Shown: piece by piece, positions 1 through 64,000 of the stretch
Layout of the letters: the number at the start of each line of letters is the position of its first letter
Numbering within the stretch: position 1 is the stretch's first letter
From: Peptococcaceae bacterium UBA7702
Lineage (GTDB): Bacteria > Bacillota > Dehalobacteriia > UBA7702
Direction: 5' to 3'
NCBI GenBank assembly: GCA_002482535.1
Contig: DLGE01000007.1
Span: 129,325 to 193,324, forward strand
Length of the DNA stretch: 64,000 nt
Notes under the pieces: generated by a model
The model's input: the letters and a program-made list of their open reading frames with translations, nothing else
What the model was told of the DNA's origin: nothing
The model's database searches: none
Made by a program: the position numbers and the translations under genes

Positions 1-1080
1 GGAAATTCGCGGTAAAGGAAAGATGGTCGCCGATGAGAAAGGCAGAGCAAACGGCATAGGCGATGCATTTGACTTTATCCTCCGGCACCAGATCCTTCAC
101 AATGGCAAAGAGCGCCAGGACATTGGCGGTAGCCGCCAAAATCCCTGTAGTGGCGTCGGCGGAAAGCCCCAACCGTTTCCCCAAGGCATTCAGGGGGCGG
201 TGCAGATAGATCTGAATCATATAGACCATGGGGAACGCGCCGCAGAGCATAATGCCAATGTAGCCGGCGACCTCCAAAGCCCGGAATGGTTCCGCCGTGT
301 CGGCAATGATAGGGTCAAAGCCCCAATGACCGATGACGGTGGAAAAGAAGCCGGTGAAATATTCCACTACGGCAAAGACGAAAACGAGACGGATGGCAGA
401 GTCCATGGCTTTCCCAAAAATAAGGAAGCCTTTGATCATGGCATTGGGTTTCAGCAATAAGCCGATGGCGATGGCCACGCAGAAAATGATCAGCGGCACC
501 AGGTTGCGGAAGATCAGACCAAAGGAAAGTACCAGCTGATAGGTACCGGCGCCGCTGGTGCTGACGACCTCACGAATCATGGGATCGGTAAGAGCGATGA
601 TCGCACAGGAGATAAAAACCCCCACGGGGATGGTAAGCATCCCGGACATCACGCCGAGGGCAAGGTATTTGCGGTCCTCTTTCTTCAGCATTTTCAAAGC
701 GACGGGAATACTAAAAATAATGGTGGCGCCGGCCATATAACCGGTGGTCAAGGCCATAATCCAGCTTTCCCTCGTGGCCGCGATGGCGTCGGCCAATTGA
801 TAGCCGCCCATGTCTACGGCAATGATGGTGGTTGCGGCCATGGAGGCGTCAGCGCCAATGGCTTCGTAAAGCGGACCAAACACACTGGTCACAAAGCCCG
901 TCAAAAACGGGGCCGCGGCCAGGATCCCGGCTACGGGCAGAAAAATCGGACCGATCGAATCGATCCCTTCTAAAAATTTCTGACCGATGGGGTGATCTTC
1001 CTTTACGATGGAGAACACGGCGCCTGTGACGGCACAGGCCATAATAATGTAGATAACGATTTGACCAAATAATTCCATAT
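1..1080 (-). CDS. eutH: EutH-family permease (ethanolamine-utilisation-type transporter), paralog 1. The C-terminus runs off the window start.
   Basis: Reverse-strand translation from the ATG at 1080 (RBS GGGGAGG 5 nt upstream) gives MELFGQIVIYIIMACAVTGAVFSIV... It is colinear with, and about 60% identical to, the neighbouring EutH ORF at 1358-2581. Multi-TM hydrophobic profile. The plus-strand ORFs in the list (23-460 etc.) are antisense artefacts. Confidence 0.8.
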
Positions 1081-1357
1081 GAGTCCTCCCCTATACTATT
1101 TTTTTTATGGTTCCATTTTATCATTTCAAAAATCAATGTAAATTCGCCGAAAAGACCAAATATCAACGGGACATGCACAAAAAAGAGAAAAAAAAGCAAA
1201 AAAATACTTCTTTTGTTCTATAGGCTTACCGGATTTGCAAAAAAACACCCTGCCGTTTTTTGGTAAAAACCGCAGGGAATCTCAAAAATGGACGATTTTT
1301 GGTATGGCACAGAAAGAATTGTTTCAGCGGTAGGTTTGCAGCAGCAAAGGAACAAAG

Positions 1358-2581
1358 TTACTTTTGAATGGAGCTTCCTTCCTTGATCAATTCTTCCTTG
1401 GCCAAGGTTTTGGCAACGGGAACCGCGATTTTCGCCGCCAAAAAGATGCCGAAGCAGCCGCCAATGAGCTTGCCGATCATAATCGGCAGGGCCAGGGAAG
1501 GCTGGTACAAATCGGTAAAGAGCAGATGGTCTCCGATGAGAAAGGCAGCGCAAACACTGTAGGCAATGCATTTGATCTTATCCTCCGGCGTCAGATCGCG
1601 AACAATGCCGAGCAGAGCGATGACATTGGCGCTGGCCGCCAAAATTCCGGCCATGGCCCGAACGGATAAGTGAAAGGAACGGCCGATCAGGGCCAATGGT
1701 TTTTTCAGATACGTTTGCAGGATATAGACAAAGGGAAAAGCTCCGGCCAGCATGATTCCGATGGAGCAGGCAGCCTCTGCCGCCCGGTATAAATTGGTCT
1801 GATCCGCCATGATGGGATCAAACCCCCAGTAACCGAAAACTTCCGAAAAAAGGCCGGTACTATACTCAATCATCGCCAGCACAAAAATAATGCGCAGGGT
1901 AAAATCCATAATATTGCCAAAGATAAGGAACCCTTTGATCAACGCTTTCGGCTTCCATTTTAACAAAATGAGAAGCAACACACTGATGATGATCAACGGC
2001 AGTAAATTTTTTAAAATCAAGGCGAAAGAGAAACTCAGCTGATACGTGGCGTTGAGGTTTTTGCCAACAAACTCTCTGATCGCCGGCTGAGACAAAGCGA
2101 TAAAGACACAGGAGAAAAAGACGCCTACGGGAATCGCCATAAAACCGGAAATCGTGCCCAAAGCCAGATACTTTCTGTCTTCGTAGTGCAAAATTCTTAA
2201 AGCCACGGGAATACTGAAGACAATGGTGGCTCCCCCCATGTAACCGACGATCATCGCCATGATCCAGCTTTCTTTCGTCGCCGCAATGGCTGCCGCCAGC
2301 TCGTAGCCACCCATATCCGTGGCGATGATCGTCGTTGCCGCAAGGGCGACGTCGGAGCCGATGGCCTCGTAGATGGGGCCGAAAAATTGTGTGATCATGC
2401 CGTCGATAAATGGCGCGGAGACTAAAATCGCCACCACCGGCAGAAAAACCGTACCAATCGTATCAAGACCTTCAAAAAACTTTTTGCCCAAAGGATGGTC
2501 TTTATTGACGATCGAAGCGATTACGCCGCAAACAGCACAAGCCATGATGATATATACGATTGCTTTCTCAAATAGTTCCAT
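1358..2581 (-). CDS. eutH: EutH-family permease, paralog 2 (407 aa)
   Basis: Full-length 407-aa multi-TM protein with the EutH-like N-terminus MELFEKAIVYIIMACAVCG. Tandem with paralog 1. TAA stop. Confidence 0.85.
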   Translation of the reverse strand: MELFEKAIVYIIMACAVCGVIASIVNKDHPLGKKFFEGLDTIGTVFLPVVAILVSAPFIDGMITQFFGPIYEAIGSDVALAATTIIATDMGGYELAAAIAATKESWIMAMIVGYMGGATIVFSIPVALRILHYEDRKYLALGTISGFMAIPVGVFFSCVFIALSQPAIREFVGKNLNATYQLSFSFALILKNLLPLIIISVLLLILLKWKPKALIKGFLIFGNIMDFTLRIIFVLAMIEYSTGLFSEVFGYWGFDPIMADQTNLYRAAEAACSIGIMLAGAFPFVYILQTYLKKPLALIGRSFHLSVRAMAGILAASANVIALLGIVRDLTPEDKIKCIAYSVCAAFLIGDHLLFTDLYQPSLALPIMIGKLIGGCFGIFLAAKIAVPVAKTLAKEELIKEGSSIQK

Positions 2582-2607
2582 CGAAATTCACTCCGTCTTC
2601 CCATCCT

Positions 2608-3408
2608 TTATTTCAGCTGCAAATTCTTATCGGATATCGTCTCATTGAACAGCCGCATCAACCCCGCCCTGTTTTTTAAGCCCGTTTTTTCATAGATGCT
2701 CAGAATATGCTTTTTCATCGTACTCTCGGCGATGGAAAGCAGAATACAGATTTCATTGTTTTGGCGGCCTTCATAGATCAAGGTCAGCACCTCCACCTCA
2801 CGGTTGGTCAGGTGATACTTCTCCGCGATCCCGGCAACGATTTTATGGATGATTTCTTGCCAGACAATGCCGTCGTCTTTTTTACTCTGTCTTTCCTGGA
2901 AGAGGCGGAGGGCAAGATGATCTTTCAAAATATCGAGGATACGCACTTCAACATCGGTAAAGTCACCGTTTTCATAATTCCGCATCAGAATCACGCAACC
3001 TTCGTAATGGAATTCGTAAGAAAGTACAATCATCAAGAAATACTGGATGTCGTATCGCTTACAGCGTTCCAAAAACGGTTCATTCAAAAAGGCCTCTTTT
3101 TTTAAGTAGTAATCGGAGAAACGAAAAACCTTGTTGAGTCCGGATTCGAAAACCCAGCGCAAATTGACAAAGTTTGTCTGTAGCTCCGGGACGTCGGCGA
3201 CCTTCCGCTTTGTCCCCATGCGATCGTGGTGAATGGGATGTCCCAGGTGGTTTTCCCCGTCGGGCAGACAAAAAACCGAGTACTGGCAGGGAATGAAGGT
3301 ATCGAGCATATTCAAAAAGAACTCCCGCATTTCGTCACGGTCCGTGATCCGGTTGACCTGATAAATTAAACTATTCAGATAATTCCAGTCAATTTCAGAA
3401 AAACTCAT
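2608..3408 (-). CDS. LuxR-family transcriptional regulator
   Basis: C-terminal HTH LTNREVEVLTLIYEGRQNNEICILLSIAESTMKKHI is typical of LuxR/GerE. RBS GGAG 8 nt upstream of the ATG. Sits immediately upstream of the two eutH genes on the same strand. Confidence 0.7.
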   Translation of the reverse strand: MSFSEIDWNYLNSLIYQVNRITDRDEMREFFLNMLDTFIPCQYSVFCLPDGENHLGHPIHHDRMGTKRKVADVPELQTNFVNLRWVFESGLNKVFRFSDYYLKKEAFLNEPFLERCKRYDIQYFLMIVLSYEFHYEGCVILMRNYENGDFTDVEVRILDILKDHLALRLFQERQSKKDDGIVWQEIIHKIVAGIAEKYHLTNREVEVLTLIYEGRQNNEICILLSIAESTMKKHILSIYEKTGLKNRAGLMRLFNETISDKNLQLK

Positions 3409-3661
3409 AAAATGACTCCGTTTCCCCCACTAAAAACTACATCCGTAAAAAAATCGGCATTGACCTTAGACAATTTCACGGAATAAGAATCACTGTTTTC
3501 ATTATAGAAAAAAAAGATTACAAAAGAAATAGACCAAAAGTTCTATTCCAGCACTGTTTTTTGCTTTTTTGATCACGTGATACACACGAACCACATAGAA
3601 AACAGCATTGATTTCCCCTCGGCGATACACTATAATGAAAGGAGTTCCAGCAAAGGAGAAA

Positions 3662-3916
3662 ATGATGATGAAAAAAATTCTGTTGGCGCTCCTCGCCGCA
3701 CTGATGATTTTTGCTTTTAGCGCCTGTGGCAGCACAGACGGCCAGACAGGAAATGACAATACCGGGGACACGGAAGAAAACATCGCCTCCGACAGCGATT
3801 TGAGCGCTGATGAAGACGAACCCCGCTACACGTCTGACGGCGACCTCATCGTGGAAGAAGAACGTCCCGCCTCTGATTCGGACTTAACGGAAGATGGTGG
3901 CGAGACCGCTGAATAA
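3662..3916 (+). CDS. small acidic lipoprotein
   Basis: MMMKKILLALLAALMIFAFSACGS... has a signal peptide with an FSAC lipobox, followed by a D/E/S-rich low-complexity tail. Terminator hairpin follows at 3937-3957. Confidence 0.55.
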   Translation: MMMKKILLALLAALMIFAFSACGSTDGQTGNDNTGDTEENIASDSDLSADEDEPRYTSDGDLIVEEERPASDSDLTEDGGETAE

Positions 3917-4110
3917 ACCGGCAAAAAAATGGGAGGAAAACCGTTTTGTACGGTTTTCTCAGCTTGTCAAAAAAGTGGCTGGCCACTTTCCCGCCAAGCT
4001 GATGCGGTGACGGCGCTGCCGCCACCTGAGATTTAAGTACCCAGACGGGGAGACGGCGCTCCCCTTCCCGCCCTTCCCCTGAGAAAGTTTGGCCTTATTG
4101 ACAGCCTGGG

Positions 4111-4138
4111 AAAACCGTCTTATACGGTTTTCTTTTCT
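4111..4138 (+). terminator. rho-independent terminator-like hairpin. It is a second copy of the gaaaaccgtNtNtacggttttc motif (first copy at 3937-3957).
   Basis: aaaaccgtcttatacggtttt followed by ttttcttttctttt. Confidence 0.5.
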
Positions 4139-4242
4139 TTTGCATAAATCAAGAATTGCCTATGATGTCAATTATTATCTATTGAAATTTTAACATATAT
4201 TCTTTAGAATTGCATTGATATATCAAAAAAGGGACGAACCCC

Positions 4243-5751
4243 ATGAAAAAAACACTTCAATATTTTCTCAGAGGCAAAAATAACGTCAATTATTACAATA
4301 ATGTCGTGAACGGCCTCGTTACAATTATTTTTATATTCATCACAACTGAACTGGTGCTTTGGGTTTCTTTAAGCCAAATCGTCAGCGACCGGGGACACCT
4401 GGCGCTGATGATTTTCGGTTTCTGTAATTTTATGCTCTTTAGCGGCAGTTTCTTCTATTATTGGACTTGCCGTAATTACGGCAAAGACATCGAAAATCTG
4501 CTGCCTTCCATCAATCGCTACCACCGCAGCTTTTTTTCCTTTCAGGATGAGATTCTCGTTGACTACGTATTGGCTCAACTCTTAAAGGGGAAATATCCCC
4601 CGGAAAACTACGAGGAGTATTTCGCCAACAACACCACCTACGACTTTATCAACAGCGAATACCGGGTTGTGGTGATCATCCCGGAAAACGAATACGACAA
4701 CAATGCCGAGGCTTTTAGCGTTTGCGGCCTGGCCTTAAACGACATTGCCAAAGATTCCCTTTCCGTCTATATGCTGGAAATCGATACGATGCTTGTGGGC
4801 ATCTGCTTCCCCAAACATGGGAAATCTTTTGTCGTCAACACCAACTGGCTGGAAATGACACGCTTCTTTCAGTACGTTCAGGTAAAAGTGGAAGAAAATA
4901 CCAACGTCCACTTGAACATCGCCGCCGGCGGCCGCCATAAAGGTCTCGCAGCCCTGGCCAAAGCCTTTAACGAAGCCATGAGCGCCCATAAATATCAGGA
5001 AATCTTCGGCGACGAAAACTGCCTGGTTTTCTATAACAACATCAACTTCCCCGATCAACCCGAAGACAGCGTTTACGAAGATGACGACTGGTACGAAAGC
5101 GAACGGAAAATGCTCTACGCCGTCAATAACGGCGATTACGAAGCCGGGGAAGCCATCATTGACGAAATGTGCGCCATGATGGGGCGCATCAGCAACCAGT
5201 CCTTCCAGCTCATGAAATACAAAGCCTTCGGCCTCATCAATACGCTTACCATCGAATTGATGAAAAAGCGAACCTTAGACAATGAATTGATGAATATCAA
5301 CGGCTGCTTTCACATCTCCCAATGTAAGTCCGTCCACGAACTGACGCGTTCCGTCAGAATCATCTACAAAGCCATTGAGGCGGAACTAAAATCCCAGGAA
5401 AGCGAAGTCTCCACCAATACAAATAAACGCGTGGCTGAAATCATGGCCTATATCCAGGAAAACCATACCAATACCGACTTAAATATTGTCTACGTCGCGG
5501 AACATTTTAATTTGACGCCGGCCTACCTCTCCCGCATTTTCAAAAAAGAAACCGGTGTCGGCCCCGCCGAATACCTACAGATGATTCGCATCGAAGCCGC
5601 AAAAAAATTGCTCCTTTCCAGCGACCTGACGATTCGGGAAATTTCCGAGGCCGTCGGCTATCAATACGTCCTCACCATGAATCGGGTATTCAAAAAAACC
5701 TTGGGCGTCACGCCTTCTCAATACATTGCGGAAAACAAAGAAAAAGCCTAA
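4243..5751 (+). CDS. AraC-family transcriptional regulator with N-terminal membrane/sensor region
   Basis: C-terminal double HTH: ...AEHFNLTPAYLSRIFKKETGVGPAEYLQMIRIEAAKKLLLSSDLTIREISEAVGYQYVLTMNRVFKK... N-terminus has two or three hydrophobic helices. TAA stop followed by the terminator at 5775-5807. Confidence 0.8.
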   Translation: MKKTLQYFLRGKNNVNYYNNVVNGLVTIIFIFITTELVLWVSLSQIVSDRGHLALMIFGFCNFMLFSGSFFYYWTCRNYGKDIENLLPSINRYHRSFFSFQDEILVDYVLAQLLKGKYPPENYEEYFANNTTYDFINSEYRVVVIIPENEYDNNAEAFSVCGLALNDIAKDSLSVYMLEIDTMLVGICFPKHGKSFVVNTNWLEMTRFFQYVQVKVEENTNVHLNIAAGGRHKGLAALAKAFNEAMSAHKYQEIFGDENCLVFYNNINFPDQPEDSVYEDDDWYESERKMLYAVNNGDYEAGEAIIDEMCAMMGRISNQSFQLMKYKAFGLINTLTIELMKKRTLDNELMNINGCFHISQCKSVHELTRSVRIIYKAIEAELKSQESEVSTNTNKRVAEIMAYIQENHTNTDLNIVYVAEHFNLTPAYLSRIFKKETGVGPAEYLQMIRIEAAKKLLLSSDLTIREISEAVGYQYVLTMNRVFKKTLGVTPSQYIAENKEKA

Positions 5752-5774
5752 CACAGTCTACGAAAACAGTTCTT

Positions 5775-5807
5775 CGCTTCGAGGCAACCTGCCTCGAAGC
5801 TTTTTTT
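5775..5807 (+). terminator. rho-independent terminator
   Basis: gcttcgaggcaacctgcctcgaagc followed by ttttttt. Confidence 0.6.
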
Positions 5808-5987
5808 GCAAAAATTCACACACAAAATAGAATATGATCAATTCTTGTCGAAACCCAACAAATCTTGTCTACCTCATAAAATGATCTCTCGATATCAATT
5901 TTTGCTGATTTTCATGTCGAAAATTTTGCGCTATGATGGCTTTGGTTCCATGAACCGAATACGCAAAAAAGGAACAGGTGAACATTC

Positions 5988-7262
5988 ATGAAAGGCAAGA
6001 ACTACTGTAAACTGCACACGGAAGAGATGAAGCAGTATCCTCCTTTTACGTCCCAGTCGATCTTAACGACAAACAGCGACGTTACCGCCATGGCCGCAAA
6101 GCTCAACGAAATGGCGGACTTTACCAAAGAGGGGTTTCTCTTCAATCAAGTCCGGGAAGTGGTGGAAAAAGCCTATGACATCGGCAAACTGGTCGAAGCC
6201 CACCAGCTTTTCGGCGGCTACATCAACACCACCTTCGGCATTTACACGGAAAAAGAAGGCGCCATCGATACCTGGTTGATCCGCAAATATAAGCGGGGCA
6301 AGGAGTTGGATTCGCTGATGTTTGAACACAAATTGCTGATCCACGCCTACGACAATGGCTTCAGTTACGGTTGCCGCCCCATCGCCGCCAAAAACGGCGC
6401 GACCTACCATATAGAAAAAGAAGTCTACCCCACCGGGGAAGAAGACGCGATTTTCGCCGTCTTCAACTACCTTGACGGCATTTCCACCTACACTTGGCTG
6501 GGTAACTGGGCGGAACCGGAAATGCCGGAACATACCTTTTTAAGCGCCGCCCGCTCCATGGCGGAATTTCACAGCGCCATGAAAGGTTTCCATCCCGGAG
6601 AGCTCCACGGTGACAACATCATGGACAACGAAGACATCACCGTCAACGACCTGATCGCGAAATTCCCTGAAACCCTGAAACGCTTCCGTAAAAACTATGC
6701 AGAATCCGGCTTTGAAAATGTCTTTACCGATTTTTTTGACAGCAACTACGACTACTATCAAAAGATGTGCGAAGCGTCGGTCATTCCCGCCGAAGATTAT
6801 CAAAAGATGCACTATTGCGCCTGCCAGTGCGATTTCCATCCCGGTAATTTCAAATACGACGAAGAGGGGTACGTCACCGCCAGCTTCGATTACGATATGG
6901 CGAAAATGGATACCCGTCTCTTTGAAATCGGCCTCGGTATGCATTATTGCTTCGCTTCCTGGAAATGCAGCACCAACGGGATCATCCAACTGGAAAACGT
7001 TGAAAAATTCATTCGCCGGTATAACGCGGAGATCCAAAACATCGGCGCCATCGAACCGCTGAATGAAACAGAAAAGAAATACCTCTACGAAGTGATGGTT
7101 CAGGGTACCCTTTACGATATGGCCTGGTGCACTTCGGCCTGTGTCTATGACCCCAGCCTTGATCCTTACGAATACCTCTACTATATGCAGCACTTTTTAT
7201 TCTCTCTGCAATGGTTGGAAGCCCATGAGGCCGAAGTCAGAGCCATCGCCGGGAAAATCTGA
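5988..7262 (+). CDS. phosphotransferase-family protein (APH / choline-kinase / CotS-like small-molecule kinase fold)
   Basis: Contains the Brenner-type catalytic motif CDFHPGNF (HxDxxxxN) and a downstream DYD (DxD) motif. An N-terminal GGYINTTFG resembles the nucleotide-binding loop. 424 aa. Confidence 0.55.
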   Translation: MKGKNYCKLHTEEMKQYPPFTSQSILTTNSDVTAMAAKLNEMADFTKEGFLFNQVREVVEKAYDIGKLVEAHQLFGGYINTTFGIYTEKEGAIDTWLIRKYKRGKELDSLMFEHKLLIHAYDNGFSYGCRPIAAKNGATYHIEKEVYPTGEEDAIFAVFNYLDGISTYTWLGNWAEPEMPEHTFLSAARSMAEFHSAMKGFHPGELHGDNIMDNEDITVNDLIAKFPETLKRFRKNYAESGFENVFTDFFDSNYDYYQKMCEASVIPAEDYQKMHYCACQCDFHPGNFKYDEEGYVTASFDYDMAKMDTRLFEIGLGMHYCFASWKCSTNGIIQLENVEKFIRRYNAEIQNIGAIEPLNETEKKYLYEVMVQGTLYDMAWCTSACVYDPSLDPYEYLYYMQHFLFSLQWLEAHEAEVRAIAGKI

Positions 7263-7281
7263 GTCAAAGGAGAAAATCATC

Positions 7282-8712
7282 ATGAATCTTGCAGCACAAG
7301 TCAAAGTTTTAACCGCCGACCAAATGGCCACCGTCCACGAAAAAGCCCTGAAACTGATGGCGGAAAAGGGCATCGTTTTTCAAACCGACGACGCCGTGGA
7401 AACCTTCCGCAAACACGGCGCTAAAATCGAAGATCATACCGTCTTTTTTCCCAAGGAAATGGTGGAAAAGGCTCTGTCTCAAACACCCTCCACGTTTCTT
7501 TTGGAAGCGATGAACCCCAAAAAAAGCGTCACCGTGGGCGAAGGCTTATTGATCCATCCCGCCGGCGGCGAAGTTTTTGTGGCGGATTACAACGGCAGCC
7601 GCAGAGCACCGGCATTAAAGGATTTTGCCGATCTGCAAAAGGTCTATCAAGCTTGCGATAACATCAATATCGCCGGTTTTCAGCCTTTAAGCCCCATGGA
7701 TGTGGAAGAACGGGTGAAGGGACTCTATTGTACCTTGACGTCGATGCAACACTGCGACAAACCGATTTTAAGCCCCATGGAACTGGATACCGTCGAACAG
7801 AAAGAAGAGTGTCTGAAACTCTTCAATATCGCTTACGGCAAAGAAAATTATCTGGAGGATCATTACCTCACCTGGCACGCCGTTTGCCCCAACTCCCCCT
7901 ATTTCTATTCCGAATTCGCCTGCGAAGGCATCAAAGTCTACGCCGAACATAACCAGCCGGTGATTCTCGTATCGGCGCCGATGACCGGTATCACCTCTCC
8001 CGTTTACCTATACGCCACCGTGGTTTTGACCATGGCGGAACTTTTGGCCGGTCTCGTTTATGCCCAGTTGATCCGCCCCGGCGTGCCGGTGGTTCCCTCA
8101 GCCTCTCTGACTTACGGCAATATGCGCTATGCCACTTGGGAATGCGCCGCCCCGGACACCACCTTGATGCTGGCCGCCTCGATTCAGATGTTCCATGATT
8201 TCTATCAGCTTCCCGCCCGAGCGCAAACCGGCGTCACCAGCTCCAAAGCCATCGACTACCAGGCCGGCATGGAAACGATTCAGAGTTTCCTCGTTTCCGC
8301 CCTGGCCGGCGTCAATCTGACCAGCCAATCGGTGGGCACCTTAGCCAATTTAATGACTTCCTCCCTGGAAAAGACGGTTTTAGATGACGAAATGATCGCC
8401 AGGGTGCGCTACATCTTGAACGGTATGCAAACCGACGAAGCCAGCCTCGGCATGGACGACCTCTTAAACGCCCTGCCCTGCCAGGATTTCATGACCACCG
8501 AATCGACGCTGATGCACTTTAGAGACGGTTGGCAGCCCCTCGTTTCCGATTGGCGTTCCTATGACGCCTGGGAAAAAGACGGACAGGAAGACGTCACCGC
8601 CGTGGCCCACAGAAAAGTTGAAAACATACTGGAAAACGCCCCTGCCTCGTTGCTCGACGCGGAACAGGAGAAAGCCATGGCAGACTACATTCAGTCCATC
8701 GAAAGAAAATAA
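7282..8712 (+). CDS. MttB-superfamily methyltransferase without pyrrolysine (quaternary-amine:corrinoid methyltransferase type)
   Basis: MNLAAQVKVLTADQMATVHEKALKLMAEKGIVFQTDD... is colinear with the three other MttB-family ORFs in the window. RBS AAGGAG 9 nt upstream of the ATG at 7282 (the listed 7141 start is an upstream in-frame extension). The residue aligned to the Pyl site is an ordinary amino acid (…QTGVTSSKAIDYQAG…). Confidence 0.85.
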   Translation: MNLAAQVKVLTADQMATVHEKALKLMAEKGIVFQTDDAVETFRKHGAKIEDHTVFFPKEMVEKALSQTPSTFLLEAMNPKKSVTVGEGLLIHPAGGEVFVADYNGSRRAPALKDFADLQKVYQACDNINIAGFQPLSPMDVEERVKGLYCTLTSMQHCDKPILSPMELDTVEQKEECLKLFNIAYGKENYLEDHYLTWHAVCPNSPYFYSEFACEGIKVYAEHNQPVILVSAPMTGITSPVYLYATVVLTMAELLAGLVYAQLIRPGVPVVPSASLTYGNMRYATWECAAPDTTLMLAASIQMFHDFYQLPARAQTGVTSSKAIDYQAGMETIQSFLVSALAGVNLTSQSVGTLANLMTSSLEKTVLDDEMIARVRYILNGMQTDEASLGMDDLLNALPCQDFMTTESTLMHFRDGWQPLVSDWRSYDAWEKDGQEDVTAVAHRKVENILENAPASLLDAEQEKAMADYIQSIERK

Positions 8713-8735
8713 GTCACTTTAGAAGGGAGAAAAAC

Positions 8736-9755
8736 ATGACAACACAACAAAAAGGGGTCGTCACAGGTTTGGCCTCTGGGTTGACTTGGGCCGTCTATAC
8801 GGTCTTGATCTACGAACTGCTCAATCCCTATGCCGGTTGTACCGGGGGTATTGACAGTTTCCATGGTATGCTGCTGATCGTCACCGCCGCGCTGGTCATC
8901 GGTATCTGCGAAAGCTGCTGCGCTCTCGTGATTGAACTGAGTTACCTGCGGAAACTCCACCGTTTTAAAGAATTTCTAAGAATTCTCTTCAGCAAAGACG
9001 GATTCGGCATCATTCCCGCGGTGATTTTTTCCGGCCTTTTGGGGGCGGTTCCCTACTCCATTGCCAGCAGCTTCTCGACGTCGGTTGCCGGCACCATCAG
9101 CGCGGCCTTCCCTGCCATCGGCGCCATTGTCGCCGTGATCTGGTTTAAGGAAAAACTGACGCCTCTAAAATTCATCGGCATCATTCTTTGCATCGTCGGC
9201 ACCGGCATCATGTACGGCCTCGCCACCGGCAGCGTTCCCTTCTTCGTTTACCTGATCTCCATCATCACCGCCATTGGCTATGCCATGGAAGGCTGTTTTG
9301 GTTATAACTTGATGCGCTCCGACGTTCATTCCAGCGTCGCCGTGGCCCTGCGCCGGGTTTACGCCATCCTGCTCAACGTCATTCTCGTTGTTCTCATTTC
9401 CGCTTTTACCGGCAACTTCCAATATTTACTCGACTTCGTTTCAGGCTTCACCGTTAATTCCGCCGTTTATCCCTGGTTATCGGGAATGGAAGGTAACTGG
9501 CTCTTCTTTGCCTTGATCTTCTTCCTCGGCGCGGGCTGCAACGGCGCCTCCTACATCTTCTGGTATTACAGCTTTAATTTCAGCGGTGTCGCCACCGCCC
9601 AGGTACTCAACATTACCTACGGCATCTTTATCATACTCTTAGTGATGCTGCCGCCCTTCCTCAGCTTACCGGCTTGGGGTTCCATCCTCGGGGCTTTGGT
9701 GCTCTTCGGCGGCGCGGCCATTGTCACCAGAGAGACGACAAAACAACCCGCCTGA
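8736..9755 (+). CDS. 10-TM permease, possibly DMT/EamA-like; paralog of 14051-15187
   Basis: Hydrophobic 339-aa protein. Shares motifs with the ORF at 14051 (SG(L/M)TW(A/G), (F/Y)PAIGAI…KE(K/R)(L/I), Y(I/V)FWY). RBS AAGGGAG. Directly downstream of the MttB-family gene. Confidence 0.5.
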   Translation: MTTQQKGVVTGLASGLTWAVYTVLIYELLNPYAGCTGGIDSFHGMLLIVTAALVIGICESCCALVIELSYLRKLHRFKEFLRILFSKDGFGIIPAVIFSGLLGAVPYSIASSFSTSVAGTISAAFPAIGAIVAVIWFKEKLTPLKFIGIILCIVGTGIMYGLATGSVPFFVYLISIITAIGYAMEGCFGYNLMRSDVHSSVAVALRRVYAILLNVILVVLISAFTGNFQYLLDFVSGFTVNSAVYPWLSGMEGNWLFFALIFFLGAGCNGASYIFWYYSFNFSGVATAQVLNITYGIFIILLVMLPPFLSLPAWGSILGALVLFGGAAIVTRETTKQPA

Positions 9756-9810
9756 CACCGCTTTAATCCCTTATCCTACCTTCATTATCCCTTGGCATCA
9801 ACCCTTCTAA

Positions 9811-9845
9811 AAGAGGCTCTGACCGCAACCGGTCAGAGCCTCTTA
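9811..9845. terminator. bidirectional terminator hairpin
   Basis: aagaggctctgaccgcaaccggtcagagcctctt lies between convergent genes. Confidence 0.55.
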
Positions 9846-9856
9846 CCTCTTCTTCG

Positions 9857-10349
9857 CTATTTGACAATGTCGGCGTACACGGCGTTTTCCGCGCCGATCA
9901 ACGCCATCATCGCTTCGGGATCGGCCTCGATCTGGCAGCCGATTTTGCCACCGCTGACCATAATCGTATCAAACAACTGCGCCGTTTCCTCAAAAACGGT
10001 AAAGAATTGCTTTTTCATACCAAAGGGTGAACAACCGCCGTGAACATAGCCGGTAAGGGGCAGCAGCTCCTTTTGACGGATCATCTCGATGGATTTTTCC
10101 TTCACCGCTTTGGCGGCTTTTTTCAAGTCCAGGGCCGCGTTAACGGGTATCACAAAAACATAGTGCTCACCGCTGTGTCCTTTTGTCACCAAGGTCTTGA
10201 AAACCTGGGCCGGATCCTGGCCACACTTTTCCGCCACGGAATTGCCGTCGATCAACCCGTCCTCCGTATCGTAAGTATGAATGCTGTAATCTGTTTTCGC
10301 CGCGTCGAATAGACGCATTGCGTTGGTTTTGCTCTCTGCCATCGTCATC
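9857..10349 (-). CDS. ybaK: YbaK/EbsC-family aminoacyl-tRNA deacylase (Cys-tRNA(Pro) deacylase-like)
   Basis: MAESKTNAMRLFDAAKTDYSIHTYD... and ...TGYVHGGCSPFGMKK... are typical of the YbaK family. It ends with TAG (9857-9859), followed in frame by 7 sense codons and then TGA. Confidence 0.7.
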
Positions 10350-10452
10350 CCTCCGAAAATAGGATACCATAACCATACTTTTTTATCAAACAACGGTTGA
10401 TTTCATGTTCTAACAGGCGTATAATGAAGCCACTAAAAGAAGGAGCTTTTTC

Positions 10453-10614
10453 ATGAAACGGAAAGATATTTTTGTAATTTTCATCGGGCTGCTGCTCTGC
10501 ATTCTCCTGGGCTACCTTGCCTTTACGATTCAACACGGCTGGGAATGGCCGGTCCTCGTGGCCATCGTGGGCCTCATGGGTCTCCAGGTCAGGGATTATC
10601 TCCTTTGGCGCTGA
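10453..10614 (+). CDS. small hydrophobic protein (53 aa)
   Basis: MKRKDIFVIFIGLLLCILLGYLAFTIQHGWEWPVLVAIVGLMGLQVRDYLLWR. AAGGAG RBS sits 8-9 nt upstream. Not in the ORF list because it is under 60 aa. Confidence 0.35.
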   Translation: MKRKDIFVIFIGLLLCILLGYLAFTIQHGWEWPVLVAIVGLMGLQVRDYLLWR

Positions 10615-10762
10615 AGCTTTTTGAAAAAAAGACAAATTACAGATAAAATGTGAAAAAATCCCTCCATTGGTCCTATTGCATATGCCACGGGATTCTTGTA
10701 TAATAATAGTAACAGAAAAGATCAATCGATGTTTGTCAGCAAAGCCATTGCGGGCCCGATAT

Positions 10763-11111
10763 GGGGATGTATTGGTTTTCGACGGGGGAAGGATTGGTCG
10801 GGTCAGCGAGCCGGCGTTCCATATGGCCGTAAAACTGTGGAACCTAAAATGAAATGACAAACAACAATTAGCTTTCGCTGCTTAATTGCAGCATAACCTC
10901 GTGCGCTCTGGTCCCGCGATGAGCGCAATGGGGTCATTAGGTCGGGATACCGCGTCGCCTTTTTCCGGCGGTAACACGGGAAATTAACGGAATGGTCTTA
11001 TGTGACTTTGTTTATGTAATCATATAAGGCGAGATCGAACATAAACTGCGCTCGGAGAAAACTCGGTGGGTTCTCTTTCGGACAGGGGTTCAACTCCCCT
11101 CATCTCCACCA
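10763..11111 (+). ncRNA. ssrA: tmRNA (ssrA)
   Basis: 5' GGGGATGTATTGGTTTTCGACGGGGG... closely matches the tmRNA 5' end. 3' GGACAGGGGTTCAACTCCCCTCATCTCCACCA matches the T-arm, acceptor stem and CCA. The acceptor stem GGGGATG/CATCTCC contains the G3·U70 wobble. Internal tag ORF ...AAT GAC AAA CAA CAA TTA GCT TTC GCT GCT TAA encodes (A)NDKQQLAFAA. Terminator follows immediately. Confidence 0.9.
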
Positions 11112-11117
11112 CACCAA

Positions 11118-11161
11118 AAACCGCTATTATGCAGGCATTTAGCTTGTCGATAGCGGTTTTT
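11118..11161 (+). terminator. rho-independent terminator of ssrA
   Basis: aaaaccgctat...atagcggtttttt. Confidence 0.65.
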
Positions 11162-11508
11162 TAGTACCCATTTCAGCCGATTTTACGGACAAAATGCGGA
11201 TTTTTACGGACGCTGTAGCAGGGGCTGGACAATCAATGCACACGGTAAAGTGATAAAAAGCTCCAGTCACTGATTGGAACTGTACAAGTGATGGGTAGTG
11301 TTCATAACTATAAAACTTGTCCTTTGATAATGCATATGGTAAAATAACGAAAGACTGAACTTAATCAGCCTCCGGACGAGATGCGCCGTACCCGGTTTGA
11401 CGACGACGCACCGAAAGGAGTGCATCAATATATGAGTATGGTTATTCAAATTATCGGCTCGGTCGCCGTTCTTGCGGGCTTCGCACTTGCACAAGCGGGT
11501 GTCCTGAA

Positions 11509-11943
11509 TCAAAAATCCATGACATACCTTCTTGTCAATGCAATCGGTTCCGGTTTGCTCGCCGGAGATGCGATCATAGAGCAGCAATGGGGCTTTCTGT
11601 TGTTGGAGGGTAGCTGGGCGATTATTTCGATAATTGGTCTCGTTAGGTGCAAAAGACGCAAAGTGTCTGACAAAGAACAAATGAAATGTAAGTAGAAGAA
11701 ATACGAGTAATGCCCCGACCAATCAAGGCCGGGGCTTACGTGTTTAAATGCCTTTTTGTTTATTGGGTCGTTAAAAATCCCAAACACCACCAGCACTTGA
11801 CACACTGACCCGATCACATCATTGATGGCGTTAGATGCGGTGATATCAAGAACGCCGGTAAAAACCAGGATCGACAGTACCTGCGCGGCAAGGGCCGTCC
11901 AAAACACAGGGCTTTTTAGGCGATTTTGTAGTTTATTTTTCAT
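11509..11943 (-). CDS. phage holin (TcdE / phage_holin_4_1-like). Possibly C-terminally degraded.
   Basis: N-terminal 65 aa MKNKLQNRLKSPVFWTALAAQVLSILVFTGVLD...NDVIGSVCQVLVVFGIFNDP match the pattern of this holin family. Its start overlaps the stop of the upstream ORF (ATGA). It is overlapped on the plus strand by an alternative ORF at 11432-11695. Confidence 0.45.
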   Translation of the reverse strand: MKNKLQNRLKSPVFWTALAAQVLSILVFTGVLDITASNAINDVIGSVCQVLVVFGIFNDPINKKAFKHVSPGLDWSGHYSYFFYLHFICSLSDTLRLLHLTRPIIEIIAQLPSNNRKPHCCSMIASPASKPEPIALTRRYVMDF

Positions 11944-12218
11944 TTATTTGTTTTGTCCTCCAAAGTTTTAATTTTTGCTTCCACCTTGTACATGTGTTCG
12001 ACAAGATGGTTATGGACGTCCACTTTCTTCGATTTTACGGCATCAAACATATAGCCTGCCTTTTTGCCAACATCTTCGAGATCACAGAAATAGAGGCCTT
12101 CCCTGTCCTGGATCGTCCAAATACGTACCATACTCTCGGTGAGATTGGTACCGTCTGTCACGCCGAGATCGATCCGCAACGGCACCGCTTTCCCATTATG
12201 TTTAATACACGTATTCAT
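11940..12218 (-). CDS. small hypothetical protein, likely prophage-derived (lysis-module neighbour)
   Basis: 92-aa ORF translationally coupled to the holin. No recognisable domain. Confidence 0.35.
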   Translation of the reverse strand: MNTCIKHNGKAVPLRIDLGVTDGTNLTESMVRIWTIQDREGLYFCDLEDVGKKAGYMFDAVKSKKVDVHNHLVEHMYKVEAKIKTLEDKTNK

Positions 12219-12353
12219 GGATTCTAAAAACTATATGACAGAAGATAAAAACGGGGTATATAAAATCACCATATACGCTAAGCAGGCTGAGCCTGCACGC
12301 AAAAAACACTCCTCAAAATGAACTGCACCCCAAAAGTTAGACAAATATTTTCA

Positions 12354-13194
12354 TTAAGCGGCGGAGAGGGCTTGCTGTCTGTGAATTGCAGGCGGTAAGC
12401 CCTTAAGCTTTCTCTTGATGCGGCGGTTGTTGTAATAGTCAAGGTAGTCAATGAGTTCTCTTTTGAAATGCTCTATAGATTCAAAGTCCTGCAAGTACAA
12501 CAACTCACTCTTAAGCAGTCCGAAGAAGTTTTCAATCACGGCGTTGTCCAGACAATTACCTTTGCGGCTCATACTCTGATGGATGCCTTTTTTTGAGCAT
12601 CCTTTGATATTGCTTGTGCTGGTACTGCCAGCCTTGGTCGGAGTGGAGGATGAGGTTCGTTCCGTCAGGTATTTTCATGAAAGCCTTATCAAGCATTTCT
12701 GTCACCATTGACAGCACCGGCTTATCTGAGATCGAATAGCTCACAATATCTCTGCTACAGAGGTCAAGGATAGGTGACAGATAGAGCTTCTGTCCGAACA
12801 GGTTGAATTCCGTGACGTCGGTCACCCACTTCTGGTTTGGCATTGTTGCTTCAAAATCCCGTTCCAGCAGATTCGGCGCAGTTTTGCCCACTTCACCTTT
12901 GTATGACTGGTACTTTTTCATCCGAACCCGGCAGATGACCCCCATCTCTTTCATCAGTCGCTGTATCGTTTTATGGTTGATGCCATATCCTCGATTATGC
13001 AGTTCGTCCGTGATACGCCGGTAACCATATCGACCCTTGTTTTCAGCGTAAATTTCCGTGATCTGTTCTTTGATTTCGCTATACTTGTCCGGTTGGATTC
13101 TGCGTTTGGAGTGGTAGTAATAGGTGGCTCGGGGCAGACCGGATACTTCAATCAGGAGCGAAATTTTATGTTTATGCCTCAGTTCCCAGATCAC
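12354..13194 (-). pseudogene. IS3-family transposase OrfB (DDE integrase), disrupted by a +1 in an A-run
   Basis: …[21 protein letters not shown]| then a frame change then |[24 protein letters not shown]. Removing one A from the A7 run (plus-strand ttttttt at 12588-12594) restores [18 protein letters not shown], the canonical IS150-like sequence. Confidence 0.8.
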
Positions 13195-13544
13195 TTGTAC
13201 CTTTTGTTTTGGCGTTCCTCTGCTAGAACCAAGGCATTCAATTTTTTTAGGTAGTCGTTCTCCGCACGCAGTCGTTGCACCTCTGCCAATAAATCCTCTT
13301 CTGCTTGCGGAAAAAATTTTGGCGGCCTGCCTTTGCTACTTCGTCCGCGTCGTTCTTCATAAAAACCTTCCGGACCATAGCTGAGGTAGATGCGTTCCCA
13401 ATCCTGCACGCGACGGTTAGGCAAACCATATTTCCTTTGGGTTTCTTTATAGCTTAGATTATTCTCGCGCATATCCTCTATTACCTTTTGCTTGAATTCC
13501 GCGGTGTACTTCTTGTTCGGTTCTCCTTTTGGCATAAAAATCAC
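13191..13544 (-). CDS. IS3-family transposase OrfA (HTH)
   Basis: MPKGEPNKKYTAEFKQKVIEDMRENNLSYKETQRKYGLPNRRVQDWERIY... followed by a leucine zipper. An A-AAC-AAA-AGG slippery-like motif lies at the orfA/orfB junction. Confidence 0.85.
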   Translation of the reverse strand: MIFMPKGEPNKKYTAEFKQKVIEDMRENNLSYKETQRKYGLPNRRVQDWERIYLSYGPEGFYEERRGRSSKGRPPKFFPQAEEDLLAEVQRLRAENDYLKKLNALVLAEERQNKRYK

Positions 13545-14050
13545 CCCAATCGTTATTCAGTATATCATACTGTCTAACTTTTGGGGTGCAGTTCATTTTG
13601 AGGAGCGTTTTTCTTTCAAGCCTGGGCTCTACTGACAACCGATCTTAATGATATGATGTCATCGATCTGCTGCCATATCAAAACATCCTCAGCGAGGCAT
13701 AATAATCGATGATTTTATCTGGATATCAAACATTGTTAGCGCTGATTTTTGTATAATATCAAACAAATCGCATTACAGTGTTTTTTTGTTGTGCCAATAA
13801 AAAAATTCTACATTTTTATTAAATATCTTGACTGTGGTGTTAGACCACGGTGTAACCTTAAAGAGGATAAAACTAAATTCAATCAATTCCTTAATGAAGG
13901 CTTTTGATGATGAAAATAATAACTATCCAATTAGTTCATAAATCCTTTTTTAAACAGAAAATGGAGAGGAAAGGAGGATCATGAAAGTAAATTGGGTAAA
14001 AAGGATTTATTGAAATTATAATAATTTGAAACTAGGAAGGTGGAATTATA

Positions 14051-15187
14051 ATGTCAGTTGGTACAAATGATGCAAGATTGCCACAAATGCTGGAGAAGCA
14101 TCAGATGAGCTACGTTAAAAGAGGACTCGCCGCCGGAATCTTCTCCGGTATGACTTGGGGTCTGCAAGGGGTTTTGTTAAATAGCTTAGTGCTTCATTTC
14201 GGACCGTTCCAAGTTACTACACAAGGTGCGTTTTATGCATCTTTGATTGCCGCAGTTGCTGTCGCGGCACTTCATGACTTTGTCGCGTCTTGTTGGATTC
14301 TCTTTTTTGACACCGTCACCGGTAGAATCAAGGAAATTCCCCGCGCATTGAAAACGAAACCTGGTCGCTTGGCGATATTTGCCAGCATCTTCGGAGGTCC
14401 CCTCGGCATGGGCGGTTATTGCATCGGTATGTATCTCGCCGGCGTAACCTATGCTCTTGCCATCTCCGCGATTTATCCCGCCATCGGCGCCATTCTTGGC
14501 CGCATTGTATTGAAGGAAAGAATTAACGCCCGTGTTTGGGTCGGCATCCTCGCCTGTTTGGCCGGTGCTGTTCTCGTGGGTTGGGCTCCTCCGGAAGCCG
14601 CAACCAGCGGTTTCCAGTTCTATCTTGGGATTGCTTTCTCTTGCGGCCCCGCCATTGGTTGGGCTGCGGAAGGTGTGATTGCCTGTTTTGGTATGGATAT
14701 GATCGACCCCGATATCGCAATCTGGATTCGCGAATTCTTTTCAAGCGTTATTGCTCTGTTCACAACCGTTATCGGCATCTCAATTTTCGCTACTGCCATC
14801 ACCGGTGGTACGGAAACCCTTATAGACGGCAGCACTTATGCTCTTCATTGGTATACCGGTTGGAAAATGTTTATTAGCGCATTTGGAAACGTTAACAGTT
14901 TGATCTGGATCATTATCACGGCGGCCTCAGGCGGTTTCTCCTATGTATTTTGGTATCGCGCCATCAACATGATAGGGACCGGGCGCGCAATGGCTTTCAA
15001 TGTAACCTATGCGTTGTGGTCTGTCCCTGCCGGTTATTTGGCAAACCTCATCACCTCTCTCTACGGTTGGGAAAACGGCTACGCCGCCACCGGCCTTGTG
15101 CTTGTGGGTGTTGCCGTTATCACCATCGGAGCGATTCTCGTTGTAATCAATCCGAAAGAACTGTTCCAGTTACGTAATGTGGCCTAA
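14051..15187 (+). CDS. 10-TM permease, paralog of 8736-9755 (possibly DMT-like)
   Basis: 378-aa hydrophobic protein sharing motifs with the 8736 ORF. RBS AGGAAGGTGG. Preceded by a 10-codon uORF with a perfect SD at 13981-14013. Confidence 0.5.
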   Translation: MSVGTNDARLPQMLEKHQMSYVKRGLAAGIFSGMTWGLQGVLLNSLVLHFGPFQVTTQGAFYASLIAAVAVAALHDFVASCWILFFDTVTGRIKEIPRALKTKPGRLAIFASIFGGPLGMGGYCIGMYLAGVTYALAISAIYPAIGAILGRIVLKERINARVWVGILACLAGAVLVGWAPPEAATSGFQFYLGIAFSCGPAIGWAAEGVIACFGMDMIDPDIAIWIREFFSSVIALFTTVIGISIFATAITGGTETLIDGSTYALHWYTGWKMFISAFGNVNSLIWIIITAASGGFSYVFWYRAINMIGTGRAMAFNVTYALWSVPAGYLANLITSLYGWENGYAATGLVLVGVAVITIGAILVVINPKELFQLRNVA

Positions 15188-15202
15188 GGAGGGATGATTA
15201 AA

Positions 15203-15484
15203 ATGGCGAAAAGTATCTTACCTTTCAGATTCAGAGTGTTGCACTATGCTTCTACAAGGGATACCTTTACAAAACATGATCTTTTAAGAGATCTTGAATC
15301 CGAGTATGCCGGTGAAGGTCAGTTTACCGATAAAAAAATGACCCTTCACACCGACTCTTTGGTGGCTGTCGGCATGATCAAAACCGTCAAAACAGAGTTA
15401 GAAGGCGATGACCTGTTGCTTACCTTTAGGATCACTGACTATGGCAAAGACAGGTTAAAATACCTGCCTGACGAATGGAAATAA
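15203..15484 (+). CDS. small hypothetical protein (93 aa)
   Basis: MAKSILPFRFRVLHYASTRD... AAGGAGGG sits 9 nt upstream of the ATG at 15203. Terminator at 15511-15537. Confidence 0.4.
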   Translation: MAKSILPFRFRVLHYASTRDTFTKHDLLRDLESEYAGEGQFTDKKMTLHTDSLVAVGMIKTVKTELEGDDLLLTFRITDYGKDRLKYLPDEWK

Positions 15485-15510
15485 AAAAATCCAAATCAAG
15501 AAATCGGGGA

Positions 15511-15537
15511 TCTTCTGAAGAGTCCCCGATTTCTTTT
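15511..15537 (+). terminator. rho-independent terminator
   Basis: aaatcggggatcttctgaagagtccccgattt followed by ctttt. Confidence 0.6.
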
Positions 15538-15590
15538 ATGTTCTAAAAATTTCATTGGGCAGCATTTTATATTCATCATTACTTTATAAA

Positions 15591-16361
15591 TTATTTCAAA
15601 CGAAGTGATGCTTCGTAATAATTTTTTCGGGCATGATTATTTTTGAAAGAAAAACAACAAGTAAGATAATAACAATCAAAGAACCCAAATCCATGTTCTT
15701 TTGCGTATATGAGAATTGGTTCTATTAAAGCAGGGTCATTAATTTCTTTTTCACTAACAAAAAGAAAACGCAAATATTTACCCCCGGGAAGATATTCCTT
15801 TGCGCTCAACTCCTGTTCATTCAATAGAATAGTGTCAGGTGATACTACAGCAAAAGTATATGTACCAGTATGACACAGTCGATCGTTATTATATTTGAAA
15901 CAGCTTACGGGCCATCCAATTCTAAAAATATTAGAGTGGATATCATAGAGGTATTTTTCCGGAAAAAGATAGCCTGAAGGAGCGTCAATGATCTCATAAT
16001 TTTCTTGTTTGTCACTGAACCACTCTATCTCTTGTCTGATATATTTGATGATTTCTATCTTTTGCTCTGTTTTTCTTAATTGTTCCTCTAAACTATTCTG
16101 ATGCTTTTTAATAGTTGTTAAATATTCTTCAAATGATTTGGAACTGACACACTTTGAAATATCAGATATATTCATATCCAAAACCTTTCGGTAATAGGAG
16201 ATATCCAGAATATCAAAAATATCCTCATCATCAAATATGCGATATCCATTCTGATTATTTTTATCGATTTCTATAAGGCCTTTTTTGCTATAATACCGGA
16301 TTGCATCACGAGTGACACCTAACATATTTTCAATATCTTTGATTTTGTACTGTCCTGGCAT
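15591..16361 (-). CDS. MerR-family transcriptional regulator with C-terminal effector-binding domain
   Basis: N-terminal HTH MPGQYKIKDIENMLGVTRDAIRYYSKKGLIEIDKNNQNGYRIFDDEDI is the MerR signature. Confidence 0.7.
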   Translation of the reverse strand: MPGQYKIKDIENMLGVTRDAIRYYSKKGLIEIDKNNQNGYRIFDDEDIFDILDISYYRKVLDMNISDISKCVSSKSFEEYLTTIKKHQNSLEEQLRKTEQKIEIIKYIRQEIEWFSDKQENYEIIDAPSGYLFPEKYLYDIHSNIFRIGWPVSCFKYNNDRLCHTGTYTFAVVSPDTILLNEQELSAKEYLPGGKYLRFLFVSEKEINDPALIEPILIYAKEHGFGFFDCYYLTCCFSFKNNHARKNYYEASLRLK

Positions 16362-16726
16362 CCGCTTTTTCTCCCTTGATCCTCATTATAATTTTCACGG
16401 GAAAAACCGGAAGAGCTTTTTACTCTTCCGGGTTTCCCCTGGAATTTGTATGTCTTGTTCGAAGAGTTTAAACTTCAAACAAAAGGATTAACATTTTAAC
16501 TTTTCTCTCTTTGACTAAGTATATAATACACCTGGGCCCCACACCACAGTCAATAGCTATTTTGCGATTGGCAAGATTTTTTTATCTCACAGCTTACTTT
16601 ATAGTGAACCTACGCTTTTTCAGAAATATTTCTATTGGGATTCTTCGAAGCATCGGTTATTCATGCCGATGGCAACTCTTTCTTTACTCATTTATGGCGC
16701 CATATCTCACCTTATCCTCCTGTTGA

Positions 16727-18265
16727 TTAAATGTGATCCAAAACATAAAAAGACATCAGCAGAGAACGGCGGGTTTCTTTATCGGACAAATTGATACCCA
16801 AGGTTTCTTTGATGCGGTTGATGCGGTAAAACAGGGTGGTGCGGTGAATGAACAGCTCTTCCGCGGAGTGGAGCAGATTCATGTTGTTTTCCAGATAGAC
16901 CTTGAGCGTCCGGTAATAATCGACTTCGTCCCGCTTTCCCATAGTTTTTAATGAAAATACCCGCTGATCCACAAAGAATTTCGGGTCCAAATTGCCCATG
17001 CCGTGATAGAGCATATAAACAAAAGCGTACTTTTTAAAGGGATAGTACCAGATTTCCGGGTCGCGTTCATTGCCCACGCGCAGTGCCGCTTTGGCCTGTT
17101 CATAGTAGCTCTGAACCGCATAAAGATCGGTAAACACATCGCTGATCCCGGCTTTAAAGAAACCGTCCCGGATAAAGGAGCCAAAAGCGGTGCCGACGGT
17201 AAAAAATGCCTCCGCACCCTTTTCATAACGGCAGATGCCCACGATGGTATCTTTATAAGGAAAGGCAAAACAGTCTTCGAGGGTCTCTTCCAGACGTTGG
17301 CAGCTGTAGGAAACGGAGAAGATGCGGCGTTCATTCTCACTGAGGGTCAGCAAAACGCAGCAATAGGCGTCCTCAGGACTCCATTTTTTCGATTGCAAAC
17401 AAATCGAGGCTTCCCCGACATTGACGGCAGACCCCTGCAAAAGGCTATAGAAAAACCGCTCCAAACCCCGGCGGTAGCCCTTTGCCATCACCGTGCGGCG
17501 GTTTAAGGCAAAGGAAATCACCTTCCCCAGCAAAGCTAAGGGCGGGTAGGTACTGTAAGAATTCTCGCCGTACAATTCCGGCAACAGCAAACGGCCGGAA
17601 AAGCCTTCCTCGCCACCGGTTAGATTCACGTACAGTACATCATAGCGGGGATAATCCGCGTGAAAGTTTTCCACTCCTGTTTTACCCATTGTTTCGTGAA
17701 AAACTTTGGCGTTTTTAAAGTATTCGATATAATGCGGGGATGCCACGTAGGTACCGACATTTTCATGAAAGGGAAAAGCCAAGTCCTTTTCCATCACTTC
17801 ACGATTTACACTGGTTCCCAATACCTCGTAGGAACCGTTATGCGCAAGTACCGGATTGGTAAAGATCTTTTTTGAAGCATCACACATTTTCTGAATATTG
17901 GCGTCGGTATTCAAAATCTCAACCAAGGTCTCCTCCCATGTATTATACCATTCAAAGCACTTTTGCAAAATATCAAATACTACAAATAGGGAATGTTCCG
18001 TATTCAAGACAATCATTTCACATGGATCGGCAGAAGCGAACTCACCCTTTGCAGCCAAAACCACAAAGTGAAAGCACTCTCCCGTCGGCAGCTCCTCTGG
18101 AAATTCTTCTGCCTTTACAAGATATAGATACCTATTAAACAGTGGTATATCCGGTGAATAGAGCTTTGGCTGCGACAAAGAGTCTTCCTTTGCTTGCTGG
18201 GAAAAATGCAGTCTCTTCTCAGCCCAAGGAATTCCTTCCGCGACCATGTACATATTCAGCCTCAT
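16727..18265 (-). CDS. PucR/CdaR-family transcriptional regulator
   Basis: C-terminal PucR-type HTH: ...AEELFIHRTTLFYRINRIKETLGINLSDKETRRSLLMSFYV. Divergent from the MtaA-like gene at 18429. Confidence 0.65.
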   Translation of the reverse strand: MRLNMYMVAEGIPWAEKRLHFSQQAKEDSLSQPKLYSPDIPLFNRYLYLVKAEEFPEELPTGECFHFVVLAAKGEFASADPCEMIVLNTEHSLFVVFDILQKCFEWYNTWEETLVEILNTDANIQKMCDASKKIFTNPVLAHNGSYEVLGTSVNREVMEKDLAFPFHENVGTYVASPHYIEYFKNAKVFHETMGKTGVENFHADYPRYDVLYVNLTGGEEGFSGRLLLPELYGENSYSTYPPLALLGKVISFALNRRTVMAKGYRRGLERFFYSLLQGSAVNVGEASICLQSKKWSPEDAYCCVLLTLSENERRIFSVSYSCQRLEETLEDCFAFPYKDTIVGICRYEKGAEAFFTVGTAFGSFIRDGFFKAGISDVFTDLYAVQSYYEQAKAALRVGNERDPEIWYYPFKKYAFVYMLYHGMGNLDPKFFVDQRVFSLKTMGKRDEVDYYRTLKVYLENNMNLLHSAEELFIHRTTLFYRINRIKETLGINLSDKETRRSLLMSFYVLDHI

Positions 18266-18428
18266 AAAATCTCCTCCCGTCACTTCCTTATACGAATCGT
18301 ATAACATAGGGACAAAAAAATCAACTATTTACGGACTGAAATCTCAACTTTCTTATTTTAGAATGAAAGCAGAACAAGAGATGTACATCACCTGAAACAT
18401 TTTAACTACAAAATTGGGAGGTAGTACC

Positions 18429-19664
18429 ATGAACGCTGAACAAAGACTTGCAGAAAAGTCTCAAAGAATCAAAGATGTTGTCGCCTTAAAGGAACCCGAC
18501 AGAGTCCCCTTTGCCCCAAAAGTCGGCAACTACTATGCGCGCGGCTATGACATATCCATGTACGACGCCATGAAAGACATCAGAAATATCGGCCCCGGCG
18601 TTTATCAATTCCTGGAAGATTTCGATCCCGACCTTGCCTGGGCTCCCGTGCTTTACCCTGCCGACCCCCCGGAAGCGATGGGCAGCACCTATCTGAAAGT
18701 ACCGGGCCCCAACAGCGGCCTCGGCCTCGACGAATCCTTCCAAATCGGCGATAAATTCTTCCTGATGGACGATGAATATGATGAATTCCTCCATGACCCC
18801 AGCCATTTCATGCTGACCAAAGTATATCCCAGAAAATTCAAGGAACTGGAACCTCTGTCCAAAGTCTGTTTCCAAACACCGGTGGAATACGCGCTTTATA
18901 TCGAAAACAGTGTTTTCGCCCAACCCGATGTACAGCAGGCTTTGGAAGCCTTGAAACGCGGCGGCGAGGCTTCCGCCAAATGGCTTAACGGCCTCATGGA
19001 AATCGTCGGCAATATCGCCCAGCGGGGCTTTCCCCTCGGCGCTGCCGGTGCCACCACCTGCGCCTTCGACATGTTCTCCGACAACATCCGTGGCCTGATC
19101 AATTCCATTTCCGATATTTACGCCCGGCCTGATCAGCTCCTGGCCGTCATCGACTACATGACGGAGGTCTGCATCGCAAAAGCCGTGGGAACCTGCAAAG
19201 GGCTGAACCTCGACTATCTTTTCATTCCCCTCCATGCCGGTGTCGACGAATTCATGAGCAGGGAAAACTACAGAAAATTCTACTGGCCCTGCCTGCAAAA
19301 ATTGATGCTTGCCCTGATTGATATTGGCGTAACGCCCTATGCTTTCTGCGAAGGCAAATACAATACGCGCCTGGATATCATCAAGGAAGTACCCAAAGGC
19401 AAAGTCATCTACATGTTTGAAGAAGTGGATATCGCCAACGCCAAAAAGGTTTTGGGCGATACCGCCTGCATCTGCGGAAATCTATCCACGGCCCTTTTGG
19501 CTTACGGCAAAAAGGAACGCGTCGTCGAAGAAACAAAGCGACTCCTCGATACCTGCGCTCCCGGAGGCGGTTTTATCATGGACTGCTCCATTGTTTTGGA
19601 TAACGCCAAACGCGAAAACATGGAGGCATGGTACGAAACCACCATGGAATACGGCAAGTATTGA
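18429..19664 (+). CDS. uroporphyrinogen-decarboxylase-fold methyltransferase (MtaA/MtbA/CmuA family; methylcorrinoid:THF or :CoM methyltransferase type)
   Basis: MNAEQRLAEKSQRIKDVVALKEPDRVPFAPKVGNYYARGYDI... with a URO-D-like fold. GGGAGG lies 7 nt upstream of the ATG at 18429. Confidence 0.8.
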   Translation: MNAEQRLAEKSQRIKDVVALKEPDRVPFAPKVGNYYARGYDISMYDAMKDIRNIGPGVYQFLEDFDPDLAWAPVLYPADPPEAMGSTYLKVPGPNSGLGLDESFQIGDKFFLMDDEYDEFLHDPSHFMLTKVYPRKFKELEPLSKVCFQTPVEYALYIENSVFAQPDVQQALEALKRGGEASAKWLNGLMEIVGNIAQRGFPLGAAGATTCAFDMFSDNIRGLINSISDIYARPDQLLAVIDYMTEVCIAKAVGTCKGLNLDYLFIPLHAGVDEFMSRENYRKFYWPCLQKLMLALIDIGVTPYAFCEGKYNTRLDIIKEVPKGKVIYMFEEVDIANAKKVLGDTACICGNLSTALLAYGKKERVVEETKRLLDTCAPGGGFIMDCSIVLDNAKRENMEAWYETTMEYGKY

Positions 19665-19741
19665 TCATTGAAACCAACCGTAAACAGGAGAAAGGGTGAG
19701 GAGCTTTCGCCCTTTCCCCTGTTAAAAACAAAGGTGATTTT

Positions 19742-20128
19742 ATGGAATATGTTAAAAAAGTCGGACTGGCTTTCCTTTTCGGCGGCGCCGTCGCGATGAT
19801 CACGGAAATCCTGTTTCAGGCGTTGGCCTTTGTCCCCGTCAATCCCTATGAACAGTCCCTCCTGGCTTTGGTCAGCGTAGCCTTCCTCGGCACGCTTTTG
19901 CAGTTTCTCGGCGTATATGCGAAATTCGTAAAGATCTTTGGTTTCGGCGCCATGCTACCCATCGCCGGGCTGCCGCCGGCCATTGCCGGAGCCATTGCGC
20001 GGCTGCGCGGAGAAAACGCCCCCACTGCCCAAATCATCAAAAAGGGGTTTCTGCCCGTCGCCTATGTTCTGCTTTTCGGCATCGGCTTTGCCGTGCTCTA
20101 CGCCGTGATCCTAACTTTACTGATTTAA
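19742..20128 (+). CDS. small polytopic membrane protein, SpoVAC/SpoVAEb-like (tentative)
   Basis: 128 aa with four hydrophobic segments. …FGFGAMLPIAGLPPAIAGAI… weakly resembles the SpoVAC/SpoVAEb core. Confidence 0.35.
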   Translation: MEYVKKVGLAFLFGGAVAMITEILFQALAFVPVNPYEQSLLALVSVAFLGTLLQFLGVYAKFVKIFGFGAMLPIAGLPPAIAGAIARLRGENAPTAQIIKKGFLPVAYVLLFGIGFAVLYAVILTLLI

Positions 20129-20139
20129 GGATACACATC

Positions 20140-20493
20140 ATGATTTATTTATACGCTTTTTTGATTGGCGGTTGCCTTTGCGGACTTTTTCAGTTCCTCT
20201 GGATGACAACAAAAGTCAGCCCCCTCACGCTGCTGAAAATCGGTTTTGCCCTGGCGGCGGTGTTGGCTTCCCTTGGACTCACCGGCAAACTCATAAGTCT
20301 TGCGGGCGCCGGCTTTTTCGTCATGGTCGTCGGCGCCGGAGACGCGGTTTACAGCGGCACCGTCGCCCTGCTCGGCGGCGATCCCATACCGCTTTTGGAA
20401 TTTTTCGCCGTCATCGCCGTTTTGCTTTTATTTGGCCTTAGCTGCGGTTACCTCACCCCAGTCGCGTCAAAAAAACAAAGACGCGAACAATAG
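20140..20493 (+). CDS. small polytopic membrane protein, SpoVAEb-like (tentative); TAG stop
   Basis: MIYLYAFLIGGCLCGLFQFL… resembles the SpoVAEb N-terminus (…FLVGGVICVIGQLL…). Ends in TAG. Confidence 0.35.
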   Translation: MIYLYAFLIGGCLCGLFQFLWMTTKVSPLTLLKIGFALAAVLASLGLTGKLISLAGAGFFVMVVGAGDAVYSGTVALLGGDPIPLLEFFAVIAVLLLFGLSCGYLTPVASKKQRREQ

Positions 20494-20585
20494 CGGCAAA
20501 GTTCTTTTGCGGATCACCATTCCAATACCGCAAATTATTTTTTTCGGTATGACACATCGTTAAAGGACTGTATTGCCCACAATAC

Positions 20586-20640
20586 AGATAAAAGTCCAGG
20601 TTCCGGCATACCTATAGGTATGCCGGAACCTGGACTTTTC
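20586..20640 (+). terminator. very long perfect-palindrome hairpin terminator
   Basis: aaaagtccaggttccggcatacctataggtatgccggaacctggacttttcc is a 24-bp perfect stem, followed by attttt. Confidence 0.6.
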
Positions 20641-20863
20641 CATTTTTAGGGCAGAAAGTTCGCCGTGTATGTTAAAGAGTGTAAATATCAAATCTTGTCA
20701 ACGTCCCCTTCTTTTAAAATGGACAATTGACCATTGACGCATCTAATAGTATGATAATAAGAAGAAAGGTAAACCTAAGCAATAATCACAAAGACAGCAG
20801 AAATCTTCCAAAAAGTCGGAAAACCAAGAAAGCAAAGAAGAGCATTGAGAGGAGAACGTATTG

Positions 20864-22750
20864 ATGGCCTATACGTTTCAGGAATCATATATTCGCGTCG
20901 CCACGGCTTGTCCCTTGGTGTCCATTGCCAATCCCGCAGAAAACGGGAAAAGAATCGCCGAAATTTACGAAAAAGCGGCTAAAAAGGAAGCAAGCATCGT
21001 CTGCTTCCCGGAATTGGCCGTCACCGGCTATACTTTGGGCGATCTGATCCAGCAAAATCGGCTGCTTCTCGAGGCCAAAGAGGCTCTGCTGCGCCTGGCC
21101 GCCGCAACGAAGGGCCGCGCCACCGCCGCCATCGTTGGCCTGCCTTTGGCGGTTAATGACAATCTTTACGATGTCGCCGCCTTTTTGGCTGACGGCGAGA
21201 TCAAAGGCATCGTGCCCAAATCCAATTTGCCCTCTTACAATGAATTTTATGAAAACCGCTGGTTTCAAACGTGGAAGGACGAAAATATCCGCATTGACCT
21301 AAAGGGCAAAAAAGTTCCCTTTGGCACGAAGCTGCTCTTCGATGCCGATGACGTGCTTTGCGGCATTGAAATTTGCGAAGACCTTTGGGTCGCCGGTCAA
21401 CCCAGTGATTTTCTAACCAAAAACGGCGCCAAAATCATTTTCAATCCCAGCGCCTCACCGGAACAGATTGGCAAGGCCACCTACCGCCGGGATCTCGTGA
21501 AAATGCAGTCGGCGCGCTTGATCTGTGGTTATATCTACACCGGCTGCGACCAAAGTGAATCCACCGCCGAAATCGTCATGGGCGGCCATCAGATCATTGC
21601 CGCCAACGGCAGGGTATTGGCGGAAAAACAACCTTTTGAATCCAGGGAATTGCTCCTTACCGATATTGACCTCGATCATTTGGCATATGATCGCCGAAGA
21701 CAGAAGTTCCAAACCCTTCACGGAGTAAATGGGGTCGAAGTCATCGAAACATCGTTACAACGCCGTCAAACCGACCTTTTGACGAAAATCGAACAAAGCC
21801 CCTTCCTCCCCACAGAAACCGCGGCGAAGCGCCGGGAACGCCTGGACACGGTCATCGCCATTCAGGCCCAAGGCCTTGCCAAACGGTTGATCACCACCAA
21901 AAACAAACGGCTTGTCCTGGGTCTTTCCGGCGGTCTCGATTCTACCTTGGCCCTTCTCGTGGCCATGGAAGCGGCCAAAGTCATCGGCCAAAAACCCGGC
22001 GACACCATCACCGCCATCACCATGCCCGGCCCGGCCAGCAGCAGCCGCACCCAAGACAACGCGGCAAACCTTGCCTCAGCTCTCGGCATCCCCTGGGAAA
22101 CCATTCCCATCGGGCCGATCATTGAAAGAGAATTTGAAGCCTTGAAACACGGCGGCGAGCAGGACATCGCCTACGAAAACATTCAGGCCAGAGCCCGCAC
22201 CAGCATTTTATTTAATTACGCCAATATGAGGGAACATCCCGCCATCGTACTGGGCACCGGCGACCTCTCAGAAATCGCCTTGGGCTGGTCCACCTATAAC
22301 GCCGATCAGCAATCCCACTATAATGTCAATGCCGGCGTACCGAAAACCATGGTACGGGCCCTCGTAAGCCATTACGCCGAAAGGCTGAATGAAGCGGCCT
22401 CGGCCATCGTTGCCGATATCGTGGCCACACCGATCTCGCCGGAACTGACAAAGGATGACAGCAAAACCATCAGCCAAAGTACGGAAGATATCATCGGCCC
22501 TTATGAACTTCACGACTTCTTCCTCTACTACCAACAGCGTTGGGGCGATACCCCGGAAAAAATCGCCGCTTTGGCAAAGGAGGCCTTCGGCGAAAAATAC
22601 AGTGCTGAAACCATCGAAAAGTGGCTCACCGCCTTCATCAGAAGATTCAGAACCAGCCAATTCAAGCGGGACAACATGCCCAACGGTCCTAAAATCGGTG
22701 CGGTAAGCCTAAGCCCCCGGGGCGACTGGCGTATGCCCTCTGATCTCTGA
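20864..22750 (+). CDS. nadE: glutamine-dependent NAD+ synthetase (N-terminal nitrilase domain plus C-terminal NAD synthetase domain)
   Basis: MAYTFQESYIRVATACPLVSIANPAENGKRIAEIYEKA… (CN-hydrolase domain) plus …LVLGLSGGLDSTLALLVA… (PP-loop). RBS GAGAGGAG. Confidence 0.9.
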   Translation: MAYTFQESYIRVATACPLVSIANPAENGKRIAEIYEKAAKKEASIVCFPELAVTGYTLGDLIQQNRLLLEAKEALLRLAAATKGRATAAIVGLPLAVNDNLYDVAAFLADGEIKGIVPKSNLPSYNEFYENRWFQTWKDENIRIDLKGKKVPFGTKLLFDADDVLCGIEICEDLWVAGQPSDFLTKNGAKIIFNPSASPEQIGKATYRRDLVKMQSARLICGYIYTGCDQSESTAEIVMGGHQIIAANGRVLAEKQPFESRELLLTDIDLDHLAYDRRRQKFQTLHGVNGVEVIETSLQRRQTDLLTKIEQSPFLPTETAAKRRERLDTVIAIQAQGLAKRLITTKNKRLVLGLSGGLDSTLALLVAMEAAKVIGQKPGDTITAITMPGPASSSRTQDNAANLASALGIPWETIPIGPIIEREFEALKHGGEQDIAYENIQARARTSILFNYANMREHPAIVLGTGDLSEIALGWSTYNADQQSHYNVNAGVPKTMVRALVSHYAERLNEAASAIVADIVATPISPELTKDDSKTISQSTEDIIGPYELHDFFLYYQQRWGDTPEKIAALAKEAFGEKYSAETIEKWLTAFIRRFRTSQFKRDNMPNGPKIGAVSLSPRGDWRMPSDL

Positions 22751-22767
22751 TTTCTCATAAAAAGTAA

Positions 22768-22822
22768 AGGGTGTCCCCTTCCCCTAAGTCCATGAACTTA
22801 CGGTCTTGGGACACCCTCTTTT
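22768..22822 (+). terminator. terminator hairpin (agggtgtccc…gggacaccct)
   Basis: Inverted repeat followed by cttttcgc. A near-identical stem motif recurs at 43168-43207. Confidence 0.5.
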
Positions 22823-22842
22823 CGCTAAACTTTTTGGTTTGT

Positions 22843-23130
22843 TTACTTTTTCCGTTTCGGATTTGCCGGAAACCAACCTTTTTTGACCCGCTCTGCCTGA
22901 TGTTTCAGCTCAAGAACGCTCCAAAGCAGGGTGAAGCCCAATATCGCCAACGTCGCGCCAAAGAGGATGTTTGCAACGAAAAGCGAAGCCGCACAGCAGA
23001 TCAGACCGGCGATCAGGAAGACCGGCCAAATGCCGCTGCCGCAATAATATTCGCATTTGATGACGACGGGATGAAAAAGCCCGATCAGCAAAAAAGCGAT
23101 GGCACCGATGATGATTCCGGTCCAGTACAT
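22843..23130 (-). CDS. small membrane protein (95 aa)
   Basis: MYWTGIIIGAIAFLLIGLFHPVVIKCEYY… has three TM segments and a basic C-terminus. Confidence 0.4.
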   Translation of the reverse strand: MYWTGIIIGAIAFLLIGLFHPVVIKCEYYCGSGIWPVFLIAGLICCAASLFVANILFGATLAILGFTLLWSVLELKHQAERVKKGWFPANPKRKK

Positions 23131-23142
23131 ATCGTCTCCTCC

Positions 23143-23934
23143 TTAATCCATCAGACCAAAGTGCCGCAACGCAAGGTCCACGCCGTCATCATGAACGTCA
23201 GCAGTGATATAGTCCGCCGCCGCTTTCAAATCGGGATGGCCGTTGCCCATGGCCACAGAGATTTTGGCGGCTTTGAGCATCTCCATATCGTTGAGACCGT
23301 CGCCGAAAGCCATCACTTCATCCCAGGTCAAACCGTAGTGAGCAAGGAACTTTTCAATGCCCACTACCTTTCCCCCGGCTTTCGGAATCATATCATTGGT
23401 ATATTTGCCCCAATTGGCCCCTTGGGTCTCAGGCATATGGGATAAAAGCAGTGTTAGCGTTTCCTCTTCACAAATAGGGATCAACTGATAAAAATCGTGT
23501 TCCTCCAGACCGTCGAGACCGCGAAAGGCAGGGACTTCAATGGATACGGTCTCCATGATCATTTTCAGCTTTTCATCAAGATAATTTCCGTAGATGGCGT
23601 CCTCTTCCTCAAAAATGCACGGAAAAGGGTGTTCGCGCATATAGTCCAGAAGAAAAGTGATGTCACCGCGGTTTAAAGACTGTTTCCAGATCACCGGGTC
23701 TTTCTCCCTGTTTAGATAGCAATATTGCCCGTTCAACGCCGCGAAACCGTCCATTTCGACACCTTTTAACAGCGGTGAACCGTCCATTTCCAGCTTATGC
23801 CGGCCGGTGGCAAGAAATGTTTTAACTCCCTTTTTTCTGACCTGACATAGGGCTTTCTTGGTGGATTCCGGTACAATGCCCTCTGGGTGGGCCACAAGGG
23901 TTCCGTCCATATCGAAAAAAATTGCTTTGATCAT
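23143..23934 (-). CDS. Cof-type HAD-IIB family hydrolase (sugar-phosphatase type)
   Basis: MIKAIFFDMDGTLV… (motif I DxDGT) and …GDGLNDMEML… (motif IV). RBS AAGGAG. Confidence 0.8.
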   Translation of the reverse strand: MIKAIFFDMDGTLVAHPEGIVPESTKKALCQVRKKGVKTFLATGRHKLEMDGSPLLKGVEMDGFAALNGQYCYLNREKDPVIWKQSLNRGDITFLLDYMREHPFPCIFEEEDAIYGNYLDEKLKMIMETVSIEVPAFRGLDGLEEHDFYQLIPICEEETLTLLLSHMPETQGANWGKYTNDMIPKAGGKVVGIEKFLAHYGLTWDEVMAFGDGLNDMEMLKAAKISVAMGNGHPDLKAAADYITADVHDDGVDLALRHFGLMD

Positions 23935-24120
23935 CTGCTTTCTCCTTTTGACGTATTGTCTCCCTAAGTATATCCTTCGTCAAATTTCCTGTCAATCCGC
24001 CTTTTTCCATGGTAAAATAGAAAACGTAACCGGCAGTTGACAAAAAACAACGCACCCTTGGTAGATTGACCGGCGGCATTTTTGCTAAAATAACCATGAA
24101 AAAGAAAGGAAGTGAACCCG

Positions 24121-24738
24121 ATGAAGATGGGAGACAGAATTCAAGCTCTGCGGAAAGCAAAAGGCCTTTCCCAGGAACAACTCGCCGAAAAAATCGGCGT
24201 TTCCCGGCAAGCGGTATCGAAATGGGAAAGCGAACAGAGTATCCCGGAACTGGATAAAGTGATGATGCTCAGCGATTTTTTTGATGTTACCACCGACTAT
24301 CTTTTAAAGGGCGTTGCCATTGAGTCCCCCTCGGCGGCGAAAAAAATAGATGCCCACATCTTTATGATGGCAGCCACGGCCCTAAACTTCATGGGCCTGA
24401 TCATCGCCGCTGCCGTTTGGTATGAAGAGCAGGTCGCCATGGCCCTTGTGATCGGACTGATCTTTATCGCTTTGGGCGTCATGGTTTTCGGCATTGGCCT
24501 TTATAGTTCCAGTGAACAGTCAAAAGCACCGGCAAAACGGAGTTTTTGGCTGATCAATATTTGGATCATCCCTTTTATTCCCCTGGCTTTTGTTTACAAT
24601 ATTTTGGTCAGCGGTCTTATTGCTCCTTATCCCCTGCTGGTAAATTCCTTTTTCTATCTGGGCCTTTTCTGGCTTGTCTATTTTGCCATCGGCCTGACCG
24701 TCGTTTACCAGCTGCTGAAAAAGAAAAATAAGGTATAG
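24121..24738 (+). CDS. XRE-family HTH regulator with C-terminal membrane domain; TAG stop
   Basis: [51 protein letters not shown]… followed by four hydrophobic helices. Confidence 0.7.
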
Positions 24739-24864
24739 AATACGTCGTAGTTAGGCGCTATCATAAAACAAATATTTTCCCCTGTGAAGGGAATGCTATT
24801 GTCATGTGACGAAATATACCGTGTTCGACCCCAATTACGGGTCGTTGAAAAGGAGGTCATTACC

Positions 24865-25053
24865 ATGAAAGCTGTCATTGATCGAGAGGGCTGCATTGCC
24901 TGTGAACTCTGTGTCGATACCTGCCCGGAAGTCTTCCGCATGGCCGAAGACGGCTATGCCGAAGTGATTGTGGATGAAATTCCCGCTGACGCCGAGGATC
25001 GCGCCATTGAATCCCAGGAAGGTTGCCCGGAATCGGTCATTACCGTATCGTAA
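24865..25053 (+). CDS. fdx: small [4Fe-4S] ferredoxin (62 aa)
   Basis: MKAVIDREGCIACELCVDTCPEVF… …EGCPESVITVS has a CxxCxxC…CP motif. RBS GAAAAGGAGG. Confidence 0.75.
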   Translation: MKAVIDREGCIACELCVDTCPEVFRMAEDGYAEVIVDEIPADAEDRAIESQEGCPESVITVS

Positions 25054-25082
25054 CAGCACTTTCCCCCTAAAATCAAAAACAC

Positions 25083-25122
25083 CGGACGTGTCAACAACAA
25101 TAGACACGCCCGGTTTTTGGAT
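25083..25122 (+). terminator. rho-independent terminator
   Basis: ccggacgtgtcaacaacaatagacacgcccgg followed by ttttt. Confidence 0.55.
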
Positions 25123-25467
25123 TAATTCACTTGACGAAACCACAGATGTTCCCGGGGGCCATCGGCAGCGGCGCTTTGCCCGTAGCTTATTTCGGCGTCG
25201 CCGAACGCTTTAGTGTTTTTGCCGCCGCCGGCTTTACCGCGGTTTTAGGTTATGAGCTGTTCATCGCCTTTGACCTCATGGAGGAAAAATAACAGACCGG
25301 GGATTTTTGCATAGAATATCAAACAAAGGAAACCGCAAGGAATCATCCTTGCGGTTTCCGGCGTATTGTGTCCGTTTTACATCATATAAAAATTATTTTA
25401 AAATAACCCTTGCCTTTTCTAAAAAACTGTGTTAGGATAAGTAAAATTATTCCTTCAGGAGCATGAC

Positions 25468-25622
25468 ATGATCAACCTCAGCCCCGCAACCGAATATCGC
25501 TTTTTCGGCTTTACCTATTACTTTGGTAAGGCTTATTTCGGTTTGGCTGAAACAGTGTTAACCTGCTCTTGATCTGATTTAAGGCACGTAACCCGCAGCC
25601 AGCCGGCTGCGGGTTTTTTGTA
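25468..25622 (+). promoter_or_regulatory. candidate leader-peptide transcription attenuator (Phe/Tyr-rich 34-codon leader ORF plus intrinsic terminator) upstream of aroF-tyrA-pheA
   Basis: AGGAG RBS then ATG at 25468. The peptide is MINLSPATEYRFFGFTYYFGKAYFGLAETVLTCS (5 Phe and 4 Tyr, clustered). The stop at 25570 is followed by cccgcagccagccggctgcggg plus tttttt (25593-25620), then the aroF RBS. Confidence 0.45.
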
Positions 25623-25640
25623 TTTCGGGAGGTAAAAGAT

Positions 25641-26654
25641 ATGATTGTCATTTTAAAAAAAGATCCCAACAAAGAACAGTTGGAAAGTCTCATTGATTGG
25701 CTGAAAGAAAAAGGGCTGCAAATCCATGTCAGCGTCGGCGTATCCCAGATGATTCTGGGCTTGGTGGGGGACACTTCTACCTTGGATATCGACTTGATCT
25801 CCGCTTTGGATATCGTCGAAGACGTGAAACGCGTTCAGGAACCCTACAAAAAAGCCAACCGCAAATTTCACCCCGGGGATACGGTGGTCAAAGTCGGCAA
25901 TACGCAAATCGGCGGCGGCAATCTCACCGTCATGGCGGGACCCTGTTCCGTGGAAAGCGAAGCGCAAATCGTCGCTGTAGCCCGAGCCGTCAAAGACAGT
26001 GGCGCGACCATGCTTCGAGGCGGCGCTTTCAAACCGCGGACTTCTCCCTATGCCTTTCAGGGCATGGGCGCGGAAGGTTTGGAACTGCTAAAGCTGGCCC
26101 GAGCTGAAACAGGTCTGCCCATTGTGACCGAAATCATGGATACCGCCCAGATCGACCTCTTTGCCGACGTCGATGTCATCCAAGTCGGCGCGCGGAACAT
26201 GCAAAACTTTAATTTGCTGAAGCTCTTGGGCCGCCAAGAAAAGCCCGTGATGATCAAGCGCGGCCTCTCCTCCACCTATGAAGAGTGGCTGATGAGCGCC
26301 GAATACGTCATGGCCGAAGGCAATAAAAACGTCATCCTCTGCGAGCGGGGCATTCGCACCTTTGAAAAATTTACCCGCAATACTTTGGATATTGCCGCGA
26401 TTCCCGTATTGCGCCGCCTGACCCATCTGCCCATCATCATTGATCCCAGCCACGCCACGGGGAAGGCCTTTTTGGTGCCTGACTGCGCCAGGGCGGCGGT
26501 GGCCGCCGGTACCGACGGCCTATTGATCGAGGTCCACAACGATCCGGAACACGCCTTATCCGACGGCCCCCAATCCCTGCGGCCGGAGGCTTTCGACAAG
26601 CTGACAAAGAAATTACTGGCACTGCATGCCTTTATCAAAGAGCAGGAGGCTTAA
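25641..26654 (+). CDS. aroF: 3-deoxy-7-phosphoheptulonate (DAHP) synthase, type I-beta with N-terminal regulatory domain
   Basis: …GGNLTVMAGPCSVESEAQIVAVARAVKDSGATMLRGGAFKPRTSPYAFQGMG… is the KDSR/DAHPS I-beta signature. RBS GGGAGG. Confidence 0.9.
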   Translation: MIVILKKDPNKEQLESLIDWLKEKGLQIHVSVGVSQMILGLVGDTSTLDIDLISALDIVEDVKRVQEPYKKANRKFHPGDTVVKVGNTQIGGGNLTVMAGPCSVESEAQIVAVARAVKDSGATMLRGGAFKPRTSPYAFQGMGAEGLELLKLARAETGLPIVTEIMDTAQIDLFADVDVIQVGARNMQNFNLLKLLGRQEKPVMIKRGLSSTYEEWLMSAEYVMAEGNKNVILCERGIRTFEKFTRNTLDIAAIPVLRRLTHLPIIIDPSHATGKAFLVPDCARAAVAAGTDGLLIEVHNDPEHALSDGPQSLRPEAFDKLTKKLLALHAFIKEQEA

Positions 26655-26655
26655 C

Positions 26656-27492
26656 ATGAACATCGCCATCGTCGGCTTGGGGCTGATCGGCGGCTCCTTT
26701 GCCAAAAGCATCAAAGCGCGCACCGCCCATAGGGTATGGGGAACGGATATTGATCATGAAACCATGACCTTAGCCCGGCTCTGCGGCGCCATCGACGCTC
26801 CCTTAGAGGAAGAGAAGCTAAAAGACTGCGACCTGATCCTCGTCGCCCTCTGCCCCGCGGCTGCCATCACCTGGGTGCAGGAACACAGCGGGCAGATTTC
26901 CGCTAAGACCACCGTCGTCGATCTTTGCGGCATTAAGCGGGAAGTTTGCGCCGCCCTTACGCCCATCGCGGAAACAAAGGGCTTTTCCTTCATTGGCGGG
27001 CACCCTATGGCCGGCAGTGAACGGGGCGGCTTTGTCAATGCCAAAGACAATCTTTTCTGCGGCGCCGCCATGATCTTAACACCCCTGGAGACAACGGACA
27101 TCCATCTTTTGGAGGATTTAAAACGCTTCTTTACCGACGTCGGCTTTGGCAGCCTGACCTTTGCCACCCCGGAGGAACACGACCGTATCATTGCCTTTAC
27201 CTCCCAGCTGGCGCACATCACCTCCAGCGCCTATATCAAATCTCCGGAAGCTCAAAGGAACAGGGGCTTTGCCGCCGGCAGCTACCGGGATATGACCCGG
27301 GTAGCGCTGTTGGATGAAGCCATGTGGACGGAGCTGTTCCTTGCCAACAAGGATTTTCTGACCGAGGAGCTTTCCCTGCTCATCGAGAATTTAAAGGAGT
27401 ACCTCGCCGCCTTAAAAGAGGGAGACGCCCAACAATTACGCGCCCTTTTGAAAGATGGCCGGGAAAAGAAAGCCACTGCCGGCGGCAACTGA
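26656..27492 (+). CDS. tyrA: prephenate dehydrogenase
   Basis: MNIAIVGLGLIGGSFAKSIK… has a Rossmann GxGxxG motif and is colinear with TyrA. Coupled to aroF (its stop TAA shares A with the ATG). Confidence 0.85.
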   Translation: MNIAIVGLGLIGGSFAKSIKARTAHRVWGTDIDHETMTLARLCGAIDAPLEEEKLKDCDLILVALCPAAAITWVQEHSGQISAKTTVVDLCGIKREVCAALTPIAETKGFSFIGGHPMAGSERGGFVNAKDNLFCGAAMILTPLETTDIHLLEDLKRFFTDVGFGSLTFATPEEHDRIIAFTSQLAHITSSAYIKSPEAQRNRGFAAGSYRDMTRVALLDEAMWTELFLANKDFLTEELSLLIENLKEYLAALKEGDAQQLRALLKDGREKKATAGGN

Positions 27493-27533
27493 CAGGCTGA
27501 CGGGAAAACTGATATCGACACTGGAGGATCATA

Positions 27534-28673
27534 ATGGAAATAACGGAAATTCGCAAGCAAATTGATGAAACCGACAAAGTGATTTTAGAACAATTCCTGA
27601 CGCGGATGAAACTCTGCGAAGAGATCGCCGCCTGTAAAAAAGATCAGGCCCTCCCCGTTTTTAACCGCGAGAGGGAGCGGGAGATTTTGGCCCGGGCCGA
27701 AGAAAATGCCGGGCCAATGGGGCCTTACGCTTATTATCTGTTTTCCGTCCTGATGGAGCTCTCCCGCACCAGACAGGGGGAACTCTGCGCGGCTCCCACC
27801 AAAGTACGGACGCAAATCGAAAAAGCCTTGGAAAAGGAAGAAGATTTTTTTCCCCGCACCGGCACCGTAGCCTGCCAGGGGGTAGAGGGCAGCAACGGTC
27901 AAGCCGCCTGCGATAAACTGCTGCCCCGGGGCAAAATCGTCTATGTCAAAACCTTTGCGGCGGTCTTCTCCGCCGTGGAGTCAGGTTTGTGCAAATACGG
28001 CGTGGTACCCATCGAAAACAGCACCAACGGCTCGGTGCGCAGCGTCTATGAGCTGCTGCAAAAAAGAGGTCTCTTCATCGTGGGGGCCACAAACCTGCAA
28101 ATCCGCCATGAATTGCTGGCGAAGCCGGGAGTAAAAATGGAGGACATCAAAGAAATTTACTCCCACGAACAGGCCTTGGGCCAATGCAGTAAGTATTTGA
28201 ACAGCCTGGATGACAGCGTCAAAATCACCGCCGCCGACAACACTGCCGCCGCCGCAAAAATGGTGGCGGAAACGGACCGCAGGGATTGCGCCGCCATCGC
28301 CTCCCACGATTGCGCGGCCCTTTACGGTCTCACCGTGATCAACGATGATATCCAAGACAGCGACAACAACCATACCCGCTTCATTTGCGTGGCCAAAGAG
28401 CCGACGATCCACGCCGGGGCCAACCGCATCAGCCTGATTCTCTCCAGTGACAACAAACCCGGCGCCCTCTACGGCATCCTCTCCAAATTGGCGGTGCGGG
28501 GCATCAACATGAGTAAACTGGAAAGCTGCCCGGTCACGGGCCGCAACTTTGAATACGTATTCTTTATCGAGCTGGAAGCCTCGGTGAAAGAACCCGGCGT
28601 TTTACCGGTTTTAGACGAACTGTCCCGGGTCTGTGAGGTATTCCATTATCTTGGTTGCTACGCTTCAGTTTGA
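27534..28673 (+). CDS. pheA: bifunctional chorismate mutase / prephenate dehydratase (CM-PDT-ACT)
   Basis: MEITEIRKQIDETDKVILEQFLTRMKLCEEIA (CM_2 domain), …ENSTNGSVR…, and the C-terminal ACT domain. Confidence 0.9.
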   Translation: MEITEIRKQIDETDKVILEQFLTRMKLCEEIAACKKDQALPVFNREREREILARAEENAGPMGPYAYYLFSVLMELSRTRQGELCAAPTKVRTQIEKALEKEEDFFPRTGTVACQGVEGSNGQAACDKLLPRGKIVYVKTFAAVFSAVESGLCKYGVVPIENSTNGSVRSVYELLQKRGLFIVGATNLQIRHELLAKPGVKMEDIKEIYSHEQALGQCSKYLNSLDDSVKITAADNTAAAAKMVAETDRRDCAAIASHDCAALYGLTVINDDIQDSDNNHTRFICVAKEPTIHAGANRISLILSSDNKPGALYGILSKLAVRGINMSKLESCPVTGRNFEYVFFIELEASVKEPGVLPVLDELSRVCEVFHYLGCYASV

Positions 28674-28740
28674 CAGCACACTCTGGCAACGCCAAAGGCG
28701 ACAAAACACCTGCGCCTGAATGAAACGCTATCATTATAGA

Positions 28741-28783
28741 AAAAGCCGATTTCTGACTTACATCAGAAACCGGCTTCTTTTTT
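28741..28783. terminator. bidirectional terminator between pheA and the mttB operon
   Basis: aaagccgatttctgacttacatcagaaaccggctt followed by tttttt. Confidence 0.55.
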
Positions 28784-28816
28784 ATGGGCTTTTCCTCCGT
28801 CAACCTTTTTCGCCGT

Positions 28817-30289
28817 TTATTTGGCCCAGGCCTCTCTGGCTTCGGTGATGATGCGGTCCAAGGCTTTGGCGGTACTTTCGTCCAACGCGGCGGGCTTATG
28901 ATTTTTTAGGATATGCTGCATTTCTTCGGTGGCCCGGGCAGCGAGGTCCTGGCCGCCGTCGGCTTTCCACTGTCCGTAGGGACGGCGATCAAAAAGCCGG
29001 GTATAAGACTGTTCCTCCCGCATGTGCTTTAAAGTATGTTCTTCCTGGAGGAAGTGGCCGCCGCAACCCACTTGACGCAGGACATCCACGGCCATGGTTT
29101 CATCGTTTACCGGAATGCCGCCGATGATCTTCCTTACCATCTTGGCAAGTTCGTTATCAATGACAATCTGGCTGAAATCAAGGGTCATGCCCAGGTCGAT
29201 CATGCCCAAACCGTAGATCATGTTGGCGCCTGCCAACGCTGCCATCAGCATGGACATGGTTTTTTCGAGACCGGCCTGTTCATCAAGGCATTTGCTGTCC
29301 GTCTATGAACCCGCGACATAACTGGGAATTTTATAAAACTGCGCCAGGCGGGCCACGGCAGCGCTAAGCATCGCCAATTCAGGACAGCCAATGGTGGCGG
29401 TGGCGGAGCTTAGATCCATGATCGTGGTGGAACTGCCGTAAAGATTCGGTGCGCCTTTTTTCACCGCCTGACCCAAAACGATTCCGGCCAGCACTTCGGC
29501 ATTGTGGGTCACAAGGGTTCCCGCCAATGTTACGGGACTGGTGCCGCCAGCCATGGCCATAGATAACACGGTACAGGGCGCGTTGTTTTCGGCATAGACA
29601 ATGATCGGTTCCGTGGTTTCCGGAGAAATTGTCAGGGGACTGGTGGGACAGACCACCGTGGAGGCTACGGGACGGCGGGCAAAAGCCTCTTTGCCACCGG
29701 CCACGGCGAAAGCCATTTCCATGAATTTTTCCGCCTCCCGGCGGCTGTGGGCGCTTTGGGTACAGTGCTTGGTGGAATGGCTTGCCATCGCCTGATAGCT
29801 GGCCAGATTACCGATTTCAGGGGGAAGATCGCGGCATTCCACCGCCACATCCAAAAGATCGTATTGTGCCAAAGCGTCGACGAGAATCGCCACCCGCACC
29901 TGATCCTCATAACAGGAGGGACGGTATGCCCCGGTATCAGGATCGACGACATTGACGCCTTTGCTGAAATTGCAGAAGTTAACCCTGGTTCCTTCGAGGT
30001 GAAGGTCATTTTTGGGATCGCGCCCCGCCAGCAATACCGAAGCGGGAGTGGAGATGATGGCGTCTTCCACGACGTGGGCCGGGATATAGATCATGTGATT
30101 GGCGGCATCAACGGTACAGCCAACACCCTCATAGTAAGCCTGGGCTTCCCTACAAACGGTTTTGATTCCCGTGTGCCAGAGGACTTCCAAAGTAGCTGCG
30201 TGAATCTGTTCCAGGGAAGCCGGAGAGAGGCCAAAAAGACCGAAACCGCGGATATCCTCCACACCGCTGCTGATCAAACGTCTGCTCAT
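28817..30289 (-). CDS. mttB: trimethylamine:corrinoid methyltransferase MttB, with an in-frame amber (TAG) codon at 29303-29305 (codon 329 of 490), predicted pyrrolysine
   Basis: The listed ORFs 29303-30289 and 28817-29257 are in the same frame and separated only by TAG. The flanking sequence …KIPSYVAGS[TAG]TDSKCLDEQAGLEKTMSMLMAALAGAN… is colinear with …FGLAGATDSKTLDAQAAMEV… in the paralog at 33188, and with the paralog at 30294. TAG to the C-terminus is 161 residues, the same as Pyl334-to-end in 495-aa Methanosarcina MttB. Translationally coupled (AAAGGAG RBS, ATG 4 nt after the TGA) to the upstream paralog. TAA stop. Confidence 0.65.
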
Positions 30290-30293
30290 CTTG

Positions 30294-31781
30294 TCAACTC
30301 CTTTCAGGGCCTAAGGGCAGTGAAACAATATCCATGGCCGCCATAATTTCAGTCATTGCGCCATCGAGTTTCACCGCGGTATCTTGCGTGAGGGCGGGAA
30401 TCTCATGATGCTCCAAAATAGCGGTGACTTGCGCTTTGGCTCTGGCGAAAATATCACTGCCGCCCTGTGCTTCCCAGGCGTTTCTATTCTTTTTATCGAT
30501 GACCAACGGGGGAATATAGAGCTCCTCTTTAAAGTGACGCAGCGTGTGCTCGGCGGACATATAATCGCCGCCGGGGCCCAAGGCGTCGATGAGGTCAAGA
30601 CATAACGTTTCGTCGTTGACGGCAAAGCCCTTTTGCAGCCGTTTGGTCATCGCCACGATTTCATGGTCAATGACCAGTTTTTCCAAACTGAAGGTGTTGA
30701 CAAAATCGAGCATACCGGGACCGGCGATGACATGCAAACCGCCGGCAGCGGCCAACAGGGCGCTGAAGGCCGTCTCCAGCCCGGCCTGGGCATCGACGGT
30801 TTTGGCGTCGGCCAGACCGGCGTAAGTATGACAGGGCATCCCGTAATAACGGGCCATTTGAGCGTAGGCCGTGCTGATCAAGTTCGTTTCCACGGCATTC
30901 AGCGAAGTGGTGCTAAAACGCATATCAAAGGTCATCGGCGCGCCGCCGAAGATCATCGGATTGCCGGGATTGACACTCTGGGCCAGGACGATACCGCTTA
31001 ACGTTTCCGCCACATGAATCAAGAGGGAACCGGCAAGGGTCGCCGGTGATACGGCGCCGGGCATGGGAACGGAGATCGTTTCCATGGGCAACCCCAGCTT
31101 TGCACAGTCGATGATGTTATGACAGCTGATATGGGTCCATTTCAGAGAGGGAGAAGAACAGATGTCAAAGAAGGCCAGAGGCTTTTCACGTAAAGCCGCT
31201 TCGCTGCCGCGAATCTGCGTCAATAACTTGGCAATATTGGCGACGCCTTCGACGTCAAAGGCTCCTACGGCCATGGGTTTTACCGTATTTTTCAATAACA
31301 GATAGACCCGGTAACAATCGGCAATCTTTTTGGGTACGTCAGCCAAAGAAACGGCGGTGCTTTGAATGGGGAAGTTTTCCAGCCCGTCACAGAGACGGTA
31401 AATCTTAACGATATCGCCGCTCACCGCCGGTCTCGCGGTGCAGTTGTCGCTTTCCAAAAAATTGAGGCCGGCGGAACCGGGATCAAAGTAGCAGTTCTCG
31501 CCTCCAATGGTGATGGGATTTTCCCCTTCGCGGCCAAAAAGCTCAAAGGTTTCCGGTACGGAAGACAGGGATTTTTCCACCAGTTCTTTGGGGAAACGGG
31601 CGATTTTTTGGTCAAAATCGACGCTACACCCCGCATCGCGGAGAATGGTCAAAGCCTCCTCACTATCGAAAAACACGCCGGTTTTTGCCAATACTTTTAA
31701 CGCCGCCTCGTGGATTTTCAGAATATCTTCTTCCTTCAGAAACCGCAAAAGGGGCTGATGCTCCAATGTAAATTTTGACAT
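30294..31781 (-). CDS. MttB-superfamily methyltransferase, non-Pyl paralog (495 aa)
   Basis: MSKFTLEHQPLLRFLKEEDILKIHEAALKVLAKTGVFFDSEEALTILRDAGCSVDF… has Leu at the Pyl-equivalent position (…YAGLADAKTVDAQAG…). TGA stop. Confidence 0.85.
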   Translation of the reverse strand: MSKFTLEHQPLLRFLKEEDILKIHEAALKVLAKTGVFFDSEEALTILRDAGCSVDFDQKIARFPKELVEKSLSSVPETFELFGREGENPITIGGENCYFDPGSAGLNFLESDNCTARPAVSGDIVKIYRLCDGLENFPIQSTAVSLADVPKKIADCYRVYLLLKNTVKPMAVGAFDVEGVANIAKLLTQIRGSEAALREKPLAFFDICSSPSLKWTHISCHNIIDCAKLGLPMETISVPMPGAVSPATLAGSLLIHVAETLSGIVLAQSVNPGNPMIFGGAPMTFDMRFSTTSLNAVETNLISTAYAQMARYYGMPCHTYAGLADAKTVDAQAGLETAFSALLAAAGGLHVIAGPGMLDFVNTFSLEKLVIDHEIVAMTKRLQKGFAVNDETLCLDLIDALGPGGDYMSAEHTLRHFKEELYIPPLVIDKKNRNAWEAQGGSDIFARAKAQVTAILEHHEIPALTQDTAVKLDGAMTEIMAAMDIVSLPLGPERS

Positions 31782-31814
31782 ATCATGATACCTCGTTATG
31801 CTTAGTGTGAAGAT

Positions 31815-33107
31815 TTAGGCGGCGTCTGTTACGCCTTCCCCCTGTTTTGCCGCAGCTCTTCTCTTTTTGATGCGGGAAATCAGGATCATGGTGACGATGA
31901 AACCAAGGATACCGATGCCCAGCATGTAGCCGAACATGATCTTATAGCCGGTAATTCCGGGATAGGTATCCATCCAATGGCCCACCAGTGTGTAAACAAA
32001 GGCTTCGGGAATGAAGCCGATGAAGGAAGCGAGACCGATGGCGGCGCCGGTATATTGTAGCGGGATCATCAGTTCATCGACGACGGCAAAGTAAACGCCG
32101 CGGGTGAGGAACACGGAGAAAGCCAGCACAACCATGGCGGCGGTGGCAAGCCAAAGGAAAGATGCTTGCGCCGGAATGATCAAATAAGCCAATACGGCGA
32201 GGGCAGCCACAAAGATCGCAACTCGCAACACCCGGGCGCTGGAGCCCCTTTTATCCGCCCAGATCCCGGCGATGGGGCCGCCGAAAATGGCGATGAAATA
32301 CGTCCGCATCAAGGCAATGAGAGCAGCCAACGACGCACTGGCGGCGAACATTTCGGTGAAATAGGGTGTGATATAGCTCTGGGTGCAATATAAGGTGTAG
32401 CAGCAAAAGATAACGATTGCCAGCAACCAAAGATCGGGTATTTTAAGGACATAAAAAATTTCTTTGAATAAATGATGCTTTTCTCCCCCGGTTTCGGAGG
32501 AGATATTTTCCACTTTGGTTTCTTTGAAAAAGAACAAAAGCAAAAGTGCGGCAACCGTAACGACACAGGAATATGCAATGATCGCCCCACGAATCCCGGC
32601 AATTTCACCGCCGAGGTAGTTGAACAGCCAGAGAATGGCAACGCCCCAAAGCATGGGCAAGAGGCCGCGGCCACCTTCCAAAAGACCGAAAAGTTTGCCC
32701 TGGATTTCACTGCCCCCAGCCATCCGGGTGGCTTTCAACATGGCGGCCCAGAAAATCAGGGAAGTGGTAACCCCCCAAAGAATATAGATGATCAGATTTG
32801 CCATGTAGGAGGGAAACGTCGCCGAGTAAAAGCCCAATGCCGCCGTGGCGAAGAGGGCAAAAACCATCAGTTTTTTGCAGGAAATCTTATCGGCGAGCCA
32901 GCCACCGGGAAAATAGCAGATCATCGCCGTGATGCCATAGGCGCTCATCAACGTGCCATAAGCGGTATTGTTCAGCCCAAGAGCCGCCTGGAGGGCGTCG
33001 TAATAATAATAACGCAAATAAGGCAATTCATAGATCGCGCCGCCGGCCAACATCAAAAGAAGGAGCACCAGGATTCTTCTGGAATTGAATATGGATTCTT
33101 TTTTCAT
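31815..33107 (-). CDS. MFS transporter (12 TM)
   Basis: 430-aa hydrophobic protein with an MFS-like two-half organisation. Sits between two MttB-family genes. Confidence 0.8.
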   Translation of the reverse strand: MKKESIFNSRRILVLLLLMLAGGAIYELPYLRYYYYDALQAALGLNNTAYGTLMSAYGITAMICYFPGGWLADKISCKKLMVFALFATAALGFYSATFPSYMANLIIYILWGVTTSLIFWAAMLKATRMAGGSEIQGKLFGLLEGGRGLLPMLWGVAILWLFNYLGGEIAGIRGAIIAYSCVVTVAALLLLFFFKETKVENISSETGGEKHHLFKEIFYVLKIPDLWLLAIVIFCCYTLYCTQSYITPYFTEMFAASASLAALIALMRTYFIAIFGGPIAGIWADKRGSSARVLRVAIFVAALAVLAYLIIPAQASFLWLATAAMVVLAFSVFLTRGVYFAVVDELMIPLQYTGAAIGLASFIGFIPEAFVYTLVGHWMDTYPGITGYKIMFGYMLGIGILGFIVTMILISRIKKRRAAAKQGEGVTDAA

Positions 33108-33187
33108 GTTTTACCGTTCATCCTTTCAATCTTTCAAATTTTAAATTTTCAAAATAATAGACCTTAATTTTTTGAATGATCCGGATG

Positions 33188-34639
33188 TCATTGATGATTT
33201 TCAATAGACCTTTCATACCGCGCTTCCGCCGCCGTGACAATGCCGTCAAGTTTCGCCAGTACGCTATCGTTTAAAGGTTCCGGGTGATGATTTTTCAGCA
33301 AATGAGTGATCTTTTCATTGATGCGGTCCGCCATCGTCTTTTTGCCTGCGGCGAGCCAGCCATTGTAATCCTGACGAATCCCACAGAATGGTACGTATAA
33401 TTCCTTTTGGAAATTGTCAAAGGTATGCTGGGCGGCGAGAAAGTTGCCGTTGGGACCCACTTCGTCGATGACGTCGGCGGCAAAACCGTTCTCATCGGTA
33501 GCAAAGCCCTGAGTTAGCCTTCTGGCGTAGCCCGCCACTTCTTCACAGAAAACCATCAGTTGCAGGGAACCGGTCATGCCCACATCGGACATGCCGAAGT
33601 CGTGAATGAGGTTGGCCCCCATCCCAATATCGGCAATGATTTCCGCGGTGACTTCCATGGCCGCCTGGGCATCGAGGGTTTTGCTGTCCGTGGCGCCGGC
33701 CAAACCGAAGCTGGGGATGCCAAAGGAGCGCAGCATTTGAGTACCGGCGCCGTCCATTAAGAGCATTTCAGGGCTGCCGTAAGCGGCCTGGAAGGATTTC
33801 AGATCAAGGACGCCCCCGTTGGAGCTGCAAATGATCGGCGCCCCCTCCCTGACCAGCTGGGAAATGACGACACCGCAAAGGACGTCGGCCAAGCCGATGG
33901 TAAGGGCGCCGGCTAAGGTCACCGGCGCGGTGCCGCCGAAGGTCATCCCCGGGGAATAGACCAGGGGCAGCCCCTTTTTCGCCATATACATCAACTTTTC
34001 CAGGGCCTCTTTGGAGTGAGCCAGGGGTGTGGTGGGTTCCGCGTATACGATGATGTTAGGCTTCCGGCGCAAATTCTCTGCGCTGCCGGCCACGGCTTCC
34101 GCCATGGCAATGATATCTTTTAGATTATCCACGTTGAAGGACCATGTCAAGAGGGGCTTGGCACTGTTTCTCAGCAGCGCGTCGACTTCGTGAACGTCGG
34201 CCAACTGAGGTGTTTTATCGCTGATCATACATAAGGACATCAGAAAATCGATATTCTTCAGGGCGTCGGCGACGGTGGCAGTGGCAACAACATCGTCCTT
34301 TACCGCAAGGCGGCGTTCCAGAGTCATGGGATCTTGAAAATAGGGACAGGTAACACCGGGGCCAAAATAGCTGTTGCGCCCGGTCAATTCCATGGCAAGA
34401 TCACCGTAACGGTTGAAAATATCGATTTTTGACGGTGCGGTCGCCAAGGCCTTTTCCGTCAATGATCGGGGAATGCTCACTAAGTTTGTATCGGACACCT
34501 TTGCCCCCGCTGCTTTCAGCAAAGCAAGGGCTTCCGGGCTGTATACCCGTGAGCCGGTTCTTTCCATTAATTGAAACGTCGCTTCCTTTACCTGCTCCAT
34601 CTCTGCTGGAGATAACAGATCAAAATGAAAATTAGCCAT
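33188..34639 (-). CDS. MttB-superfamily methyltransferase, non-Pyl paralog (483 aa)
   Basis: MANFHFDLLSPAEMEQVKEATFQLMERTGSRVYSPEALALLKAAGAKV… RBS AGGAGA. Divergent from the MerR gene. Confidence 0.85.
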   Translation of the reverse strand: MANFHFDLLSPAEMEQVKEATFQLMERTGSRVYSPEALALLKAAGAKVSDTNLVSIPRSLTEKALATAPSKIDIFNRYGDLAMELTGRNSYFGPGVTCPYFQDPMTLERRLAVKDDVVATATVADALKNIDFLMSLCMISDKTPQLADVHEVDALLRNSAKPLLTWSFNVDNLKDIIAMAEAVAGSAENLRRKPNIIVYAEPTTPLAHSKEALEKLMYMAKKGLPLVYSPGMTFGGTAPVTLAGALTIGLADVLCGVVISQLVREGAPIICSSNGGVLDLKSFQAAYGSPEMLLMDGAGTQMLRSFGIPSFGLAGATDSKTLDAQAAMEVTAEIIADIGMGANLIHDFGMSDVGMTGSLQLMVFCEEVAGYARRLTQGFATDENGFAADVIDEVGPNGNFLAAQHTFDNFQKELYVPFCGIRQDYNGWLAAGKKTMADRINEKITHLLKNHHPEPLNDSVLAKLDGIVTAAEARYERSIENHQ

Positions 34640-34781
34640 GATTATCTCTCCTAACTTTTCGTGAAATTACTGCTTTTTGTCCAAAAGATTCAGATCGTTG
34701 CAACGGCATCTGTTGACTCTTCTCACTCCGGAGTATATACTATTCCACAGAGGGAGAGTCAAGAGAAAAGGAGAAATAATT

Positions 34782-35588
34782 TTGAGCAAATTATTTTCCA
34801 TCGGCACCGTGGCCAAAATGAAGGGCGTTTCCGTCAAGATGCTGCGGCATTACGACGAAATCGGCCTTTTAAAGCCCCGTTACGTGGACCCGGATACAGG
34901 GTACCGCTATTATGAATCAAACCAACTGCTGTTCATCGAATTCATCACTTTTTTTCGCCGGGGCGGCGCCTCTTTAGAAGAAATTTCCGCCGCCTGCCAA
35001 GGGGACAACGCCTTGGCCATCGCCGATTTTTCGGCCCGGCAAATCCACCGGGCCCAGCAACAGATCGATCTACTGAATGAAGCCATCACCTGCTATCAAG
35101 GGCTTTGCGACAAAATCTATAACGACGTGGCCCATGCCAAAAACGACGGCGTCTATTGGCAAAGGATCCCGGAAAGGGACGTCATCAAACACAATGTGGG
35201 CAACCGTATCATCACCGAAGACGACGTCTACGATTGTTTTTGGGACGTCTACAAGGAAATCCGCGTCCACAATTTAAAGACCCTCTACGCCACCGGCAGC
35301 ATCGTCGTGATTCCAGAGCATAAGGATACGGCGGAACTTTATTACACGGATATTTTCTGCGACGCAGCCTTGGGTAAAACTTCCTTCTTCGCAAAGATAG
35401 AAACCATACCACAGGGGGAGTATTTATGTGTAAATTATCAGAAAAATAACAAGAAAACACAGATCAATTTGATCAAGAACGCCATTGCCAAAATGAACCA
35501 ACCGCCAAAGCTCTGCATTGAAGTGGATACCTTCACCAAAGTCACCACCTGGGTCGATCCCCTTTACGAGTTGCAGGTACTCTTTTAA
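34782..35588 (+). CDS. MerR-family regulator with GyrI-like effector domain (TTG start)
   Basis: (M)SKLFSIGTVAKMKGVSVKMLRHYDEIGLLKPRYVDPDTGYRYYESNQL is the MerR HTH. AAGGAG sits 8 nt before TTG. Confidence 0.7.
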   Translation: MSKLFSIGTVAKMKGVSVKMLRHYDEIGLLKPRYVDPDTGYRYYESNQLLFIEFITFFRRGGASLEEISAACQGDNALAIADFSARQIHRAQQQIDLLNEAITCYQGLCDKIYNDVAHAKNDGVYWQRIPERDVIKHNVGNRIITEDDVYDCFWDVYKEIRVHNLKTLYATGSIVVIPEHKDTAELYYTDIFCDAALGKTSFFAKIETIPQGEYLCVNYQKNNKKTQINLIKNAIAKMNQPPKLCIEVDTFTKVTTWVDPLYELQVLF

Positions 35589-35613
35589 CAAAATAAGAAA
35601 GTGAGGAAAGCTG

Positions 35614-36039
35614 ATGAAAATCATGGTCATCAACGGTCCAAACCTCAATATGCTGGGGATTAGGGAACCGGCGATCTACGGCCGGGAAACCTACGGCGAT
35701 CTCGTAAAAATGATCGAAGCGGAAGCGGCAACATTAAAAATCGACGTGGGTTTTCTCCAAGCCAACAGCGAAGGCGCCTTGATCGATGCCATCCAGGCGG
35801 CCTTGGGAACAGCCGACGGCATCATCATCAACCCGGCGGCCTATACCCATACGAGCATCGCCTTACTGGACGCCGTGAAAGCGGTCAATCTGCCCACGGT
35901 GGAGGTACACATTTCCGACCCGGACAGCAGAGAAGATTTCCGCAGAATCTCCTATATCCGCAGCGCCTGCTTGGCCACAATCAAAGGCAAAGGTCTCCAT
36001 GGCTACCTGGAGGCGCTAAGGCTGTTAGCGGAAAGGTGA
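35614..36039 (+). CDS. aroQ: type II 3-dehydroquinate dehydratase
   Basis: MKIMVINGPNLNMLGIREPAIYG…THTSIALLDA…HISD matches canonical AroQ motifs. Confidence 0.9.
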   Translation: MKIMVINGPNLNMLGIREPAIYGRETYGDLVKMIEAEAATLKIDVGFLQANSEGALIDAIQAALGTADGIIINPAAYTHTSIALLDAVKAVNLPTVEVHISDPDSREDFRRISYIRSACLATIKGKGLHGYLEALRLLAER

Positions 36040-36126
36040 CACGGCACAGGACCCGGCAAAAAATAAAAAAGCCGGCAGCCCAAGACATGGTATACCGTGG
36101 GCGGCAGGGCTTTTCACACAAAACAA

Positions 36127-36160
36127 ATCAGCGGCGGCCTTTGGCATAACCGCTGTTTTT
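36127..36160 (+). terminator. rho-independent terminator
   Basis: cagcggcggcctttggcataaccgctg followed by tttttt. Confidence 0.55.
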
Positions 36161-36252
36161 TCCTATGGAGATCATCAACATGCGCCTTAACAAAACGTAT
36201 CACGGTGTGATCTTCTGCACAGAATAGAGAGAGAGCGAAAGGAGGATTTGCC

Positions 36253-37377
36253 ATGTCATTTCCATTGCCCCCCTATCATGAACCGGATTTTCAAAGGGAG
36301 CCCCTGAAAAGCGCCGGTGACGCTTGTTACGCCTTGTCGCCCAAGGACGGCGTGGCGCCGGAGAACTACCACGCCACAACGATTTTCCCGGAATACTTCA
36401 AAATCAACGGCGCCTGGCGTTTGGCGGAGGAATCCCGCATGGACTGCGTTGCCGTTTTAAAAGATGAGGCCGTCCACATCGTTGAATTCCGCAATCTTAA
36501 AAAAGGTGATAAGGTTTTCGTCGGCCGTAGAGAGAACGGGGAAGACGGTATCTTCGTGTATCCCGACGGCTTTCGGGAACAAAGGGACGACACAGGAGAA
36601 ACCTTCGCCTTTCGCCAGCGCCGCTCCAGGGAAACAGCCTTTTCCAAGGATTATGACAGCATTTACGAACTGCTGCGCCATGAAAGGGACCACGGCCATA
36701 TTCTCTGGGTATTAGGCCCTGCCTGCGCCTTTGATGCGGACAGCAGGGACTCCTTCGCCCAACTGATTCGTAACGGCTATGTCCACAGCGTATTGGCGGG
36801 GAACGCCCTCGCTACCCACGATCTGGAGGCAGCTTACAAAGGAACTGCCCTGGGTCAGGATATTTACAGTCAAAAGAGCCTGCCTTTCGGCCACTACAAT
36901 CATATCGACACCATCAACAGAGCGCGGTTTCACGGCTCCATCGAGGCTTTCATCGCCGGGGAAAGCCTCGATAACGGCATCATCTGTGCCTGCGTCGAAA
37001 GAAACATTCCCTTCCTTTTGGCCGGTTCCATCCGAGACGACGGCCCCCTACCCGGGGTTTACGCCGATGTCTACAAAGCCCAGGACCAGATGCGCGCCGC
37101 GGTAAAAAAGGCCACGACGGTGATCTGCTTGGCCACCACGCTCCATGCCATTGCCACCGGGAATATGACGCCGTCTTTTTGCGTTTTAGAGGATCATACC
37201 ATTCGTCCCGTCTATTTCTATATTGTGGACATCTCCGAATTCGCCGTCAACAAACTGAGCGACAGAGGCAGCCTCGCCGCCCGGGGCGTCATCACCAACG
37301 TCCAAGATTTCATCGTCAATCTCCGCAAGGGCATCGTGGATCCGGCTCTCGGGGAAAACAAAGGCAACCACCACTGA
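36253..37377 (+). CDS. LOR/SDH-domain protein (TIGR00300-like; ornithine-cyclodeaminase/ArgZ-N-domain-like), tentative
   Basis: 374 aa. The fold assignment is from recalled similarity only. RBS GAAAGGAGG. Confidence 0.4.
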   Translation: MSFPLPPYHEPDFQREPLKSAGDACYALSPKDGVAPENYHATTIFPEYFKINGAWRLAEESRMDCVAVLKDEAVHIVEFRNLKKGDKVFVGRRENGEDGIFVYPDGFREQRDDTGETFAFRQRRSRETAFSKDYDSIYELLRHERDHGHILWVLGPACAFDADSRDSFAQLIRNGYVHSVLAGNALATHDLEAAYKGTALGQDIYSQKSLPFGHYNHIDTINRARFHGSIEAFIAGESLDNGIICACVERNIPFLLAGSIRDDGPLPGVYADVYKAQDQMRAAVKKATTVICLATTLHAIATGNMTPSFCVLEDHTIRPVYFYIVDISEFAVNKLSDRGSLAARGVITNVQDFIVNLRKGIVDPALGENKGNHH

Positions 37378-37577
37378 AAACGTCTTTTCCCGAAAATCCG
37401 GCAATCATCAAGGCTTTCGACAACAAATAACCGTGTTGATTCGGGAAATTTTCAAGGAAAAAGATACCAATTCCCGCTATTTTATGATATACTATCAAAA
37501 TAGGAGTAAAAAAATACAATAAAAAAGTAAAATAATACAATTCGTTACGGATAGGATATCTCGCGGGGGTTATAATA

Positions 37578-37859
37578 ATGGAAGAAAAAGCTCAAATTGT
37601 TGCGGATTTATTCAGACTTTTGTCCAACCGATACCGGCTGTTGATTCTTTGTGCCCTACTGGAACGCTCCACCGGTGTCAGTGAACTTGCAGATATGTTT
37701 CCTCAGATCACCCGTGCCGCTCTTTCCCAGCACCTACATTCTTTAAAAGCAGCGGATCTTATTTCCCGGGAAAAATGCGGCCAATACGTCACCTATTCTT
37801 TGGCCGACGACCGCATCAAAGAATTATTCGCCGTGGTTAAAAAACAATATTGTGATTGA
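37578..37859 (+). CDS. ArsR-family transcriptional regulator
   Basis: …LFRLLSNRYRLLILCALLERSTGVSELADMFPQITRAALSQHLHSLKAADLISREKCGQYVTYSL is the winged-HTH ArsR signature. Confidence 0.75.
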   Translation: MEEKAQIVADLFRLLSNRYRLLILCALLERSTGVSELADMFPQITRAALSQHLHSLKAADLISREKCGQYVTYSLADDRIKELFAVVKKQYCD

Positions 37860-38113
37860 TCTTCTGCCGTAAAGCAAAAGCAATAAAAAACAATATCCCC
37901 TTGGGGATATTGTAACACACTGTAGACAACTGCGCGTAAACGGGTTTTTGGTCTACAAAATGATAGGCTGCCGAGAAAGGATTCGTCTTTTCGGGCAAAT
38001 ATCAACGGAATTTGCTGCCGGATATTCACCGCGTATCAGACTTTATCGTCAGCCTAAAACGATATCCCTTCGCGGATATCGTTTTTTGCTATGACTTCCG
38101 GAGAGATGTTTTT

Positions 38114-39031
38114 ATGCTGCAAAACAAACAAGTCCTCTATATTTTTCTCATCATATTACAAGGATTGATCTTCGGCATCGGCAATCCCATTACGACAATC
38201 GCCTACGAAAGCGTTACGCCCTTTTGGTGCATGGCCATTCGCTTTGTCATCGCCGCCGGCATCCTCCTCCTCATCGCCGGGAGATCCGCTTGGCAGGAAT
38301 TAAAAAATACGCGTCCCGTAAACTGGTTGCCGGCCTCGATCAGCATGGCTTTGGCTTATATTACGTCCAATCTGGCCTTAAAATATACCGACGTCACCAT
38401 CGTCGGCTTTTTAATGTCGCTATCTGTGGTCTTCACGCCCCTCCTCGCTCTCTTCATCCTCCGCCGCCGTTACAGCATCGCCGTCCTGCCGGCACAGTTT
38501 TTGGCCATCGTCGGTCTTTATTTGCTATGCAGCGGCGGCGGCGGCTTCCATTTCGGCTGGGGTGAATTACTGGCCATCCTCTGCTCCCTCTGCATGGCCG
38601 GTTCCCTCGTCTGGGCCGAAGACGGTCTGGCCTATCTGTCGCCGCTGACCATCACCGTGACCCAGCTGGTGATCTCCGCGATTCTCGCCGTCGGCGGGGC
38701 GCTGCTTTTCGAACCCACGGTGACGTTTTCCGCCATCACGCCGGCAGCCTGGTGGGTGATCCTCTACTTGGCAATTTTAAGTTCCATCGTCTCCTATTTT
38801 CTGCAAAATGCCGCCTTAGAACATATTTCTTCGGGAATTGTCGCCCTGACTCAATGTTTTGAGCCGGTCTTCACCGCCGCCGCCGCTTTCCTTATTCTGG
38901 GAGAGCAGCTTACTTTCGTCGGCTGGGGCGGCGCGGCATTGATCCTGCTCTGCATCGTCTACGGCAATTACATCGAAATGAGGGTCTTAGCTCTATCGGC
39001 ATTGGGAAAAGCCGACGCCCCACCGTTATAA
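38114..39031 (+). CDS. EamA/DMT-family transporter
   Basis: Two EamA-like repeats with 10 TM segments. MLQNKQVLYIFLIILQGLIFGIGNPIT…. Confidence 0.8.
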   Translation: MLQNKQVLYIFLIILQGLIFGIGNPITTIAYESVTPFWCMAIRFVIAAGILLLIAGRSAWQELKNTRPVNWLPASISMALAYITSNLALKYTDVTIVGFLMSLSVVFTPLLALFILRRRYSIAVLPAQFLAIVGLYLLCSGGGGFHFGWGELLAILCSLCMAGSLVWAEDGLAYLSPLTITVTQLVISAILAVGGALLFEPTVTFSAITPAAWWVILYLAILSSIVSYFLQNAALEHISSGIVALTQCFEPVFTAAAAFLILGEQLTFVGWGGAALILLCIVYGNYIEMRVLALSALGKADAPPL

Positions 39032-39055
39032 CGAAATACGCTACGGCCATTACAA

Positions 39056-39107
39056 AAAGCGGGTGTGCCAAAAGTCACTTTAAGACTTTTGGCACACCCG
39101 CTTTTTC
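39056..39107. terminator. bidirectional terminator
   Basis: aaagcgggtgtgccaaaagtcactttaagacttttggcacacccgcttttt. Confidence 0.6.
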
Positions 39108-39116
39108 TCAGATTTC

Positions 39117-39848
39117 TCACATATGAAAACCGCCGTTGATATTCAGCACTTCCCCGGTGATAAAGGTGTCTTCCGCCAAAAACAGGGCGGCGGCGGCAAC
39201 ATCCTGGGGCAGTCCGATGATGCCCAAGGGCGTTTCTTCGAGCACCACTTCGCGGTCGGCAGCGCATAATGTAGCGGTCATATCCGTTTCAATAACCCCG
39301 GGAGCGATACAGTTCACCTGAATCCCCGAAGGCGCCATTTCTTTGGCCAAGGCTTTGGTGAAACCGATGAGTCCCGCTTTGGCCGCGGAATAGTGGACTT
39401 CACAAGCGCCACCGGTGACGCCCCAGATCGAGGAAATGTTGATGATCTTCCCTTTTTTTTGCCGGATCATAGGAGGCAGTACCCTGTGGCTGCAAAGAAA
39501 GGCGGATTTTAGGTTTACCGTCATCATGGTATCCCAATCTTCTTCCGTCAAGTCGATGAATTGTTTTGTTTGGGCAATGCCGGCATTGTTGATCAAAATA
39601 TCCACGTCCCCGGCGGCTTCCATCAGCCGCTTCACATCTTCTGTCTGTGAGACGTCGCCGTAAAGGGGTACCACCAGATGACCGTCGCTTGCCGCGGTCT
39701 CGGCGAGTAAGCGGAGAGGCTCCAAATGATGGTGATAATTGGCGTAGACGAAATAGCCCTTTTGGGCGAATAACGCGGCCATGGCATAGCCGATGCCCCG
39801 GGAGGCTCCCGTGATCAAAACCTTTGTTTTGCTATTTTCTTGTTCCAT
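39117..39848 (-). CDS. SDR-family oxidoreductase (3-oxoacyl-ACP reductase FabG-like)
   Basis: …VLITGASRGIGYAMA… (TGxxxGxG), NNAG, and the S…YxxxK catalytic triad (…YSAAKAG…). Confidence 0.85.
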   Translation of the reverse strand: MEQENSKTKVLITGASRGIGYAMAALFAQKGYFVYANYHHHLEPLRLLAETAASDGHLVVPLYGDVSQTEDVKRLMEAAGDVDILINNAGIAQTKQFIDLTEEDWDTMMTVNLKSAFLCSHRVLPPMIRQKKGKIINISSIWGVTGGACEVHYSAAKAGLIGFTKALAKEMAPSGIQVNCIAPGVIETDMTATLCAADREVVLEETPLGIIGLPQDVAAAALFLAEDTFITGEVLNINGGFHM

Positions 39849-39922
39849 GGTTCTTTTTCCTTTGCGCTTTTTGGTTCTTGCCGTTTCACCGGCTTTGCCG
39901 CGCAGATCAAAAAGAGCGTCCC

Positions 39923-40495
39923 TTAGGACATCGCATCCACGCGGCGGAGGAGCTTCTGATAGATCTTCTGCATGTGCTTTTCCGTTGGGTCCTTCTGCAC
40001 CGTGGCGACGTCGCGCCAGGCGACGCCGATGTTTTCGTCGGGTTTCACCTTTAGGGGCTGATGCTGAGGGGCTTCGAAAAAATAGGTGACGTTAAGGTGC
40101 AAATGGGAGGATACGTATGTTCCCCGCTTTTCATGGCCTTGCACGCCGATGATTTCCAGGGAAAGCGGCGTTGGCATCATGAGGCGAAATTCTTTTAACC
40201 CTGTTTCCTCCGTTAGCTCTCTTTCAGCCACGGAGATCAGATTCTGATCGCCGTCGGCGTGTCCCCCCACCCAGGACCAAGCCTGATAAATGTTATGGAA
40301 AACCATCAACACCTGATCGCGGCGGGAATTCATCGTCCAGGCGGAAACGGTAACATGCAGCAAGGGGTTTTTTCGGGTCAACAAGTCATCAAACGCCGTC
40401 AAATAAAAAAGCATGGCCTCTTTATCCCGATGTTCCTGCATACAGCTGGGTTCAAAGGATTCGATTAAGCCCATGAGTTGAGCCGATTCTTTCAA
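39923..40495 (-). CDS. NUDIX hydrolase
   Basis: Nudix box: …GGHADGDQNLISVAERELTEETGL…. Confidence 0.75.
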   Translation of the reverse strand: MKESAQLMGLIESFEPSCMQEHRDKEAMLFYLTAFDDLLTRKNPLLHVTVSAWTMNSRRDQVLMVFHNIYQAWSWVGGHADGDQNLISVAERELTEETGLKEFRLMMPTPLSLEIIGVQGHEKRGTYVSSHLHLNVTYFFEAPQHQPLKVKPDENIGVAWRDVATVQKDPTEKHMQKIYQKLLRRVDAMS

Positions 40496-40522
40496 TTGAT
40501 TCTTTCCCCTCTTCTTCTTTGT

Positions 40523-41044
40523 TTATTTGAGTGTAAATTTCCAGACACAGGCATAACGCTCATCAGTGAGATCCGGGTAACAACTGAGACATTCCGTTTC
40601 AATCCGCTCATCAATGGTTCTGGCAAACCCCGCGTATTCAATCATACCCACGGATTTACAGGGATGGAAAGCCATCCCCTTGCGGGCTCGGGCCGTCTGC
40701 ACCCGGCAGGCATGGACCCGGTAGATCAAGGTATCACCTTCGATTTCCACGGAATCCTCGTTCAACGGCGCATACATACGAAACCTCAGGGCCTGGCCCA
40801 AACCACAGAGCCCGCCCCGTTCCGGCAGACCCAAAAACCCCTTGATCCGCTTGGCCTCAACCACGGTATACCGGGCCCAGGCCGCCGCATCGTGCTCCAT
40901 AGCCTCATCCATCCCGTATTTTTCCTCGATGGACTGAAACCAAACCCCGTCCATGGCCAGCCAATTTTTAGAAAAATCTGCAATCAGTTCCAAAAGCTTC
41001 TCTTTCGGCAATTCCGCAATAGATTCATATTCCAAACGCTCCAT
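40523..41044 (-). CDS. hypothetical protein (173 aa; Cys/His-rich)
   Basis: ORF with a plausible RBS and no confidently recognised domain. Confidence 0.45.
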   Translation of the reverse strand: MERLEYESIAELPKEKLLELIADFSKNWLAMDGVWFQSIEEKYGMDEAMEHDAAAWARYTVVEAKRIKGFLGLPERGGLCGLGQALRFRMYAPLNEDSVEIEGDTLIYRVHACRVQTARARKGMAFHPCKSVGMIEYAGFARTIDERIETECLSCYPDLTDERYACVWKFTLK

Positions 41045-41300
41045 CTTTTCACCTTCTTAATGTTTTTGTAGATAATATATATAAAAAACGTTACACGCCT
41101 TTTATAAATTTATTTTATCACAACTATCGCCATTGTCAAAATTGTTTGTTTTTTAAAGAGTAAAAAAGCCAGACAATCAGCGGCATAGACCGCCACAAAC
41201 ACCGAAACTAAACGCCAGATCATTCCCATTGCTTTTATCAACGTTAAAATGTCAATTGTCATTTTAAGGGCTCCATGCTAAAATAAAGGAGAATGCGAGG

Positions 41301-43154
41301 TTGCTCATGCTTGAATTATTAGCGCCCGCCGGCAATTTGGAAACGCTGAAAGCCGCCTTGGATAAAGGCGCCGACGCCGTTTATGTCGGAGGCAAACAAT
41401 ACCATATGCGGCTTTTGCGCGACGATTTTCACTTTGACGATTATACATTGCGTCTTGCCGTGGAAACGGCCCACGGAGCCGGCAAGAAACTCTACGTTAC
41501 CGTCAACAGCCTGATTTTTGAGGACGAACTGAACGCGTTACGGGAATATCTCCTCTTTTTACAGGAACTCCAGGTAGATGCTTTGATCGTACAGGATTTG
41601 GGCTTACTTAAAGTCGCGTCGGAGCTGGAGCTGACCGTGGCGCGGCACAGCTCCGTTCAGATGGGGGCGAACAACGCGGAGACCCTACGGGCATTACAGG
41701 CAATGGGTATCAGCCGAGCCGTGCTATCACGCAATGTAACTTTGGCGGAAATCGCCGCCATCCACGAGCAATGCGATATGGAGCTTGAATATTTCATTCA
41801 CGGCGATGCCTGCGTCAGCCACGAGGGGCAATGCCGGCTTTCCGGTTTTGCGGCCATGAGCGGCAACCGCGGCAGCTGCCTGAAACCGTGCCGCTGGCAT
41901 TATACTCTTTGCGACGGGGAATCTTCCGGCTATCTCCTGGCCCAGAAGGATCTCGCGCTGATCGACGCCATCAACGATCTGGCCGCCGCCGGCGTCACCA
42001 GCCTAAAAATCGAGGGCCGTATGCGGGAAAGCGCCTACATTGCCCATCTCGTATCCGTCTATCGGGAAGCCATTGACCGCACAGCGGCCAAAGAAGAGCT
42101 CAAAGAGGATCTTTTGAGACACCGGATCCGGGATTTTTGCAGTGGCGGTCTCTACCGTGAGATCCGCCGCGCCGACATGGGGACAAGCGGTGAACGCGAA
42201 CCCGGTTTTGTCAGCAAAGATCACCGTTTTCGTACCATAGACCATATGCCACCGCCAAAGCCGCCAGCGCCCTCCGGGAAGAAGCTGCCAGTGCCGCAGC
42301 TTGCGGTCAAAGTACACGACCTAAAAACCTTAACCGCGGCGGCAAAGGCCGAGGCCAAGGCCCTCACCGTACCCTTGGTCCCCTTTTACCAGCATTTCTT
42401 TGATTGGACAGAAAAAGCCCTATGCGAAGCCGCGTCCATTGCCCACGGCCACGGGGCGAAACTCCGTTTGGAATTGCCCCTTGTCCTCACAGAAAAGAAC
42501 GCTTCCTATCGTCAGCGCTATCTTAAAGCACAGCGGGCCTGTGGCGGAGACGCGTTCATCGTCCACGACCTGGGTTCTCTAAGCTACTTTACCCGGGCGG
42601 GAGAGGTCTCCCTCATTGCCGGAGAGGGACTGAACCTCGCCAATCATCAGGCCATTGCCGCGGCGCTGGCCGCCGGGGCTGAATCTGCCGTACTCTCTAC
42701 AGAGCTTTGCCCTGTTGATTTAAAGGATCTGGTCCGCAATCAACCGACGGAGATCTTGATCCAAGGCCCCCTCTGCGGCATAGTCAGCGACCTTTGCTTG
42801 CTGACGGACAAAGTCTGCCCGCCGGAGAAACGCGCCTGTAAAGATAAAACGCTGTTTTTGACAGATGATATTCATCAGCGATACCGGATCATGACGGACT
42901 GCTTTTGTCAAAGTCACCTTTTCACACCCTTTGAACGCTGCGCCCTCGCTGAACTGCCATCCATTGCCGCGGCAGGAGTAAAAACCGTCGCCATTGACGC
43001 CACTTTTTACGACGCGGCGACCACCGCCGCGATCACCGAAATTTACCGAAACGCTTTGGCCGCGACAGCGAATGGTAAATCGATGGAGACTATGCTGAAT
43101 GCCATAGAGGAACTGGTCAAACAACCCCTGGCCCCGCTTTTTGCCGAAAAATAA
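41301..43154 (+). CDS. peptidase U32-family protein (PrtC/RlhA/UbiU-like)
   Basis: MLMLELLAPAGNLETLKAALDKGADAVYVGGKQYHMRL…YVTVNSLIFEDEL… is the canonical U32 N-terminus. 617 aa with an extended C-terminal domain. AAGGAG sits 9 nt before TTG at 41301. Confidence 0.85.
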   Translation: MLMLELLAPAGNLETLKAALDKGADAVYVGGKQYHMRLLRDDFHFDDYTLRLAVETAHGAGKKLYVTVNSLIFEDELNALREYLLFLQELQVDALIVQDLGLLKVASELELTVARHSSVQMGANNAETLRALQAMGISRAVLSRNVTLAEIAAIHEQCDMELEYFIHGDACVSHEGQCRLSGFAAMSGNRGSCLKPCRWHYTLCDGESSGYLLAQKDLALIDAINDLAAAGVTSLKIEGRMRESAYIAHLVSVYREAIDRTAAKEELKEDLLRHRIRDFCSGGLYREIRRADMGTSGEREPGFVSKDHRFRTIDHMPPPKPPAPSGKKLPVPQLAVKVHDLKTLTAAAKAEAKALTVPLVPFYQHFFDWTEKALCEAASIAHGHGAKLRLELPLVLTEKNASYRQRYLKAQRACGGDAFIVHDLGSLSYFTRAGEVSLIAGEGLNLANHQAIAAALAAGAESAVLSTELCPVDLKDLVRNQPTEILIQGPLCGIVSDLCLLTDKVCPPEKRACKDKTLFLTDDIHQRYRIMTDCFCQSHLFTPFERCALAELPSIAAAGVKTVAIDATFYDAATTAAITEIYRNALAATANGKSMETMLNAIEELVKQPLAPLFAEK

Positions 43155-43167
43155 AAGAAAACAAGAG

Positions 43168-43207
43168 GGTGTCCCGCAAGTCATTTTATGACTTCTGGGA
43201 CACCCTC
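43168..43207 (+). terminator. terminator hairpin
   Basis: agggtgtcccgcaagtcattttatgacttctgggacaccct. Confidence 0.5.
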
Positions 43208-43465
43208 AGGTCGTCGAGAAAGTCTGATACACGGCGAACCCTTTGGCCCACGACAGCTTGAGTACCTCCATGTACACGGCGGAGCCGCAGGCCAAAGCGT
43301 TCACGTCCGACCCTTAACCTTAGGAAAGGCCGGAGGGCTTTTCAAGGTTAAGGTAGTGCCCTTCGGCAACAAATGCCGTAGGTATTTGTCCGAAAAGGTT
43401 AAGCCTTTCTCGACAACCTCTTTTATGTATGAAACGATTTTAAAAACCTGTTTCCGTAAGGCCTG

Positions 43466-44617
43466 TTACCGCAGATCGTCACAATACGCGCTCTCGATGA
43501 TTTCCTCCACCTCTTCCACGGTGGGTTGCACGGTATTGGTGGCTAAAGTCGGGTCTGTCATGGCCATAGCGGCCAAAGCAGGAATGTCGGCGGCGCTGAA
43601 ACCGACCTCCCGCAAAGTGGGGATCTTGGCGGCGCGGACCAGCCCGTAAAAATGACCCACCACTTGTTTTGCGGCAAGGGATTGATCGCTAAAACCGCAG
43701 GCCACACCGAGATCGGCAATGCGCTCTGGGATGATCTGCCGGTGAAAATCCATGACGTAAGGCATGAACAGACCTACGGCCTGGCCGTGAGGAAGGGGGC
43801 AGATATTTTCCAGCTGAAACCCGATGCTGTGGATCAAACCCAGGCCGCTGTTGGAAAAGGCGTATCCCGCCAAAGCCGCGGCCCAACACATGTCGGTACG
43901 TCCGTCAAGATCGCGGGGTTCTTCGAGCACCGTCAGGAAAGACCGGTCAACGAGGCTTACGGACTGCAACGCCAAACCGTCGGTAAAAGGATTGTGATTC
44001 ACAGCACAATAGGCTTCCACCGCGTGGCTCAAAGCGTCCATACCTGTGGCCGCCGTAACTTCAGCGGGAAGATCCTGCATGAGATAGGGGTCACTGACGG
44101 CAAAAGCCACGAGACAATGATGATCGATGGAAACCGCTTTCGTGTGCTTTTCCCGATCGGTCAAAACAAAAGCCTGGGTCACTTCGGAACCGGTACCCGC
44201 CGTGGTATTCACGGCGATCACCGGCGCTCCTTGATGCACCGTACGGTTGAGGCCGATATAATGCTGAATCGAACCGCCGTTGGCTGCTACCAAAGAAGCG
44301 CCTTTGGCCACGTCGATGGGGGAACCGCCGCCGACGGCGATCAAATGGTCGCATTTCTTTTCCGCGTAAAGCGCCGCGGCAGCATCTACCGTAGCGGCGT
44401 CGGGGTTGGGAATCACCCGGTCAAAAACGTAATAAGGAATCCCCGCCTTTTTCAGTACTTCCGTCACGGCGGCTGTGACAGGGGACGACGCCAAAAAGGC
44501 GTCGGTGACAATTAAGGCGCAGGTAAGATTGGCTTCTTTTATAAAGTCGGCAATGGCCTGAATGCTGCCGGGGCCGACGGCAAAACGGGGCGGATAAAAG
44601 AGTTCGGTATAGTCCAT
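43466..44617 (-). CDS. iron-containing (group III) alcohol dehydrogenase
   Basis: …LIAVGGGSPIDVAKGASL… (GGGSxxD), colinear with the Fe-ADH family. RBS AAAGGAAAA. Confidence 0.85.
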   Translation of the reverse strand: MDYTELFYPPRFAVGPGSIQAIADFIKEANLTCALIVTDAFLASSPVTAAVTEVLKKAGIPYYVFDRVIPNPDAATVDAAAALYAEKKCDHLIAVGGGSPIDVAKGASLVAANGGSIQHYIGLNRTVHQGAPVIAVNTTAGTGSEVTQAFVLTDREKHTKAVSIDHHCLVAFAVSDPYLMQDLPAEVTAATGMDALSHAVEAYCAVNHNPFTDGLALQSVSLVDRSFLTVLEEPRDLDGRTDMCWAAALAGYAFSNSGLGLIHSIGFQLENICPLPHGQAVGLFMPYVMDFHRQIIPERIADLGVACGFSDQSLAAKQVVGHFYGLVRAAKIPTLREVGFSAADIPALAAMAMTDPTLATNTVQPTVEEVEEIIESAYCDDLR

Positions 44618-44666
44618 GATGATTTTCCTTTGTTGATTCCCTTTGTTTTCGCTGGCGCGGATTTTC

Positions 44667-45527
44667 TTATTTCGCCGGTTTTTTTGTGGCGAATAGAATG
44701 CCCAGGGTATTGGGGCCGCAATGGCTGGAAATGGTGCAGCTGGCTTTGGTCTCTATCACACGGTCGAAGGGCATGACACTGTCAATGGTTTCCTTCACGA
44801 GGTCAACGATGGCGGTATCGATGCTGGAATAAGTAATAAAAACCTTATCGGTGAGAATATCGTCGTACTGTGCCAATGTATCTTTGACGTATTTTGTCAA
44901 TACTTTGCTGAGACTGCCACGGTACTTTTTACCCACCTGCATACCGCCGGTGCTGTTGTCCACGACAATGCAGGGTTTAATATTCAAAAGGTTGGCGGAA
45001 AGCGCCGCCACCGAAGAGCAACGGCCCCCGGCATGGAGGAATTCTAAGGTATCCAGGATGAAGCTGCCGTGATAGCGGCGGCTATTTTCATTGAAATACC
45101 CTTGCACCGCGGCGGCACTCATACCGTCGTCCAGCATTTTTCTGGCGTCGATGACCTGAAGGCCGATGGCTCCCGAAAGATTGCAGGAATTGATGGGATA
45201 AACATGTCCCAGTTCTTCTCCGGCGAGGACGCAGTTTTGATAAGAACTGGAAAGGGCGCCGCCAAGGCAGAAATGGAGAACCTCATGACCTTGTTCCACC
45301 CACGGTCTGAAATAATCCAGGTATTCTTCGGTATTGATGGCTGAGGTCTTGGGTAAAACCTTTTTTTCATGGTAAAGGCGGAAGATCTCCGGCGGTGTGA
45401 TGTTGACATTGTCAATATATTCTCGATCTCCGATATGGATATGATACGGTATGGTACTGACTTGAAATTCCAAAAGTAATGCTTCGCTTAAATCACAGGT
45501 GCGATCCGCACTAAGGATAACGGCCAT
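44667..45527 (-). CDS. DegV-family fatty-acid-binding protein
   Basis: MAVILSADRTCDLSEALLLEFQVSTIPYHIHIGDREYIDNVNITPPEIF… RBS GAGGGGAG 6 nt before the ATG at 45527. Confidence 0.8.
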   Translation of the reverse strand: MAVILSADRTCDLSEALLLEFQVSTIPYHIHIGDREYIDNVNITPPEIFRLYHEKKVLPKTSAINTEEYLDYFRPWVEQGHEVLHFCLGGALSSSYQNCVLAGEELGHVYPINSCNLSGAIGLQVIDARKMLDDGMSAAAVQGYFNENSRRYHGSFILDTLEFLHAGGRCSSVAALSANLLNIKPCIVVDNSTGGMQVGKKYRGSLSKVLTKYVKDTLAQYDDILTDKVFITYSSIDTAIVDLVKETIDSVMPFDRVIETKASCTISSHCGPNTLGILFATKKPAK

Positions 45528-45702
45528 ATTTTCTCCCCTCTTGTTCACGATCGTTACAAGACGATATCGCTTCTTCTTATCATAGCACATTTCATAAATG
45601 AAAGAAATGCTTTTACTTTATTTTTTTAAGAATGATCCGCCGCCAGGGATATCGTCTACGGTTGACGGATCCTTTTTAAGTTCCCTTTTGGCCGTAGAAA
45701 TG

Positions 45703-45730
45703 CGGTTCCTGTTTAAGCAGGAACCGCATT
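45703..45730 (-). terminator. terminator hairpin downstream of the fused methyltransferase gene
   Basis: gcggttcctgtttaagcaggaaccgc. A second hairpin lies at 45742-45760. Confidence 0.5.
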
Positions 45731-45768
45731 GCTCATGGATCAAAGAGCCTTTGCTCTTTTTCTGCCGC

Positions 45769-47838
45769 TTATGCTTCTTTGCCTTTTTGGGCATAGAATT
45801 CTTTTGTCACGGCAAAGAAGGTGTCGATATTTTCCCAAGGCGTCAGGGGCGGAATATCGCAGCCGGAGGATATGACGAAATTCGGATGGGAGGTACATTC
45901 CTCCAGTACTTTCAGGGTGGCTGCTGACACAGTTTCAGGCGTCCCCTGGAGGAACACGCCGGCGGGATCGACGTTGCCTAAGACGAGGACATCATCGGGC
46001 ATCTTGCCGACAGCCTCCTTCATATCAATGCCGTTGCCGAAATGATAACCGGCGGCGTTGGACATCAAAATCGTGGGCAGCATCTTCACAGCCTCATTGC
46101 CGCAGTTATGATAGATCACGATAAAATCATCATCGGTCACGGCGTTGACGATGCGCCGGACATAGCGGGCGGAAACTTTCGTCGCCAAGTCCGGCGAAAG
46201 GATCCCGGCCAAAGGCTCGGCAATCACGATGCCATGAGCGCCGGCTTCCTTATAAGCCAAAGCATAATCGATGAGGAATTCCGTGACTTTTTCCAAAACA
46301 GTATGCACCATTTGCGGTTCGGTATAGCAGTAGACCATGATCTCATTGACATCCATCAGGCGGCCGGCCAAAGAGAAGGGACCGATGCAACCGGCGAACA
46401 CCGGCCGGTCGGTGACCAACTTCACGGCCCGGGCCACGGCGGCAATATTGATCCCCGTTCTGCCGCTGCCGATTTCAGGGATTTCCAGGGCTTCCGCTTC
46501 CACCTGGGAGGAAATGATTCTCCCGGTTACCGTAGGCACCTCGTCATCGGAAAAGACGATATGGGAGCCGAAGGCTTCCGCTTCCACGGAAAGATCCATC
46601 TGGCTGACGATGGCGGAGGAATCACAGTGTTCGGAGATCATTTTCATACCGATGGCCTGGAGACGGCTGTCCATAATCAATTCTTTGACCGTGATGCCCA
46701 TCATTTGGATCACCGGGAAGGACAGTACCGGGAAAGGCTTTTTCACAGGGGAGGCAATCATATCGGCGACCCACTGTTTCATATCGCGGCGATATTTCTT
46801 TTCCGTATCTTCATCACCGCGGTTCTTACCTTCGCGATCATATTCCGCGACCGCCGCAAAGAAAGCGTCGATGTTTTCCCAAGGCGTCAGGGGCGGAATG
46901 TCGCAGCCGGAGGATATGACAAAATTCGGATATTTGCCGCATTTTCGCAAAAGGTTTAACGTCGTTTCCCGGACTGTTTCCGGGGTGCCTTGACGGAACA
47001 CGCCGGAGGGATCGACGTTACCGAAGACAACGACGTCTTCCGGCATCTGCGCCATGATCTTTTCCATATCAACGCTGTTGCCAAAATGGAACCCGGCGGC
47101 ATTGGTGGATATCAGAGAAGGAATCATTTTGCCCGCTTCGTTGCCGCAGTTATGATAGATCACAACAAAATGCTCGTCGGTAACGGCTTGGACGATTTTA
47201 CGCACATAATAAGAAGATACGGTTTGCGCCAAGTCCGGGGAAAGGACGCCGGCCAAAGGTTCGGCAATGATGACACCGTTGGCCCCCGCCGCTTTTAAGG
47301 CCAAGATGTAATCGGTGATGAAATCCGTGACTTTGCGCAATACCGTATGAACCATTTGAGGTTCGGTATAGCAATAAATCATGATTTCATTGACATCCAT
47401 CAAGCGGCCGGCCAAAGAGAAGGGACCGATGCAGCCGGCAAAGACAGGGCGGTCGGTGATCCATTCCACGGCTTTTTTGATGGCGTCGATATTGACGCCG
47501 GTACGGCCACAACCTACGGGAGGAACGGTCAGAGCATCGGCTTCCACCTGGGAGGAGATCACTCTTCCCCTGACCGTCGGCACCTCGTCATCGCTGACGA
47601 CGATATTGGAACCAAAGCATTCCGCTTCCACGGAAAGATCCATCAGACTAACGGCGGCGGCGGTATCCACCCGGTCCGCCACCATTTTCATGCCTTTGGC
47701 ATAAGTGTCGCCGTCGGCAATCAGCTCTTTTACGCTAATTCCCATAAGCTGCACGGCGGGAAAGGACAAAACCGGCAAGGGTTTTTTGGTGGGTTTTGCG
47801 ATCTGTTCGCTCATCCATCTCTTCATGTCTCTCTTCAT
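45769..47838 (-). CDS. tandem-fused double MtaA/URO-D-like methyltransferase (two complete ~340-aa domains in one 689-aa protein)
   Basis: Domain 1 runs MKRDMKRWMSEQIAKPTKKPLPVLSFPAVQLMG…PPLTPWENIDAFFAAVAEY. Domain 2 runs RDMKQWVADMIASPVKKPFPVLSFPVIQMMG…PPLTPWENIDTFFAVTKEFY. The halves are about 70% identical. AGGAGG sits 10 nt before the ATG at 47838. Confidence 0.8.
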   Translation of the reverse strand: MKRDMKRWMSEQIAKPTKKPLPVLSFPAVQLMGISVKELIADGDTYAKGMKMVADRVDTAAAVSLMDLSVEAECFGSNIVVSDDEVPTVRGRVISSQVEADALTVPPVGCGRTGVNIDAIKKAVEWITDRPVFAGCIGPFSLAGRLMDVNEIMIYCYTEPQMVHTVLRKVTDFITDYILALKAAGANGVIIAEPLAGVLSPDLAQTVSSYYVRKIVQAVTDEHFVVIYHNCGNEAGKMIPSLISTNAAGFHFGNSVDMEKIMAQMPEDVVVFGNVDPSGVFRQGTPETVRETTLNLLRKCGKYPNFVISSGCDIPPLTPWENIDAFFAAVAEYDREGKNRGDEDTEKKYRRDMKQWVADMIASPVKKPFPVLSFPVIQMMGITVKELIMDSRLQAIGMKMISEHCDSSAIVSQMDLSVEAEAFGSHIVFSDDEVPTVTGRIISSQVEAEALEIPEIGSGRTGINIAAVARAVKLVTDRPVFAGCIGPFSLAGRLMDVNEIMVYCYTEPQMVHTVLEKVTEFLIDYALAYKEAGAHGIVIAEPLAGILSPDLATKVSARYVRRIVNAVTDDDFIVIYHNCGNEAVKMLPTILMSNAAGYHFGNGIDMKEAVGKMPDDVLVLGNVDPAGVFLQGTPETVSAATLKVLEECTSHPNFVISSGCDIPPLTPWENIDTFFAVTKEFYAQKGKEA

Positions 47839-48239
47839 AAACAACATACCTCCTCTTTCTCTTCAATACTCTCATACTCTCTTTTTTTCTCTTTCCGTCT
47901 TTGTAACATCTCTCACTGTTGCATATGATATATAAAAGGCGCTCCAGTTTATTAAGCCGCGCGCCTTCATACCGTTATGTCGAATCCATTGATTGGTCTT
48001 TTCTGTAGTATATCCTTGGTGTCGATTTTTGTCAATCGGTTTCCCTGAGGAACATATGAGATTAAACCATAACAAAGAAATTCAACCAAATGTTTATTCT
48101 AAGAGCGGCTATTTCGACAATCCCTGTGGTGGTCTTTGTTTTCCTTACCCATACCGCAAAACACCGGGATTTTATTTGGTTTTCCGCTAAAATTATGCTA
48201 TAATGCGTTGTATATCCCATAAAAGCAAGGAGTTTCCCC

Positions 48240-48986
48240 ATGCAAACCGCTTCCCGTGTCCTTAACCATTTGAAAGTAGCGTTTCCCCGCACCGTACCGA
48301 TTCTTTTGGGCTATCTGTTTCTCGGCATCGCCTTCGGTATTTTACTGACCGAAAAAGGATATCATTGGTTATGGGCCGTTTTTATGGGTTTGGTGATCTA
48401 CGCCGGCATGGGCCAGTTCGTCGCCGTCAACATGCTTCTTCCCGGCGTGAACTTTCTAAACGCTTTTCTGCTCCAGCTCACACTCAATGCCCGTCATATC
48501 TTTTACGGGCTTTCCATGCTGGAAACCTTTAAAATCATGGGCAAACGAAAACCCTACATGATCTTTGCCCTGACCGATGAAACGTATTCCCTGCTCTGCT
48601 CCGCCAAGGTGCCCGCGGGCATTGATGCAAGAAACTACTACTTTTTCATTGCCCTCCTCAACCAGGGCTACTGGATCCTCGGCTGCGCCTTAGGCGGGCT
48701 TATCGGCTCGCTGCTCACCTTCAACAGCACCGGCATCGATTTCATTATGACGGCACTGTTCCTTACCATCGCCGTGGATCAATGGCGGGAAACAAAAGAC
48801 CATATTCCGGTATTCACCGGCTTTGCCTGCGCTCTCCTGTGTCTCCTGCTTTTTGGCGCAAATCATTTCATCATTCCTTCCCTGCTCTGTATCACTGTTT
48901 GCCTGCTGATCCTGCGCAAACCCATGGAGAACAGGGAAGCAAAGGAAAAAGCAGCAATCAGGGAGGTGGACACCGATGCTCTCTAA
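48240..48986 (+). CDS. azlC: AzlC-family branched-chain amino-acid permease subunit
   Basis: MQTASRVLNHLKVAFPRTVPILLGYLFLGIAFGILL… RBS AAGGAG. Confidence 0.8.
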   Translation: MQTASRVLNHLKVAFPRTVPILLGYLFLGIAFGILLTEKGYHWLWAVFMGLVIYAGMGQFVAVNMLLPGVNFLNAFLLQLTLNARHIFYGLSMLETFKIMGKRKPYMIFALTDETYSLLCSAKVPAGIDARNYYFFIALLNQGYWILGCALGGLIGSLLTFNSTGIDFIMTALFLTIAVDQWRETKDHIPVFTGFACALLCLLLFGANHFIIPSLLCITVCLLILRKPMENREAKEKAAIREVDTDAL

Positions 48987-49305
48987 CACCTCTATGCTGC
49001 TATATGTATTGATCACTGCCGCTGCGGTGATCATCACCAGAGGCTTTACCTTCCTTCTCTTTCCGGCTGGAAAACAAACGCCCAAGGTCATTCTTTTCTT
49101 AGGCAAGGCGTTGCCTTGCGCTTTGATGGCCCTGCTCATTGTCTATTGCCTGAAAAACACATCGCCTCTTCTTTATCCTTACGGGTTACCCGAAGCCATC
49201 GCCATTGCCGCGGTGATTCTGCTGCACCTGTGGAAGAAGAATAATCTACTCAGCATTGCCGGGGGCACGATCCTTTATATGATTCTTGTACAATTTGTAT
49301 TTTAA
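48976..49305 (+). CDS. azlD: AzlD-family transporter subunit
   Basis: 109-aa membrane protein overlapping the azlC end. GGAGGTGG RBS. Confidence 0.7.
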   Translation: MLSNTSMLLYVLITAAAVIITRGFTFLLFPAGKQTPKVILFLGKALPCALMALLIVYCLKNTSPLLYPYGLPEAIAIAAVILLHLWKKNNLLSIAGGTILYMILVQFVF

Positions 49306-49363
49306 TCGCGGTTTTATTATGGTATAATAAACAAAATTCTATACATGAAAGGAAGTGGTGTTT

Positions 49364-49681
49364 ATGCTGCTTACCACTTGTGACCAAATTCCTGGGAAAG
49401 AATATACGGTACTCGGTTTTGTCATGGGATCCTTTGTCAATTCCAAAAACATCGCCAAGGACATCGGCGCCGGCCTGAAATCCCTCGTCGGCGGTGAACT
49501 GAAGAGTTATACCAAACTAATGGAAGATTCAAGACTGGAAGCGCTTCGTAAAATGGTCACTGAAGCGGAAAAACTCAACGCCGACGCCGTCGTCACGGTG
49601 CGCCTCTCCTCCAGTTCGATCATGGATGGAGCTGCGGAACTGCTTGCCTACGGCACCGCTGTAAAATTTAACGCGAGGTAA
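49364..49681 (+). CDS. YbjQ (UPF0145)-family protein
   Basis: MLLTTCDQIPGKEYTVLGFVMGS…. Confidence 0.75.
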   Translation: MLLTTCDQIPGKEYTVLGFVMGSFVNSKNIAKDIGAGLKSLVGGELKSYTKLMEDSRLEALRKMVTEAEKLNADAVVTVRLSSSSIMDGAAELLAYGTAVKFNAR

Positions 49682-49684
49682 ACA

Positions 49685-50314
49685 ATGAAAGTTCTTCTCA
49701 TCAACGGCAGCTGTCATAAAAATGGCTGTACCTTTACGGCGCTGACCGAAATCGAAACAACTCTAAAATCCGAGGGCATTGAGGCCGAAATCATCCAAAT
49801 CGGCAGCGAAGCCATAAAAGACTGCACGGCCTGCGGTAAATGCCGTACCTTGGATAACAAGTGCGTCTTCGGCGACGACGATATGGTCAACGAGATTTTA
49901 GCCAAGGCGGCGAAAGCCGACGGTTTTGTTTTCGGTACGCCGGTCTATTACGCCCATCCCAGCGGCCGTATTCTCTCTTTGCTGAATCGCCTGTTCTATG
50001 CCGGCGGCAAATCATTTGCCTATAAACCCGGGGCAGCGGTGGCATCGGCGCGGCGCGCCGGTACCACCGCCTCCATCGATGTCCTCAACAAATATTTTAC
50101 CATCTGTAATATGCCGGTGGTTTCCTCCCAATACTGGAACATGGTCCACGGCAACCGCGCCGAAGAAGCAAAACAGGACGAAGAGGGTATGCAGACCATG
50201 CGCGCCCTTGGCGCCAACATGGCCTGGCTCTTAAAGTGCATCGAAGCCGGCAAAGCAAAGGGCATCGTCCCCAGCCACCGGGAGCAACGCATCATGACCA
50301 ACTTCATCCGCTGA
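49685..50314 (+). CDS. flavodoxin-fold NAD(P)H-dependent FMN reductase / iron-sulfur flavoprotein-like
   Basis: MKVLLINGSCHKNGCTFTALTEIE… …GTPVYYAHPSG…. Confidence 0.7.
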   Translation: MKVLLINGSCHKNGCTFTALTEIETTLKSEGIEAEIIQIGSEAIKDCTACGKCRTLDNKCVFGDDDMVNEILAKAAKADGFVFGTPVYYAHPSGRILSLLNRLFYAGGKSFAYKPGAAVASARRAGTTASIDVLNKYFTICNMPVVSSQYWNMVHGNRAEEAKQDEEGMQTMRALGANMAWLLKCIEAGKAKGIVPSHREQRIMTNFIR

Positions 50315-50327
50315 TACAATGCCACCT

Positions 50328-50358
50328 AAAAAGACTGCCCCGGTGGGGCAGTCTTTTT
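50328..50358. terminator. bidirectional terminator
   Basis: aaaagactgccccggtggggcagtctttttt. Confidence 0.6.
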
Positions 50359-50386
50359 TCACGTAGACTGAAATCCGTTTCTCTAT

Positions 50387-51616
50387 TCATTCCAGGAGCA
50401 GTAGACCGAAATATTTTACGTATTCCGTTTTATCCTTTAGGGTACGCAACGCGTAACCTTGCCCCCGTACGGTGGCAAAAACGTCGATGCCGGCGCTTTC
50501 CATGGAGGGCCGGGTGGCCGTGCATTTTTTAGGCGGAGTCGGTTTTTTGCACTCCGTACAGAGGCTGCAAGGCCCGGCCCAATAAGCGAAGGCTTTGTAA
50601 AAACCGGCTTTGAAGGCTGTTTTTTCGGCTTTCAGCATCATGCGCTGAAAATCAGCGGTGGGGGGCTGTCCCTCAATCAGCAAGGCACTGCTATAATCCG
50701 CTAACTTCGTTCGAGTTTCCGCCTCATCGGGGCTAAAGGGCGGACAATGCCGTTGGCCATAACTGGAACAGCCAAAACGGCAATGATCCCTGACCCAAGA
50801 AGCGGTGACCACTGCGGAAGGGTCTATTTTTTTTACGGAATGAACCGGCAACTGCTTCAAGGCAGCGATCAAGCGATCCTCCGCGGTGAGAGTCAGTTTT
50901 GCCAAAACAGTTTCGTTTCTTGCCATGAAAACGGCGGAATAATCGGCGGAAACCCCCACCGGCGCCGTGCAGAAAAGTTCATGCTCCTCACAGTAAGCGG
51001 CCAGCAGCCCATCATCGAGGATAGGGATATCTTTGCCTTCCAAATGCTTTCGGTAAAGTTCCGCTGCTCCGGATAGGCCGTAATGACCGCGAAAATAGCC
51101 CAGCACCGTGATGATACCCTCGGGAGAACATCGTGGCACAAGGTCATCATCGAGGCTGCCGCCAAAGAGAAAATCATAGGGAGCATCATTTCCGGCTTTG
51201 CCTTCCCCGTTGTTCAAAACTGTTTGCAAGGGAAAATCCTCTGCCAAAAAGTGCTTGCCCTGCACTTCCCCTAAAAGCAGGAGCAACTGCTGCCAAAGGA
51301 AGCTTTCGTTGATCACGGTGAAATCAGCATGATAAGACGGGGAGGATTTCATCAGATAGGCGGCGCTCACGGGAGCATTAAAGACCTGGCCGTCGGCGAT
51401 CACGATGAGACCGGCGTGGTAAAGTACATCCAGGAAACCTTCGGCGGCGACGGGGTCACTGTCGATCATGGCACTGATTTCCTCAAGGGGCCGTCCCTCG
51501 GCGAGGGCGTCAAAAAGTCCCAAAGAAAGCGCTGTTTGCAACAGTGGAAAAACTTCCTTTTGCCCATAGAGGGCGGTGAGGAAATCGTAATCATAATGCT
51601 GAGCATCGGCCTTCAT
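50387..51616 (-). CDS. fusion protein with N-terminal unknown domain and C-terminal DUF2284-like Cys-rich metal-binding domain
   Basis: C-terminus …CRFGCSSYGQRHCPPF…GPCSLCTECKK… Its start overlaps the hyuB stop (ATGA). Confidence 0.5.
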   Translation of the reverse strand: MKADAQHYDYDFLTALYGQKEVFPLLQTALSLGLFDALAEGRPLEEISAMIDSDPVAAEGFLDVLYHAGLIVIADGQVFNAPVSAAYLMKSSPSYHADFTVINESFLWQQLLLLLGEVQGKHFLAEDFPLQTVLNNGEGKAGNDAPYDFLFGGSLDDDLVPRCSPEGIITVLGYFRGHYGLSGAAELYRKHLEGKDIPILDDGLLAAYCEEHELFCTAPVGVSADYSAVFMARNETVLAKLTLTAEDRLIAALKQLPVHSVKKIDPSAVVTASWVRDHCRFGCSSYGQRHCPPFSPDEAETRTKLADYSSALLIEGQPPTADFQRMMLKAEKTAFKAGFYKAFAYWAGPCSLCTECKKPTPPKKCTATRPSMESAGIDVFATVRGQGYALRTLKDKTEYVKYFGLLLLE

Positions 51617-53418
51617 GATTCTCCCCTCCCCTCGGTTTCAGCAGGATGATCCATGGAACCATCGCTCTTTTTGGCTAAGTTGGCGTTTTCCCCTGCTTCC
51701 CGCAGTTTACGAGTTTTTGCCATATCGACACCGCCCTCCGTAAGCGCCACTGCGTAAACGGACTCTGCCGCTTCCTTTGAAACAATGCCGTCAAGGACAT
51801 CTTCGTATACTTTTTGCGGATCACGTTTTTTCGGGTCCCCCCAACCGCCGCCGCCGGAGGAAAACAGCAAAACCTTATCGCCCTTCGCCGCTTCTCTCGG
51901 TGCCTCCTTGCCGTCAAAAGCGTCGGCAATGCCGTGATGAACAAAATAGCCGCCGTTGAAGCTGCCGTCACCGCCGCCGTTGCATCCTTGAGGCGCGAAT
52001 TTCAGCCCGTTACCAAAATTCACAATATGACTGCTTTCCGCGTAGAGCTCAAAGCCGTAGCGCATCCCGGCGCCGCCCCGGTATTCTCCTGCCCCGGCGG
52101 TATCCGCGGTCATTTCGTGGTAAAGCGTTATGTGAGGGTACTGCACCTCGTTGGACTCAATATCCGGTGTTTTTACGCCGCCGAAATTGGACATCGCCGC
52201 CATATAGGCCTTGCCGTCATACCCCTGCATGGCACCGCCGCTCCCCAGGGAGCAGAAGGAAAAGCCCACATAATAGCGGTTGTTTCGGGGATCGACGCCG
52301 AAAAACGTCGGCCCGTTATAGCTGGCATAGCCGGCGCAGACACGGTCGGGAACCGCTTTGTTCAGGGCCATAAAGATCGTGGTGATGATTTCACTGGCCG
52401 GCGTAAGGGTGCAAAAGGTCATCGGCGCCGGCTCCTTTGGATTGACCAGGGAACCTTCGGGCAGTACCACATCGATACAGCGGAAAGCGCCGCCGTTACG
52501 GGGAATATCAGCGCCGAGGAACCAGAGGGCGGCAATCCCCGCGGCGGTGGTCGCCGTCACCACAGAGGTATTGATGAAACCTGTTACCTGGCGGTGGGTA
52601 CCACTGAAATCAATCAACATGGCTTCACCGACAATTCTAACGGTCACCGCGATTTTCACCGGCGCTTCCTGAAAACCGTCGTCGTCCACGTAGCCAACGG
52701 CATGATAGTTGCCGTCAGGCACTTCGCCGATGCGCTTTCTGGTCAGTCGTTCCGTTTGTGTCAAAATCTCCTTCACCGCTTTTTTCACCGTGGCGGCGGT
52801 ATACCGTTGAATCATCTCCCCGAGGCGTTTCACAGCAATGCGGTTTGCGCCCATCTGGGCCAAAAGATCGCTTTGGAGCATCCCGGGATTCCTGGTGTTG
52901 ATCAAAATCAACCGGAATACTTCTTCATCCATTTTGTGCCGCCTCACCAAGCGCGTAGGTGGAATGCGCAGCCCTTCCTGGAAAATCTCGGTGGCACGAG
53001 GGTTATAGCTCCCTGCCGTAGAGCCGCCGATATCACCGTGATGCGCCCGGCTAACGCAGAAGAACAGCAGCTCTCCTTCGAAAAACACCGGCGTGATGAT
53101 ACCGATATCGGGGAGATGGTTGCCGCCGTCATAGGGATCGTTGATGATGAAAACATCGCCGTCGGCAATCTCTCCGTTATAATGCTCCAACACGGCCTTT
53201 ACGCTAAAGGAACCTGCCGTGGCCAGGATGGGAATACCACTGAGCTGGGAAACAAGCTCCCCTTGGCCGTCACAGATACAACAGGCAAAATCACAGGCCT
53301 CGGCAAAAATCGGCGAGTGGGCGGCGTGCTCCAAGGTCAGACCCATTTCTCCGGCAATGGAATCGAGGCGGTTGGCGATCACCGTCCGCAGGATGATCTC
53401 CTCACTGTCCTTGACCAT
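51613..53418 (-). CDS. hyuB: hydantoinase B / oxoprolinase-family protein (HyuB)
   Basis: MVKDSEEIILRTVIANRLDSIAGEMGLTLEHAAHSPIFAEACDFACCICD… is typical of HyuB. AAGGAGGG sits 8 nt before the ATG at 53418 (the listed 53478 start lacks an RBS). Overlaps the hyuA end by 17 nt. Confidence 0.8.
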   Translation of the reverse strand: MVKDSEEIILRTVIANRLDSIAGEMGLTLEHAAHSPIFAEACDFACCICDGQGELVSQLSGIPILATAGSFSVKAVLEHYNGEIADGDVFIINDPYDGGNHLPDIGIITPVFFEGELLFFCVSRAHHGDIGGSTAGSYNPRATEIFQEGLRIPPTRLVRRHKMDEEVFRLILINTRNPGMLQSDLLAQMGANRIAVKRLGEMIQRYTAATVKKAVKEILTQTERLTRKRIGEVPDGNYHAVGYVDDDGFQEAPVKIAVTVRIVGEAMLIDFSGTHRQVTGFINTSVVTATTAAGIAALWFLGADIPRNGGAFRCIDVVLPEGSLVNPKEPAPMTFCTLTPASEIITTIFMALNKAVPDRVCAGYASYNGPTFFGVDPRNNRYYVGFSFCSLGSGGAMQGYDGKAYMAAMSNFGGVKTPDIESNEVQYPHITLYHEMTADTAGAGEYRGGAGMRYGFELYAESSHIVNFGNGLKFAPQGCNGGGDGSFNGGYFVHHGIADAFDGKEAPREAAKGDKVLLFSSGGGGWGDPKKRDPQKVYEDVLDGIVSKEAAESVYAVALTEGGVDMAKTRKLREAGENANLAKKSDGSMDHPAETEGRGES

Positions 53419-55501
53419 ATTCTTTCCCTCCTTTCCTTGGGCTTTCTTGGCTTTTTCTGATGGAACAGACACCGTCATGGATCACCGCAGTTTCAAAACC
53501 TTTAGGGAGCAGCATGGTCGTGTCGTTAAAAGCGATCAGGGCGGGACCGGTCAAGACTTCCTGGAGATCGCAGCTGTGGTAAACCGGCACAGAGATCATG
53601 CCACTTAAGCCAAAGGGTTCACCGGCGACCTTTGCTGCTCCCGGCCCTTGCCTTTCTGTCTCAAAAGGAAAGAGACGGTGCTTGACGCCCTTTTCGTAAC
53701 ATTCCAGTTGAAAATGGACGATCTCCCAGGCCTTCTCCGGTTCGGCGTAGCCGTAGAGAGCTTCGTGTTTCCTGTAAAAAGCTGCGGCAAGGGAAGCGGG
53801 ATCCGTCAAATAAGCAGCCTCCCAGACCACGGGAATCTCGTGATGCTGACCGACGGCGCGCATTTCCGCTGTGACGCGAAACGCGATATTTTTTGGAGCA
53901 ACGCCGAGACGGCGAAGCTCCGCCGCTCCCGCAGCCTTCATTCCTTGCAGTCTCGTTTCAATGGCCGACGCGTCAAAATGATCCTGCTCCATAAAGAAAC
54001 TGCGGGAAAAATCGCAGCGGCGGGCAGCCCCCAGCATACCCCAGGCGCAAAACACCGGGGAGGTCACGGGAAAGAGCACTTCCCGCATGTTCAGGGTTTC
54101 CATGACATTGGCGGCGAACAGCGGAAAAGCGCCGCCGGCGCTGATCAGAGTATAGTCCCGGCTATCCTGGCCTTTGGCCACGGTAACGAGGCGGAGGGCG
54201 TCGGCCGTCATTTCCACGGCGACCCGATAGATCATATCCGCTGCCGCCACAGTACCGATGCCTAAGGGAGCAGCCACTTTTTCTTTCATCAGCGCCGCGG
54301 CCTTATCATGGCACAGTTGCAGCTTGCCCCCGAGGAATTGCCTTTGGGGAAAAAGCCCCAGCAGCAAGAGGGCGTCGGTAATGGTAATTTCTTTGCCACC
54401 CTGGCCGTAACAGACCGGTCCGGGTTGGGAACCGGCGGATTCGGGACCGATCAGCAAGCGGCCCCCCTCATCCACCCGAATGATACTGCCGCCGCCGGCG
54501 CCGACGGAATGAATGTTGACCATGGGCAGAGACAAGGGATAACCATCGATCTCCCCGCCGGGAACCAACTTCTGCCCTTCACCATCTAAAACGTGGACGT
54601 CGAAGCTGGTGCCGCCCATATCCGCTAAAATTGTCCGCTTCTTCGCGCAGAGTCCGCTCAACCCGTCATTGCCGCAAGCGCCGCCGGCCGGACCGGACAT
54701 CAGTGTTTTTACGGCGAGCTCCGACTGGGCGTCGATGTCACTGACACCGCCACTGTTCATCATGATGTGGATCGGCTTTTCCCAACCGTAGGCCGTAAGC
54801 CTTGTTTTTAAGGCGGCGAGGTAATCCTTTAAAAGCGGCGAGAGATAGGCATTGAGCACCGTGGTGACCGTGCGCTCGTACTCCCTGATCCGCGGCGCCA
54901 CATCGGAAGAAAGTGTCACGAAGACTCCGGGCAGTTCCCGACGGATGATTTCCGCTGTCTTTCTTTCGTGCTCCGGATTTAGAAAGGAAAACAGATAACA
55001 GACGGCAATGGCTTTTACTTTGGCCCTGCGGCATACTTCACAGGCTTTGATCACGCTTTCTTCCTCTAATTCCCGGATCACCTCGCCTTTATAATCCATG
55101 CGTTGGGCGATACCCAAGCGCAATCGCCGGGGAATGAGCACCGGCGGGGTCAACGCCCGCAAATCCCATTGGTTTTTCAGTTGCGCGCGGCGAATTTCCA
55201 GTGCGTCACGAAAACCCTCTGTTGTAAGGAGCGCCGTTTTAACGCCCTTCTTTTCCAGAAGAGCGTTCAGCGCCAGGGTAGTTCCATAAACAATCTGTTC
55301 CGTTTCCTTTAACAAATCTGGAAGTGTAAAGCCGAAAGCAGCCGCCAGTTCCGTCAAACCGGCAATGATGCTTTCAACAGGGTCTTCCTGATTTGTGGGA
55401 TATTTGACAAAATGCCGTTCATCGGGATGCTCCTCCCCGATTCGTTCGGCGGTAAAATCCGTGAAGGTACCGCCGGTATCGATCGCTATTTTGATCATCA
55501 T
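53402..55501 (-). CDS. hyuA: hydantoinase A / oxoprolinase-family protein (HyuA; ATP-dependent)
   Basis: MMIKIAIDTGGTFTDFTAE… (actin-like ATPase N-terminus of hydantoinase A), 699 aa. Confidence 0.85.
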   Translation of the reverse strand: MMIKIAIDTGGTFTDFTAERIGEEHPDERHFVKYPTNQEDPVESIIAGLTELAAAFGFTLPDLLKETEQIVYGTTLALNALLEKKGVKTALLTTEGFRDALEIRRAQLKNQWDLRALTPPVLIPRRLRLGIAQRMDYKGEVIRELEEESVIKACEVCRRAKVKAIAVCYLFSFLNPEHERKTAEIIRRELPGVFVTLSSDVAPRIREYERTVTTVLNAYLSPLLKDYLAALKTRLTAYGWEKPIHIMMNSGGVSDIDAQSELAVKTLMSGPAGGACGNDGLSGLCAKKRTILADMGGTSFDVHVLDGEGQKLVPGGEIDGYPLSLPMVNIHSVGAGGGSIIRVDEGGRLLIGPESAGSQPGPVCYGQGGKEITITDALLLLGLFPQRQFLGGKLQLCHDKAAALMKEKVAAPLGIGTVAAADMIYRVAVEMTADALRLVTVAKGQDSRDYTLISAGGAFPLFAANVMETLNMREVLFPVTSPVFCAWGMLGAARRCDFSRSFFMEQDHFDASAIETRLQGMKAAGAAELRRLGVAPKNIAFRVTAEMRAVGQHHEIPVVWEAAYLTDPASLAAAFYRKHEALYGYAEPEKAWEIVHFQLECYEKGVKHRLFPFETERQGPGAAKVAGEPFGLSGMISVPVYHSCDLQEVLTGPALIAFNDTTMLLPKGFETAVIHDGVCSIRKSQESPRKGGKEYGQGQ

Positions 55502-55514
55502 TTCACCTTCTGCC

Positions 55515-56888
55515 TTATTTCACGTATCGATGCAGCCGTTTCACCGCTTCCGCTACCCTCTCATCCATCTCGATTTTAGGCGAAAAGCCCGAGAGAGGCT
55601 TGGTGGCATCGATCCCCATTTTCGAAGTGCGGCTCAGTTCATCGGTGGAGGGATCCAAGGTGACCCCCATGCCGAGGTGCTGGGGCAGGATGGTTACGCC
55701 ATAGTCAGCCTGAAGCCGCGTGGCCAAGGCCCAGAGAACCTCCTCCTCATTGAAAACATCGACGTCCTCATCGACGACGATCACCATTTTGATGTTGTGA
55801 TCCACGGCAAAAGCCGCGTAGATTGCCTGTTGAGGCTGGCCTTCGGCGATTTTTTTCATGGAGATGTAGCAATGAAAGAGGCCGCAAGCGGAAAAGGGAG
55901 CGTGGACGGCTTTGATGTTGGGCAGCGTCTGATGGAGGGCGTTCAATACATCCCCTTCCCGCTGGATGGCGACGACAGTGATGTGTTCGCTGCTCATCCC
56001 CGGAGTGATATCGTGGTAAAAAGCATTTTCCCGGTAGCGTATGGCGTTTACCTGAAACACATTTTCCGTACTGCGGAAACAGGCGTAATTGGTGAATTCG
56101 GCGAAGGGACCTTCCTTTTCACGGACACCGGCAAGAATTTCCCCCTCCAGAACGATTTCGGCGTAGGCGGGTACCTGGAGATCCGAAGTAACACAATCCG
56201 CCACCTGGAGGGGTTCCCCGAAAAGCCCGGCGATGGCGCCGTATTTACCTTGGTCATAGGGGATGAGGGCCATAGAACCAAGGGCAATGTTGGGGTGTAC
56301 GCCGATGACCACGGCGGCTTTGAGATTTTCGCCCCGCTCTTCACTGCGGCGGAAATACTCCCAAAGGCGCTGGCGGGAATGGAGGGAGATCCCCAGCTTG
56401 TTTTTGCCCTTTAACTGCATACGGTGAAACCCCAAGGTCTCTACGCCGCTCTCGGGATCCCGGGCCACACAGAGGCCGCTGGTCACATAGGGACCGGCGT
56501 CGATGGGAAAATGGGTGGGGATCGGCAGATCGTAAAGATTGACCTCATCCCCGGTGAGACAATGGGCGTCACAGGGCGGGTTTTCGGTAATTTTCACTTC
56601 CTCAATGCGGTTTTTGATGCGGTTGGCATAAGCCGCTGCCACTTCGTCGGCGCTAACGCCAAGGCCCTCGGCAAACCGCTCGCGACAGCCAAGGATGTTG
56701 GTAACCACGGGAAAAGCGCTGTTTTCCACCTGATCGAAGACGACAATGGGATGACGGCGCTCTTTTTCCAGATCCATCATCAAGGTGGTCATTTCATAAT
56801 CTCTTTTGACGGATTCTGCGACATGGCGAAGGTTCCCCGCGGCCTTGGCCCGGTTTAAAAAATCTCTTAGATCCTGACTCTGACTCAT
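55515..56888 (-). CDS. UbiD-family (prFMN-dependent) decarboxylase/carboxylase
   Basis: MSQSQDLRDFLNRAKAAGNLRHVAESVKRDYEMTTLMMDLEKERRHPIVVFDQVENSAFPVVTNILG… is colinear with UbiD. AAGGAG sits 7 nt before the ATG at 56888 (the listed 56981 start overlaps the upstream gene). Confidence 0.85.
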   Translation of the reverse strand: MSQSQDLRDFLNRAKAAGNLRHVAESVKRDYEMTTLMMDLEKERRHPIVVFDQVENSAFPVVTNILGCRERFAEGLGVSADEVAAAYANRIKNRIEEVKITENPPCDAHCLTGDEVNLYDLPIPTHFPIDAGPYVTSGLCVARDPESGVETLGFHRMQLKGKNKLGISLHSRQRLWEYFRRSEERGENLKAAVVIGVHPNIALGSMALIPYDQGKYGAIAGLFGEPLQVADCVTSDLQVPAYAEIVLEGEILAGVREKEGPFAEFTNYACFRSTENVFQVNAIRYRENAFYHDITPGMSSEHITVVAIQREGDVLNALHQTLPNIKAVHAPFSACGLFHCYISMKKIAEGQPQQAIYAAFAVDHNIKMVIVVDEDVDVFNEEEVLWALATRLQADYGVTILPQHLGMGVTLDPSTDELSRTSKMGIDATKPLSGFSPKIEMDERVAEAVKRLHRYVK

Positions 56889-56908
56889 ATCGTTTCTCCT
56901 TATCTTCT

Positions 56909-57475
56909 TTATCGAGTCAATCCCGATTTCTTCAACGCGTCGTAGGCCAATTTGGTCAGCACCGTGGAGCAGGGCCAACAAACGGCAATCACGATCAACG
57001 TTTCCACCAGGGCGACATTCACCGGTAGATTATAGATCAGGATGAGCCCCACGAAAACAATGGCGTTGCCCAAAACATTGCAGAAAAATTGGGCGAGAAT
57101 ATGATGGCTCCATTTTTCCATGGAATACCGTTTGGCCACCAGGGAAACGCCGAGGGAACCCAAGGCATTGGCAAAAACAAAGGCCAGCCAAAGAGGGCTG
57201 TACCAAATGGAGATCAGCGCCTCCACTTCCCCGGCGATCAACCCCGCGGGCTGACGGTAAAGCAAGGCGATGATGCCGGTAAAAAAGGCCCAGCAGGTGC
57301 CGTTGATCAGATACATCCCGGCTTTACCCGTGGGCAGCAGGTTATCGATGAACCCCGTGGCTTGACAGGCGATGACAAAGACGATGCCCAAGATCACGGA
57401 GCCCACCAGGGCTTTGGTGTCGGTTCTGAAAAAGCTGTTGTGCTGGGCAAGTTCTTTTGGTTGAGACATGGTCAT
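56909..57475 (-). CDS. ECF-transporter substrate-specific (S) component (CbrT/ThiW-like size, 188 aa, 5-6 TM)
   Basis: Small hydrophobic protein directly downstream of EcfT and EcfA-A. Given the B12-riboswitch context, a corrinoid-type S component is plausible. Confidence 0.55.
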   Translation of the reverse strand: MTMSQPKELAQHNSFFRTDTKALVGSVILGIVFVIACQATGFIDNLLPTGKAGMYLINGTCWAFFTGIIALLYRQPAGLIAGEVEALISIWYSPLWLAFVFANALGSLGVSLVAKRYSMEKWSHHILAQFFCNVLGNAIVFVGLILIYNLPVNVALVETLIVIAVCWPCSTVLTKLAYDALKKSGLTR

Positions 57476-57499
57476 TTCCTCCTAAAATTTACTTAATAC

Positions 57500-58255
57500 T
57501 TAAATATGAATATAGAAATTTAAAACAATAAAGGCAATGGGCAGCAAAAAGCAGCAGCCGATTTCGGCGGCGGTGAGATGCAGCTCCTTGGAGAAGGTCC
57601 GCCTTTCACTTTTACCGAAGCCCCTCAACTCCATGGAAAGGGCGATTTCTGAAGTGCGGCGGAGGGCCCGGTAGAGAAAGGGCATCACGGTGAGGGGCAT
57701 CATTTTAACGCGGTTTACCAGGCCGGCGGCAGCCACGCCGCGGACTGCCTGGCTATCGCTGATTGACGCGTACTCCTCCTTGAGCAGCGGCAAAAACCGC
57801 GCCGCCATCGTGATCAGCATCGCGTAACGGTAAGGCACACGAAAGCCGATGAGCATCAGCACGGCGTCCTCCGACGGCGTCCAGGTCATCATCTGAATCG
57901 CTGCCAAAGAAACGGCGACGGTGCGCAAGAGGCCAAGGAGTGCGGCGGGGAGGGCGCCGCTGTAGACTTCGAGGATTCCCCACTGCCAGATCACCACACC
58001 TTCCCTGTTAAAGAGCAACTGCATCAGAAAGAGCTGTGAGGCGACGATGAGGAAAAGCAGCAGCAAAATGCTGTACTTTTTCACACTCCCCGTCAAAAAC
58101 AGATCGGTAAAAAACACCAGGGCAATGATAATGGCCTGGGTAGCCAAAGAAGGAGACAGCAGCGCGGTGAAGAGCAATGTGAGGCACCAAATCAATTTCA
58201 GGCGGGGGTCAAAAATATCAGACCGCTTTCTCTTCATGTTCATCTTCATGTTCAT
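57500..58255 (-). CDS. ecfT: ECF-transporter transmembrane (T) component EcfT/CbiQ-family
   Basis: …LKLIWCLTLLFTALL… matches EcfT-type hydrophobic topology. Confidence 0.75.
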   Translation of the reverse strand: MNMKMNMKRKRSDIFDPRLKLIWCLTLLFTALLSPSLATQAIIIALVFFTDLFLTGSVKKYSILLLLFLIVASQLFLMQLLFNREGVVIWQWGILEVYSGALPAALLGLLRTVAVSLAAIQMMTWTPSEDAVLMLIGFRVPYRYAMLITMAARFLPLLKEEYASISDSQAVRGVAAAGLVNRVKMMPLTVMPFLYRALRRTSEIALSMELRGFGKSERRTFSKELHLTAAEIGCCFLLPIAFIVLNFYIHI

Positions 58256-59720
58256 GTCTTTCTTCCTCCCCTCCCTGCCAAAGGGACGCGGCGACGGTTT
58301 CGAAATCCCTCTGTTCATAGTCGGCGCTGAGCCGCTGGCGATCCAGGAGCAGAATGCGGTCGGCATAAGCCAACACCGCTCCCGGATCGTGGCTGACGAG
58401 GATCACGGTGCCGCCGTCGGCGCGGAAGTCCGCCAGCAGATCCATGACCAGACGGCAGTCTTCCTCTTGAAGACCGGCGGTGGGTTCGTCGGCGATGATG
58501 ATTTCCGGATCGTGGATTAGCGCCGAGGCCGCCGCCAACTTTTGGCGCTGACCCCGGCTTAAACACTGGGGATGACAGTCCCCGTAGGCGGCAAGACCCA
58601 CCTTCTTTAAGATTTTTTCGACCTTCGCGGTTTTTTCCGCTTCTTTGAGAGGCAAATTCTTTAAGGCAAAAGCGGCTTCCTTTTTCACCGTATCGGCAAA
58701 AATCTGCAAGTCGGGGTTTTGAAAGAGAAAACCGATTTTGGCCCTCAAAGCAAAGGCCGATTTTTTCGTCATGGCTTTGCCGAAGACCTCGATTTTCCCC
58801 CGGGTCGGCAAGAGCAGCCCCTCCATGAGCTTGAGCAGGGTGGTTTTGCCGCTGCCGTTGACCCCCATGATGGCCAAAAATTCGCCGCGGCGCACCTGAA
58901 AGGTGATTTCCTCACAGCCTAAGATACCGCCTCGATAGACATAAGAGACATTTTCCAGGGAAAGCACGGTTTCTGCTGTTTTAACCGCCGGCCTCCGCGC
59001 CGGCAGAGGCAGGGGCGGCGACGGGTAATCCCTGCCCCGGTAAACCTTTTTGAGCGTCCCCTTCTCCAGCACCAGGACACGGTCGGCAAAATCAGCCAGG
59101 TTAAGACCGTGATCCGCCGCGACAATCACGGTAACGCCCTTTTCCCGATGGATTTTGCGAATCAGCGCGTACAGCTTCAGCTTACCCTGGCGGTCGAGCT
59201 CCGCCCCGGGCTGGTCAAGGACGAGAACCGGCGTAGAGAGCGCCAAAACCCCGGCAAAGACGAGACGTTGGGCCTGTCCCCCGGAAAGACTCGTCGTCTT
59301 TCTATTTTCCAAACCCTGCAAACCGGCAAAGGAAAGCGCCTCCTTACTGCGGGAAGCGATCTCCTCCCGGGAATAACCCAAATTGGCCAAACCAAAGGCC
59401 ACCTCCGCTTCGACAGTGACGCTGACGATCTGATTTTGCGGTTCCTGAAACATATAGCCAAGGTATTGACAGATTGCCGCCAGGGGCAGCTCCATGATGT
59501 CTTTCCCCATCAGAGTGACGCTGCCGTCCAACAAGCCGCCCTCATATTTCATCGCCGCGCCGGTGAGGGTATGCAGCAAGAGGCTCTTGCCGGCCCCCGA
59601 CGCGCCGGTCACAGCGATAAACTCGCCCTTTTTTACGGTCAGGGCGATGTTTTTGAGGGCCGCTCCGGCCTGATCGGGAAAAGTAAGTGATTTGATGTTA
59701 ATTTGCAGTGCCGTATCCAT
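58218..59720 (-). CDS. ECF-transporter ATPase with duplicated ABC domains (EcfA-EcfA' fusion, YkoD-like)
   Basis: Two Walker A motifs (GASGAGKS and GVNGSGKTT) and two signature motifs (LSGGQAQR and LSRGQRQK), 500 aa. Confidence 0.85.
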   Translation of the reverse strand: MDTALQINIKSLTFPDQAGAALKNIALTVKKGEFIAVTGASGAGKSLLLHTLTGAAMKYEGGLLDGSVTLMGKDIMELPLAAICQYLGYMFQEPQNQIVSVTVEAEVAFGLANLGYSREEIASRSKEALSFAGLQGLENRKTTSLSGGQAQRLVFAGVLALSTPVLVLDQPGAELDRQGKLKLYALIRKIHREKGVTVIVAADHGLNLADFADRVLVLEKGTLKKVYRGRDYPSPPLPLPARRPAVKTAETVLSLENVSYVYRGGILGCEEITFQVRRGEFLAIMGVNGSGKTTLLKLMEGLLLPTRGKIEVFGKAMTKKSAFALRAKIGFLFQNPDLQIFADTVKKEAAFALKNLPLKEAEKTAKVEKILKKVGLAAYGDCHPQCLSRGQRQKLAAASALIHDPEIIIADEPTAGLQEEDCRLVMDLLADFRADGGTVILVSHDPGAVLAYADRILLLDRQRLSADYEQRDFETVAASLWQGGEEERHEHEDEHEEKAV

Positions 59721-59734
59721 AAAACCCCCGTATA

Positions 59735-59960
59735 AAATAAAAAAAGTTCCAGCAGATCGGTGATACCGATCAACTGAAACTTTACCGTTGTTCCACGTGA
59801 ACTCTTTTTATGGCAGGTCTTCTGACTCACAGTTTTACCCGATGGCCGCGCCTTCCCGGCTGCCCGGTGGCAAAATGCGGTTCTCAACAACTGTATACAG
59901 CGGTGGGTCCGTTCAGGTTTCGCACCTGATTCCCTATTCTCCCCCTTGGGGCACCATAAA
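59735..59960 (-). promoter_or_regulatory. cobalamin (B12) riboswitch with terminator-type expression platform, 5' of the ECF–UbiD–HyuAB operon
   Basis: Minus-strand sequence reads GGTGCC…AGGGAA-TCAGGTGCGAAACCTGAACGG-ACCCACCGCTGTA (B12-box-like) …GCCACCGGGCAGCCGGGAAGGCGCGGCC… GAGTCAGAAGACCTGCC. All hallmark blocks are in canonical order. It is followed by the GATCGGTATCACCGATC hairpin, a U-run (TTTTTTATTTT) and the EcfA start. Confidence 0.7.
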
Positions 59961-60027
59961 AATCATATATAACTGCGGTCATTATACAAAATAACAACAA
60001 TCCTGTCAAGGGAAAATCTTTGGCTTT

Positions 60028-60372
60028 TCAGGATTCTGACCAGTTTTCCCGATCCGCCAAAATCATATCCCGGCGCACGGTAAAAGGCAGCCCCGTCAAT
60101 CCGGGACAGAAAGAAAGCAACTGCTCTGCATCGGCAATCAGCGCTTCCTTCTTTTTCCGGCTCAGCTTTTTTATGGCATACTCCCCTTTGGCGGCGTTGG
60201 CCAAAGTATCGGTCTGCCAAAGGGCCAAAAGGGCTTTTATGGGGTGGGCCCGGGTATATTTGGCGCAAGCCTTTCCTTTTTCCCGGTGCTCTCTTAGCCT
60301 TACTTCGATATCCTTGGCGATTCCCGTATAGTATGTCCCGTCTTGACAGACGATGATATATAAAAATGCCAT
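60028..60372 (-). CDS. GIY-YIG nuclease-domain protein (114 aa)
   Basis: MAFLYIIVCQDGTYYTGIAKDIEVRLREHRE… has the GIY…YYG motifs and the conserved R and E. Confidence 0.75.
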   Translation of the reverse strand: MAFLYIIVCQDGTYYTGIAKDIEVRLREHREKGKACAKYTRAHPIKALLALWQTDTLANAAKGEYAIKKLSRKKKEALIADAEQLLSFCPGLTGLPFTVRRDMILADRENWSES

Positions 60373-60486
60373 GGCTTTGCCTCGCTTTCGTCTTTATATT
60401 ATACCAAAATAATAGGATATTTTGTATTGAAAAAGATGCTGTTCTCCGTTATACTGTAACAGGAAGAACAGCAAAGGAGAAGAACC

Positions 60487-61218
60487 ATGCCCGATCATCT
60501 CGCCAGTTTTCAACTGGATTTCCTGACGCCGGATCTTTTCCAGAAGATCGTCAAAAAAGCTGTGGCCGAGGGAAGCCGCGTCAGGGGCAACCACGGCAAC
60601 TATATCAATTTTCATATGGGCGATATCCTGCTCATTGTCCGCACCGCTTACGACCCGGAAAAAGGTCTTGATTACATCACGGGATTTGATTCCCATATCA
60701 AGGGCTGCTGCGTCTGGGACTGCGTGATAGAGCGGGAAGAAGAAAACGAAGATCCCACAGTTAAGACTGTTTTCATCAAAAGCAACGGCAAGGAGCTGCC
60801 TTTACCCCTAATCAACGGCGATATCCTCCCCGCTTACAGCAAGGGTGAAAGCTTTCCGGCGCAAATCGCGGCCTATCCCGAGGAAATTTCCTTTCAGCGG
60901 GAAGATACCGGCGGCGCCATTGTGGCAAAGGACGGTCAGACCGTGTCGATCTGCGGCAAAGCTTTGGGGTTTCGAGAGGGCCAAACCGTCTATATGGGCG
61001 GTGTGATGACGCGCTTTCTCATCTGCCTCCTAAAGACGGATCACGGCGAAATCGAGTTGGCCTTCCCCGGAAACCTTGTCGATGAAAAAGAGGAGGAGGA
61101 GAACCTGCTCTGCCCCGGTTCCTACGTCCGCTGTCAAGGAACGCTGACGGGAAACCCGGCCATCTACGTAAGGGAAAAAGGCATCCCCGGAAAAGAAAGA
61201 GAAGAAATAAAAAAATGA
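60487..61218 (+). CDS. hypothetical protein (243 aa)
   Basis: RBS AAAGGAGAAG. No recognised domain. Confidence 0.45.
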   Translation: MPDHLASFQLDFLTPDLFQKIVKKAVAEGSRVRGNHGNYINFHMGDILLIVRTAYDPEKGLDYITGFDSHIKGCCVWDCVIEREEENEDPTVKTVFIKSNGKELPLPLINGDILPAYSKGESFPAQIAAYPEEISFQREDTGGAIVAKDGQTVSICGKALGFREGQTVYMGGVMTRFLICLLKTDHGEIELAFPGNLVDEKEEEENLLCPGSYVRCQGTLTGNPAIYVREKGIPGKEREEIKK

Positions 61219-61394
61219 AACGAAAATCAAAATGCGACGACTGCACGAACTATCTGTTAGACGATGAGACCGATTACTATACCTGCCTCGTCGATTTCGA
61301 CCAAGACGAAATGGAGCATTTCCTCACCTTTACCGACGACGACTGCCCCTACTACCGTTTTGAAGACGACCACTTTCTGGCCAAGAAACAATGA
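61215..61394 (+). CDS. small Cys-rich acidic protein (59 aa), translationally coupled to the 243-aa hypothetical
   Basis: MKRKSKCDDCTNYLLDDETDYYTCLVDFDQDEMEHFLTFTDDDCPYYRFEDDHFLAKKQ. ATGA overlap with the upstream stop. Four Cys, in a zinc-ribbon-like arrangement. Confidence 0.4.
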   Translation: MKRKSKCDDCTNYLLDDETDYYTCLVDFDQDEMEHFLTFTDDDCPYYRFEDDHFLAKKQ

Positions 61395-61530
61395 CCGCAT
61401 GAAGGGGGGCTGTTCCAAAAAAACGTCTCCTCCATACGTCAATAAGCCCCGATATGACCTGGGGTTGATGGATACACTGAAAACACTGCGACGATCCGCC
61501 GCAGTGTTTATTACGTTATCATCAGCTCAT

Positions 61531-62184
61531 TCAGCTTTTTGCCGTCAGTTTAAAAACATCGGCGGCTCTCCCCAAAACAAGCATATGATCACCGCTTTGG
61601 AAGGCGTAATCAGCGCCGGGCAGGGGCTTAAGATCGTTTTTCTGTTTGACGGCGACAATATTGAGCTTGTATTTCCTGCGAATATTCAACTCTCCCACGG
61701 TCTGTCCGGCCCATTGGGGTAAAATCGGGATCTCATAAAGGGAATAGTCTTTGGTCAGTTCAATATAGTCGAAAATATTTCTGGAATTACAACGCACCGC
61801 CAACTTTTCCGCCATCTCCCGTTCGGGATATACCACTTCATCGGCGCCGATTTTTCTCAGCAAATCGGCCTGTATATCGCGCTTTGCTTTGGATATAACA
61901 TGCTTTGCGCCGTATTCCTTTAAAAGCGAAGTGACAACGAGAGAAGACTGAAAGTCGTCGCCGATGGCGACAAAGCAAATATCAAAATTTTCCACGCCCA
62001 GGGATTCCACAACCGTGGCGTTGGTACAATCGCCGATTTCCGCGTCGGCGAAAGAAGAAAGATACTGCTGAATCACGTGTTTATCCTTATCGATCACCAT
62101 TACGTCGTTGCCCAGAGCTTTCATTTTATGGGCCAGGTGCCGCCCAAACCTGCTCATGCCGATCACCAATACCGATTTCATCAT
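61531..62184 (-). CDS. ktrA: TrkA/KtrA-family K+ uptake regulatory subunit (NAD-binding)
   Basis: MMKSVLVIGMSRFGRHLAHKMKALGNDVMVIDKD… with a Rossmann GxGxxG motif and RCK_C domain. Confidence 0.85.
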   Translation of the reverse strand: MMKSVLVIGMSRFGRHLAHKMKALGNDVMVIDKDKHVIQQYLSSFADAEIGDCTNATVVESLGVENFDICFVAIGDDFQSSLVVTSLLKEYGAKHVISKAKRDIQADLLRKIGADEVVYPEREMAEKLAVRCNSRNIFDYIELTKDYSLYEIPILPQWAGQTVGELNIRRKYKLNIVAVKQKNDLKPLPGADYAFQSGDHMLVLGRAADVFKLTAKS

Positions 62185-62191
62185 TTCCTCC

Positions 62192-63532
62192 TTAACCGAT
62201 CAATATCCGTTCCACAGGACGTTCGACCGGTACTTTTTTATTCTTTTCCAGTAAAACAAGAAACAGAGTCAAACCGCCGATACGGCCGAAAAACATCAAC
62301 AGAGATAAAATGATTTTTGACGCCGCCGTCAAAGACGGCGTAATTCCAAAAGAAAGGCCTACGGTGCCGACGGCGGAAACGACGTCAAACAAAATGGCTT
62401 CCAAATCAAAAGGTTCGATGATGCAAATCACCGCCGTCGCAAGTATCACCGCGGCAAAGTAAATGGTCACAATGGAAGTGGCCTGACGCACCATGACATT
62501 ATCCAAACGTTTCTTAAAAACAGTGATTGTGTCACTGTTTCTGGCCGAAGCAATGGCGCAGATCAAAACCACAAAGATGGTGGTGGTTTTAATACCCCCG
62601 GCGGTAGACCCGGGACTGCCGCCAACAAACATATAAAACAAGGTCAAAATATAACCCGTATCGCTAAGGCTGGCCTGATCGACGGAATTGAACCCTGCCG
62701 TGCGCGGCGATACCGACTGAAAGAGCGCCGCCACCGCCTTATCAACACCGTTCAGATTGGCGAATACGCCCTGGCTTTCACTGAAATAAAACGCCCCCCA
62801 GCCAAAGCAAATCAAAAAGGCCGTCACCGAAAGGACAATTTTACTGTGGAGGGAAAAACGCTGGAAATGAAATTTGTTTTTCGCCAAATCCGTCCACACA
62901 AGAAAACCGAGACCGCCGATGATAATCAGAGAAATCAAGGTCAAGCAGACCACGGCATCGCCGGTGTAGTCCGTAAAGGAAGAGAATTCCCGGTATTTGC
63001 CCATCAGATCAAAACCGGCATTGCAAAAAGCCGAAACGGAATGAAAAATCCCGTAGTAAATCCCCTGTCCAAGTCCCATTTGGGGAACAAACCGCAGCGA
63101 TAAAATCACAGCGCCCAGGAATTCGCAGCAAAACGTCCCGATCAAAATCCGTTTCAACAGGGCAACAATGCCGTTATATTGCATGCTGCGAAAGGACTCC
63201 ATCAATAACCGGCGTTCATGAAAACTGACGTTCTTTCTGGCAAAAATCGTAAACATGGAAATCATGGTCATAAAGCCAAGTCCGCCGATTTGAATCAGCA
63301 ATAGAATAACAATCTGTCCGAAAAGCGACCAATACGTATAAGTGTCGCCGATAATGAGACCGGTCACACAAGTGGCACTGGTGGCGGTAAAAAATGCGTT
63401 GACCAGCGCTGTCCAATCCCCGCTTTTGGACGCCACCGGTAAAGTCAACAGCAACGTGCCGCAGCAAATAACAATCAAAAAACCCATGGCGATGCTGCGC
63501 GCATACGTCATCCGGTATCGTTTCGCTGCCAT
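62192..63532 (-). CDS. ktrB: TrkH/KtrB-family K+ transporter membrane subunit
   Basis: 446-aa polytopic protein with repeated M-P-M pore segments (…GGSPGSTAGG…). Confidence 0.85.
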   Translation of the reverse strand: MAAKRYRMTYARSIAMGFLIVICCGTLLLTLPVASKSGDWTALVNAFFTATSATCVTGLIIGDTYTYWSLFGQIVILLLIQIGGLGFMTMISMFTIFARKNVSFHERRLLMESFRSMQYNGIVALLKRILIGTFCCEFLGAVILSLRFVPQMGLGQGIYYGIFHSVSAFCNAGFDLMGKYREFSSFTDYTGDAVVCLTLISLIIIGGLGFLVWTDLAKNKFHFQRFSLHSKIVLSVTAFLICFGWGAFYFSESQGVFANLNGVDKAVAALFQSVSPRTAGFNSVDQASLSDTGYILTLFYMFVGGSPGSTAGGIKTTTIFVVLICAIASARNSDTITVFKKRLDNVMVRQATSIVTIYFAAVILATAVICIIEPFDLEAILFDVVSAVGTVGLSFGITPSLTAASKIILSLLMFFGRIGGLTLFLVLLEKNKKVPVERPVERILIG

Positions 63533-63717
63533 AAAAACACCTCTGATCCGTTAAAATCAAGCTGTCATTCAATGATATAGCTTATTCTATACCTTAAAAT
63601 AAAAAAAGCAACCTTTTTTTACGATTCCACTTTATCCCATATAGGCAAAAGTGATACGCTTTTTACAGACATACTGTTCCTGTTCTCCCTAAAAGGGTTT
63701 CTTCTCTCCTTGGCATA

Positions 63718-64000
63718 TTACGCTGAAATAACGTCCTTGCACAGTTTTCGCGCCAGATAGACGAAGGGCGTATCAAGGAGGGTGGTAAAAATATAGATCA
63801 GATACGTTGAGGAAATGATCGAAATCAAGGTTTGCAGGTCATATGTTCCCCAAAAGGCGGCCAAATTAAATAAAATAGAATTCATCAGCTGGGAAATCAG
63901 GGTCGCCACATTGTTTCTGAGCCATAAAAACCCCTTTTTGCTGTTGCTGAAACGCTCCGTAAGGGACCAAATCACGTGGTAAAGCTGGACGTCCAAAAGC
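63718..64000 (-). CDS. queuosine-precursor transporter (YhhQ/DUF165 family), C-terminal part; N-terminus beyond window end
   Basis: …LYHVIWSLTERFSNSKKGFLWLRNNVATLISQLMNSILFNLAAFWGTYD… is YhhQ-like. Confidence 0.6.
   Translation of the reverse strand, partial: LLDVQLYHVIWSLTERFSNSKKGFLWLRNNVATLISQLMNSILFNLAAFWGTYDLQTLISIISSTYLIYIFTTLLDTPFVYLARKLCKDVISA

Follow-up and report, generated by a model that had tools for sequence, protein, structure and literature searches.

Aromatic amino acid synthesis starts with the DAHP synthase reaction. The usual view is that Firmicutes employ T-boxes where Proteobacteria use leader peptides. A T-box senses uncharged tRNA itself, by contacts between the two RNAs, and requires no translation. 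T-box leaders (RF00230) resemble the element analysed here, as we propose it to work, in their input, which is tRNA charging, in their output, which is antitermination, and in their genomic position. This element lies upstream of an aroF-tyrA-pheA operon in a 64-kb stretch of DNA, hereafter the window. The pheL-pheA and trpL-trpEDCBA systems of Escherichia coli share with the proposed element a four-region design and a leader peptide that contains codons for the end product. In both, antiterminator and terminator compete kinetically, and an untranslated leader terminates by default; pheA is also among the genes regulated in the window. The pheL leader comprises 15 codons, whereas the leader in the window is longer, with 34, and its first regulated gene is DAHP synthase. 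It further differs from pheL and trpL in the placement of its aromatic codons, most of which sit outside region 1, in the stretch that separates it from region 2 and around an additional inner hairpin, and in that its stop codon is well downstream of region 2.

A Leu/phe leader is known from Lactococcus (Rfam RF01743). Leader-peptide attenuators have further been reported for the hisZ and hisS genes of bacilli, which carry His leaders (PMC2965389), and for the ilv-leu operon of Staphylococcus aureus, which carries a Leu-rich attenuator peptide (PMC5794164). These His and Leu leaders place ribosome-mediated attenuation alongside T-boxes within the phylum, with other amino acids and other operons than in the window. 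For aroF itself, a predicted upstream ORF of Acholeplasma, uORFC-13-1, which contains Phe codons and directly precedes an intrinsic terminator, has been read as ribosome-mediated attenuation (Brewer et al. 2021, PMC8632094). The published consensus comprises a promoter, a ribosome-binding site, a start codon, a U-run, an extra stem and the terminator. Its 24 representatives come only from Acholeplasma and unassigned environmental sequences, and it features a U run that codes for at least one Phe (PMC8632094). Compared by description, uORFC-13-1 and the window element have in common an upstream ORF with Phe codons, a terminator, aroF and a Firmicutes-related lineage, whereas the window element is rich in both Phe and Tyr and has a defined 1:2 / 2:3 / 3:4 switch. 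Given these reports (PMC2965389, PMC5794164, PMC8632094), the rarity of such attenuators in Firmicutes was overstated in a preliminary description of the locus.

In Corynebacterium glutamicum, the aroR leader (Phe-Tyr-Phe) is reported from experiments to control aroF (Neshat et al. 2014, J Biotechnol 190:55, as described in PMC11802643 and PMC11525245), and the effect arises from limitation for Phe only and not for Tyr, according to the review (PMC11802643). As described there, aroR-aroF is functionally like the proposed window element, in that a short leader with Phe and Tyr codons precedes an operon headed by DAHP synthase and stalling raises transcription; it differs in belonging to the Actinobacteria and in its minimal Phe-Tyr-Phe tract, as opposed to the 7-9 aromatic codons in the window. 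Full-text searches of the freely readable literature gave no description of the element in Clostridia.

Here we present sequence analyses and folding models which indicate that the window element very probably attenuates transcription by the ribosome-mediated (leader-peptide) route, in response to the levels of charged tRNA-Phe and tRNA-Tyr. The mechanism would be of the textbook kind, found here in a gut-type lineage of Clostridia, and it is apparently recurrent, and unnamed, in many related bacteria.

Leader ORF, terminator and operon

The components of the locus are listed below in window coordinates.

25410..25438, + strand: promoter candidate, with -35 TTGCCT (25410-15), a 17-nt spacer, an extended -10 TAGGAT (25433-38) and TG (25430-31)
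25457..25461, + strand: leader Shine-Dalgarno (SD) sequence AGGAG, 6 nt 5' of the ATG and AGGA/GGAG-like in aligned relatives
25468..25572, + strand: leader ORF, 34 codons plus TGA, product MINLSPATEYRFFGFTYYFGKAYFGLAETVLTCS, translation exact
25495..25524, + strand: proposed regulatory codons Y10, F12, F13, F15, Y17, Y18 and F19, from ribosome-position folding models
25590..25625, + strand: attenuator, an intrinsic terminator in which 25590-25600 pairs with 25605-25615 around the loop AGCC, with a U-rich tail
25627-32, + strand: SD sequence GGGAGG of DAHP synthase (DAHPS), whose ATG is at 25641
25641..28673, + strand: operon aroF-tyrA-pheA, from Pfam matches
25641-26654, + strand: DAHP synthase (Pfam DAHP_snth_FXD and DAHP_synth_1)
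26626-27492, + strand: prephenate dehydrogenase, tyrA (Pfam PDH_N and PDH_C)
27534-28673, + strand: chorismate mutase/prephenate dehydratase, pheA (Pfam CM_2, PDT and ACT)

The preliminary description had claimed a 34-codon ORF with a good ribosome-binding site and nine aromatic residues, all of which was confirmed by the AGGAG sequence, the ATG and the exact translation. Phe and Tyr account for 9 of the 34 codons (5 Phe and 4 Tyr), at positions Y10, F12, F13, F15, Y17, Y18, F19, Y23 and F24. While the ORF itself is real, its start lies at 25468 and not at 25463, where an ATG opens a frame of only two codons. The strong intrinsic terminator that had been described ahead of the DAHP synthase ribosome-binding site was likewise recovered, as a terminator scan placed a hairpin at 25590-25615 whose 11-bp stem contains 8 G-C pairs and whose loop measures 4 nt. 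It is followed by TTTTGTATTT, with GGGAGG downstream; the energy of this 3:4 hairpin is -22.3 kcal/mol (RNAfold). It does follow the ORF, at a distance of 17 nt from stop codon to stem rather than the 20 nt first given. Pfam domains in all three genes bear out the downstream order aroF-tyrA-pheA.

The candidate at 25410..25438 is, from its sequence, likely the promoter of the leader. T25430, G25431, T25433 and A25434 are invariant in an alignment of eight genomes (A1), and TGnTAnnnT is present in every relative. The candidate is absent from the list produced by a consensus scan because its hexamers alone score 8/12; the scan gives a different site at 25376-25404, which is not conserved. Transcription would start at approximately 25445.

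An exact cluster look-up showed that the identical leader peptide has been called as a gene in public collections, under the name 'hypothetical protein' or under no name. Such annotation, along with the strength of the terminator, would suit a small hydrophobic or aromatic protein with a function of its own, for which the hairpin would be the terminator or a leaky insulator while aroF is expressed independently. Independent expression of aroF is difficult to accommodate, as no promoter-like site was found in the 25-nt gap between the terminator and aroF, which is taken up by the SD sequence. Considered with the data from other lineages presented below, we regard a free-standing small protein as exceedingly improbable.

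Among short ORFs of the window that are aromatic-rich, defined as at least six F/Y/W within 12 residues, the leader is the only one with an ATG, an SD sequence, an intergenic site and a terminator after it. Nine other ORFs of the window also reach at least six aromatic residues of 12, which is what would be expected if the leader were a chance product, that is, a U-rich intergenic region with an F/Y-rich ORF beside an ordinary terminator. Nearly all of these nine overlap larger ORFs, being either contained in them or antisense to them, and in no case do an SD sequence, an ATG and a following terminator occur together.

Alternative helices and ribosome position

The RNA of the leader (25440-25640) is strongly structured, with a folding energy of -68.9 kcal/mol compared with -50.1 kcal/mol for shuffled sequences (z = -4.1; 0 of 200 shuffles were as good). 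In addition to the terminator, the following pairing elements were delineated.

25455..25573, + strand: outer helix, SD/AUG side 25455-69 with ORF end 25553-73, from MFE folds
25478..25494, + strand: region 1, which supplies the 5' side of the 1:2 (anti-antiterminator) helix through TCAGCC at 25478-83 and AACCGAA at 25488-94, from MFE folds
25507..25533, + strand: inner hairpin GGCUUUACC / GGUAAGGCU, 9 bp, inside the 1:2 helix and enclosing the Y17-Y18-F19 codons
25537..25550, + strand: region 2, the switch strand, of which 25537-43 and 25545-50 pair with region 1 and 25539-49 (CGGUUUGGCUG) pairs with region 3
25596..25605, + strand: region 3, the antiterminator partner CAGCCAGCCG, which spans the terminator loop together with the final 5 nt of the 5' arm before it and a single nt of the 3' arm after it

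Mutually exclusive helices are thus possible, namely 1:2 (25478-94/25537-50), the antiterminator 2:3 (25539-49/25596-605) and the terminator 3:4. Folding of the leader had been put forward as a check for exclusive antiterminator and terminator helices, and the pairing of 25539-49 with 25596-605 supplies the alternative sought. The 1:2 duplex has an energy of -17.6 kcal/mol, and the 2:3 duplex, which has 10 bp and a 1-nt bulge, one of -16.7 kcal/mol. Shuffled versions of this GC-rich segment form 2:3 duplexes about as stable as the one in the window (z = -0.3), a result that, taken alone, would fit a chance resemblance; we therefore take the support for 2:3 from relatives. The outer helix (-18.6 kcal/mol; z = -2.6 versus shuffles) recurs in only a subset of other loci, with 13 of 69 having a z below -2, and would close the leader ribosome-binding site once the full leader has been transcribed. 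The inner hairpin may be a pause or nucleation hairpin, and the Y23 and F24 codons (25534-39), which in the models lie inside region 2, probably have a role in pairing rather than sensing. The leader stop codon is located 21 nt past region 2, so region 2 is not itself masked by a ribosome that has reached the stop, and the off state consequently depends on 1:2 re-forming behind the ribosome.

We then modelled the effect of ribosome position. With a masked ribosome on the complete leader at equilibrium, the terminator always wins (P ~0.97) irrespective of where the ribosome is placed, which means that the switch must work kinetically, like that of E. coli trp. Since a full-leader equilibrium fold cannot discriminate between states, it was replaced by a fold of the transcript cut just before the 3' arm of the terminator. 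A mask that permitted pairs to span the ribosome formed 1:2 around a ribosome at codons 15-19; this was judged sterically unrealistic, and only RNA downstream of the ribosome was therefore allowed to fold. Under this model, the probability of 2:3 is 0.001 in the cut transcript without a ribosome and 0.95-0.98 with the ribosomal A site at codons 4-20, a range in which seven aromatic codons fall. From codon 23 to the stop it is ~0, as the ribosome masks region 2.

The response to Phe and Tyr supply and its kinetics would then proceed as follows. Transcription would begin at ~25445, and a ribosome would load on the leader ORF with RNA polymerase ahead of it. When Phe and Tyr are ample, the ribosome would clear both the aromatic codons and region 2, and in its wake region 1 (25478-94) would pair again with region 2 (25537-50), enclosing the inner hairpin. 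With 1:2 re-paired, region 3 would remain available to region 4 for the terminator (25590-25615), and transcription would stop at the U-run before aroF. When Phe-tRNA or Tyr-tRNA is short, the ribosome would stall at codons 10-19 (25495-25524), covering region 1 or sitting between regions 1 and 2, and region 2 (25539-49) would pair with region 3 (25596-605) as soon as the latter is made. Formation of 2:3 would block the terminator and permit transcription of aroF-tyrA-pheA. If the leader were not translated at all, 1:2 and the terminator would both form, giving default termination, and the outer helix would shut the leader ribosome-binding site.

The interpretation of the locus as a leader-peptide attenuator is thus supported, every feature of it that can be tested in the sequence being present: a translatable ORF, end-product codons, an intervening terminator, an antiterminator and, in silico only, a 1:2 helix that excludes the antiterminator and that a ribosome on the aromatic codons would disrupt. 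The strong structure of the RNA (z = -4.1) would equally be anticipated of a leader that binds a ligand or protein, such as a riboswitch or a T-box-like or TRAP/PyrR-like element, in which the ORF is incidental. No Rfam family matched the leader when the whole window was searched at gathering score. At E values up to 10, the best match to the leader was trpB (26.8 bits against a gathering score of 59), aligned essentially on the terminator; the trpB and rnk_pseudo matches are far below threshold, rest on the terminator and were rejected. Trp_leader (RF00513) scored 14.5 bits on the window leader against a gathering score of 41, and Phe_leader (RF01859) and Leu/phe_leader (RF01743) gave no match at E values up to 10. 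The T-box model (RF00230) did not match the window leader even at E values up to 10, with loci L069 and L051 serving as positive control. Nor did reading the sequence by eye reveal a repeated protein-binding motif, for example (G/U)AG triplets. These results count against a ligand- or protein-binding leader, which we consider very unlikely for these and the comparative reasons given below.

Conservation among close relatives

To examine the helices in the close clade, we used 18-sequence alignments (A3/A5) and a covariance model (R1). The terminator stem is well preserved in these, with 92-96% of cells paired and 9-10 of its 11 pairs changing on both sides. The off-state structure is 90-91% paired across the 18 sequences and has 14-15 pairs that are changed on both sides; for four of five measures the observed value was matched by none of 500 shuffles, and for the fifth by no more than one. 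Within it, the 1:2 helix is 84-85% paired in the clade alignments, and the inner hairpin is 91-95% paired across the 18 relatives, with three pairs that change on both sides. The 2:3 helix is 82-83% paired in register as compared with 19-48% when slid, while its covariation is weak: 25-58 of 500 shuffles reached the observed value in the covariance-model alignment and 32-94 of 500 in the MAFFT alignment. The aligned sequences thus support 2:3 and 1:2 mainly through conservation rather than covariation. Compensatory changes in 2:3 can be seen by eye in the aligned sequences of L089 and L092, and the terminator loop is kept as AAACC in relatives, so that CAGCCAAACCG complements region 2 perfectly over 11 nt.

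When applied to 160 fetched loci, R1 identified no strong members beyond the 18 sequences from which it was built, the others scoring 20-39 bits. A weak R1 match at 5716-5806, considered as a possible second copy in the window, is an ordinary terminator after the ORF at 4243-5751.

Gaps in the aligned part of the ORF are nearly all multiples of three, the exception being a 1-nt change in L006 and L083. Despite the resulting difference in reading frame, CGGTTTGG of region 2 is kept in both loci, pointing to a constraint on the RNA. Maintenance of region 2 at the RNA level in two frames is again compatible with a ligand- or protein-binding leader, but an incidental ORF would leave the near-universal multiple-of-three indels in the clade unexplained.

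The leader peptide is also well conserved within this Oscillibacter-like clade, as AEYRYFSFTYYFGKAxFGLAEN. Conservation of this kind could indicate a TnaC-like arrest peptide, whose nascent chain would stall the ribosome on free Phe or Tyr or on another small molecule and not on a lack of charged tRNA. Conservation in the clade extends to synonymous positions of the leader and survives the frameshift in L006 and L083, which argues for a constraint on RNA pairing instead, and outside the clade only the aromatic composition is kept, with no motif. Induction of a biosynthetic operon by its free end product would, furthermore, have the wrong regulatory sign. For these reasons an arrest peptide appears extremely unlikely.

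DAHP synthase loci across lineages

Acholeplasma is absent from the 160 loci fetched. The counts below refer to 153 related DAHP synthase loci, with sets of 77 genome loci and 70 non-identical loci used for specific comparisons. Of the 77 genome loci, 42 have an aromatic-rich ORF upstream of DAHPS; in the same test, the reverse complement gave such an ORF in 1 of 77 loci, and dinucleotide shuffles did so in 3.5 of 77 on average. Such an ORF occurs in 81 of all 153 loci, and in 79 of these 81 a terminator separates it from DAHPS; roughly half of the related loci show no clear aromatic ORF at this place. The DAHPS proteins of related loci are 57-82% identical and their leaders are diverse, so these loci are not near-identical copies. 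The peptides themselves vary widely, for example MSSAAQFYFYYYYFFTQKK and MTNQISLTAKQYFYWFFIQRTGKELFVMR, and retain only aromatic content and position. Leader peptides are typically conserved in composition and position and not in sequence. Conservation of the leader ORF in relatives, which had been suggested as a check, is therefore of this form: aromatic composition and position are kept in 81 of 153 loci and sequence is not.

These data bear on several of the alternatives. An incidental ORF in a ligand- or protein-binding leader would not explain why an ATG-initiated aromatic frame recurs in 81 loci with otherwise unrelated leaders. The lack of sequence conservation across lineages beyond F/Y/W content, and the coupling of the ORF to DAHPS and a terminator (79 of 81), are at odds with a small protein that has its own function.

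Complementarity between the ORF and the terminator gave a similar picture. We paired the 3' part of each upstream ORF with the 5' arm and loop of its terminator; over the 70 non-identical loci, this duplex has a mean z of -1.9 versus shuffles. Cognate pairings beat permuted ones by 4.3 kcal/mol, and 0 of 10,000 permutations were as low, shared ancestry being uncorrected in this and the other comparisons across loci. A free-standing gene would not need such locus-specific pairing. Together with the excess of upstream ORFs over both controls (42 versus 1 versus 3.5 of 77) and the near-constant terminator (79 of 81), the permutation result leaves a chance association of ORF and terminator barely credible. 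Modelled sequestration of the terminator arm in the same 70 loci was 0.71 for a ribosome placed on the aromatic codons, 0.28 for one that had reached the stop codon and 0.52 when the ribosome was left out. The stall value exceeded the stop value in 63 of 70, the same trend as in the window.

The codon content of the leaders varies with the operon. The share of Tyr codons is higher in leaders before aroF-tyrA (0.46 versus 0.33, p = 0.003, calculated without phylogenetic correction). The presence of tyrA and pheA in the operon, along with Tyr-rich leaders, suggests that the window element would sense both Phe and Tyr.

At loci labelled Erysipelotrichaceae, a T-box is found in place of the leader ORF, and in L069 and L051 it lies directly upstream of the orthologous DAHPS. 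T-box control of other members of this gene family at the same position lends some plausibility to a structured-RNA sensor in the window as well, where, as described above, the T-box model found no match.

By its sequence features, the element is found in Oscillospiraceae, many other Clostridia and Negativicutes; one isolate that carries it is Oscillibacter valericigenes Sjm18-20 (locus L001). On balance, we lean towards the view that the window element belongs to a large class, as yet missing from catalogues, of leader-peptide attenuators for aromatic amino acids (Phe/Tyr, in many cases also Trp) on DAHP synthase operons, which would span Oscillospiraceae, other Clostridia, Eubacteriaceae (Acetobacterium and Alkalibacter), Negativicutes (Veillonella and Pelosinus) and possibly some non-Bacillota MAGs, would alternate with T-boxes, and would have a codon mix tuned to the content of the operon. 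Small ORFs of this type are annotated as 'hypothetical protein' or missed, and Rfam has no model that detects the element; a new family could be seeded with the alignment of 18 sequences and the model derived from it (A3/A5 and R1). With a leader peptide at more than half of the 153 DAHPS loci and a T-box in a neighbouring lineage, two sensors of tRNA charge would be swapping at one gene. If this is true, ribosome-mediated attenuation would be common at the entry to the shikimate pathway in Bacillota and not a proteobacterial or actinobacterial exception, and such control of the shikimate pathway in gut and environmental Clostridia would bear on models of aromatic amino acids and metabolites in the microbiome as well as on strain engineering.

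Leader ORF, terminator and operon

The segment upstream of the aroF-tyrA-pheA operon is, in all likelihood, a transcription attenuator predicted from its sequence to sense the charging of Phe- and Tyr-tRNA. The leader-peptide attenuator proposed here in the preliminary description is backed by the ORF, the terminator, alternative helices and comparative statistics. The elements it described, namely an aromatic ORF with its RBS, a terminator and the RBS of the DAHP synthase (DAHPS) gene, are all present in the sequence at 25440-25645, although the ORF starts at 25468 rather than 25463 and a spacer of 17 nt, not 20 nt, separates it from the terminator.

Features of the leader and operon
25457-61: leader Shine-Dalgarno sequence (SD) AGGAG, 6 nt 5' of the ATG
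25468-25572: leader ORF, translated as MINLSPATEYRFFGFTYYFGKAYFGLAETVLTCS
25590-25615: terminator found by the terminator scan, with an 11-bp stem (8 G-C pairs), loop AGCC and then a U-rich tail
25627-32 and 25641: SD GGGAGG and ATG of DAHPS (domains DAHP_snth_FXD and DAHP_synth_1)
26626-27492: prephenate dehydrogenase (PDH_N/PDH_C)
27534-28673: chorismate mutase/prephenate dehydratase/ACT protein, the third operon gene

All nine aromatic codons of the leader ORF (five Phe, four Tyr) fall within codons 10-24, and the 17-nt spacer runs from the end of its stop codon at 25572 to the start of the terminator stem. Among the aromatic-rich short ORFs in the window, it is the only one having an ATG, an SD and a terminator after it; in public gene calls the peptide is named 'hypothetical protein' or carries no name. 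The DAHPS itself shares 76-82% identity with its counterparts in Oscillibacter and other Oscillospiraceae, and the window has a match in a metagenome contig (ENA ERZ17807429, NODE_52). In the closest relatives of the window (L001-L004) pheA does not follow tyrA, and the order aroF-tyrA-pheA is thus not universal.

An extended -10 element (TGnTAnnnT, 25430-38) lies 17 nt downstream of TTGCCT, with four positions invariant across eight genomes; this conservation suggests a transcription start near 25445. The promoter scan favours a different site, 25376-25404, which lacks conservation. Between a 53-aa ORF (25131-25292) and the leader promoter there is a 14-bp hairpin, GGAAACCGCAAGGA…TCCTTGCGGTTTCC (25328-25359), which the scan scored as a minus-strand terminator with the T-run TTTGTTTGAT, and whose probable role is to insulate the aroF operon from neighbouring genes.

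Alternative helices and ribosome position

The leader folds far better than shuffled sequences (z = -4.1). As regions 1 and 3 can both pair with region 2, they are alternative partners of the kind found in classical attenuators, and the folding suggested in the preliminary description did predict mutually exclusive anti-antiterminator (1:2), antiterminator (2:3) and terminator helices.

Predicted pairings in the leader transcript
25478-83 (TCAGCC) and 25488-94 (AACCGAA): region 1, paired with region 2 in the off state
25537-43 (UUCGGUU) and 25545-50 (GGCUGA): region 2, paired with region 1 in the off state
25507-15 with 25525-33: inner hairpin, 9 bp, inside the 1:2 helix and carrying F15 to F19
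25590-600 with 25605-15: terminator pairing of the off state
25455-69 with 25553-73: outer helix, leader SD and AUG with the last leader-ORF codons (-18.6 kcal/mol, z = -2.6)
25539-49 (CGGUUUGGCUG) with 25596-605 (CAGCCAGCCG): on state (2:3), 10 bp with one bulge

The segment 25596-605 comprises the distal half of the terminator 5' arm, the loop and the first base of the 3' arm. Folding energies were -17.6 kcal/mol for 1:2, -16.7 kcal/mol for 2:3 and -22.3 kcal/mol for the terminator stem. Region 1 of the window reads CAACC where relatives carry CAGCC, and the window fold uses a new CAGCC 8 nt upstream. The outer helix, which sequesters the SD, is marked in the window but occurs in only a subset of loci, with a weak overall tendency (mean z = -0.6 over 69 loci, of which 13 fall below -2). 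Its effect may be to stop further rounds of initiation once a leader transcript is complete. A still longer version is found in L002 and L085, two of the related DAHPS loci.

At equilibrium, the terminator of the complete leader forms at every ribosome position, and the choice between on and off states must therefore be kinetic, as it is in E. coli trp attenuation. The transcript was accordingly folded as cut just before the terminator 3' arm emerges, with only the RNA downstream of any ribosome free to fold. Without a ribosome, 1:2 formed and the modelled antiterminator probability, P(2:3), was 0.001. With the A site at codons 4-20, a span covering Y10, F12, F13, F15, Y17, Y18 and F19, P(2:3) rose to 0.95-0.98, whereas for positions between codon 23 and the stop it was about 0. 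The last two aromatic codons, Y23 and F24, are themselves part of region 2, where their likely role is in pairing and not in sensing. Unlike in trpL, the stop codon lies 21 nt past region 2, so under full-speed translation the off state would depend on region 1 pairing again with region 2 in the wake of the ribosome, and not on region 2 being covered by the ribosome itself.

Conservation across related DAHPS loci

We fetched 80 genome and 80 metagenome loci encoding DAHPS relatives at 57-82% identity and searched up to 350 nt upstream of DAHPS for ORFs of 10-60 codons with at least six F, Y or W in a 12-residue stretch. Of 77 genome loci, 42 had such an ORF, whereas the reverse-complement strands gave 1 and dinucleotide-preserving shuffles an average of 3.5; when 8 of 12 residues were required, the respective figures were 16, 0 and 0. 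These comparative counts are the decisive evidence that the leader ORF is more than chance. Over all 153 analysable loci the ORF occurs in 81, and in 79 of these it is followed, ahead of DAHPS, by a hairpin and U-run, whose distance from the stop codon is mostly 15-56 nt.

Leader peptides from four loci, with taxon labels as recorded
L020 (no label): MSSAAQFYFYYYYFFTQKK
L034 (Acetobacterium): MEELRRNLNEYYYVNTQSYWFFSFGYFAYNKLSSFENP
L070 (Veillonella): MTNQISLTAKQYFYWFFIQRTGKELFVMR
L066 (Kiritimatiellae-labelled MAG): MNNNRYFYFSFFYFAFTKRGVS

The conservation of the leader ORF that the preliminary description had put forward as a check holds for aromatic composition and position, while the peptides themselves are very different; across these predicted ORFs, such divergence with composition and position kept is the signature of a leader peptide. 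The Tyr share of aromatic codons is 0.46 in leaders before aroF-tyrA and 0.33 in the rest (L001-L080; Mann-Whitney p = 0.003, kinship ignored). Of 37 leaders, 15 contain Trp codons, in keeping with the supply of all three aromatic pathways by DAHPS.

Taxon labels of MAG contigs are those of the records and possibly unreliable. Loci L011 (Paludibacteraceae), L007 (Synergistaceae), L047 (Barnesiella) and L061 (Bacteroides sp. CAG:927) bear non-Bacillota labels, with DAHPS 60-73% identical to that of the window, and L011 also has an Oscillibacter-type leader (88 bits to the covariance model described below). This pattern suggests mis-binning or horizontal transfer, and such labels are not to be trusted at face value.

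The helices were compared in a close clade of 18 loci with the Oscillibacter-type leader AEYRYFSFTYYFGKAxFGLAEN. The off-state structure was 90% paired on a MAFFT alignment made blind to structure, compared with 31-50% when slid, and 14 pairs had changed on both sides, a number reached by 0 of 500 shuffles; the terminator was the main source (9 of 11 pairs). The result was the same when the 18 sequences were re-aligned to a covariance model derived from this clade. The antiterminator was 82-83% paired in register and 19-48% slid, but its measures were reached by 25-58 of 500 shuffles on the covariance-model alignment and 32-94 of 500 on the MAFFT alignment, which indicates conservation, not covariation. 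The terminator loop is conserved in relatives as AAACC, so that CAGCCAAACCG is complementary to region 2 over all 11 nt; since the loop of a terminator would not otherwise need to be conserved, this supports the antiterminator, as do two further observations. By eye, both strands have changed compatibly in L089 (GUUUCGCUGC with GCAGUGAAAC) and L092 (UUGCUGU with ACAGCAA). L006 (2582-2730) and L083 (1044-1183) keep region 2 as CGGTTTGG in another frame (FSVW versus YFGLA) after a 1-nt length change, which points to selection on the RNA and not the peptide.

Alignment-free tests covered 70 non-identical loci of all leader types, with kinship ignored. For the strongest duplex that the 3' portion of each upstream ORF can form with the terminator 5' arm plus loop, the mean z relative to shuffles was -1.9 (33 of 70 below -2). 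After double centring, cognate pairings gained 4.3 kcal/mol over permuted combinations (0 of 10,000 permutations as low). The pairing strand is usually formed by the final ORF codons or lies just past the stop. The modelled mean probability of sequestration of the terminator 5' arm was 0.71 with the ribosome on the aromatic codons, 0.28 with it at the stop codon and 0.52 without a ribosome; for 63 of the 70 loci, stalling gave a higher value than the stop codon (Wilcoxon test, p about 1e-12, kinship ignored).

Precedents and other elements in the window

No Rfam family matched the leader at gathering score. With the cut-off relaxed to E = 10, the top hits were trpB (26.8 bits, gathering score 59) and rnk_pseudo (23.8 bits, gathering score 55), aligned mostly to the terminator, and no T-box appeared. 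Two Erysipelotrichaceae-labelled loci that lack an upstream ORF have a T-box immediately before DAHPS (L069, 3213-3442; L051, 3217-3464; DAHPS start 3501 in both); with either a T-box or a leader peptide before the same gene, two sensors of tRNA charge alternate at DAHPS. Further T-boxes lie at L051:4610-4858 and L019:5759-6003.

The closest precedents for the same gene are aroR-aroF of Corynebacterium glutamicum, where the leader carries Phe-Tyr-Phe and limiting Phe raises transcription (Neshat 2014, summarised in PMC11802643 and PMC11525245), and the uORFC-13-1 motif, a prediction before aroF confined to Acholeplasma (PMC8632094). Naville and Gautheret described His leader peptides in bacilli and leader peptides as unusual outside Proteobacteria and Actinobacteria (PMC2965389). 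Searches of openly accessible full texts gave no account of the element in Clostridia, Oscillospiraceae or Negativicutes.

A weak covariance-model match at 5716-5806 (+, 27.7 bits) is no second attenuator but simply the intrinsic terminator, CTTCGAGGCAACCTGCCTCGAAGCTTTTTTT, that follows ORF 4243-5751. Several other elements were identified in the window.

Other elements
10763-11111 (+): tmRNA, Rfam at gathering score, 165.8 bits
11350-11412 (+): guanidine-III riboswitch, Rfam at gathering score, 44.7 bits, about 240 nt past the tmRNA
28817-30289 (-): MttB-family (trimethylamine methyltransferase) gene, 490 codons, single in-frame TAG at 29303-29305 (AGS*TDSK)
29206-29305 (-): Rfam PYLIS_3 directly after the TAG, 71.5 bits versus a gathering score of 38
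30294-31781 (-): ORF of 495 aa just upstream of the MttB gene
59795-59973 (-): cobalamin riboswitch, Rfam at gathering score, 110.3 bits

From its sequence, the MttB gene appears to encode pyrrolysine, within a metagenome genome that is Oscillospiraceae-like.

By its predicted mechanism, the element is classical leader-peptide attenuation and not a new mechanism: it would work in the same mode as pheL-pheA and trpL, while lying outside those Rfam families, and is captured by no curated RNA family. Its chief interest is breadth, in that the same solution, with very diverse leaders, stands before DAHPS in roughly half of the sample of 153 related loci.

Follow-up and report, generated by a model that had tools for sequence, protein, structure and literature searches.

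Pyrrolysine (Pyl) serves as the catalytic residue, Pyl334, of the trimethylamine methyltransferase MttB of Methanosarcina barkeri, a protein of 495 residues (PMC9842639). Among bacteria, Pyl-containing MttB is known in Bilophila and other gut bacteria (PMC10653893), and Candidatus Formimonas warabiya DCMF has 82 genes of the MttB superfamily, seven with Pyl and some seen by proteomics (PMC9768040). These two reports therefore already describe Pyl-MttB genes in bacteria, as well as genomes in which Pyl and non-Pyl MttB occur together, and the mttB gene presented here leaves pyrrolysine biology as known unchanged. What is gained is the recovery of a genuine enzyme gene, which standard annotation breaks up or misses.

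The gene lies in a 64-kb stretch of DNA (the window) from a spore-forming member of the Clostridia (Table 1). Translation of the minus strand from 30289 to 28817 gave a frame of 491 codons: 328 codons, TAG, 161 codons and a terminal TAA at 28817-28819. The preliminary description had stated that the gene was interrupted only by the TAG and, indeed, the frame has this one internal stop, at codon 329, and neither further stops nor frameshifts. The Pfam model MTTB (PF06253) spans the stop as a single match (residues 21-482, E = 2.9e-101). Based on the analyses described below, the internal stop is almost certainly read as Pyl, making this a working rather than a broken gene. Specifically, the frame very probably represents an intact, expressed mttB for a Pyl-dependent trimethylamine:corrinoid-protein Co-methyltransferase, its UAG being read by a tRNA-Pyl(CUA)/PylS pair encoded elsewhere in the genome.

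Table 1. Features of the window discussed in the text. Positions are those of the window; the last column gives the evidence or extent.
Feature	Position	Strand	Evidence
mttB, predicted Pyl-type trimethylamine:corrinoid methyltransferase	28817..30289	-	490-residue read-through ORF with Pyl at 329
In-frame UAG, predicted pyrrolysine codon (residue 329)	29303..29305	-	
Rfam PYLIS_3 (RF02510) match starting on the UAG	29206..29305	-	71.5 bits vs gathering score 38
mtxB/mttB junction: TGA 30294-30296, 4-nt spacer, mttB ATG 30287-30289, Shine-Dalgarno AAAGGAG 30299-30305	30290..30305	-	
mtxB, non-Pyl MttB-superfamily paralog, Leu (CTG) at the Pyl column	30294..31781	-	Pfam MTTB
MFS transporter between two non-Pyl paralogs	31815..33107	-	Pfam MFS_1
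mtxB, non-Pyl paralog opening the operon-like cluster; Ala at the Pyl column	33188..34639	-	Pfam MTTB
MerR-family regulator, divergent from the cluster	34677..35588	+	Pfam MerR
Fourth MttB paralog, non-Pyl, Val at the Pyl column	7141..8712	+	Pfam MTTB
692-aa protein, two URO-D / MtaA-CmuA-family methyltransferase domains	45769..47847	-	Pfam URO-D, two stretches

The predicted protein belongs to the same fold family as M. barkeri MttB (PDB 7XCL/7XCM/7XCN) and aligns with it from end to end. In the alignment with chain 7xcl_A (phmmer, E = 1e-104), residue 329 pairs with residue 334, placing the UAG at the Pyl site of a characterized enzyme as had been proposed. The tail after this residue is 161 residues long in both proteins (495-334 in M. 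barkeri), in agreement with the earlier count, and the sequences flanking the TAG proved colinear with those of the intact paralogs, as first noted. The motif around the Pyl, PSYVAGS-x-SDAK in 7xcl_A, is PSYVAGS-x-TDSK here, such that the two proteins share PSYVAGS-Pyl-(S/T)D(A/S)K. The active-site residues Tyr364 and Met249 of the M. barkeri enzyme are also kept, as Y359 and M244; the active-site Tyr is missing in the three non-Pyl paralogs of the window. Gly110-Thr111 of M. barkeri correspond to Ser109-Lys110, a replacement that is not decisive because the reported contacts of Gly110 and Thr111 run through the main chain (PMC9842639). On the NCBI equivalog model TIGR02369 'trimeth_pyl', the read-through protein scored 643.5 bits, above the cut-off of 525. 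The paralogs at 30294-31781, 33188-34639 and 7141-8712 all scored below it, at 431.5, 354.3 and 292 bits, respectively. The gene differs from that of M. barkeri in being bacterial, with approximately 41% identity to a Methanosarcinaceae locus, and in having neither an adjoining mttC corrinoid-protein gene nor mttP. Moreover, coenzyme M cannot serve as the downstream methyl acceptor in a bacterium.

The TAG is conserved across species. In other genomes, each of the 13 homologous loci examined (12 from GTDB species-representative genomes and one ENA contig) has TAG as codon 329; their products share 58-97% amino acid identity with that of mttB. The set includes Ca. Cryptoclostridium obscurum, Ca. 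Formimonas warabiya and a Desulfosporosinus, and its synonymous sites are partly or fully saturated. In each locus the frame stays open after the TAG, and those read to the end all terminate in TAA. Similarly, approximately 80 of the best 120 database matches are gene calls of 317-333 aa ending at the Pyl residue. The sole stop in a frame of 490 codons being a TAG on the Pyl column, and the same codon recurring in the same column in all 13 related loci, its occurrence there is beyond chance. Downstream of the TAG, dN/dS was 0.10 relative to locus L014 and 0.13 relative to locus L002 (pS 0.33-0.51). Values of about 0.1 indicate that the tail is translated. As a refuting outcome, the preliminary description had named a TAG at a non-conserved position; the recurrence of the codon in these loci and the purifying selection on the downstream part contradict this.

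These data bear directly on the simplest alternative, namely that the frame is a plain nonsense pseudogene in which a recent TAG mutation killed one of several redundant MttB paralogs. Such a reading would account for the behavior of gene callers, which break the frame into ORFs of 328 and 146 aa, and for the NCBI record, which apparently lacks a protein for mttB: the flanking genes are numbered consecutively, as HMM06183.1 and HMM06184.1. It would also be in keeping with the absence of pyl genes from the sequence that was read, described below. However, a random mutation would not be expected on the one catalytic Pyl column, nor would it be shared by 13 homologs at this degree of synonymous divergence, in a frame free of other lesions and with a constrained tail. 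The same genome also contains a second gene family in which a TAG occupies the Pyl site of that family. The cross-species conservation of the TAG effectively refutes the pseudogene, which we regard as vanishingly improbable.

Alternatively, the UAG could terminate translation normally, yielding a 328-residue fragment and perhaps a separately initiated 146-residue fragment that either cooperate or are inactive, pyrrolysine playing no part. The shorter ORF does open with an in-frame ATG, at 29257 and 15 codons past the TAG, and UAG is a true stop for at least two genes of the window. Nevertheless, the 15 codons between the TAG and this ATG (TDSKCLDEQAGLEKT) would then go untranslated, and they are among the most conserved of the family; K333, D336, Q338, A339 and E342 are invariant in the post-TAG stretch. 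The split enzyme would also be devoid of its catalytic residue, and purifying selection continues uninterrupted across the junction. Termination at the UAG is accordingly very unlikely.

The second family is represented by the dimethylamine methyltransferase gene mtbB, which carries its own in-frame TAG and lies approximately 1.6 kb past the window end. It was read on a locus, L018, that is 100% identical to positions 52192-64000 of the window and that carries mtbC followed by mtbB. The mtbB frame (L018 6560-7951) comprises 349 codons, TAG, 113 codons and TAA, and its product scored 492.2 bits on TIGR02368 'dimeth_PyL' (Pfam family PF09505), above the cut-off of 369.1. Homologs of mtbB occur in L006 and L009, are present in L007 and L011 as 349-aa ORFs ending in TAG, and are likewise called as split genes in L019, L020 and L022. 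The in-frame TAG of mtbB provides evidence, independent of mttB, for the decoding of UAG as pyrrolysine in this organism. The Pyl sites of mttB and mtbB are the only in-frame TAGs in the approximately 60 genes read from the genome. Three other long TAG read-through frames were noted in the window; two of these lie antisense to confirmed genes and were taken as spurious for that reason, and the third spans 849-1577.

A further possibility is that the UAG is read through as a residue other than pyrrolysine, such as a canonical amino acid delivered by a suppressor tRNA. The fold appears to tolerate canonical residues: the closest full-length homologs (46-54% identity) fill the Pyl column with Ser, Trp, Gln or Leu, the codon in homolog P0009 being confirmed as TCG. 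The lack of pyl genes in the region read also fits this possibility. Against it, the in-frame TAGs of this genome are confined to the known Pyl sites of two unrelated families, the protein clears a Pyl-specific equivalog model, and more distant TAG-bearing relatives have pylT and pylSBD adjoining. In addition, had the lineage settled on a canonical residue, fixation of a sense codon would be expected, which is what happened in those full-length homologs. Insertion of another residue is thus extremely unlikely, and decoding as pyrrolysine remains the favored reading.

Pyrrolysine decoding calls for Pyl machinery, and the preliminary description had concluded that the organism has a pyl system. 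None of the genes for tRNA-Pyl, PylS, PylB, PylC and PylD was present in the 64-kb window and approximately 21 kb of flanking sequence (about 85 kb read). ARAGORN detected no tRNA in the window or in the flanks L016 and L018. As the program recovered tRNA-Pyl in six control loci, the missing tRNA-Pyl is real for the region read. Pfam scans of approximately 50 ORFs likewise revealed no pyl genes, and tblastn with PylSc of D. hafniense returned nothing from the window and loci L001-L015. Database searches using PylSc of D. hafniense or Formimonas yielded none tied to the clade among the best 120 of approximately 3,700-4,100 matches, and no PylS was linked to the clade in the search of all representatives or in the cluster listings. 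The candidate PylS proteins P0249, P0242, P0251, P0137, P0448 and P0458 were set aside as belonging to unrelated organisms, judging by the 32-58% identity of the mtbB, mttB or hyuA/hyuB (hydantoinase) genes next to them to those of the present genome. An ArgZ-like protein encoded at 36253-37377 was ruled out as PylD; it is a variant of the NPN-dependent ornithine cyclodeaminase (600 bits vs a cut-off of 440).

Elsewhere, homologs of the TAG-bearing gene at 62-65% identity occur in genomes or contigs with pylS. The genomes of Formimonas and Zhaonella contain both the TAG homolog and pylS, and in L028 a 62% homolog, split into 328 and 146 aa, lies directly upstream of tRNA-Pyl(CUA), pylS, pylB and pylD. 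From the second Pyl-type gene in this genome and the pyl operons beside homologs in others, we infer that the genome has pylTSBCD, a conclusion that is strongly but only indirectly supported. The earlier proposal of a pyl system therefore gains from mtbB and from the pylS genes accompanying homologs, and the approximately 85 kb read does not contain the genes themselves.

The use of TAG as a terminator provides weak support for Pyl decoding. TAG ends only two of 45 genes in the window, each with a second stop 3 or 7 codons further on as a back-up. This scarcity has P = 0.003 if 20% is expected. TAG is, however, scarce in all frames of the window: using off-frame trinucleotides as the null, it makes up 8% of stop triplets and its scarcity as a terminator is not significant (P = 0.27).

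Preliminary work had also raised the question of a PYLIS-like structure 3' of the UAG. The Rfam model for the PYLIS of mttB does match above its gathering score, with model position 1 on the UAG as in the described element. The structure itself was not borne out by folding or covariation. The model's helices are flagged as non-canonical at mttB and do not form here, and the consensus fold is weak (RNAalifold, -9.5 kcal/mol; single-sequence z-score, -1.9). Only one hairpin shows double changes (alignment columns 69-84), from G-C to A-U on both sides, which track genome GC content. The compensatory changes being confounded in this way, the RNA structure was rejected as unsupported. The same model aligns the CUG of the paralog at 30294-31781 at position 1. 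The match at mttB rests on conserved coding sequence. One report has already noted that some Pyl genes lack a PYLIS structure (PMC3639795).

The mttB gene is the last in a cluster on one strand ordered mtxB, MFS, mtxB, mttB(Pyl). Sequence and Pfam data thus agreed with the earlier account, in which mttB lay beside a non-Pyl paralog, an MFS permease and a third paralog being part of the same cluster. The Shine-Dalgarno sequence of mttB is embedded in the last codons of the upstream mtxB, 8 nt before the mttB ATG. Together with the 4-nt spacing, this suggests a shared transcript for mttB and the preceding paralog and, possibly, translational coupling between the two. The arrangement is kept in four species of the clade, in each case with the 4 nt at the junction and lacking a corrinoid-protein gene. 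NCBIfam gave no specific assignment for the MFS transporter. The MerR gene adjoins the cluster in loci L002, L003 and L014 as well; its deposited call is 268 aa, and its start is probably later than 34677.

Quaternary-amine methyltransferases of the MttB superfamily that do not use Pyl include MtgB, which acts on glycine betaine (PDB 2QNE/9YCE), and MtcB, MtpB and MtyB of Eubacterium limosum. By the usual criterion, the three intact paralogs of the window fit this group: they have the MTTB fold (Pfam E-values of 1e-83 to 1e-100), their Pyl column is occupied by a sense codon and their TIGR02369 scores fall short of the cut-off. The TAG gene itself falls outside the group. The three paralogs are 27-31% identical to the Pyl gene and equidistant from MtgB and MttB (~239 vs 236 bits and ~198 vs 199 bits). 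The paralog at 7141-8712, which does not figure in the preliminary description, is flanked by genes for an APH-family kinase and an EamA transporter; its deposited call is 476 aa with a start near 7282.

The homologous M. barkeri enzyme suggests a mechanism in which trimethylamine would be bound and activated by Pyl329 and a methyl group would move to the Co(I) corrinoid carried by a partner protein, from which a second methyltransferase would deliver it into C1 metabolism. We infer both trimethylamine as the substrate and the identities of the corrinoid and second-methyltransferase partners. Pfam identified no B12-binding (corrinoid) protein among the window ORFs scanned (at least ~140 aa). 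The nearest corrinoid-protein gene seen is mtbC, approximately 3 kb past the window end and 35 kb from mttB; relatives L025, L028 and L031 do have an adjoining one. An adjoining mttC is the usual context of Pyl-MttB, not a strictly defining one. The 692-aa protein encoded at 45769-47847 exceeds the cut-offs of NCBIfam PRK06252 and TIGR01463 and is a candidate methylcorrinoid-dependent second methyltransferase, its tie to mttB being a conjecture.

The cluster as a whole could encode one pathway of stepwise demethylation, in which a non-Pyl paralog first demethylates an imported quaternary amine (e.g., tetramethylammonium to trimethylamine) and the Pyl enzyme takes the resulting tertiary amine. 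We consider this speculative and rather unlikely. If true, it would imply that Pyl-independent members of a superfamily hand their product directly to a Pyl-dependent relative, and the Pyl-MttB might act on a tertiary amine other than trimethylamine. The operon, joining a Pyl enzyme, two non-Pyl paralogs and a transporter, offers a testable case of branches of the MttB superfamily cooperating.

In Formimonas, the gene of locus L006 is 65% identical and has an in-frame TAG at the identical codon. Both genomes contain Pyl and non-Pyl paralogs together, and gene callers truncate the gene alike in both. The gene order differs, the usual layout being mtbB-mtbC-mttB. In Formimonas, Desulfosporosinus and two other Bacillota loci it is mtxB - mtbB(TAG) - mtbC - mttB(TAG), whereas in the clade described here mttB follows mtxB-MFS-mtxB, the corrinoid gene is absent and mtbC-mtbB lies approximately 35 kb away.

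The results mark a clade of Clostridia as likely users of an expanded genetic code able to remove trimethylamine. Trimethylamine is the precursor of trimethylamine N-oxide (TMAO), which is itself linked to cardiovascular disease. Catalogues of trimethylamine-consuming gut bacteria would benefit from correctly called Pyl genes. Functional information was not found in the literature on 'Cryptoclostridium'. The clade occurs in anaerobic digesters and includes Ca. Cryptoclostridium obscurum, which was named from chicken-gut MAGs and is listed among human gut taxa (PMC11629153).

On the minus strand, the frame 30289→28817 translated as 328 sense codons, an in-frame TAG (29303-29305), 161 sense codons and TAA. 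Pfam returned a single unbroken MTTB match (residues 21-482, E = 2.9e-101) that spanned the stop. A search of solved structures matched the trimethylamine methyltransferase of Methanosarcina barkeri (PDB 7XCL, 7XCM and 7XCN; E = 1e-104), with the stop opposite X334 of the 7XCL chain: PSYVAGS-x-TDSK in the window and PSYVAGS-x-SDAK in the structure. As the preliminary description had it, the only internal stop is thus a TAG at the pyrrolysine (Pyl) site, and alignment to the characterized enzyme bears this out. M. barkeri MttB has 495 residues, with Pyl334 as catalytic residue (PMC9842639), so the described distance of 161 residues to the C-terminus, as in Methanosarcina, is exact. The active-site residues Tyr364 and Met249 were kept as Y359 and M244. 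Gly110-Thr111 corresponded to Ser-Lys; the reported contacts of this pair are through the main chain (PMC9842639). Finally, the read-through protein scored 643.5 bits on TIGR02369, the NCBI equivalog model of the Pyl enzyme (cut-off 525). At the sequence level, these are the characters of a predicted member of the Pyl-MttB family.

Scanning of the GTDB species-representative genomes yielded 12 loci with homologs 58-97% identical, and one ENA contig (87%) brought the total to 13. These included a Clostridiales MAG from an anaerobic membrane bioreactor (95%), Ca. Cryptoclostridium obscurum (82%), Ca. Formimonas warabiya (65%) and a Desulfosporosinus (62%). Codon 329 was TAG at all 13 loci, and every homolog read to its end terminated in TAA, roughly 160-170 codons past the TAG. 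Downstream of the TAG, dN/dS over the 161 codons was 0.10 in the comparison with the 95% ortholog and 0.13 with the 87% ortholog (pS 0.33-0.51); for the upstream part, it was 0.05-0.06. We considered a pseudogene and rejected it: a single stop followed by a clean, constrained tail would not persist over such divergence. The comparative evidence instead indicates that the TAG is translated through. About 80 of the best 120 protein-database matches were shortened calls of 317-333 aa ending at the Pyl residue. In the deposited MAG, the genes flanking Pyl-mttB carry consecutive accessions, HMM06183.1 (30294-31781) and HMM06184.1 (27534-28673), and Pyl-mttB therefore seems to be without a protein record, having been left unannotated or labelled a pseudogene. 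The window corresponds to bases ~54,871-118,870 of a 248-kb contig, ENA ERZ17807429 NODE_52, and its sequence recurs in Logan run SRR5320873 and as a MAG of NCBI TPA under the name 'Clostridiales bacterium'.

The closest full-length homologs (database proteins P0009, P0010, P0019, P0024 and P0039; 46-54% identity) retained the Tyr364 equivalent, but their Pyl column was occupied by Ser, Trp, Gln or Leu. Codons for these residues can lie one base from TAG, and TCG was confirmed at this column for P0009 (locus L031, 2608-4080). Such homologs look like lineages that swapped pyrrolysine for another residue via a single substitution. The 87% relative (L002, a 2.65-Mb contig) had a second split MttB gene at 13760-15199, called as 318 + 141 aa, 2.3 kb downstream of the ortholog and adjoining a sigma-54 activator and an amino-acid permease; pheA occupies this place in the window.

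The Rfam mttB PYLIS model matched 29305→29206 with 71.5 bits, its first position on the UAG; the non-Pyl paralog reached 29 bits and had CUG aligned to position 1. The match confirms homology of the coding sequence. The PYLIS-like structure that the preliminary description suggested looking for 3' of the UAG was not supported: the model helices were non-canonical at the site, RNAalifold over 13 orthologs gave only -9.5 kcal/mol, and the single-sequence fold had z = -1.9. None of these three analyses provided evidence for a functional PYLIS structure, in agreement with doubts already published (PMC3639795). The only hairpin of the RNAalifold consensus with apparent double changes was at 29222-29237 (-), 66-84 nt past the UAG (columns 69-84 of the ortholog alignment A1). 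Its 6 bp (GUUGGC-AGGC-GCCAAC) lie in codons for ALAGAN, and the changes, G-C to A-U on both sides, fell at synonymous sites and tracked genome GC content.

The neighbours named in the preliminary description, two MttB paralogs and an MFS permease, were all present (see table). The three intact window paralogs shared no more than 27-31% identity with the TAG gene and scored 431, 354 and 292 bits on TIGR02369 (cut-off 525). Their Pyl column held Leu, Ala and Val, and the Tyr364 equivalent was absent in all three. The non-Pyl paralogs were equidistant from glycine-betaine MtgB and MttB; their proposed role in quaternary-amine demethylation is a family-level expectation. The TGA of the upstream paralog ends 4 nt ahead of the ATG of the TAG gene, and a Shine-Dalgarno sequence, AAAGGAG, is embedded in the paralog's last codons. 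This spacing is compatible with co-transcription and leaves room for the translational coupling described earlier.

Features of the window
Feature	Coordinates	Strand	Remark
Fourth MttB paralog	7141-8712
YbaK-type Cys-tRNA(Pro) deacylase	9857-10393	-	TAG-ended; back-up in-frame stop 7 codons on
tmRNA	10763-11111	+	166 bits
Guanidine-III riboswitch	11350-11412	+	~240 nt past tmRNA; 44.7 bits (gathering score 36)
Integrase-core (rve) transposase fragment	12556-13194
Single-domain relative of the 45769-47847 protein	18414-19664	+	divergent
HTH regulator	24112-24738	+	TAG-ended; back-up in-frame stop 3 codons on
MttB paralog, non-Pyl	30294-31781	-	intact
MFS permease	31815-33107	-
MttB paralog, non-Pyl	33188-34639	-
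MerR regulator	34677-35588		divergent from cluster
Putative nickel-pincer-nucleotide-dependent ornithine cyclodeaminase variant	36253-37377	+	NF052526, 600 bits (cut-off 440)
Tandem URO-D / MtaA-CmuA-family protein	45769-47847	-	692 aa, two methyltransferase domains
O-methyltransferase dimerisation domain joined to DUF2284	50387-51616	-	409 aa
Hydantoinase/oxoprolinase A + B subunits, UbiD-family decarboxylase	51613-56981	-	clustered
Double-ATPase ABC protein, CbiQ-type transmembrane component	57500-59720	-
Cobalamin riboswitch	59795-59973	-	110 bits; upstream of 57500-59720

We then considered whether the organism decodes UAG as Pyl. ARAGORN predicted no tRNA in the window or two flanks; as a control, it called tRNA-Pyl(CUA) in six loci. 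Pfam scans of ~50 ORFs found no pyl genes, and tblastn with PylSc was likewise negative. The locus L018, 100% identical in nucleotides to window positions 52192-64000, extends the window by 9.5 kb and supplied the strongest indirect evidence. At L018 5891-7951, ~1.6-3.6 kb past position 64000, it carries an mtbC-like corrinoid-protein gene followed by the dimethylamine methyltransferase gene mtbB, with a sigma-54 activator upstream. This mtbB comprised 349 codons, TAG, 113 codons and TAA, and scored 492 bits on TIGR02368 'dimeth_PyL' (cut-off 369). One genome therefore has genes of two unrelated enzyme families, each with a TAG in frame at the family's Pyl site; among the confirmed genes of the window, no other has one. 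Formimonas and Zhaonella genomes contained both a TAG homolog and pylS, and a 62% homolog on contig JBFOMT010001571, called in the same two pieces as the window gene (328 + 146 aa), was directly followed by tRNA-Pyl, pylS, pylB and pylD. Together, these data support a Pyl reading of the TAG gene; pyl genes are predicted for the source genome, with none in the region read. Stop-codon use is weak support: the stops of 45 window genes were TAA (25), TGA (18) and TAG (2), a depletion that is not significant because TAG triplets are scarce in every frame of the sequence. An annotated PylS large subunit (P0241 and P0409, WP_133968747.1) occurred on a 4.74-Mb contig of Eubacterium limosum. Many non-Pyl MttB paralogs are a known trait of E. 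limosum, which is usually described as lacking a Pyl-MttB.

Bacterial Pyl-MttB genes are already established. Ca. Formimonas warabiya has 82 MttB-superfamily genes, seven with Pyl, some of them detected by proteomics (PMC9768040), and a gut catalogue reported Pyl-mttB in Bilophila and 407 further bacterial genomes, with the same gene-truncation problem as for the window gene (PMC10653893). The sole unusual feature of the latter is its clade-specific operon layout. The block MerR / mtxB-MFS-mtxB-mttB(Pyl), where mtxB denotes a paralog with a sense codon at the Pyl column, was conserved gene for gene in four clade species (the window, L014, L002 and L003; GC 43% to 56%), with the same short junction ahead of mttB in each. 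Unlike this clade, four Bacillota loci, those of Formimonas and Desulfosporosinus among them, had the order mtxB-mtbB(TAG)-mtbC-mttB(TAG), at ~4.8-11.5 kb of each locus (L006, L007, L009 and L011); the TAG of mtbB was seen in L007 and L011. In other lineages, the mttB homolog adjoins mttC and the pyl operon. In further layouts (L020, L022, L025 and L028), mtbB or mttB was the immediate neighbour of a pyl operon that included tRNA-Pyl; the order of pylS, pylB, pylC and pylD varied among these lineages' clusters, and pylC was missing in several.

The operon of the window clade lacks a corrinoid-protein gene, the nearest seen being mtbC, ~35 kb away. A candidate for the second methyltransferase is the tandem-domain protein encoded at 45769-47847; both partner assignments are inferred. 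We consider it unlikely that the operon encodes a stepwise demethylation pathway linking the non-Pyl and Pyl enzymes.

Near the MttB cluster, the putative ornithine cyclodeaminase variant lies behind a type II dehydroquinase gene. The ABC-CbiQ genes resemble an uptake system for corrinoids or cobalt, and the region around them has many corrinoid-dependent methyltransferases. The DUF2284 protein gave partial matches, far under cut-off, to NCBIfam DUF2284 selenoprotein models (MbdU, ArsM-DUF2284). For the hydantoinase A subunit, the best named NCBIfam match was caprolactamase alpha subunit (495 bits, well under the cut-off of 1000), and the cluster is followed by an ORF of 188 aa that matched no family.

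Follow-up and report, generated by a model that had tools for sequence, protein, structure and literature searches.

A cobalamin riboswitch heads an operon of ECF transporter, UbiD-family decarboxylase and HyuAB genes in a Peptococcaceae bacterium

The operon and its control region

The minus strand of the window (the whole 64,000-nucleotide stretch of DNA analysed here) carries a tightly packed operon of seven genes, the calls of which were checked against Pfam and NCBIfam. In the direction of transcription the features are as follows:

59981–60009, minus strand: sigma-70-type promoter, TTGACA and TATAAT with a 17-nt spacer (12 of 12 hexamer matches)
59795–59973, minus strand: full-length cobalamin riboswitch aptamer, RF00174 (RNA family model match)
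about 59735–59783, minus strand: expression platform, an intrinsic terminator hairpin AAAGUUUCAGUUGAUCGG...CCGAUCUGCUGGAACUUU followed by a U-run (z-score -3.56)
58218–59720, minus strand: fused EcfA-A' double ATPase of an ECF transporter, 500 aa (two ABC_tran domains; TIGR04520, TIGR04521)
57500–58255, minus strand: EcfT transmembrane coupling component, 251 aa (CbiQ Pfam family, 95 bits)
56909–57469, minus strand: predicted ECF S (substrate-capture) component, 186 aa (fold match of AF2 model)
55515–56888, minus strand: UbiD-family (prFMN-dependent) decarboxylase, 457 aa (UbiD_N, UbiD and UbiD_C domains)
53402–55501, minus strand: HyuA, hydantoinase/oxoprolinase A subunit, ATP-binding (Hydant_A_N and Hydantoinase_A domains)
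51613–53418, minus strand: HyuB, hydantoinase/oxoprolinase B subunit (Hydantoinase_B, 515 bits)
50387–51616, minus strand: BzaC-like putative pseudo-methyltransferase, 409 aa (DUF2284, 118 bits; Dimerisation domain weak)
50328–50359, no strand assigned: bidirectional intrinsic terminator AAAAAGACTGCCCCGGTGGGGCAGTCTTTTTT, recognised by its sequence

Transcription from this promoter would begin immediately ahead of the aptamer. An earlier note on this DNA had described a complete cobalamin aptamer and a terminator ahead of the ECF genes, and both are borne out: RF00174 is matched at 110.3 bits (E 9e-27; gathering score 31.5 bits) over model positions 1–189 of 189, and the hairpin and T-run lie between the aptamer and ecfA, ending about 15 nt ahead of the ecfA ATG at 59720. 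No RNA family besides RF00174 is found at 44–64 kb of the window, even at E 0.1. The terminator stem has an energy of -22.2 kcal/mol (computed on locus L001, which is identical to the window locus), and an equivalent hairpin and T-run lies 3' of the aptamer in 45 of 45 related riboswitch instances, among which the stem sequences differ. From this anatomy we would predict that the corrinoid-bound aptamer favours the terminator hairpin, so that transcription stops ahead of ecfA.

By the gene-call coordinates, from which the ecfT start codon is taken, ecfT overlaps the end of ecfA-A', and the gap from ecfT to the S gene is 24 nt if the first ATG is used, or about 30 nt with the preferred start, 57469. 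The S stop lies 20 nt from the UbiD start with its AAGGAG ribosome-binding site, just as the earlier note had it. The overlapping stop and start codons that it placed downstream of UbiD are present at the HyuA–HyuB (-17 nt) and HyuB–DUF2284 (-4 nt, ATGA) junctions, but UbiD and HyuA are separated by a gap of 13 nt. No terminator interrupts the stretch from the ECF genes through UbiD and HyuAB to the DUF2284 gene, in agreement with the one operon proposed there, and this single unit is closed by the strong terminator at 50328–50359, situated between the last gene and a convergent FMN-reductase gene. In the absence of termination at the riboswitch, a single transcript of roughly 9.6 kb would encode the importer, UbiD, HyuAB and the BzaC-like protein.

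The encoded proteins

EcfA-A' scores 356 bits against TIGR04520 (cut-off 315) and 341 bits against TIGR04521 (cut-off 330). The S component has no sequence match in Pfam, NCBIfam or PDB. Its AF2 model has six helices (pLDDT 87), and the top Foldseek matches are ECF S components (YkoE 5EDL, BioY 4DVE, ThiT, RibU and FolT), with TM values of 0.56–0.66 to 5EDL, 4DVE and FolT 5JSZ; these best matches suggest that the protein is a dedicated S component with the ECF S fold. An alternative start at 57475 would give 188 aa. The family is tiny and uncurated, comprising 102 clusters at 90% identity and 48 representatives at 50%.

UbiD matches TIGR00148 at 347 bits, and its closest solved structures are HmfF (6H6V, 284 bits) and AnInD (7P9Q), the substrates of which are heteroaromatic (furandicarboxylate and indole-3-carboxylate respectively); solved phenolic-acid and protocatechuate decarboxylases reach 145–152 bits as against 284 for HmfF. 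The best NCBIfam subfamily match is to VdcC-like hydroxyarylic-acid decarboxylases, at 281 bits with a cut-off of 650, and matches to the phenylphosphate carboxylase models TIGR02724 and TIGR02723 are weak (142 and 108 bits; cut-offs 469 and 565). An EGPFAE motif and an Arg are conserved in the UbiD clade, which has Thr at the position of the Mn-ligand Asn of other UbiDs. The search for ubiX recommended by the earlier note finds none across the whole 64-kb window, and lpdD is likewise absent from it; in relatives the same operon also contains ubiX, at 13 loci, and the gene for the prFMN chaperone LpdD, at 16 loci, which argues for an active prFMN enzyme.

HyuA is closest to caprolactamase, oxoprolinase and N-methylhydantoinase. 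Its closest solved structure is 6YRA (374 bits), and hydrolases (374 and 327 bits) outscore carboxylases (289 and 205 bits). HyuA and HyuB match the caprolactamase alpha and beta models at 495 and 363 bits respectively, each with a cut-off of 1000. The accessory subunits of acetone and acetophenone carboxylases are not present with HyuAB.

The last gene had been read as encoding a DUF2284 metal-binding protein and the domain is indeed there, but the protein is more than this. It consists of an O-methyltransferase dimerisation domain, a reduced Rossmann domain and the Cys-rich DUF2284 domain, with a family-2 O-methyltransferase fold, and alignment to OMT-DUF2284 proteins of 510–520 aa reveals a deletion of about 105 aa that removes ILDVGAGSGA (SAM motif I). 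In the Thermincola potens bza operon a homologue, P0285, is flanked by cobT and bzaD, and identity to bza-operon BzaC is 41% over the C-terminal 245 aa, with the N-terminal domain also aligned. Homology identifies the last gene product as a paralogue of BzaC (5-hydroxybenzimidazole methyltransferase) without the SAM-binding core. BzaC is a lower-ligand enzyme of the anaerobic benzimidazole pathway (PMC7617358). Full-length OMT-DUF2284 proteins sometimes occur outside bza operons, the Formimonas copy being solitary, and the BzaC-like gene is present in only about 6 of the 38 loci considered below.

Conservation and regulation in relatives

The conservation set comprises 38 bacterial loci/genomes with UbiD at 60% identity or more (60–88%), from Peptococcaceae, Dehalobacter, Desulfosporosinus, Acetobacterium, Thermincola and Desulfomonilaceae; none of the 38 genomes belongs to Negativicutes. 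A riboswitch heads the cluster in all 35 loci with intact upstream DNA, followed first by EcfA in 17, UbiD in 11, S in 4 and HyuA in 3, and where transporter and enzyme units are split (L019, L047, L025 and D. lacus L060) each has a separate riboswitch. This shows that the linkage of riboswitch and module is conserved whatever the gene order and is not a local accident; the neighbourhood check named in the earlier note thus finds UbiD and HyuAB tied to B12 elements in relatives, including as first genes.

The S gene lies beside UbiD in 23 of the 38 loci and nearly always directly 5' of it, and the pairing stays tight even without HyuAB (L031–33 and L037). Desulfomonilaceae have S-UbiD-ECF without adjacent HyuAB, and Methanobacteriaceae have UbiD-HyuAB(-LpdD) without either the ECF transporter or the riboswitch. 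More distant UbiD+HyuAB pairs, which have no riboswitch, are accompanied by an SDR (L046) or by a TRAP transporter, an SDR and a Mo hydroxylase of the xanthine dehydrogenase family (L043), neighbours that point to a logic of N-heterocycle processing. No cobT, cobS or bza gene is found within 10 kb of any module locus.

Published proteomics of Dehalobacter restrictus lend mixed support to the reading favoured below. The whole cluster Dehre_2006–1998 is detected (PMC4285132, Table S4), and at high versus low B12 the S protein is down 34-fold and UbiX 6.7-fold, whereas UbiD, HyuA, HyuB, EcfA-A' and the DUF2284 protein change by at most 1.2-fold between 10 and 250 μg/L B12 (PMC4285132). The enzymes may thus be weakly controlled by B12, or their control may be masked by stable proteins or internal promoters.

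Proposed function and alternatives

The module resembles several known systems in part. The bza operon (riboswitch, bzaA/B or bzaF, cobT, bzaC, bzaD, bzaE), which supplies the lower ligand, is likewise under a cobalamin riboswitch, seen 5' of the Thermincola potens operon, and includes the gene for BzaC, an OMT-DUF2284 homologue of the last gene product. However, the module lacks the ThiC-like radical SAM enzyme, cobT and the B12-rSAM methylases, its BzaC-like protein is without the SAM-binding core, and its catalysis falls to UbiD and HyuAB together with a dedicated importer. CbrTUV/ECF-CbrT and the CblT-CblS alpha-ribazole salvage systems are ECF-type, controlled by B12 riboswitches, and import trace cobamide parts. 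The module shares the transporter type and this control, but its S component has no detectable sequence relation to solved S components or to Pfam or NCBIfam models, and the S gene is joined to that of a decarboxylase, in place of a kinase or no partner at all (CblS/CblT are mentioned in PMC6461909).

The HmfF/HmfG 2,5-furandicarboxylate decarboxylase and LpdBCD/VdcBCD combine UbiD, UbiX and a small prFMN chaperone, as do operons orthologous to the module. They are catabolic, without riboswitch control, ECF importer or Hyu partner, and the module clade differs from them in Thr for the Mn-ligand Asn and EGPFAE for EGPFGE. Caprolactamase CapAB, 5-oxoprolinase and N-methylhydantoinase share the two-subunit A/B architecture of HyuAB and are its best sequence matches, although HyuAB falls far under the CapAB equivalog cut-offs, and the UbiD pairing and B12 control are new for ATP-dependent lactamases. 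Anaerobic phenol carboxylation by phenylphosphate synthase and carboxylase also couples an ATP-dependent activator to a UbiD-family (de)carboxylase, but there the activator is from another family and the pathway is catabolic, with no riboswitch or ECF transporter.

We tentatively favour, at somewhat less than an even chance, a cobalamin-repressed operon for the uptake of a trace exogenous heteroaromatic compound and its conversion into a building block for cobamides; the most likely product is a lower-ligand base of the benzimidazole type or the direct precursor of one. In this model the high-affinity, low-capacity ECF/S importer would capture a scarce N- (or O-) heteroaromatic carboxylic acid or lactam, HyuAB would open or activate a cyclic amide using ATP as caprolactamase and oxoprolinase do, and UbiD would take off a ring-bound carboxyl group; its prFMN would come from UbiX and LpdD, encoded by the operons of relatives but presumably unlinked here. 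The methyltransferase-dead BzaC paralogue may then bind or pass on a hydroxybenzimidazole-like product. Two features, the regulation and the BzaC homology, suggest the connection to cobamide chemistry. Being a BzaC paralogue, the last gene lends indirect support to the earlier idea that the operon processes a cobamide precursor or lower ligand.

Alternatives that do not need B12 are the classic targets of repression by B12 riboswitches, and by analogy with metE or nrdDG the module might supply, through import and conversion, a metabolite normally made via a corrinoid enzyme, being switched off when B12 is plentiful. The module enzymes have, to our knowledge, no part in cobamide synthesis, and in D. 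restrictus they are abundant at every B12 level, both of which fit such a bypass; we nevertheless consider it unlikely, as we know of no corrinoid-dependent reaction whose product UbiD or Hyu could supply, ECF transporters carry trace cofactor precursors rather than bulk metabolites, and the BzaC paralogue indicates lower-ligand chemistry.

Corrinoid ECF systems under B12 riboswitches exist (CbrTUV, ECF-CbrT), and uptake and remodelling of corrinoids is a further, similarly doubtful, explanation, with HyuAB as an ATP-dependent corrinoid amidase (CbiZ-like nucleotide-loop removal or lactam repair) and UbiD processing the freed ligand. The HyuAB family consists of ATP-dependent amide hydrolases, and salvage of corrinoids is of great importance to carriers such as D. 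restrictus (PMC4285132). Against this, the top 50 fold matches of the S model include no corrinoid-transporter chain, the Hyu and UbiD active sites fit small molecules, and the S-UbiD pairing persists without HyuAB. Moreover, no solved chain in PDB, where CbrT is represented, is detectably similar in sequence to the S protein, and UbiD requires a carboxyl on an sp2 carbon, a group that corrinoids lack.

It is improbable that the two enzymes work in the carboxylating direction, HyuAB phosphorylating or otherwise activating a phenolic or enolic heterocycle (such as 5-hydroxybenzimidazole) and UbiD carboxylating it to a modified lower ligand, in parallel with phenylphosphate synthase and carboxylase. 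UbiD catalysis is reversible and the family includes phenylphosphate carboxylases, the Hyu homologues acetone and acetophenone carboxylases phosphorylate their substrates, and the BzaC-like protein would be expected to bind hydroxybenzimidazole; but HyuA is closer to hydrolases and the carboxylase accessory subunits are missing, Desulfomonilaceae modules lack HyuAB, and we know of no carboxylated lower ligand.

The specific version in the earlier note, that UbiD makes phenol from imported 4-hydroxybenzoate for Sporomusa-type phenolyl cobamides, is very improbable and not supported, notwithstanding the VdcC-like best subfamily match and the association of LpdD-type chaperones with hydroxyarylic acid decarboxylases, since the VdcC score is far under its cut-off, HmfF and AnInD are closer than the phenolic-acid enzymes, HyuAB is left without a role, and arsAB (phenolic-ligand attachment) and phenolyl cobamides are almost confined to Negativicutes (PMC6461909), to which no carrier belongs.

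Thermincola has both the module, in T. ferriacetica MAGs, and a complete bza operon, in T. potens, which speaks against the module merely standing in for de novo synthesis. We found no paper on a B12-riboswitch ECF-UbiD-HyuAB module in the literature searched, and what emerges is a conserved module under B12 control in many anaerobes that is apparently new to the literature.

A cobalamin riboswitch heads a compact seven-gene operon

An Rfam scan of the whole window returns RF00174 at 59795-59973 on the minus strand with 110.3 bits (gathering score 31.5, E 9e-27). The match covers the full aptamer, model positions 1-189 of 189, with the B12 box included in the tested span; between 44 and 64 kb a permissive Rfam scan detects no further RNA family, even at E 0.1. 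A perfect promoter lies directly upstream of the aptamer, which is followed, ahead of the first start codon, by a hairpin and U-run. A hairpin with a T-run likewise follows 45 of 45 related riboswitch instances, although the stem sequences differ among them. Aptamer, promoter and hairpin/U-run therefore give the leader the anatomy of a transcription-terminating riboswitch. We consider it firmly shown that this is a real cobalamin riboswitch with a terminator platform, for which corrinoid-driven repression is predicted, as an earlier note on this DNA had recognised in describing a complete aptamer and terminator 5' of the ECF genes.

Features of the operon and its leader (window coordinates)
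60009-59981, minus strand: promoter TTGACA-17-TATAAT, perfect match, directly upstream of the aptamer
about 59783-59735, minus strand: long hairpin, then U-run (expression platform), 3' of the aptamer and ahead of the first start codon at 59720
58218-59720, minus strand: fused EcfA-A' ATPase, TIGR04520 and TIGR04521 both above cut-off
57500-58255, minus strand: EcfT, CbiQ family (Pfam)
56909-57469, minus strand: membrane protein (S), 186 aa, with an ECF S fold in the AlphaFold model
55515-56888, minus strand: UbiD decarboxylase, with UbiD_N, UbiD and UbiD_C domains
53402-55501, minus strand: HyuA, with Hydant_A_N and Hydantoinase_A
51613-53418, minus strand: HyuB, with Hydantoinase_B
50387-51616, minus strand: DUF2284 protein, 409 aa, with a DUF2284 domain; BzaC-like
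50328-50359, both strands: strong bidirectional terminator, parting the operon's last gene from a convergent FMN-reductase gene

The genes for EcfA-A' and EcfT overlap, and the junctions that follow measure +24, +20 (with AAGGAG), +13, -17 and -4 nt. From the ECF genes to UbiD the only candidate internal promoters are 9-of-12 matches, of which there are 4 against 5.5 expected from shuffles, and no intergenic terminator is found between the ECF genes and UbiD. No credible internal signal thus splits the transporter genes from the decarboxylase gene, and the seven genes form a single compact operon. The 20-nt S/UbiD spacing with AAGGAG described in the earlier note reappears in the junction measurement. 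The overlapping stop and start codons that it reported are present at HyuA/HyuB and HyuB/DUF2284, but UbiD and hyuA are separated by a gap of 13 nt. Apart from such details (this gap, and the lack of ubiX anywhere in the window) its overall description is correct.

Divergent from the riboswitch promoter is a 243-aa ORF (60487-61218, plus strand) without a Pfam or NCBIfam match, which occupies the same position in three related loci (L002, L003 and L051; 58-88% identity). Elsewhere in the window, a PYLIS_3 element at 29206-29305 (minus strand, 71.5 bits) and ORFs at 29303-30289 correspond to a pyrrolysine-containing mttB (trimethylamine methyltransferase), and Dimeth_Pyl genes lie just past the window on the identical contig (L001). 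The organism is a pyrrolysine-using, methylamine-utilising anaerobe of Clostridia/Peptococcaceae type, with a heavy corrinoid demand. A 692-aa protein (45769-47847, minus strand) contains two tandem MtaA/URO-D-type methylcobamide methyltransferase domains in one polypeptide. There is also a tmRNA gene at 10763-11111 (plus strand, 165.8 bits), with a guanidine-III riboswitch at 11350-11412 (plus strand, 44.7 bits) within 240 nt downstream.

Conservation of the module and its response to B12

UbiD has many orthologues at 60-88% identity, and scanning one genome per species gave 55 loci. Thirty-eight are bacterial with UbiD of at least 60% identity, from Peptococcaceae MAGs, Dehalobacter, Acetobacterium, Thermincola, Desulfosporosinus, Desulfitobacterium, Desulfomonilaceae, Geosporobacter, Alkalibaculum and Anaerosolibacter, and four are from Methanobacteriaceae or Methanosphaera. 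The commonest order, found in most loci, is ECF(A-A',T,S)-UbiD-HyuA-HyuB; three loci have HyuA-HyuB-S-UbiD-EcfAA'-EcfT, Desulfomonilaceae have S-UbiD-EcfAA'-EcfT without Hyu, and many Desulfosporosinus have UbiD-HyuA-HyuB alone. The S gene is directly 5' of UbiD in nearly all loci that have both.

Searches with Rfam (seven loci) and with an nhmmer profile (all loci) show that 35 of the 38 bacterial clusters are headed by a cobalamin riboswitch; in the other three a contig edge leaves under 100 nt of sequence ahead of the cluster. The gene that follows the riboswitch is EcfA-A' (17 loci), UbiD (11), S (4) or HyuA (3). Where the enzyme and transporter genes are split into separate units, as in L019, L047, L025 and D. 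lacus, each unit has its own riboswitch, the ECF unit of D. lacus being on another contig (L060). Because this linkage persists across arrangements, split units included, UbiD and HyuAB are genuine members of the B12 regulon in these bacteria and not passengers of the transporter; the concern that relatives might never link these genes to B12 elements can be set aside. We regard as firmly shown a conserved B12-regulon module that pairs a private ECF importer with a prFMN decarboxylase and usually also includes an ATP-dependent Hyu enzyme. Archaeal loci from gut and rumen Methanobacteriaceae and Methanosphaera (L009-L012 and L058) have UbiD-HyuA-HyuB(-LpdD) with 72-76% identity to the Firmicute genes, and neither a riboswitch nor an ECF transporter was found in them. 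These copies apparently reflect a transfer of the enzyme half of the module from Firmicutes to archaea.

Published proteomics of Dehalobacter restrictus under corrinoid starvation provide a view of the regulation. From gene order and annotation, the cluster of strain PER-K23 is likely to be Dehre_2006-1998. That study names five Cbl riboswitch operons, which do not include this cluster (PMC4285132, Rupakula 2015), so that it is a sixth riboswitch-headed cluster. Its Table S4 gives log10 differences between high and low cyanocobalamin, a scale that we checked against Table S5. At high B12 the S protein Dehre_2004 is 34-fold lower (-1.53 log10) and UbiX Dehre_2000 6.7-fold lower (-0.83 log10), while UbiD, HyuA, HyuB, EcfA-A' and the DUF2284 protein differ by -0.03 to -0.09 log10, at most 1.2-fold (PMC4285132 Table S4). 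Only S and UbiX thus respond to B12 in the proteome, which gives partial support to B12 repression of the module, and the enzymes may be less tightly regulated than the sequence implies. In two Dehalobacter loci a second cobalamin riboswitch (L057 19774-19915, L007 19761-19902) lies about 0.8 kb downstream of the module, preceding genes for a zinc-type alcohol dehydrogenase and a Glycos_transf_3 protein (a TrpD or nucleoside-phosphorylase-like phosphoribosyltransferase), for which a cobamide role is not obvious.

The transporter, the enzymes and the BzaC-like protein

The presence of EcfA/A' and EcfT genes together with S, syntenic in 25 loci, is the arrangement of a group I ECF transporter. 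The S protein itself has no sequence match in Pfam, NCBIfam or the PDB, phmmer against all PDB chains being empty at E up to 10, and it could be assigned neither to a known S family nor to CbrT, the corrinoid S component. An AlphaFold model built from 29 homologues (pLDDT 87) has six helices, and its best fold matches in the PDB are YkoE 5EDL, BioY 4DVE, ThiT, RibU and FolT (TM-scores of 0.56-0.66 against 5EDL, 4DVE and FolT 5JSZ). The modelled fold identifies the 186-aa membrane protein as an ECF S component whose family is uncurated. This family is tiny: it comprises 102 clusters at 90% identity, and a profile search against 1.84 billion proteins gave only 48 representatives at 50% identity. 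Its remote members are also unannotated, save for one weak ECF_trnsprt Pfam match. In a gut Firmicute MAG (L051 8787-9967) two tandem paralogous S genes, 70% and 73% identical to the window S, precede UbiD, which suggests two related substrates.

UbiD scores 58, 202 and 105 bits for UbiD_N, UbiD and UbiD_C, and 347 bits on TIGR00148 (cut-off 245). Its loop EGPFAE lines up with EGPFGE in HmfF and with EGPYGD in E. coli UbiD, and the Arg of its xTLGFHR motif with NVSIHR and NLGIYR; we take the catalytic Glu-x4-Glu loop and this Arg to be the equivalents of Fdc1 E277/E282 and R173. The catalytic loop motif is kept in 115 of 120 members of the UbiD clade. At the position of the Asn ligand of the prFMN-anchoring Mn2+, presumably Fdc1 N168, there is a Thr in the window UbiD (SGVETLGFHR); the motif was located in 79 of 120 clade members, and nearly all of these have the Thr too, whereas HmfF, AnInD and E. 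coli UbiD have Asn; the clade also has EGPFAE against EGPFGE. Together the Thr and EGPFAE may mark a clade-specific cofactor-binding variant. Among solved structures UbiD is closest to HmfF (2,5-furandicarboxylate decarboxylase, 284 bits) and AnInD (indole-3-carboxylate decarboxylase, 180 bits), with solved phenolic-acid and protocatechuate decarboxylases at 145-152 bits. The VdcC/hydroxyarylic acid decarboxylase subunit C model (NF041204) gives 281 bits against a cut-off of 650.

Neither lpdD nor ubiX, the latter a gene for which the earlier note had proposed a search, is present in the 64-kb window. Among relatives, genes following hyuB include ubiX (Flavoprotein family, 13 loci) and that of the prFMN chaperone LpdD (PF21758, 16 loci), and in the close relatives L003, L006, L051 and L057 (81-86% UbiD identity) both lie between hyuB and the BzaC-like gene. 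Since ubiX and lpdD belong to the operons of relatives, we argue that UbiD is an active prFMN enzyme. The window operon has lost or relocated both genes, and its UbiD must presumably rely on unlinked copies.

The adjacent Hyu genes are well defined at the family level (Hydant_A_N 155, Hydantoinase_A 256 and Hydantoinase_B 515 bits). The nearest solved relatives of HyuA are caprolactamase 6YRA (374 bits) and N-methylhydantoinase (327 bits), with acetophenone and acetone carboxylases weaker. Neither specific assignment holds: the caprolactamase CapAB models (NF050156/NF050157) give 495 and 363 bits against cut-offs of 1000, the carboxylase models ApcC and ApcD give 303 and 164 bits against 1500, and the accessory carboxylase subunit genes are absent from the operon. 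Distant UbiD and HyuAB homologues occur in other contexts. In a Nitrospinota locus without a riboswitch (L043) UbiD and HyuAB lie beside a xanthine-dehydrogenase-family molybdenum hydroxylase, an SDR and a TRAP/TAXI transporter; in L046, also without a riboswitch, they adjoin an SDR; and in L039 a 59%-identical UbiD accompanies ubiX, a urocanate-reductase-like flavoprotein and a histidine-ammonia-lyase-family gene. These gene contexts fit the processing of N-heteroaromatic acids and lactams.

The last gene had been described as encoding a DUF2284 metal-binding protein. The DUF2284 domain is present, but the label is incomplete, as both ends of the protein align with BzaC-type proteins. Outside the clade of about 410 aa to which it belongs, the closest proteins are 510-520 aa long and combine Dimerisation, Methyltransf_2 and DUF2284 domains; JGI labels one of them 5-hydroxybenzimidazole methyltransferase. 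Identity to these longer proteins is 29% in the dimerisation domain and 41% across the final 245 residues. The predicted structure has a family-2 O-methyltransferase fold, Methyltransf_2 being undetected by Pfam. The window protein, like every other member of the 410-aa clade, has a deletion of about 105 residues that removes SAM motif I (ILDVGAGSGA), so that it has neither the GxGxG motif nor the intact Rossmann core of BzaC. It is probably a disabled BzaC, a pseudo-methyltransferase that has lost its SAM core.

P0285, the BzaC-type homologue of Thermincola potens, lies between cobT and a gene that the BzaD model matches with 748 bits (cut-off 450). Two ThiC-like genes and cobS are found upstream, and a cobalamin riboswitch heads the entire operon. 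This is the place of BzaC in the anaerobic benzimidazole operon, a pathway summarised in PMC7617358. The T. potens locus (L062 3805-14371) reads riboswitch, Transp_cyt_pur transporter, then bzaA-bzaB-cobS-cobT-bzaC-bzaD-bzaE, and the transporter, of the purine/cytosine-permease family, may import a base. A second relative adjoins a BzaD-like gene, and a third, in Formimonas, stands alone. There are no bza, cobT or cobS genes in the window, and none of the module loci has a cob, cbi or bza gene within 10 kb. The BzaC-like gene, found in only about 6 of the 38 bacterial loci, is the only direct evolutionary link of the module to lower-ligand chemistry.

A possible role in cobamide supply

ECF transporters carry trace cofactor precursors and B12 riboswitches repress cobamide supply functions. 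Because of this, and because the enzymes have heteroaromatic and lactam kin and the accessory gene is BzaC-derived, we tentatively favour a reading in which a heteroaromatic precursor from outside the cell is salvaged to make a cobamide building block, most likely a lower ligand of benzimidazole type, while recognising that this may well be wrong. In this model, B12 starvation would induce the private ECF importer, which would capture an environmental heteroaromatic acid or lactam; the ATP-dependent Hyu hydrolase and the prFMN UbiD decarboxylase would convert it to a benzimidazole-type (or other) base, and the catalytically dead BzaC paralogue would serve as an accessory protein of the route. 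That the module constitutes a third, so far unrecognised route to the lower ligand in anaerobes, beside BluB and the Bza pathway, seems to us rather unlikely.

Several observations count against salvage, namely the lack of cob and bza genes nearby, the mixed proteomics, the module variants without HyuAB or without the ECF transporter, and the occurrence in the genus Thermincola of both the module and a complete bza operon. We regard corrinoid import with remodelling, a B12-sparing bypass and an ATP-dependent carboxylation in the style of phenylphosphate as less likely. The earlier suggestion that UbiD makes phenol from 4-hydroxybenzoate is disfavoured by the UbiD affinities (HmfF at 284 bits against 145-152 for phenolic-acid and protocatechuate decarboxylases, and VdcC far below cut-off) and by the taxonomic distribution of arsAB (PMC6461909).

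A full-text literature search returned no paper combining a cobalamin riboswitch or cobamide with UbiD, and none joining riboswitch and B12 with hydantoinase, although subscription papers may mention them. The component families are each known; what appears not to have been described before is their conserved combination, its B12 control, the private S family and the accessory protein derived from BzaC. On the favoured reading the module would be a B12-riboswitch-controlled supply operon with new enzymology.

Genes under B12 riboswitches have repeatedly exposed missing steps of cobamide metabolism, and this module brings together a transporter family of its own and two types of enzyme that had not been linked to cobamides. 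Its carriers are organohalide respirers, acetogens, sulfate reducers and gut Clostridia, and gut methanogens have a copy acquired by horizontal transfer. Known lower-ligand genes are lacking from 42% of predicted cobamide producers (PMC6461909). If the module does supply a lower ligand or other building block, cobamide predictions for its carriers would need revision, and its substrate would be a newly revealed metabolite that members of anaerobic communities exchange by cross-feeding. The module would also account for the ability of corrinoid-dependent bioremediation strains, Dehalobacter among them, to withstand limitation, and would provide the first physiological role for the UbiD-HyuAB pairing and for DUF2284/BzaC-like proteins.
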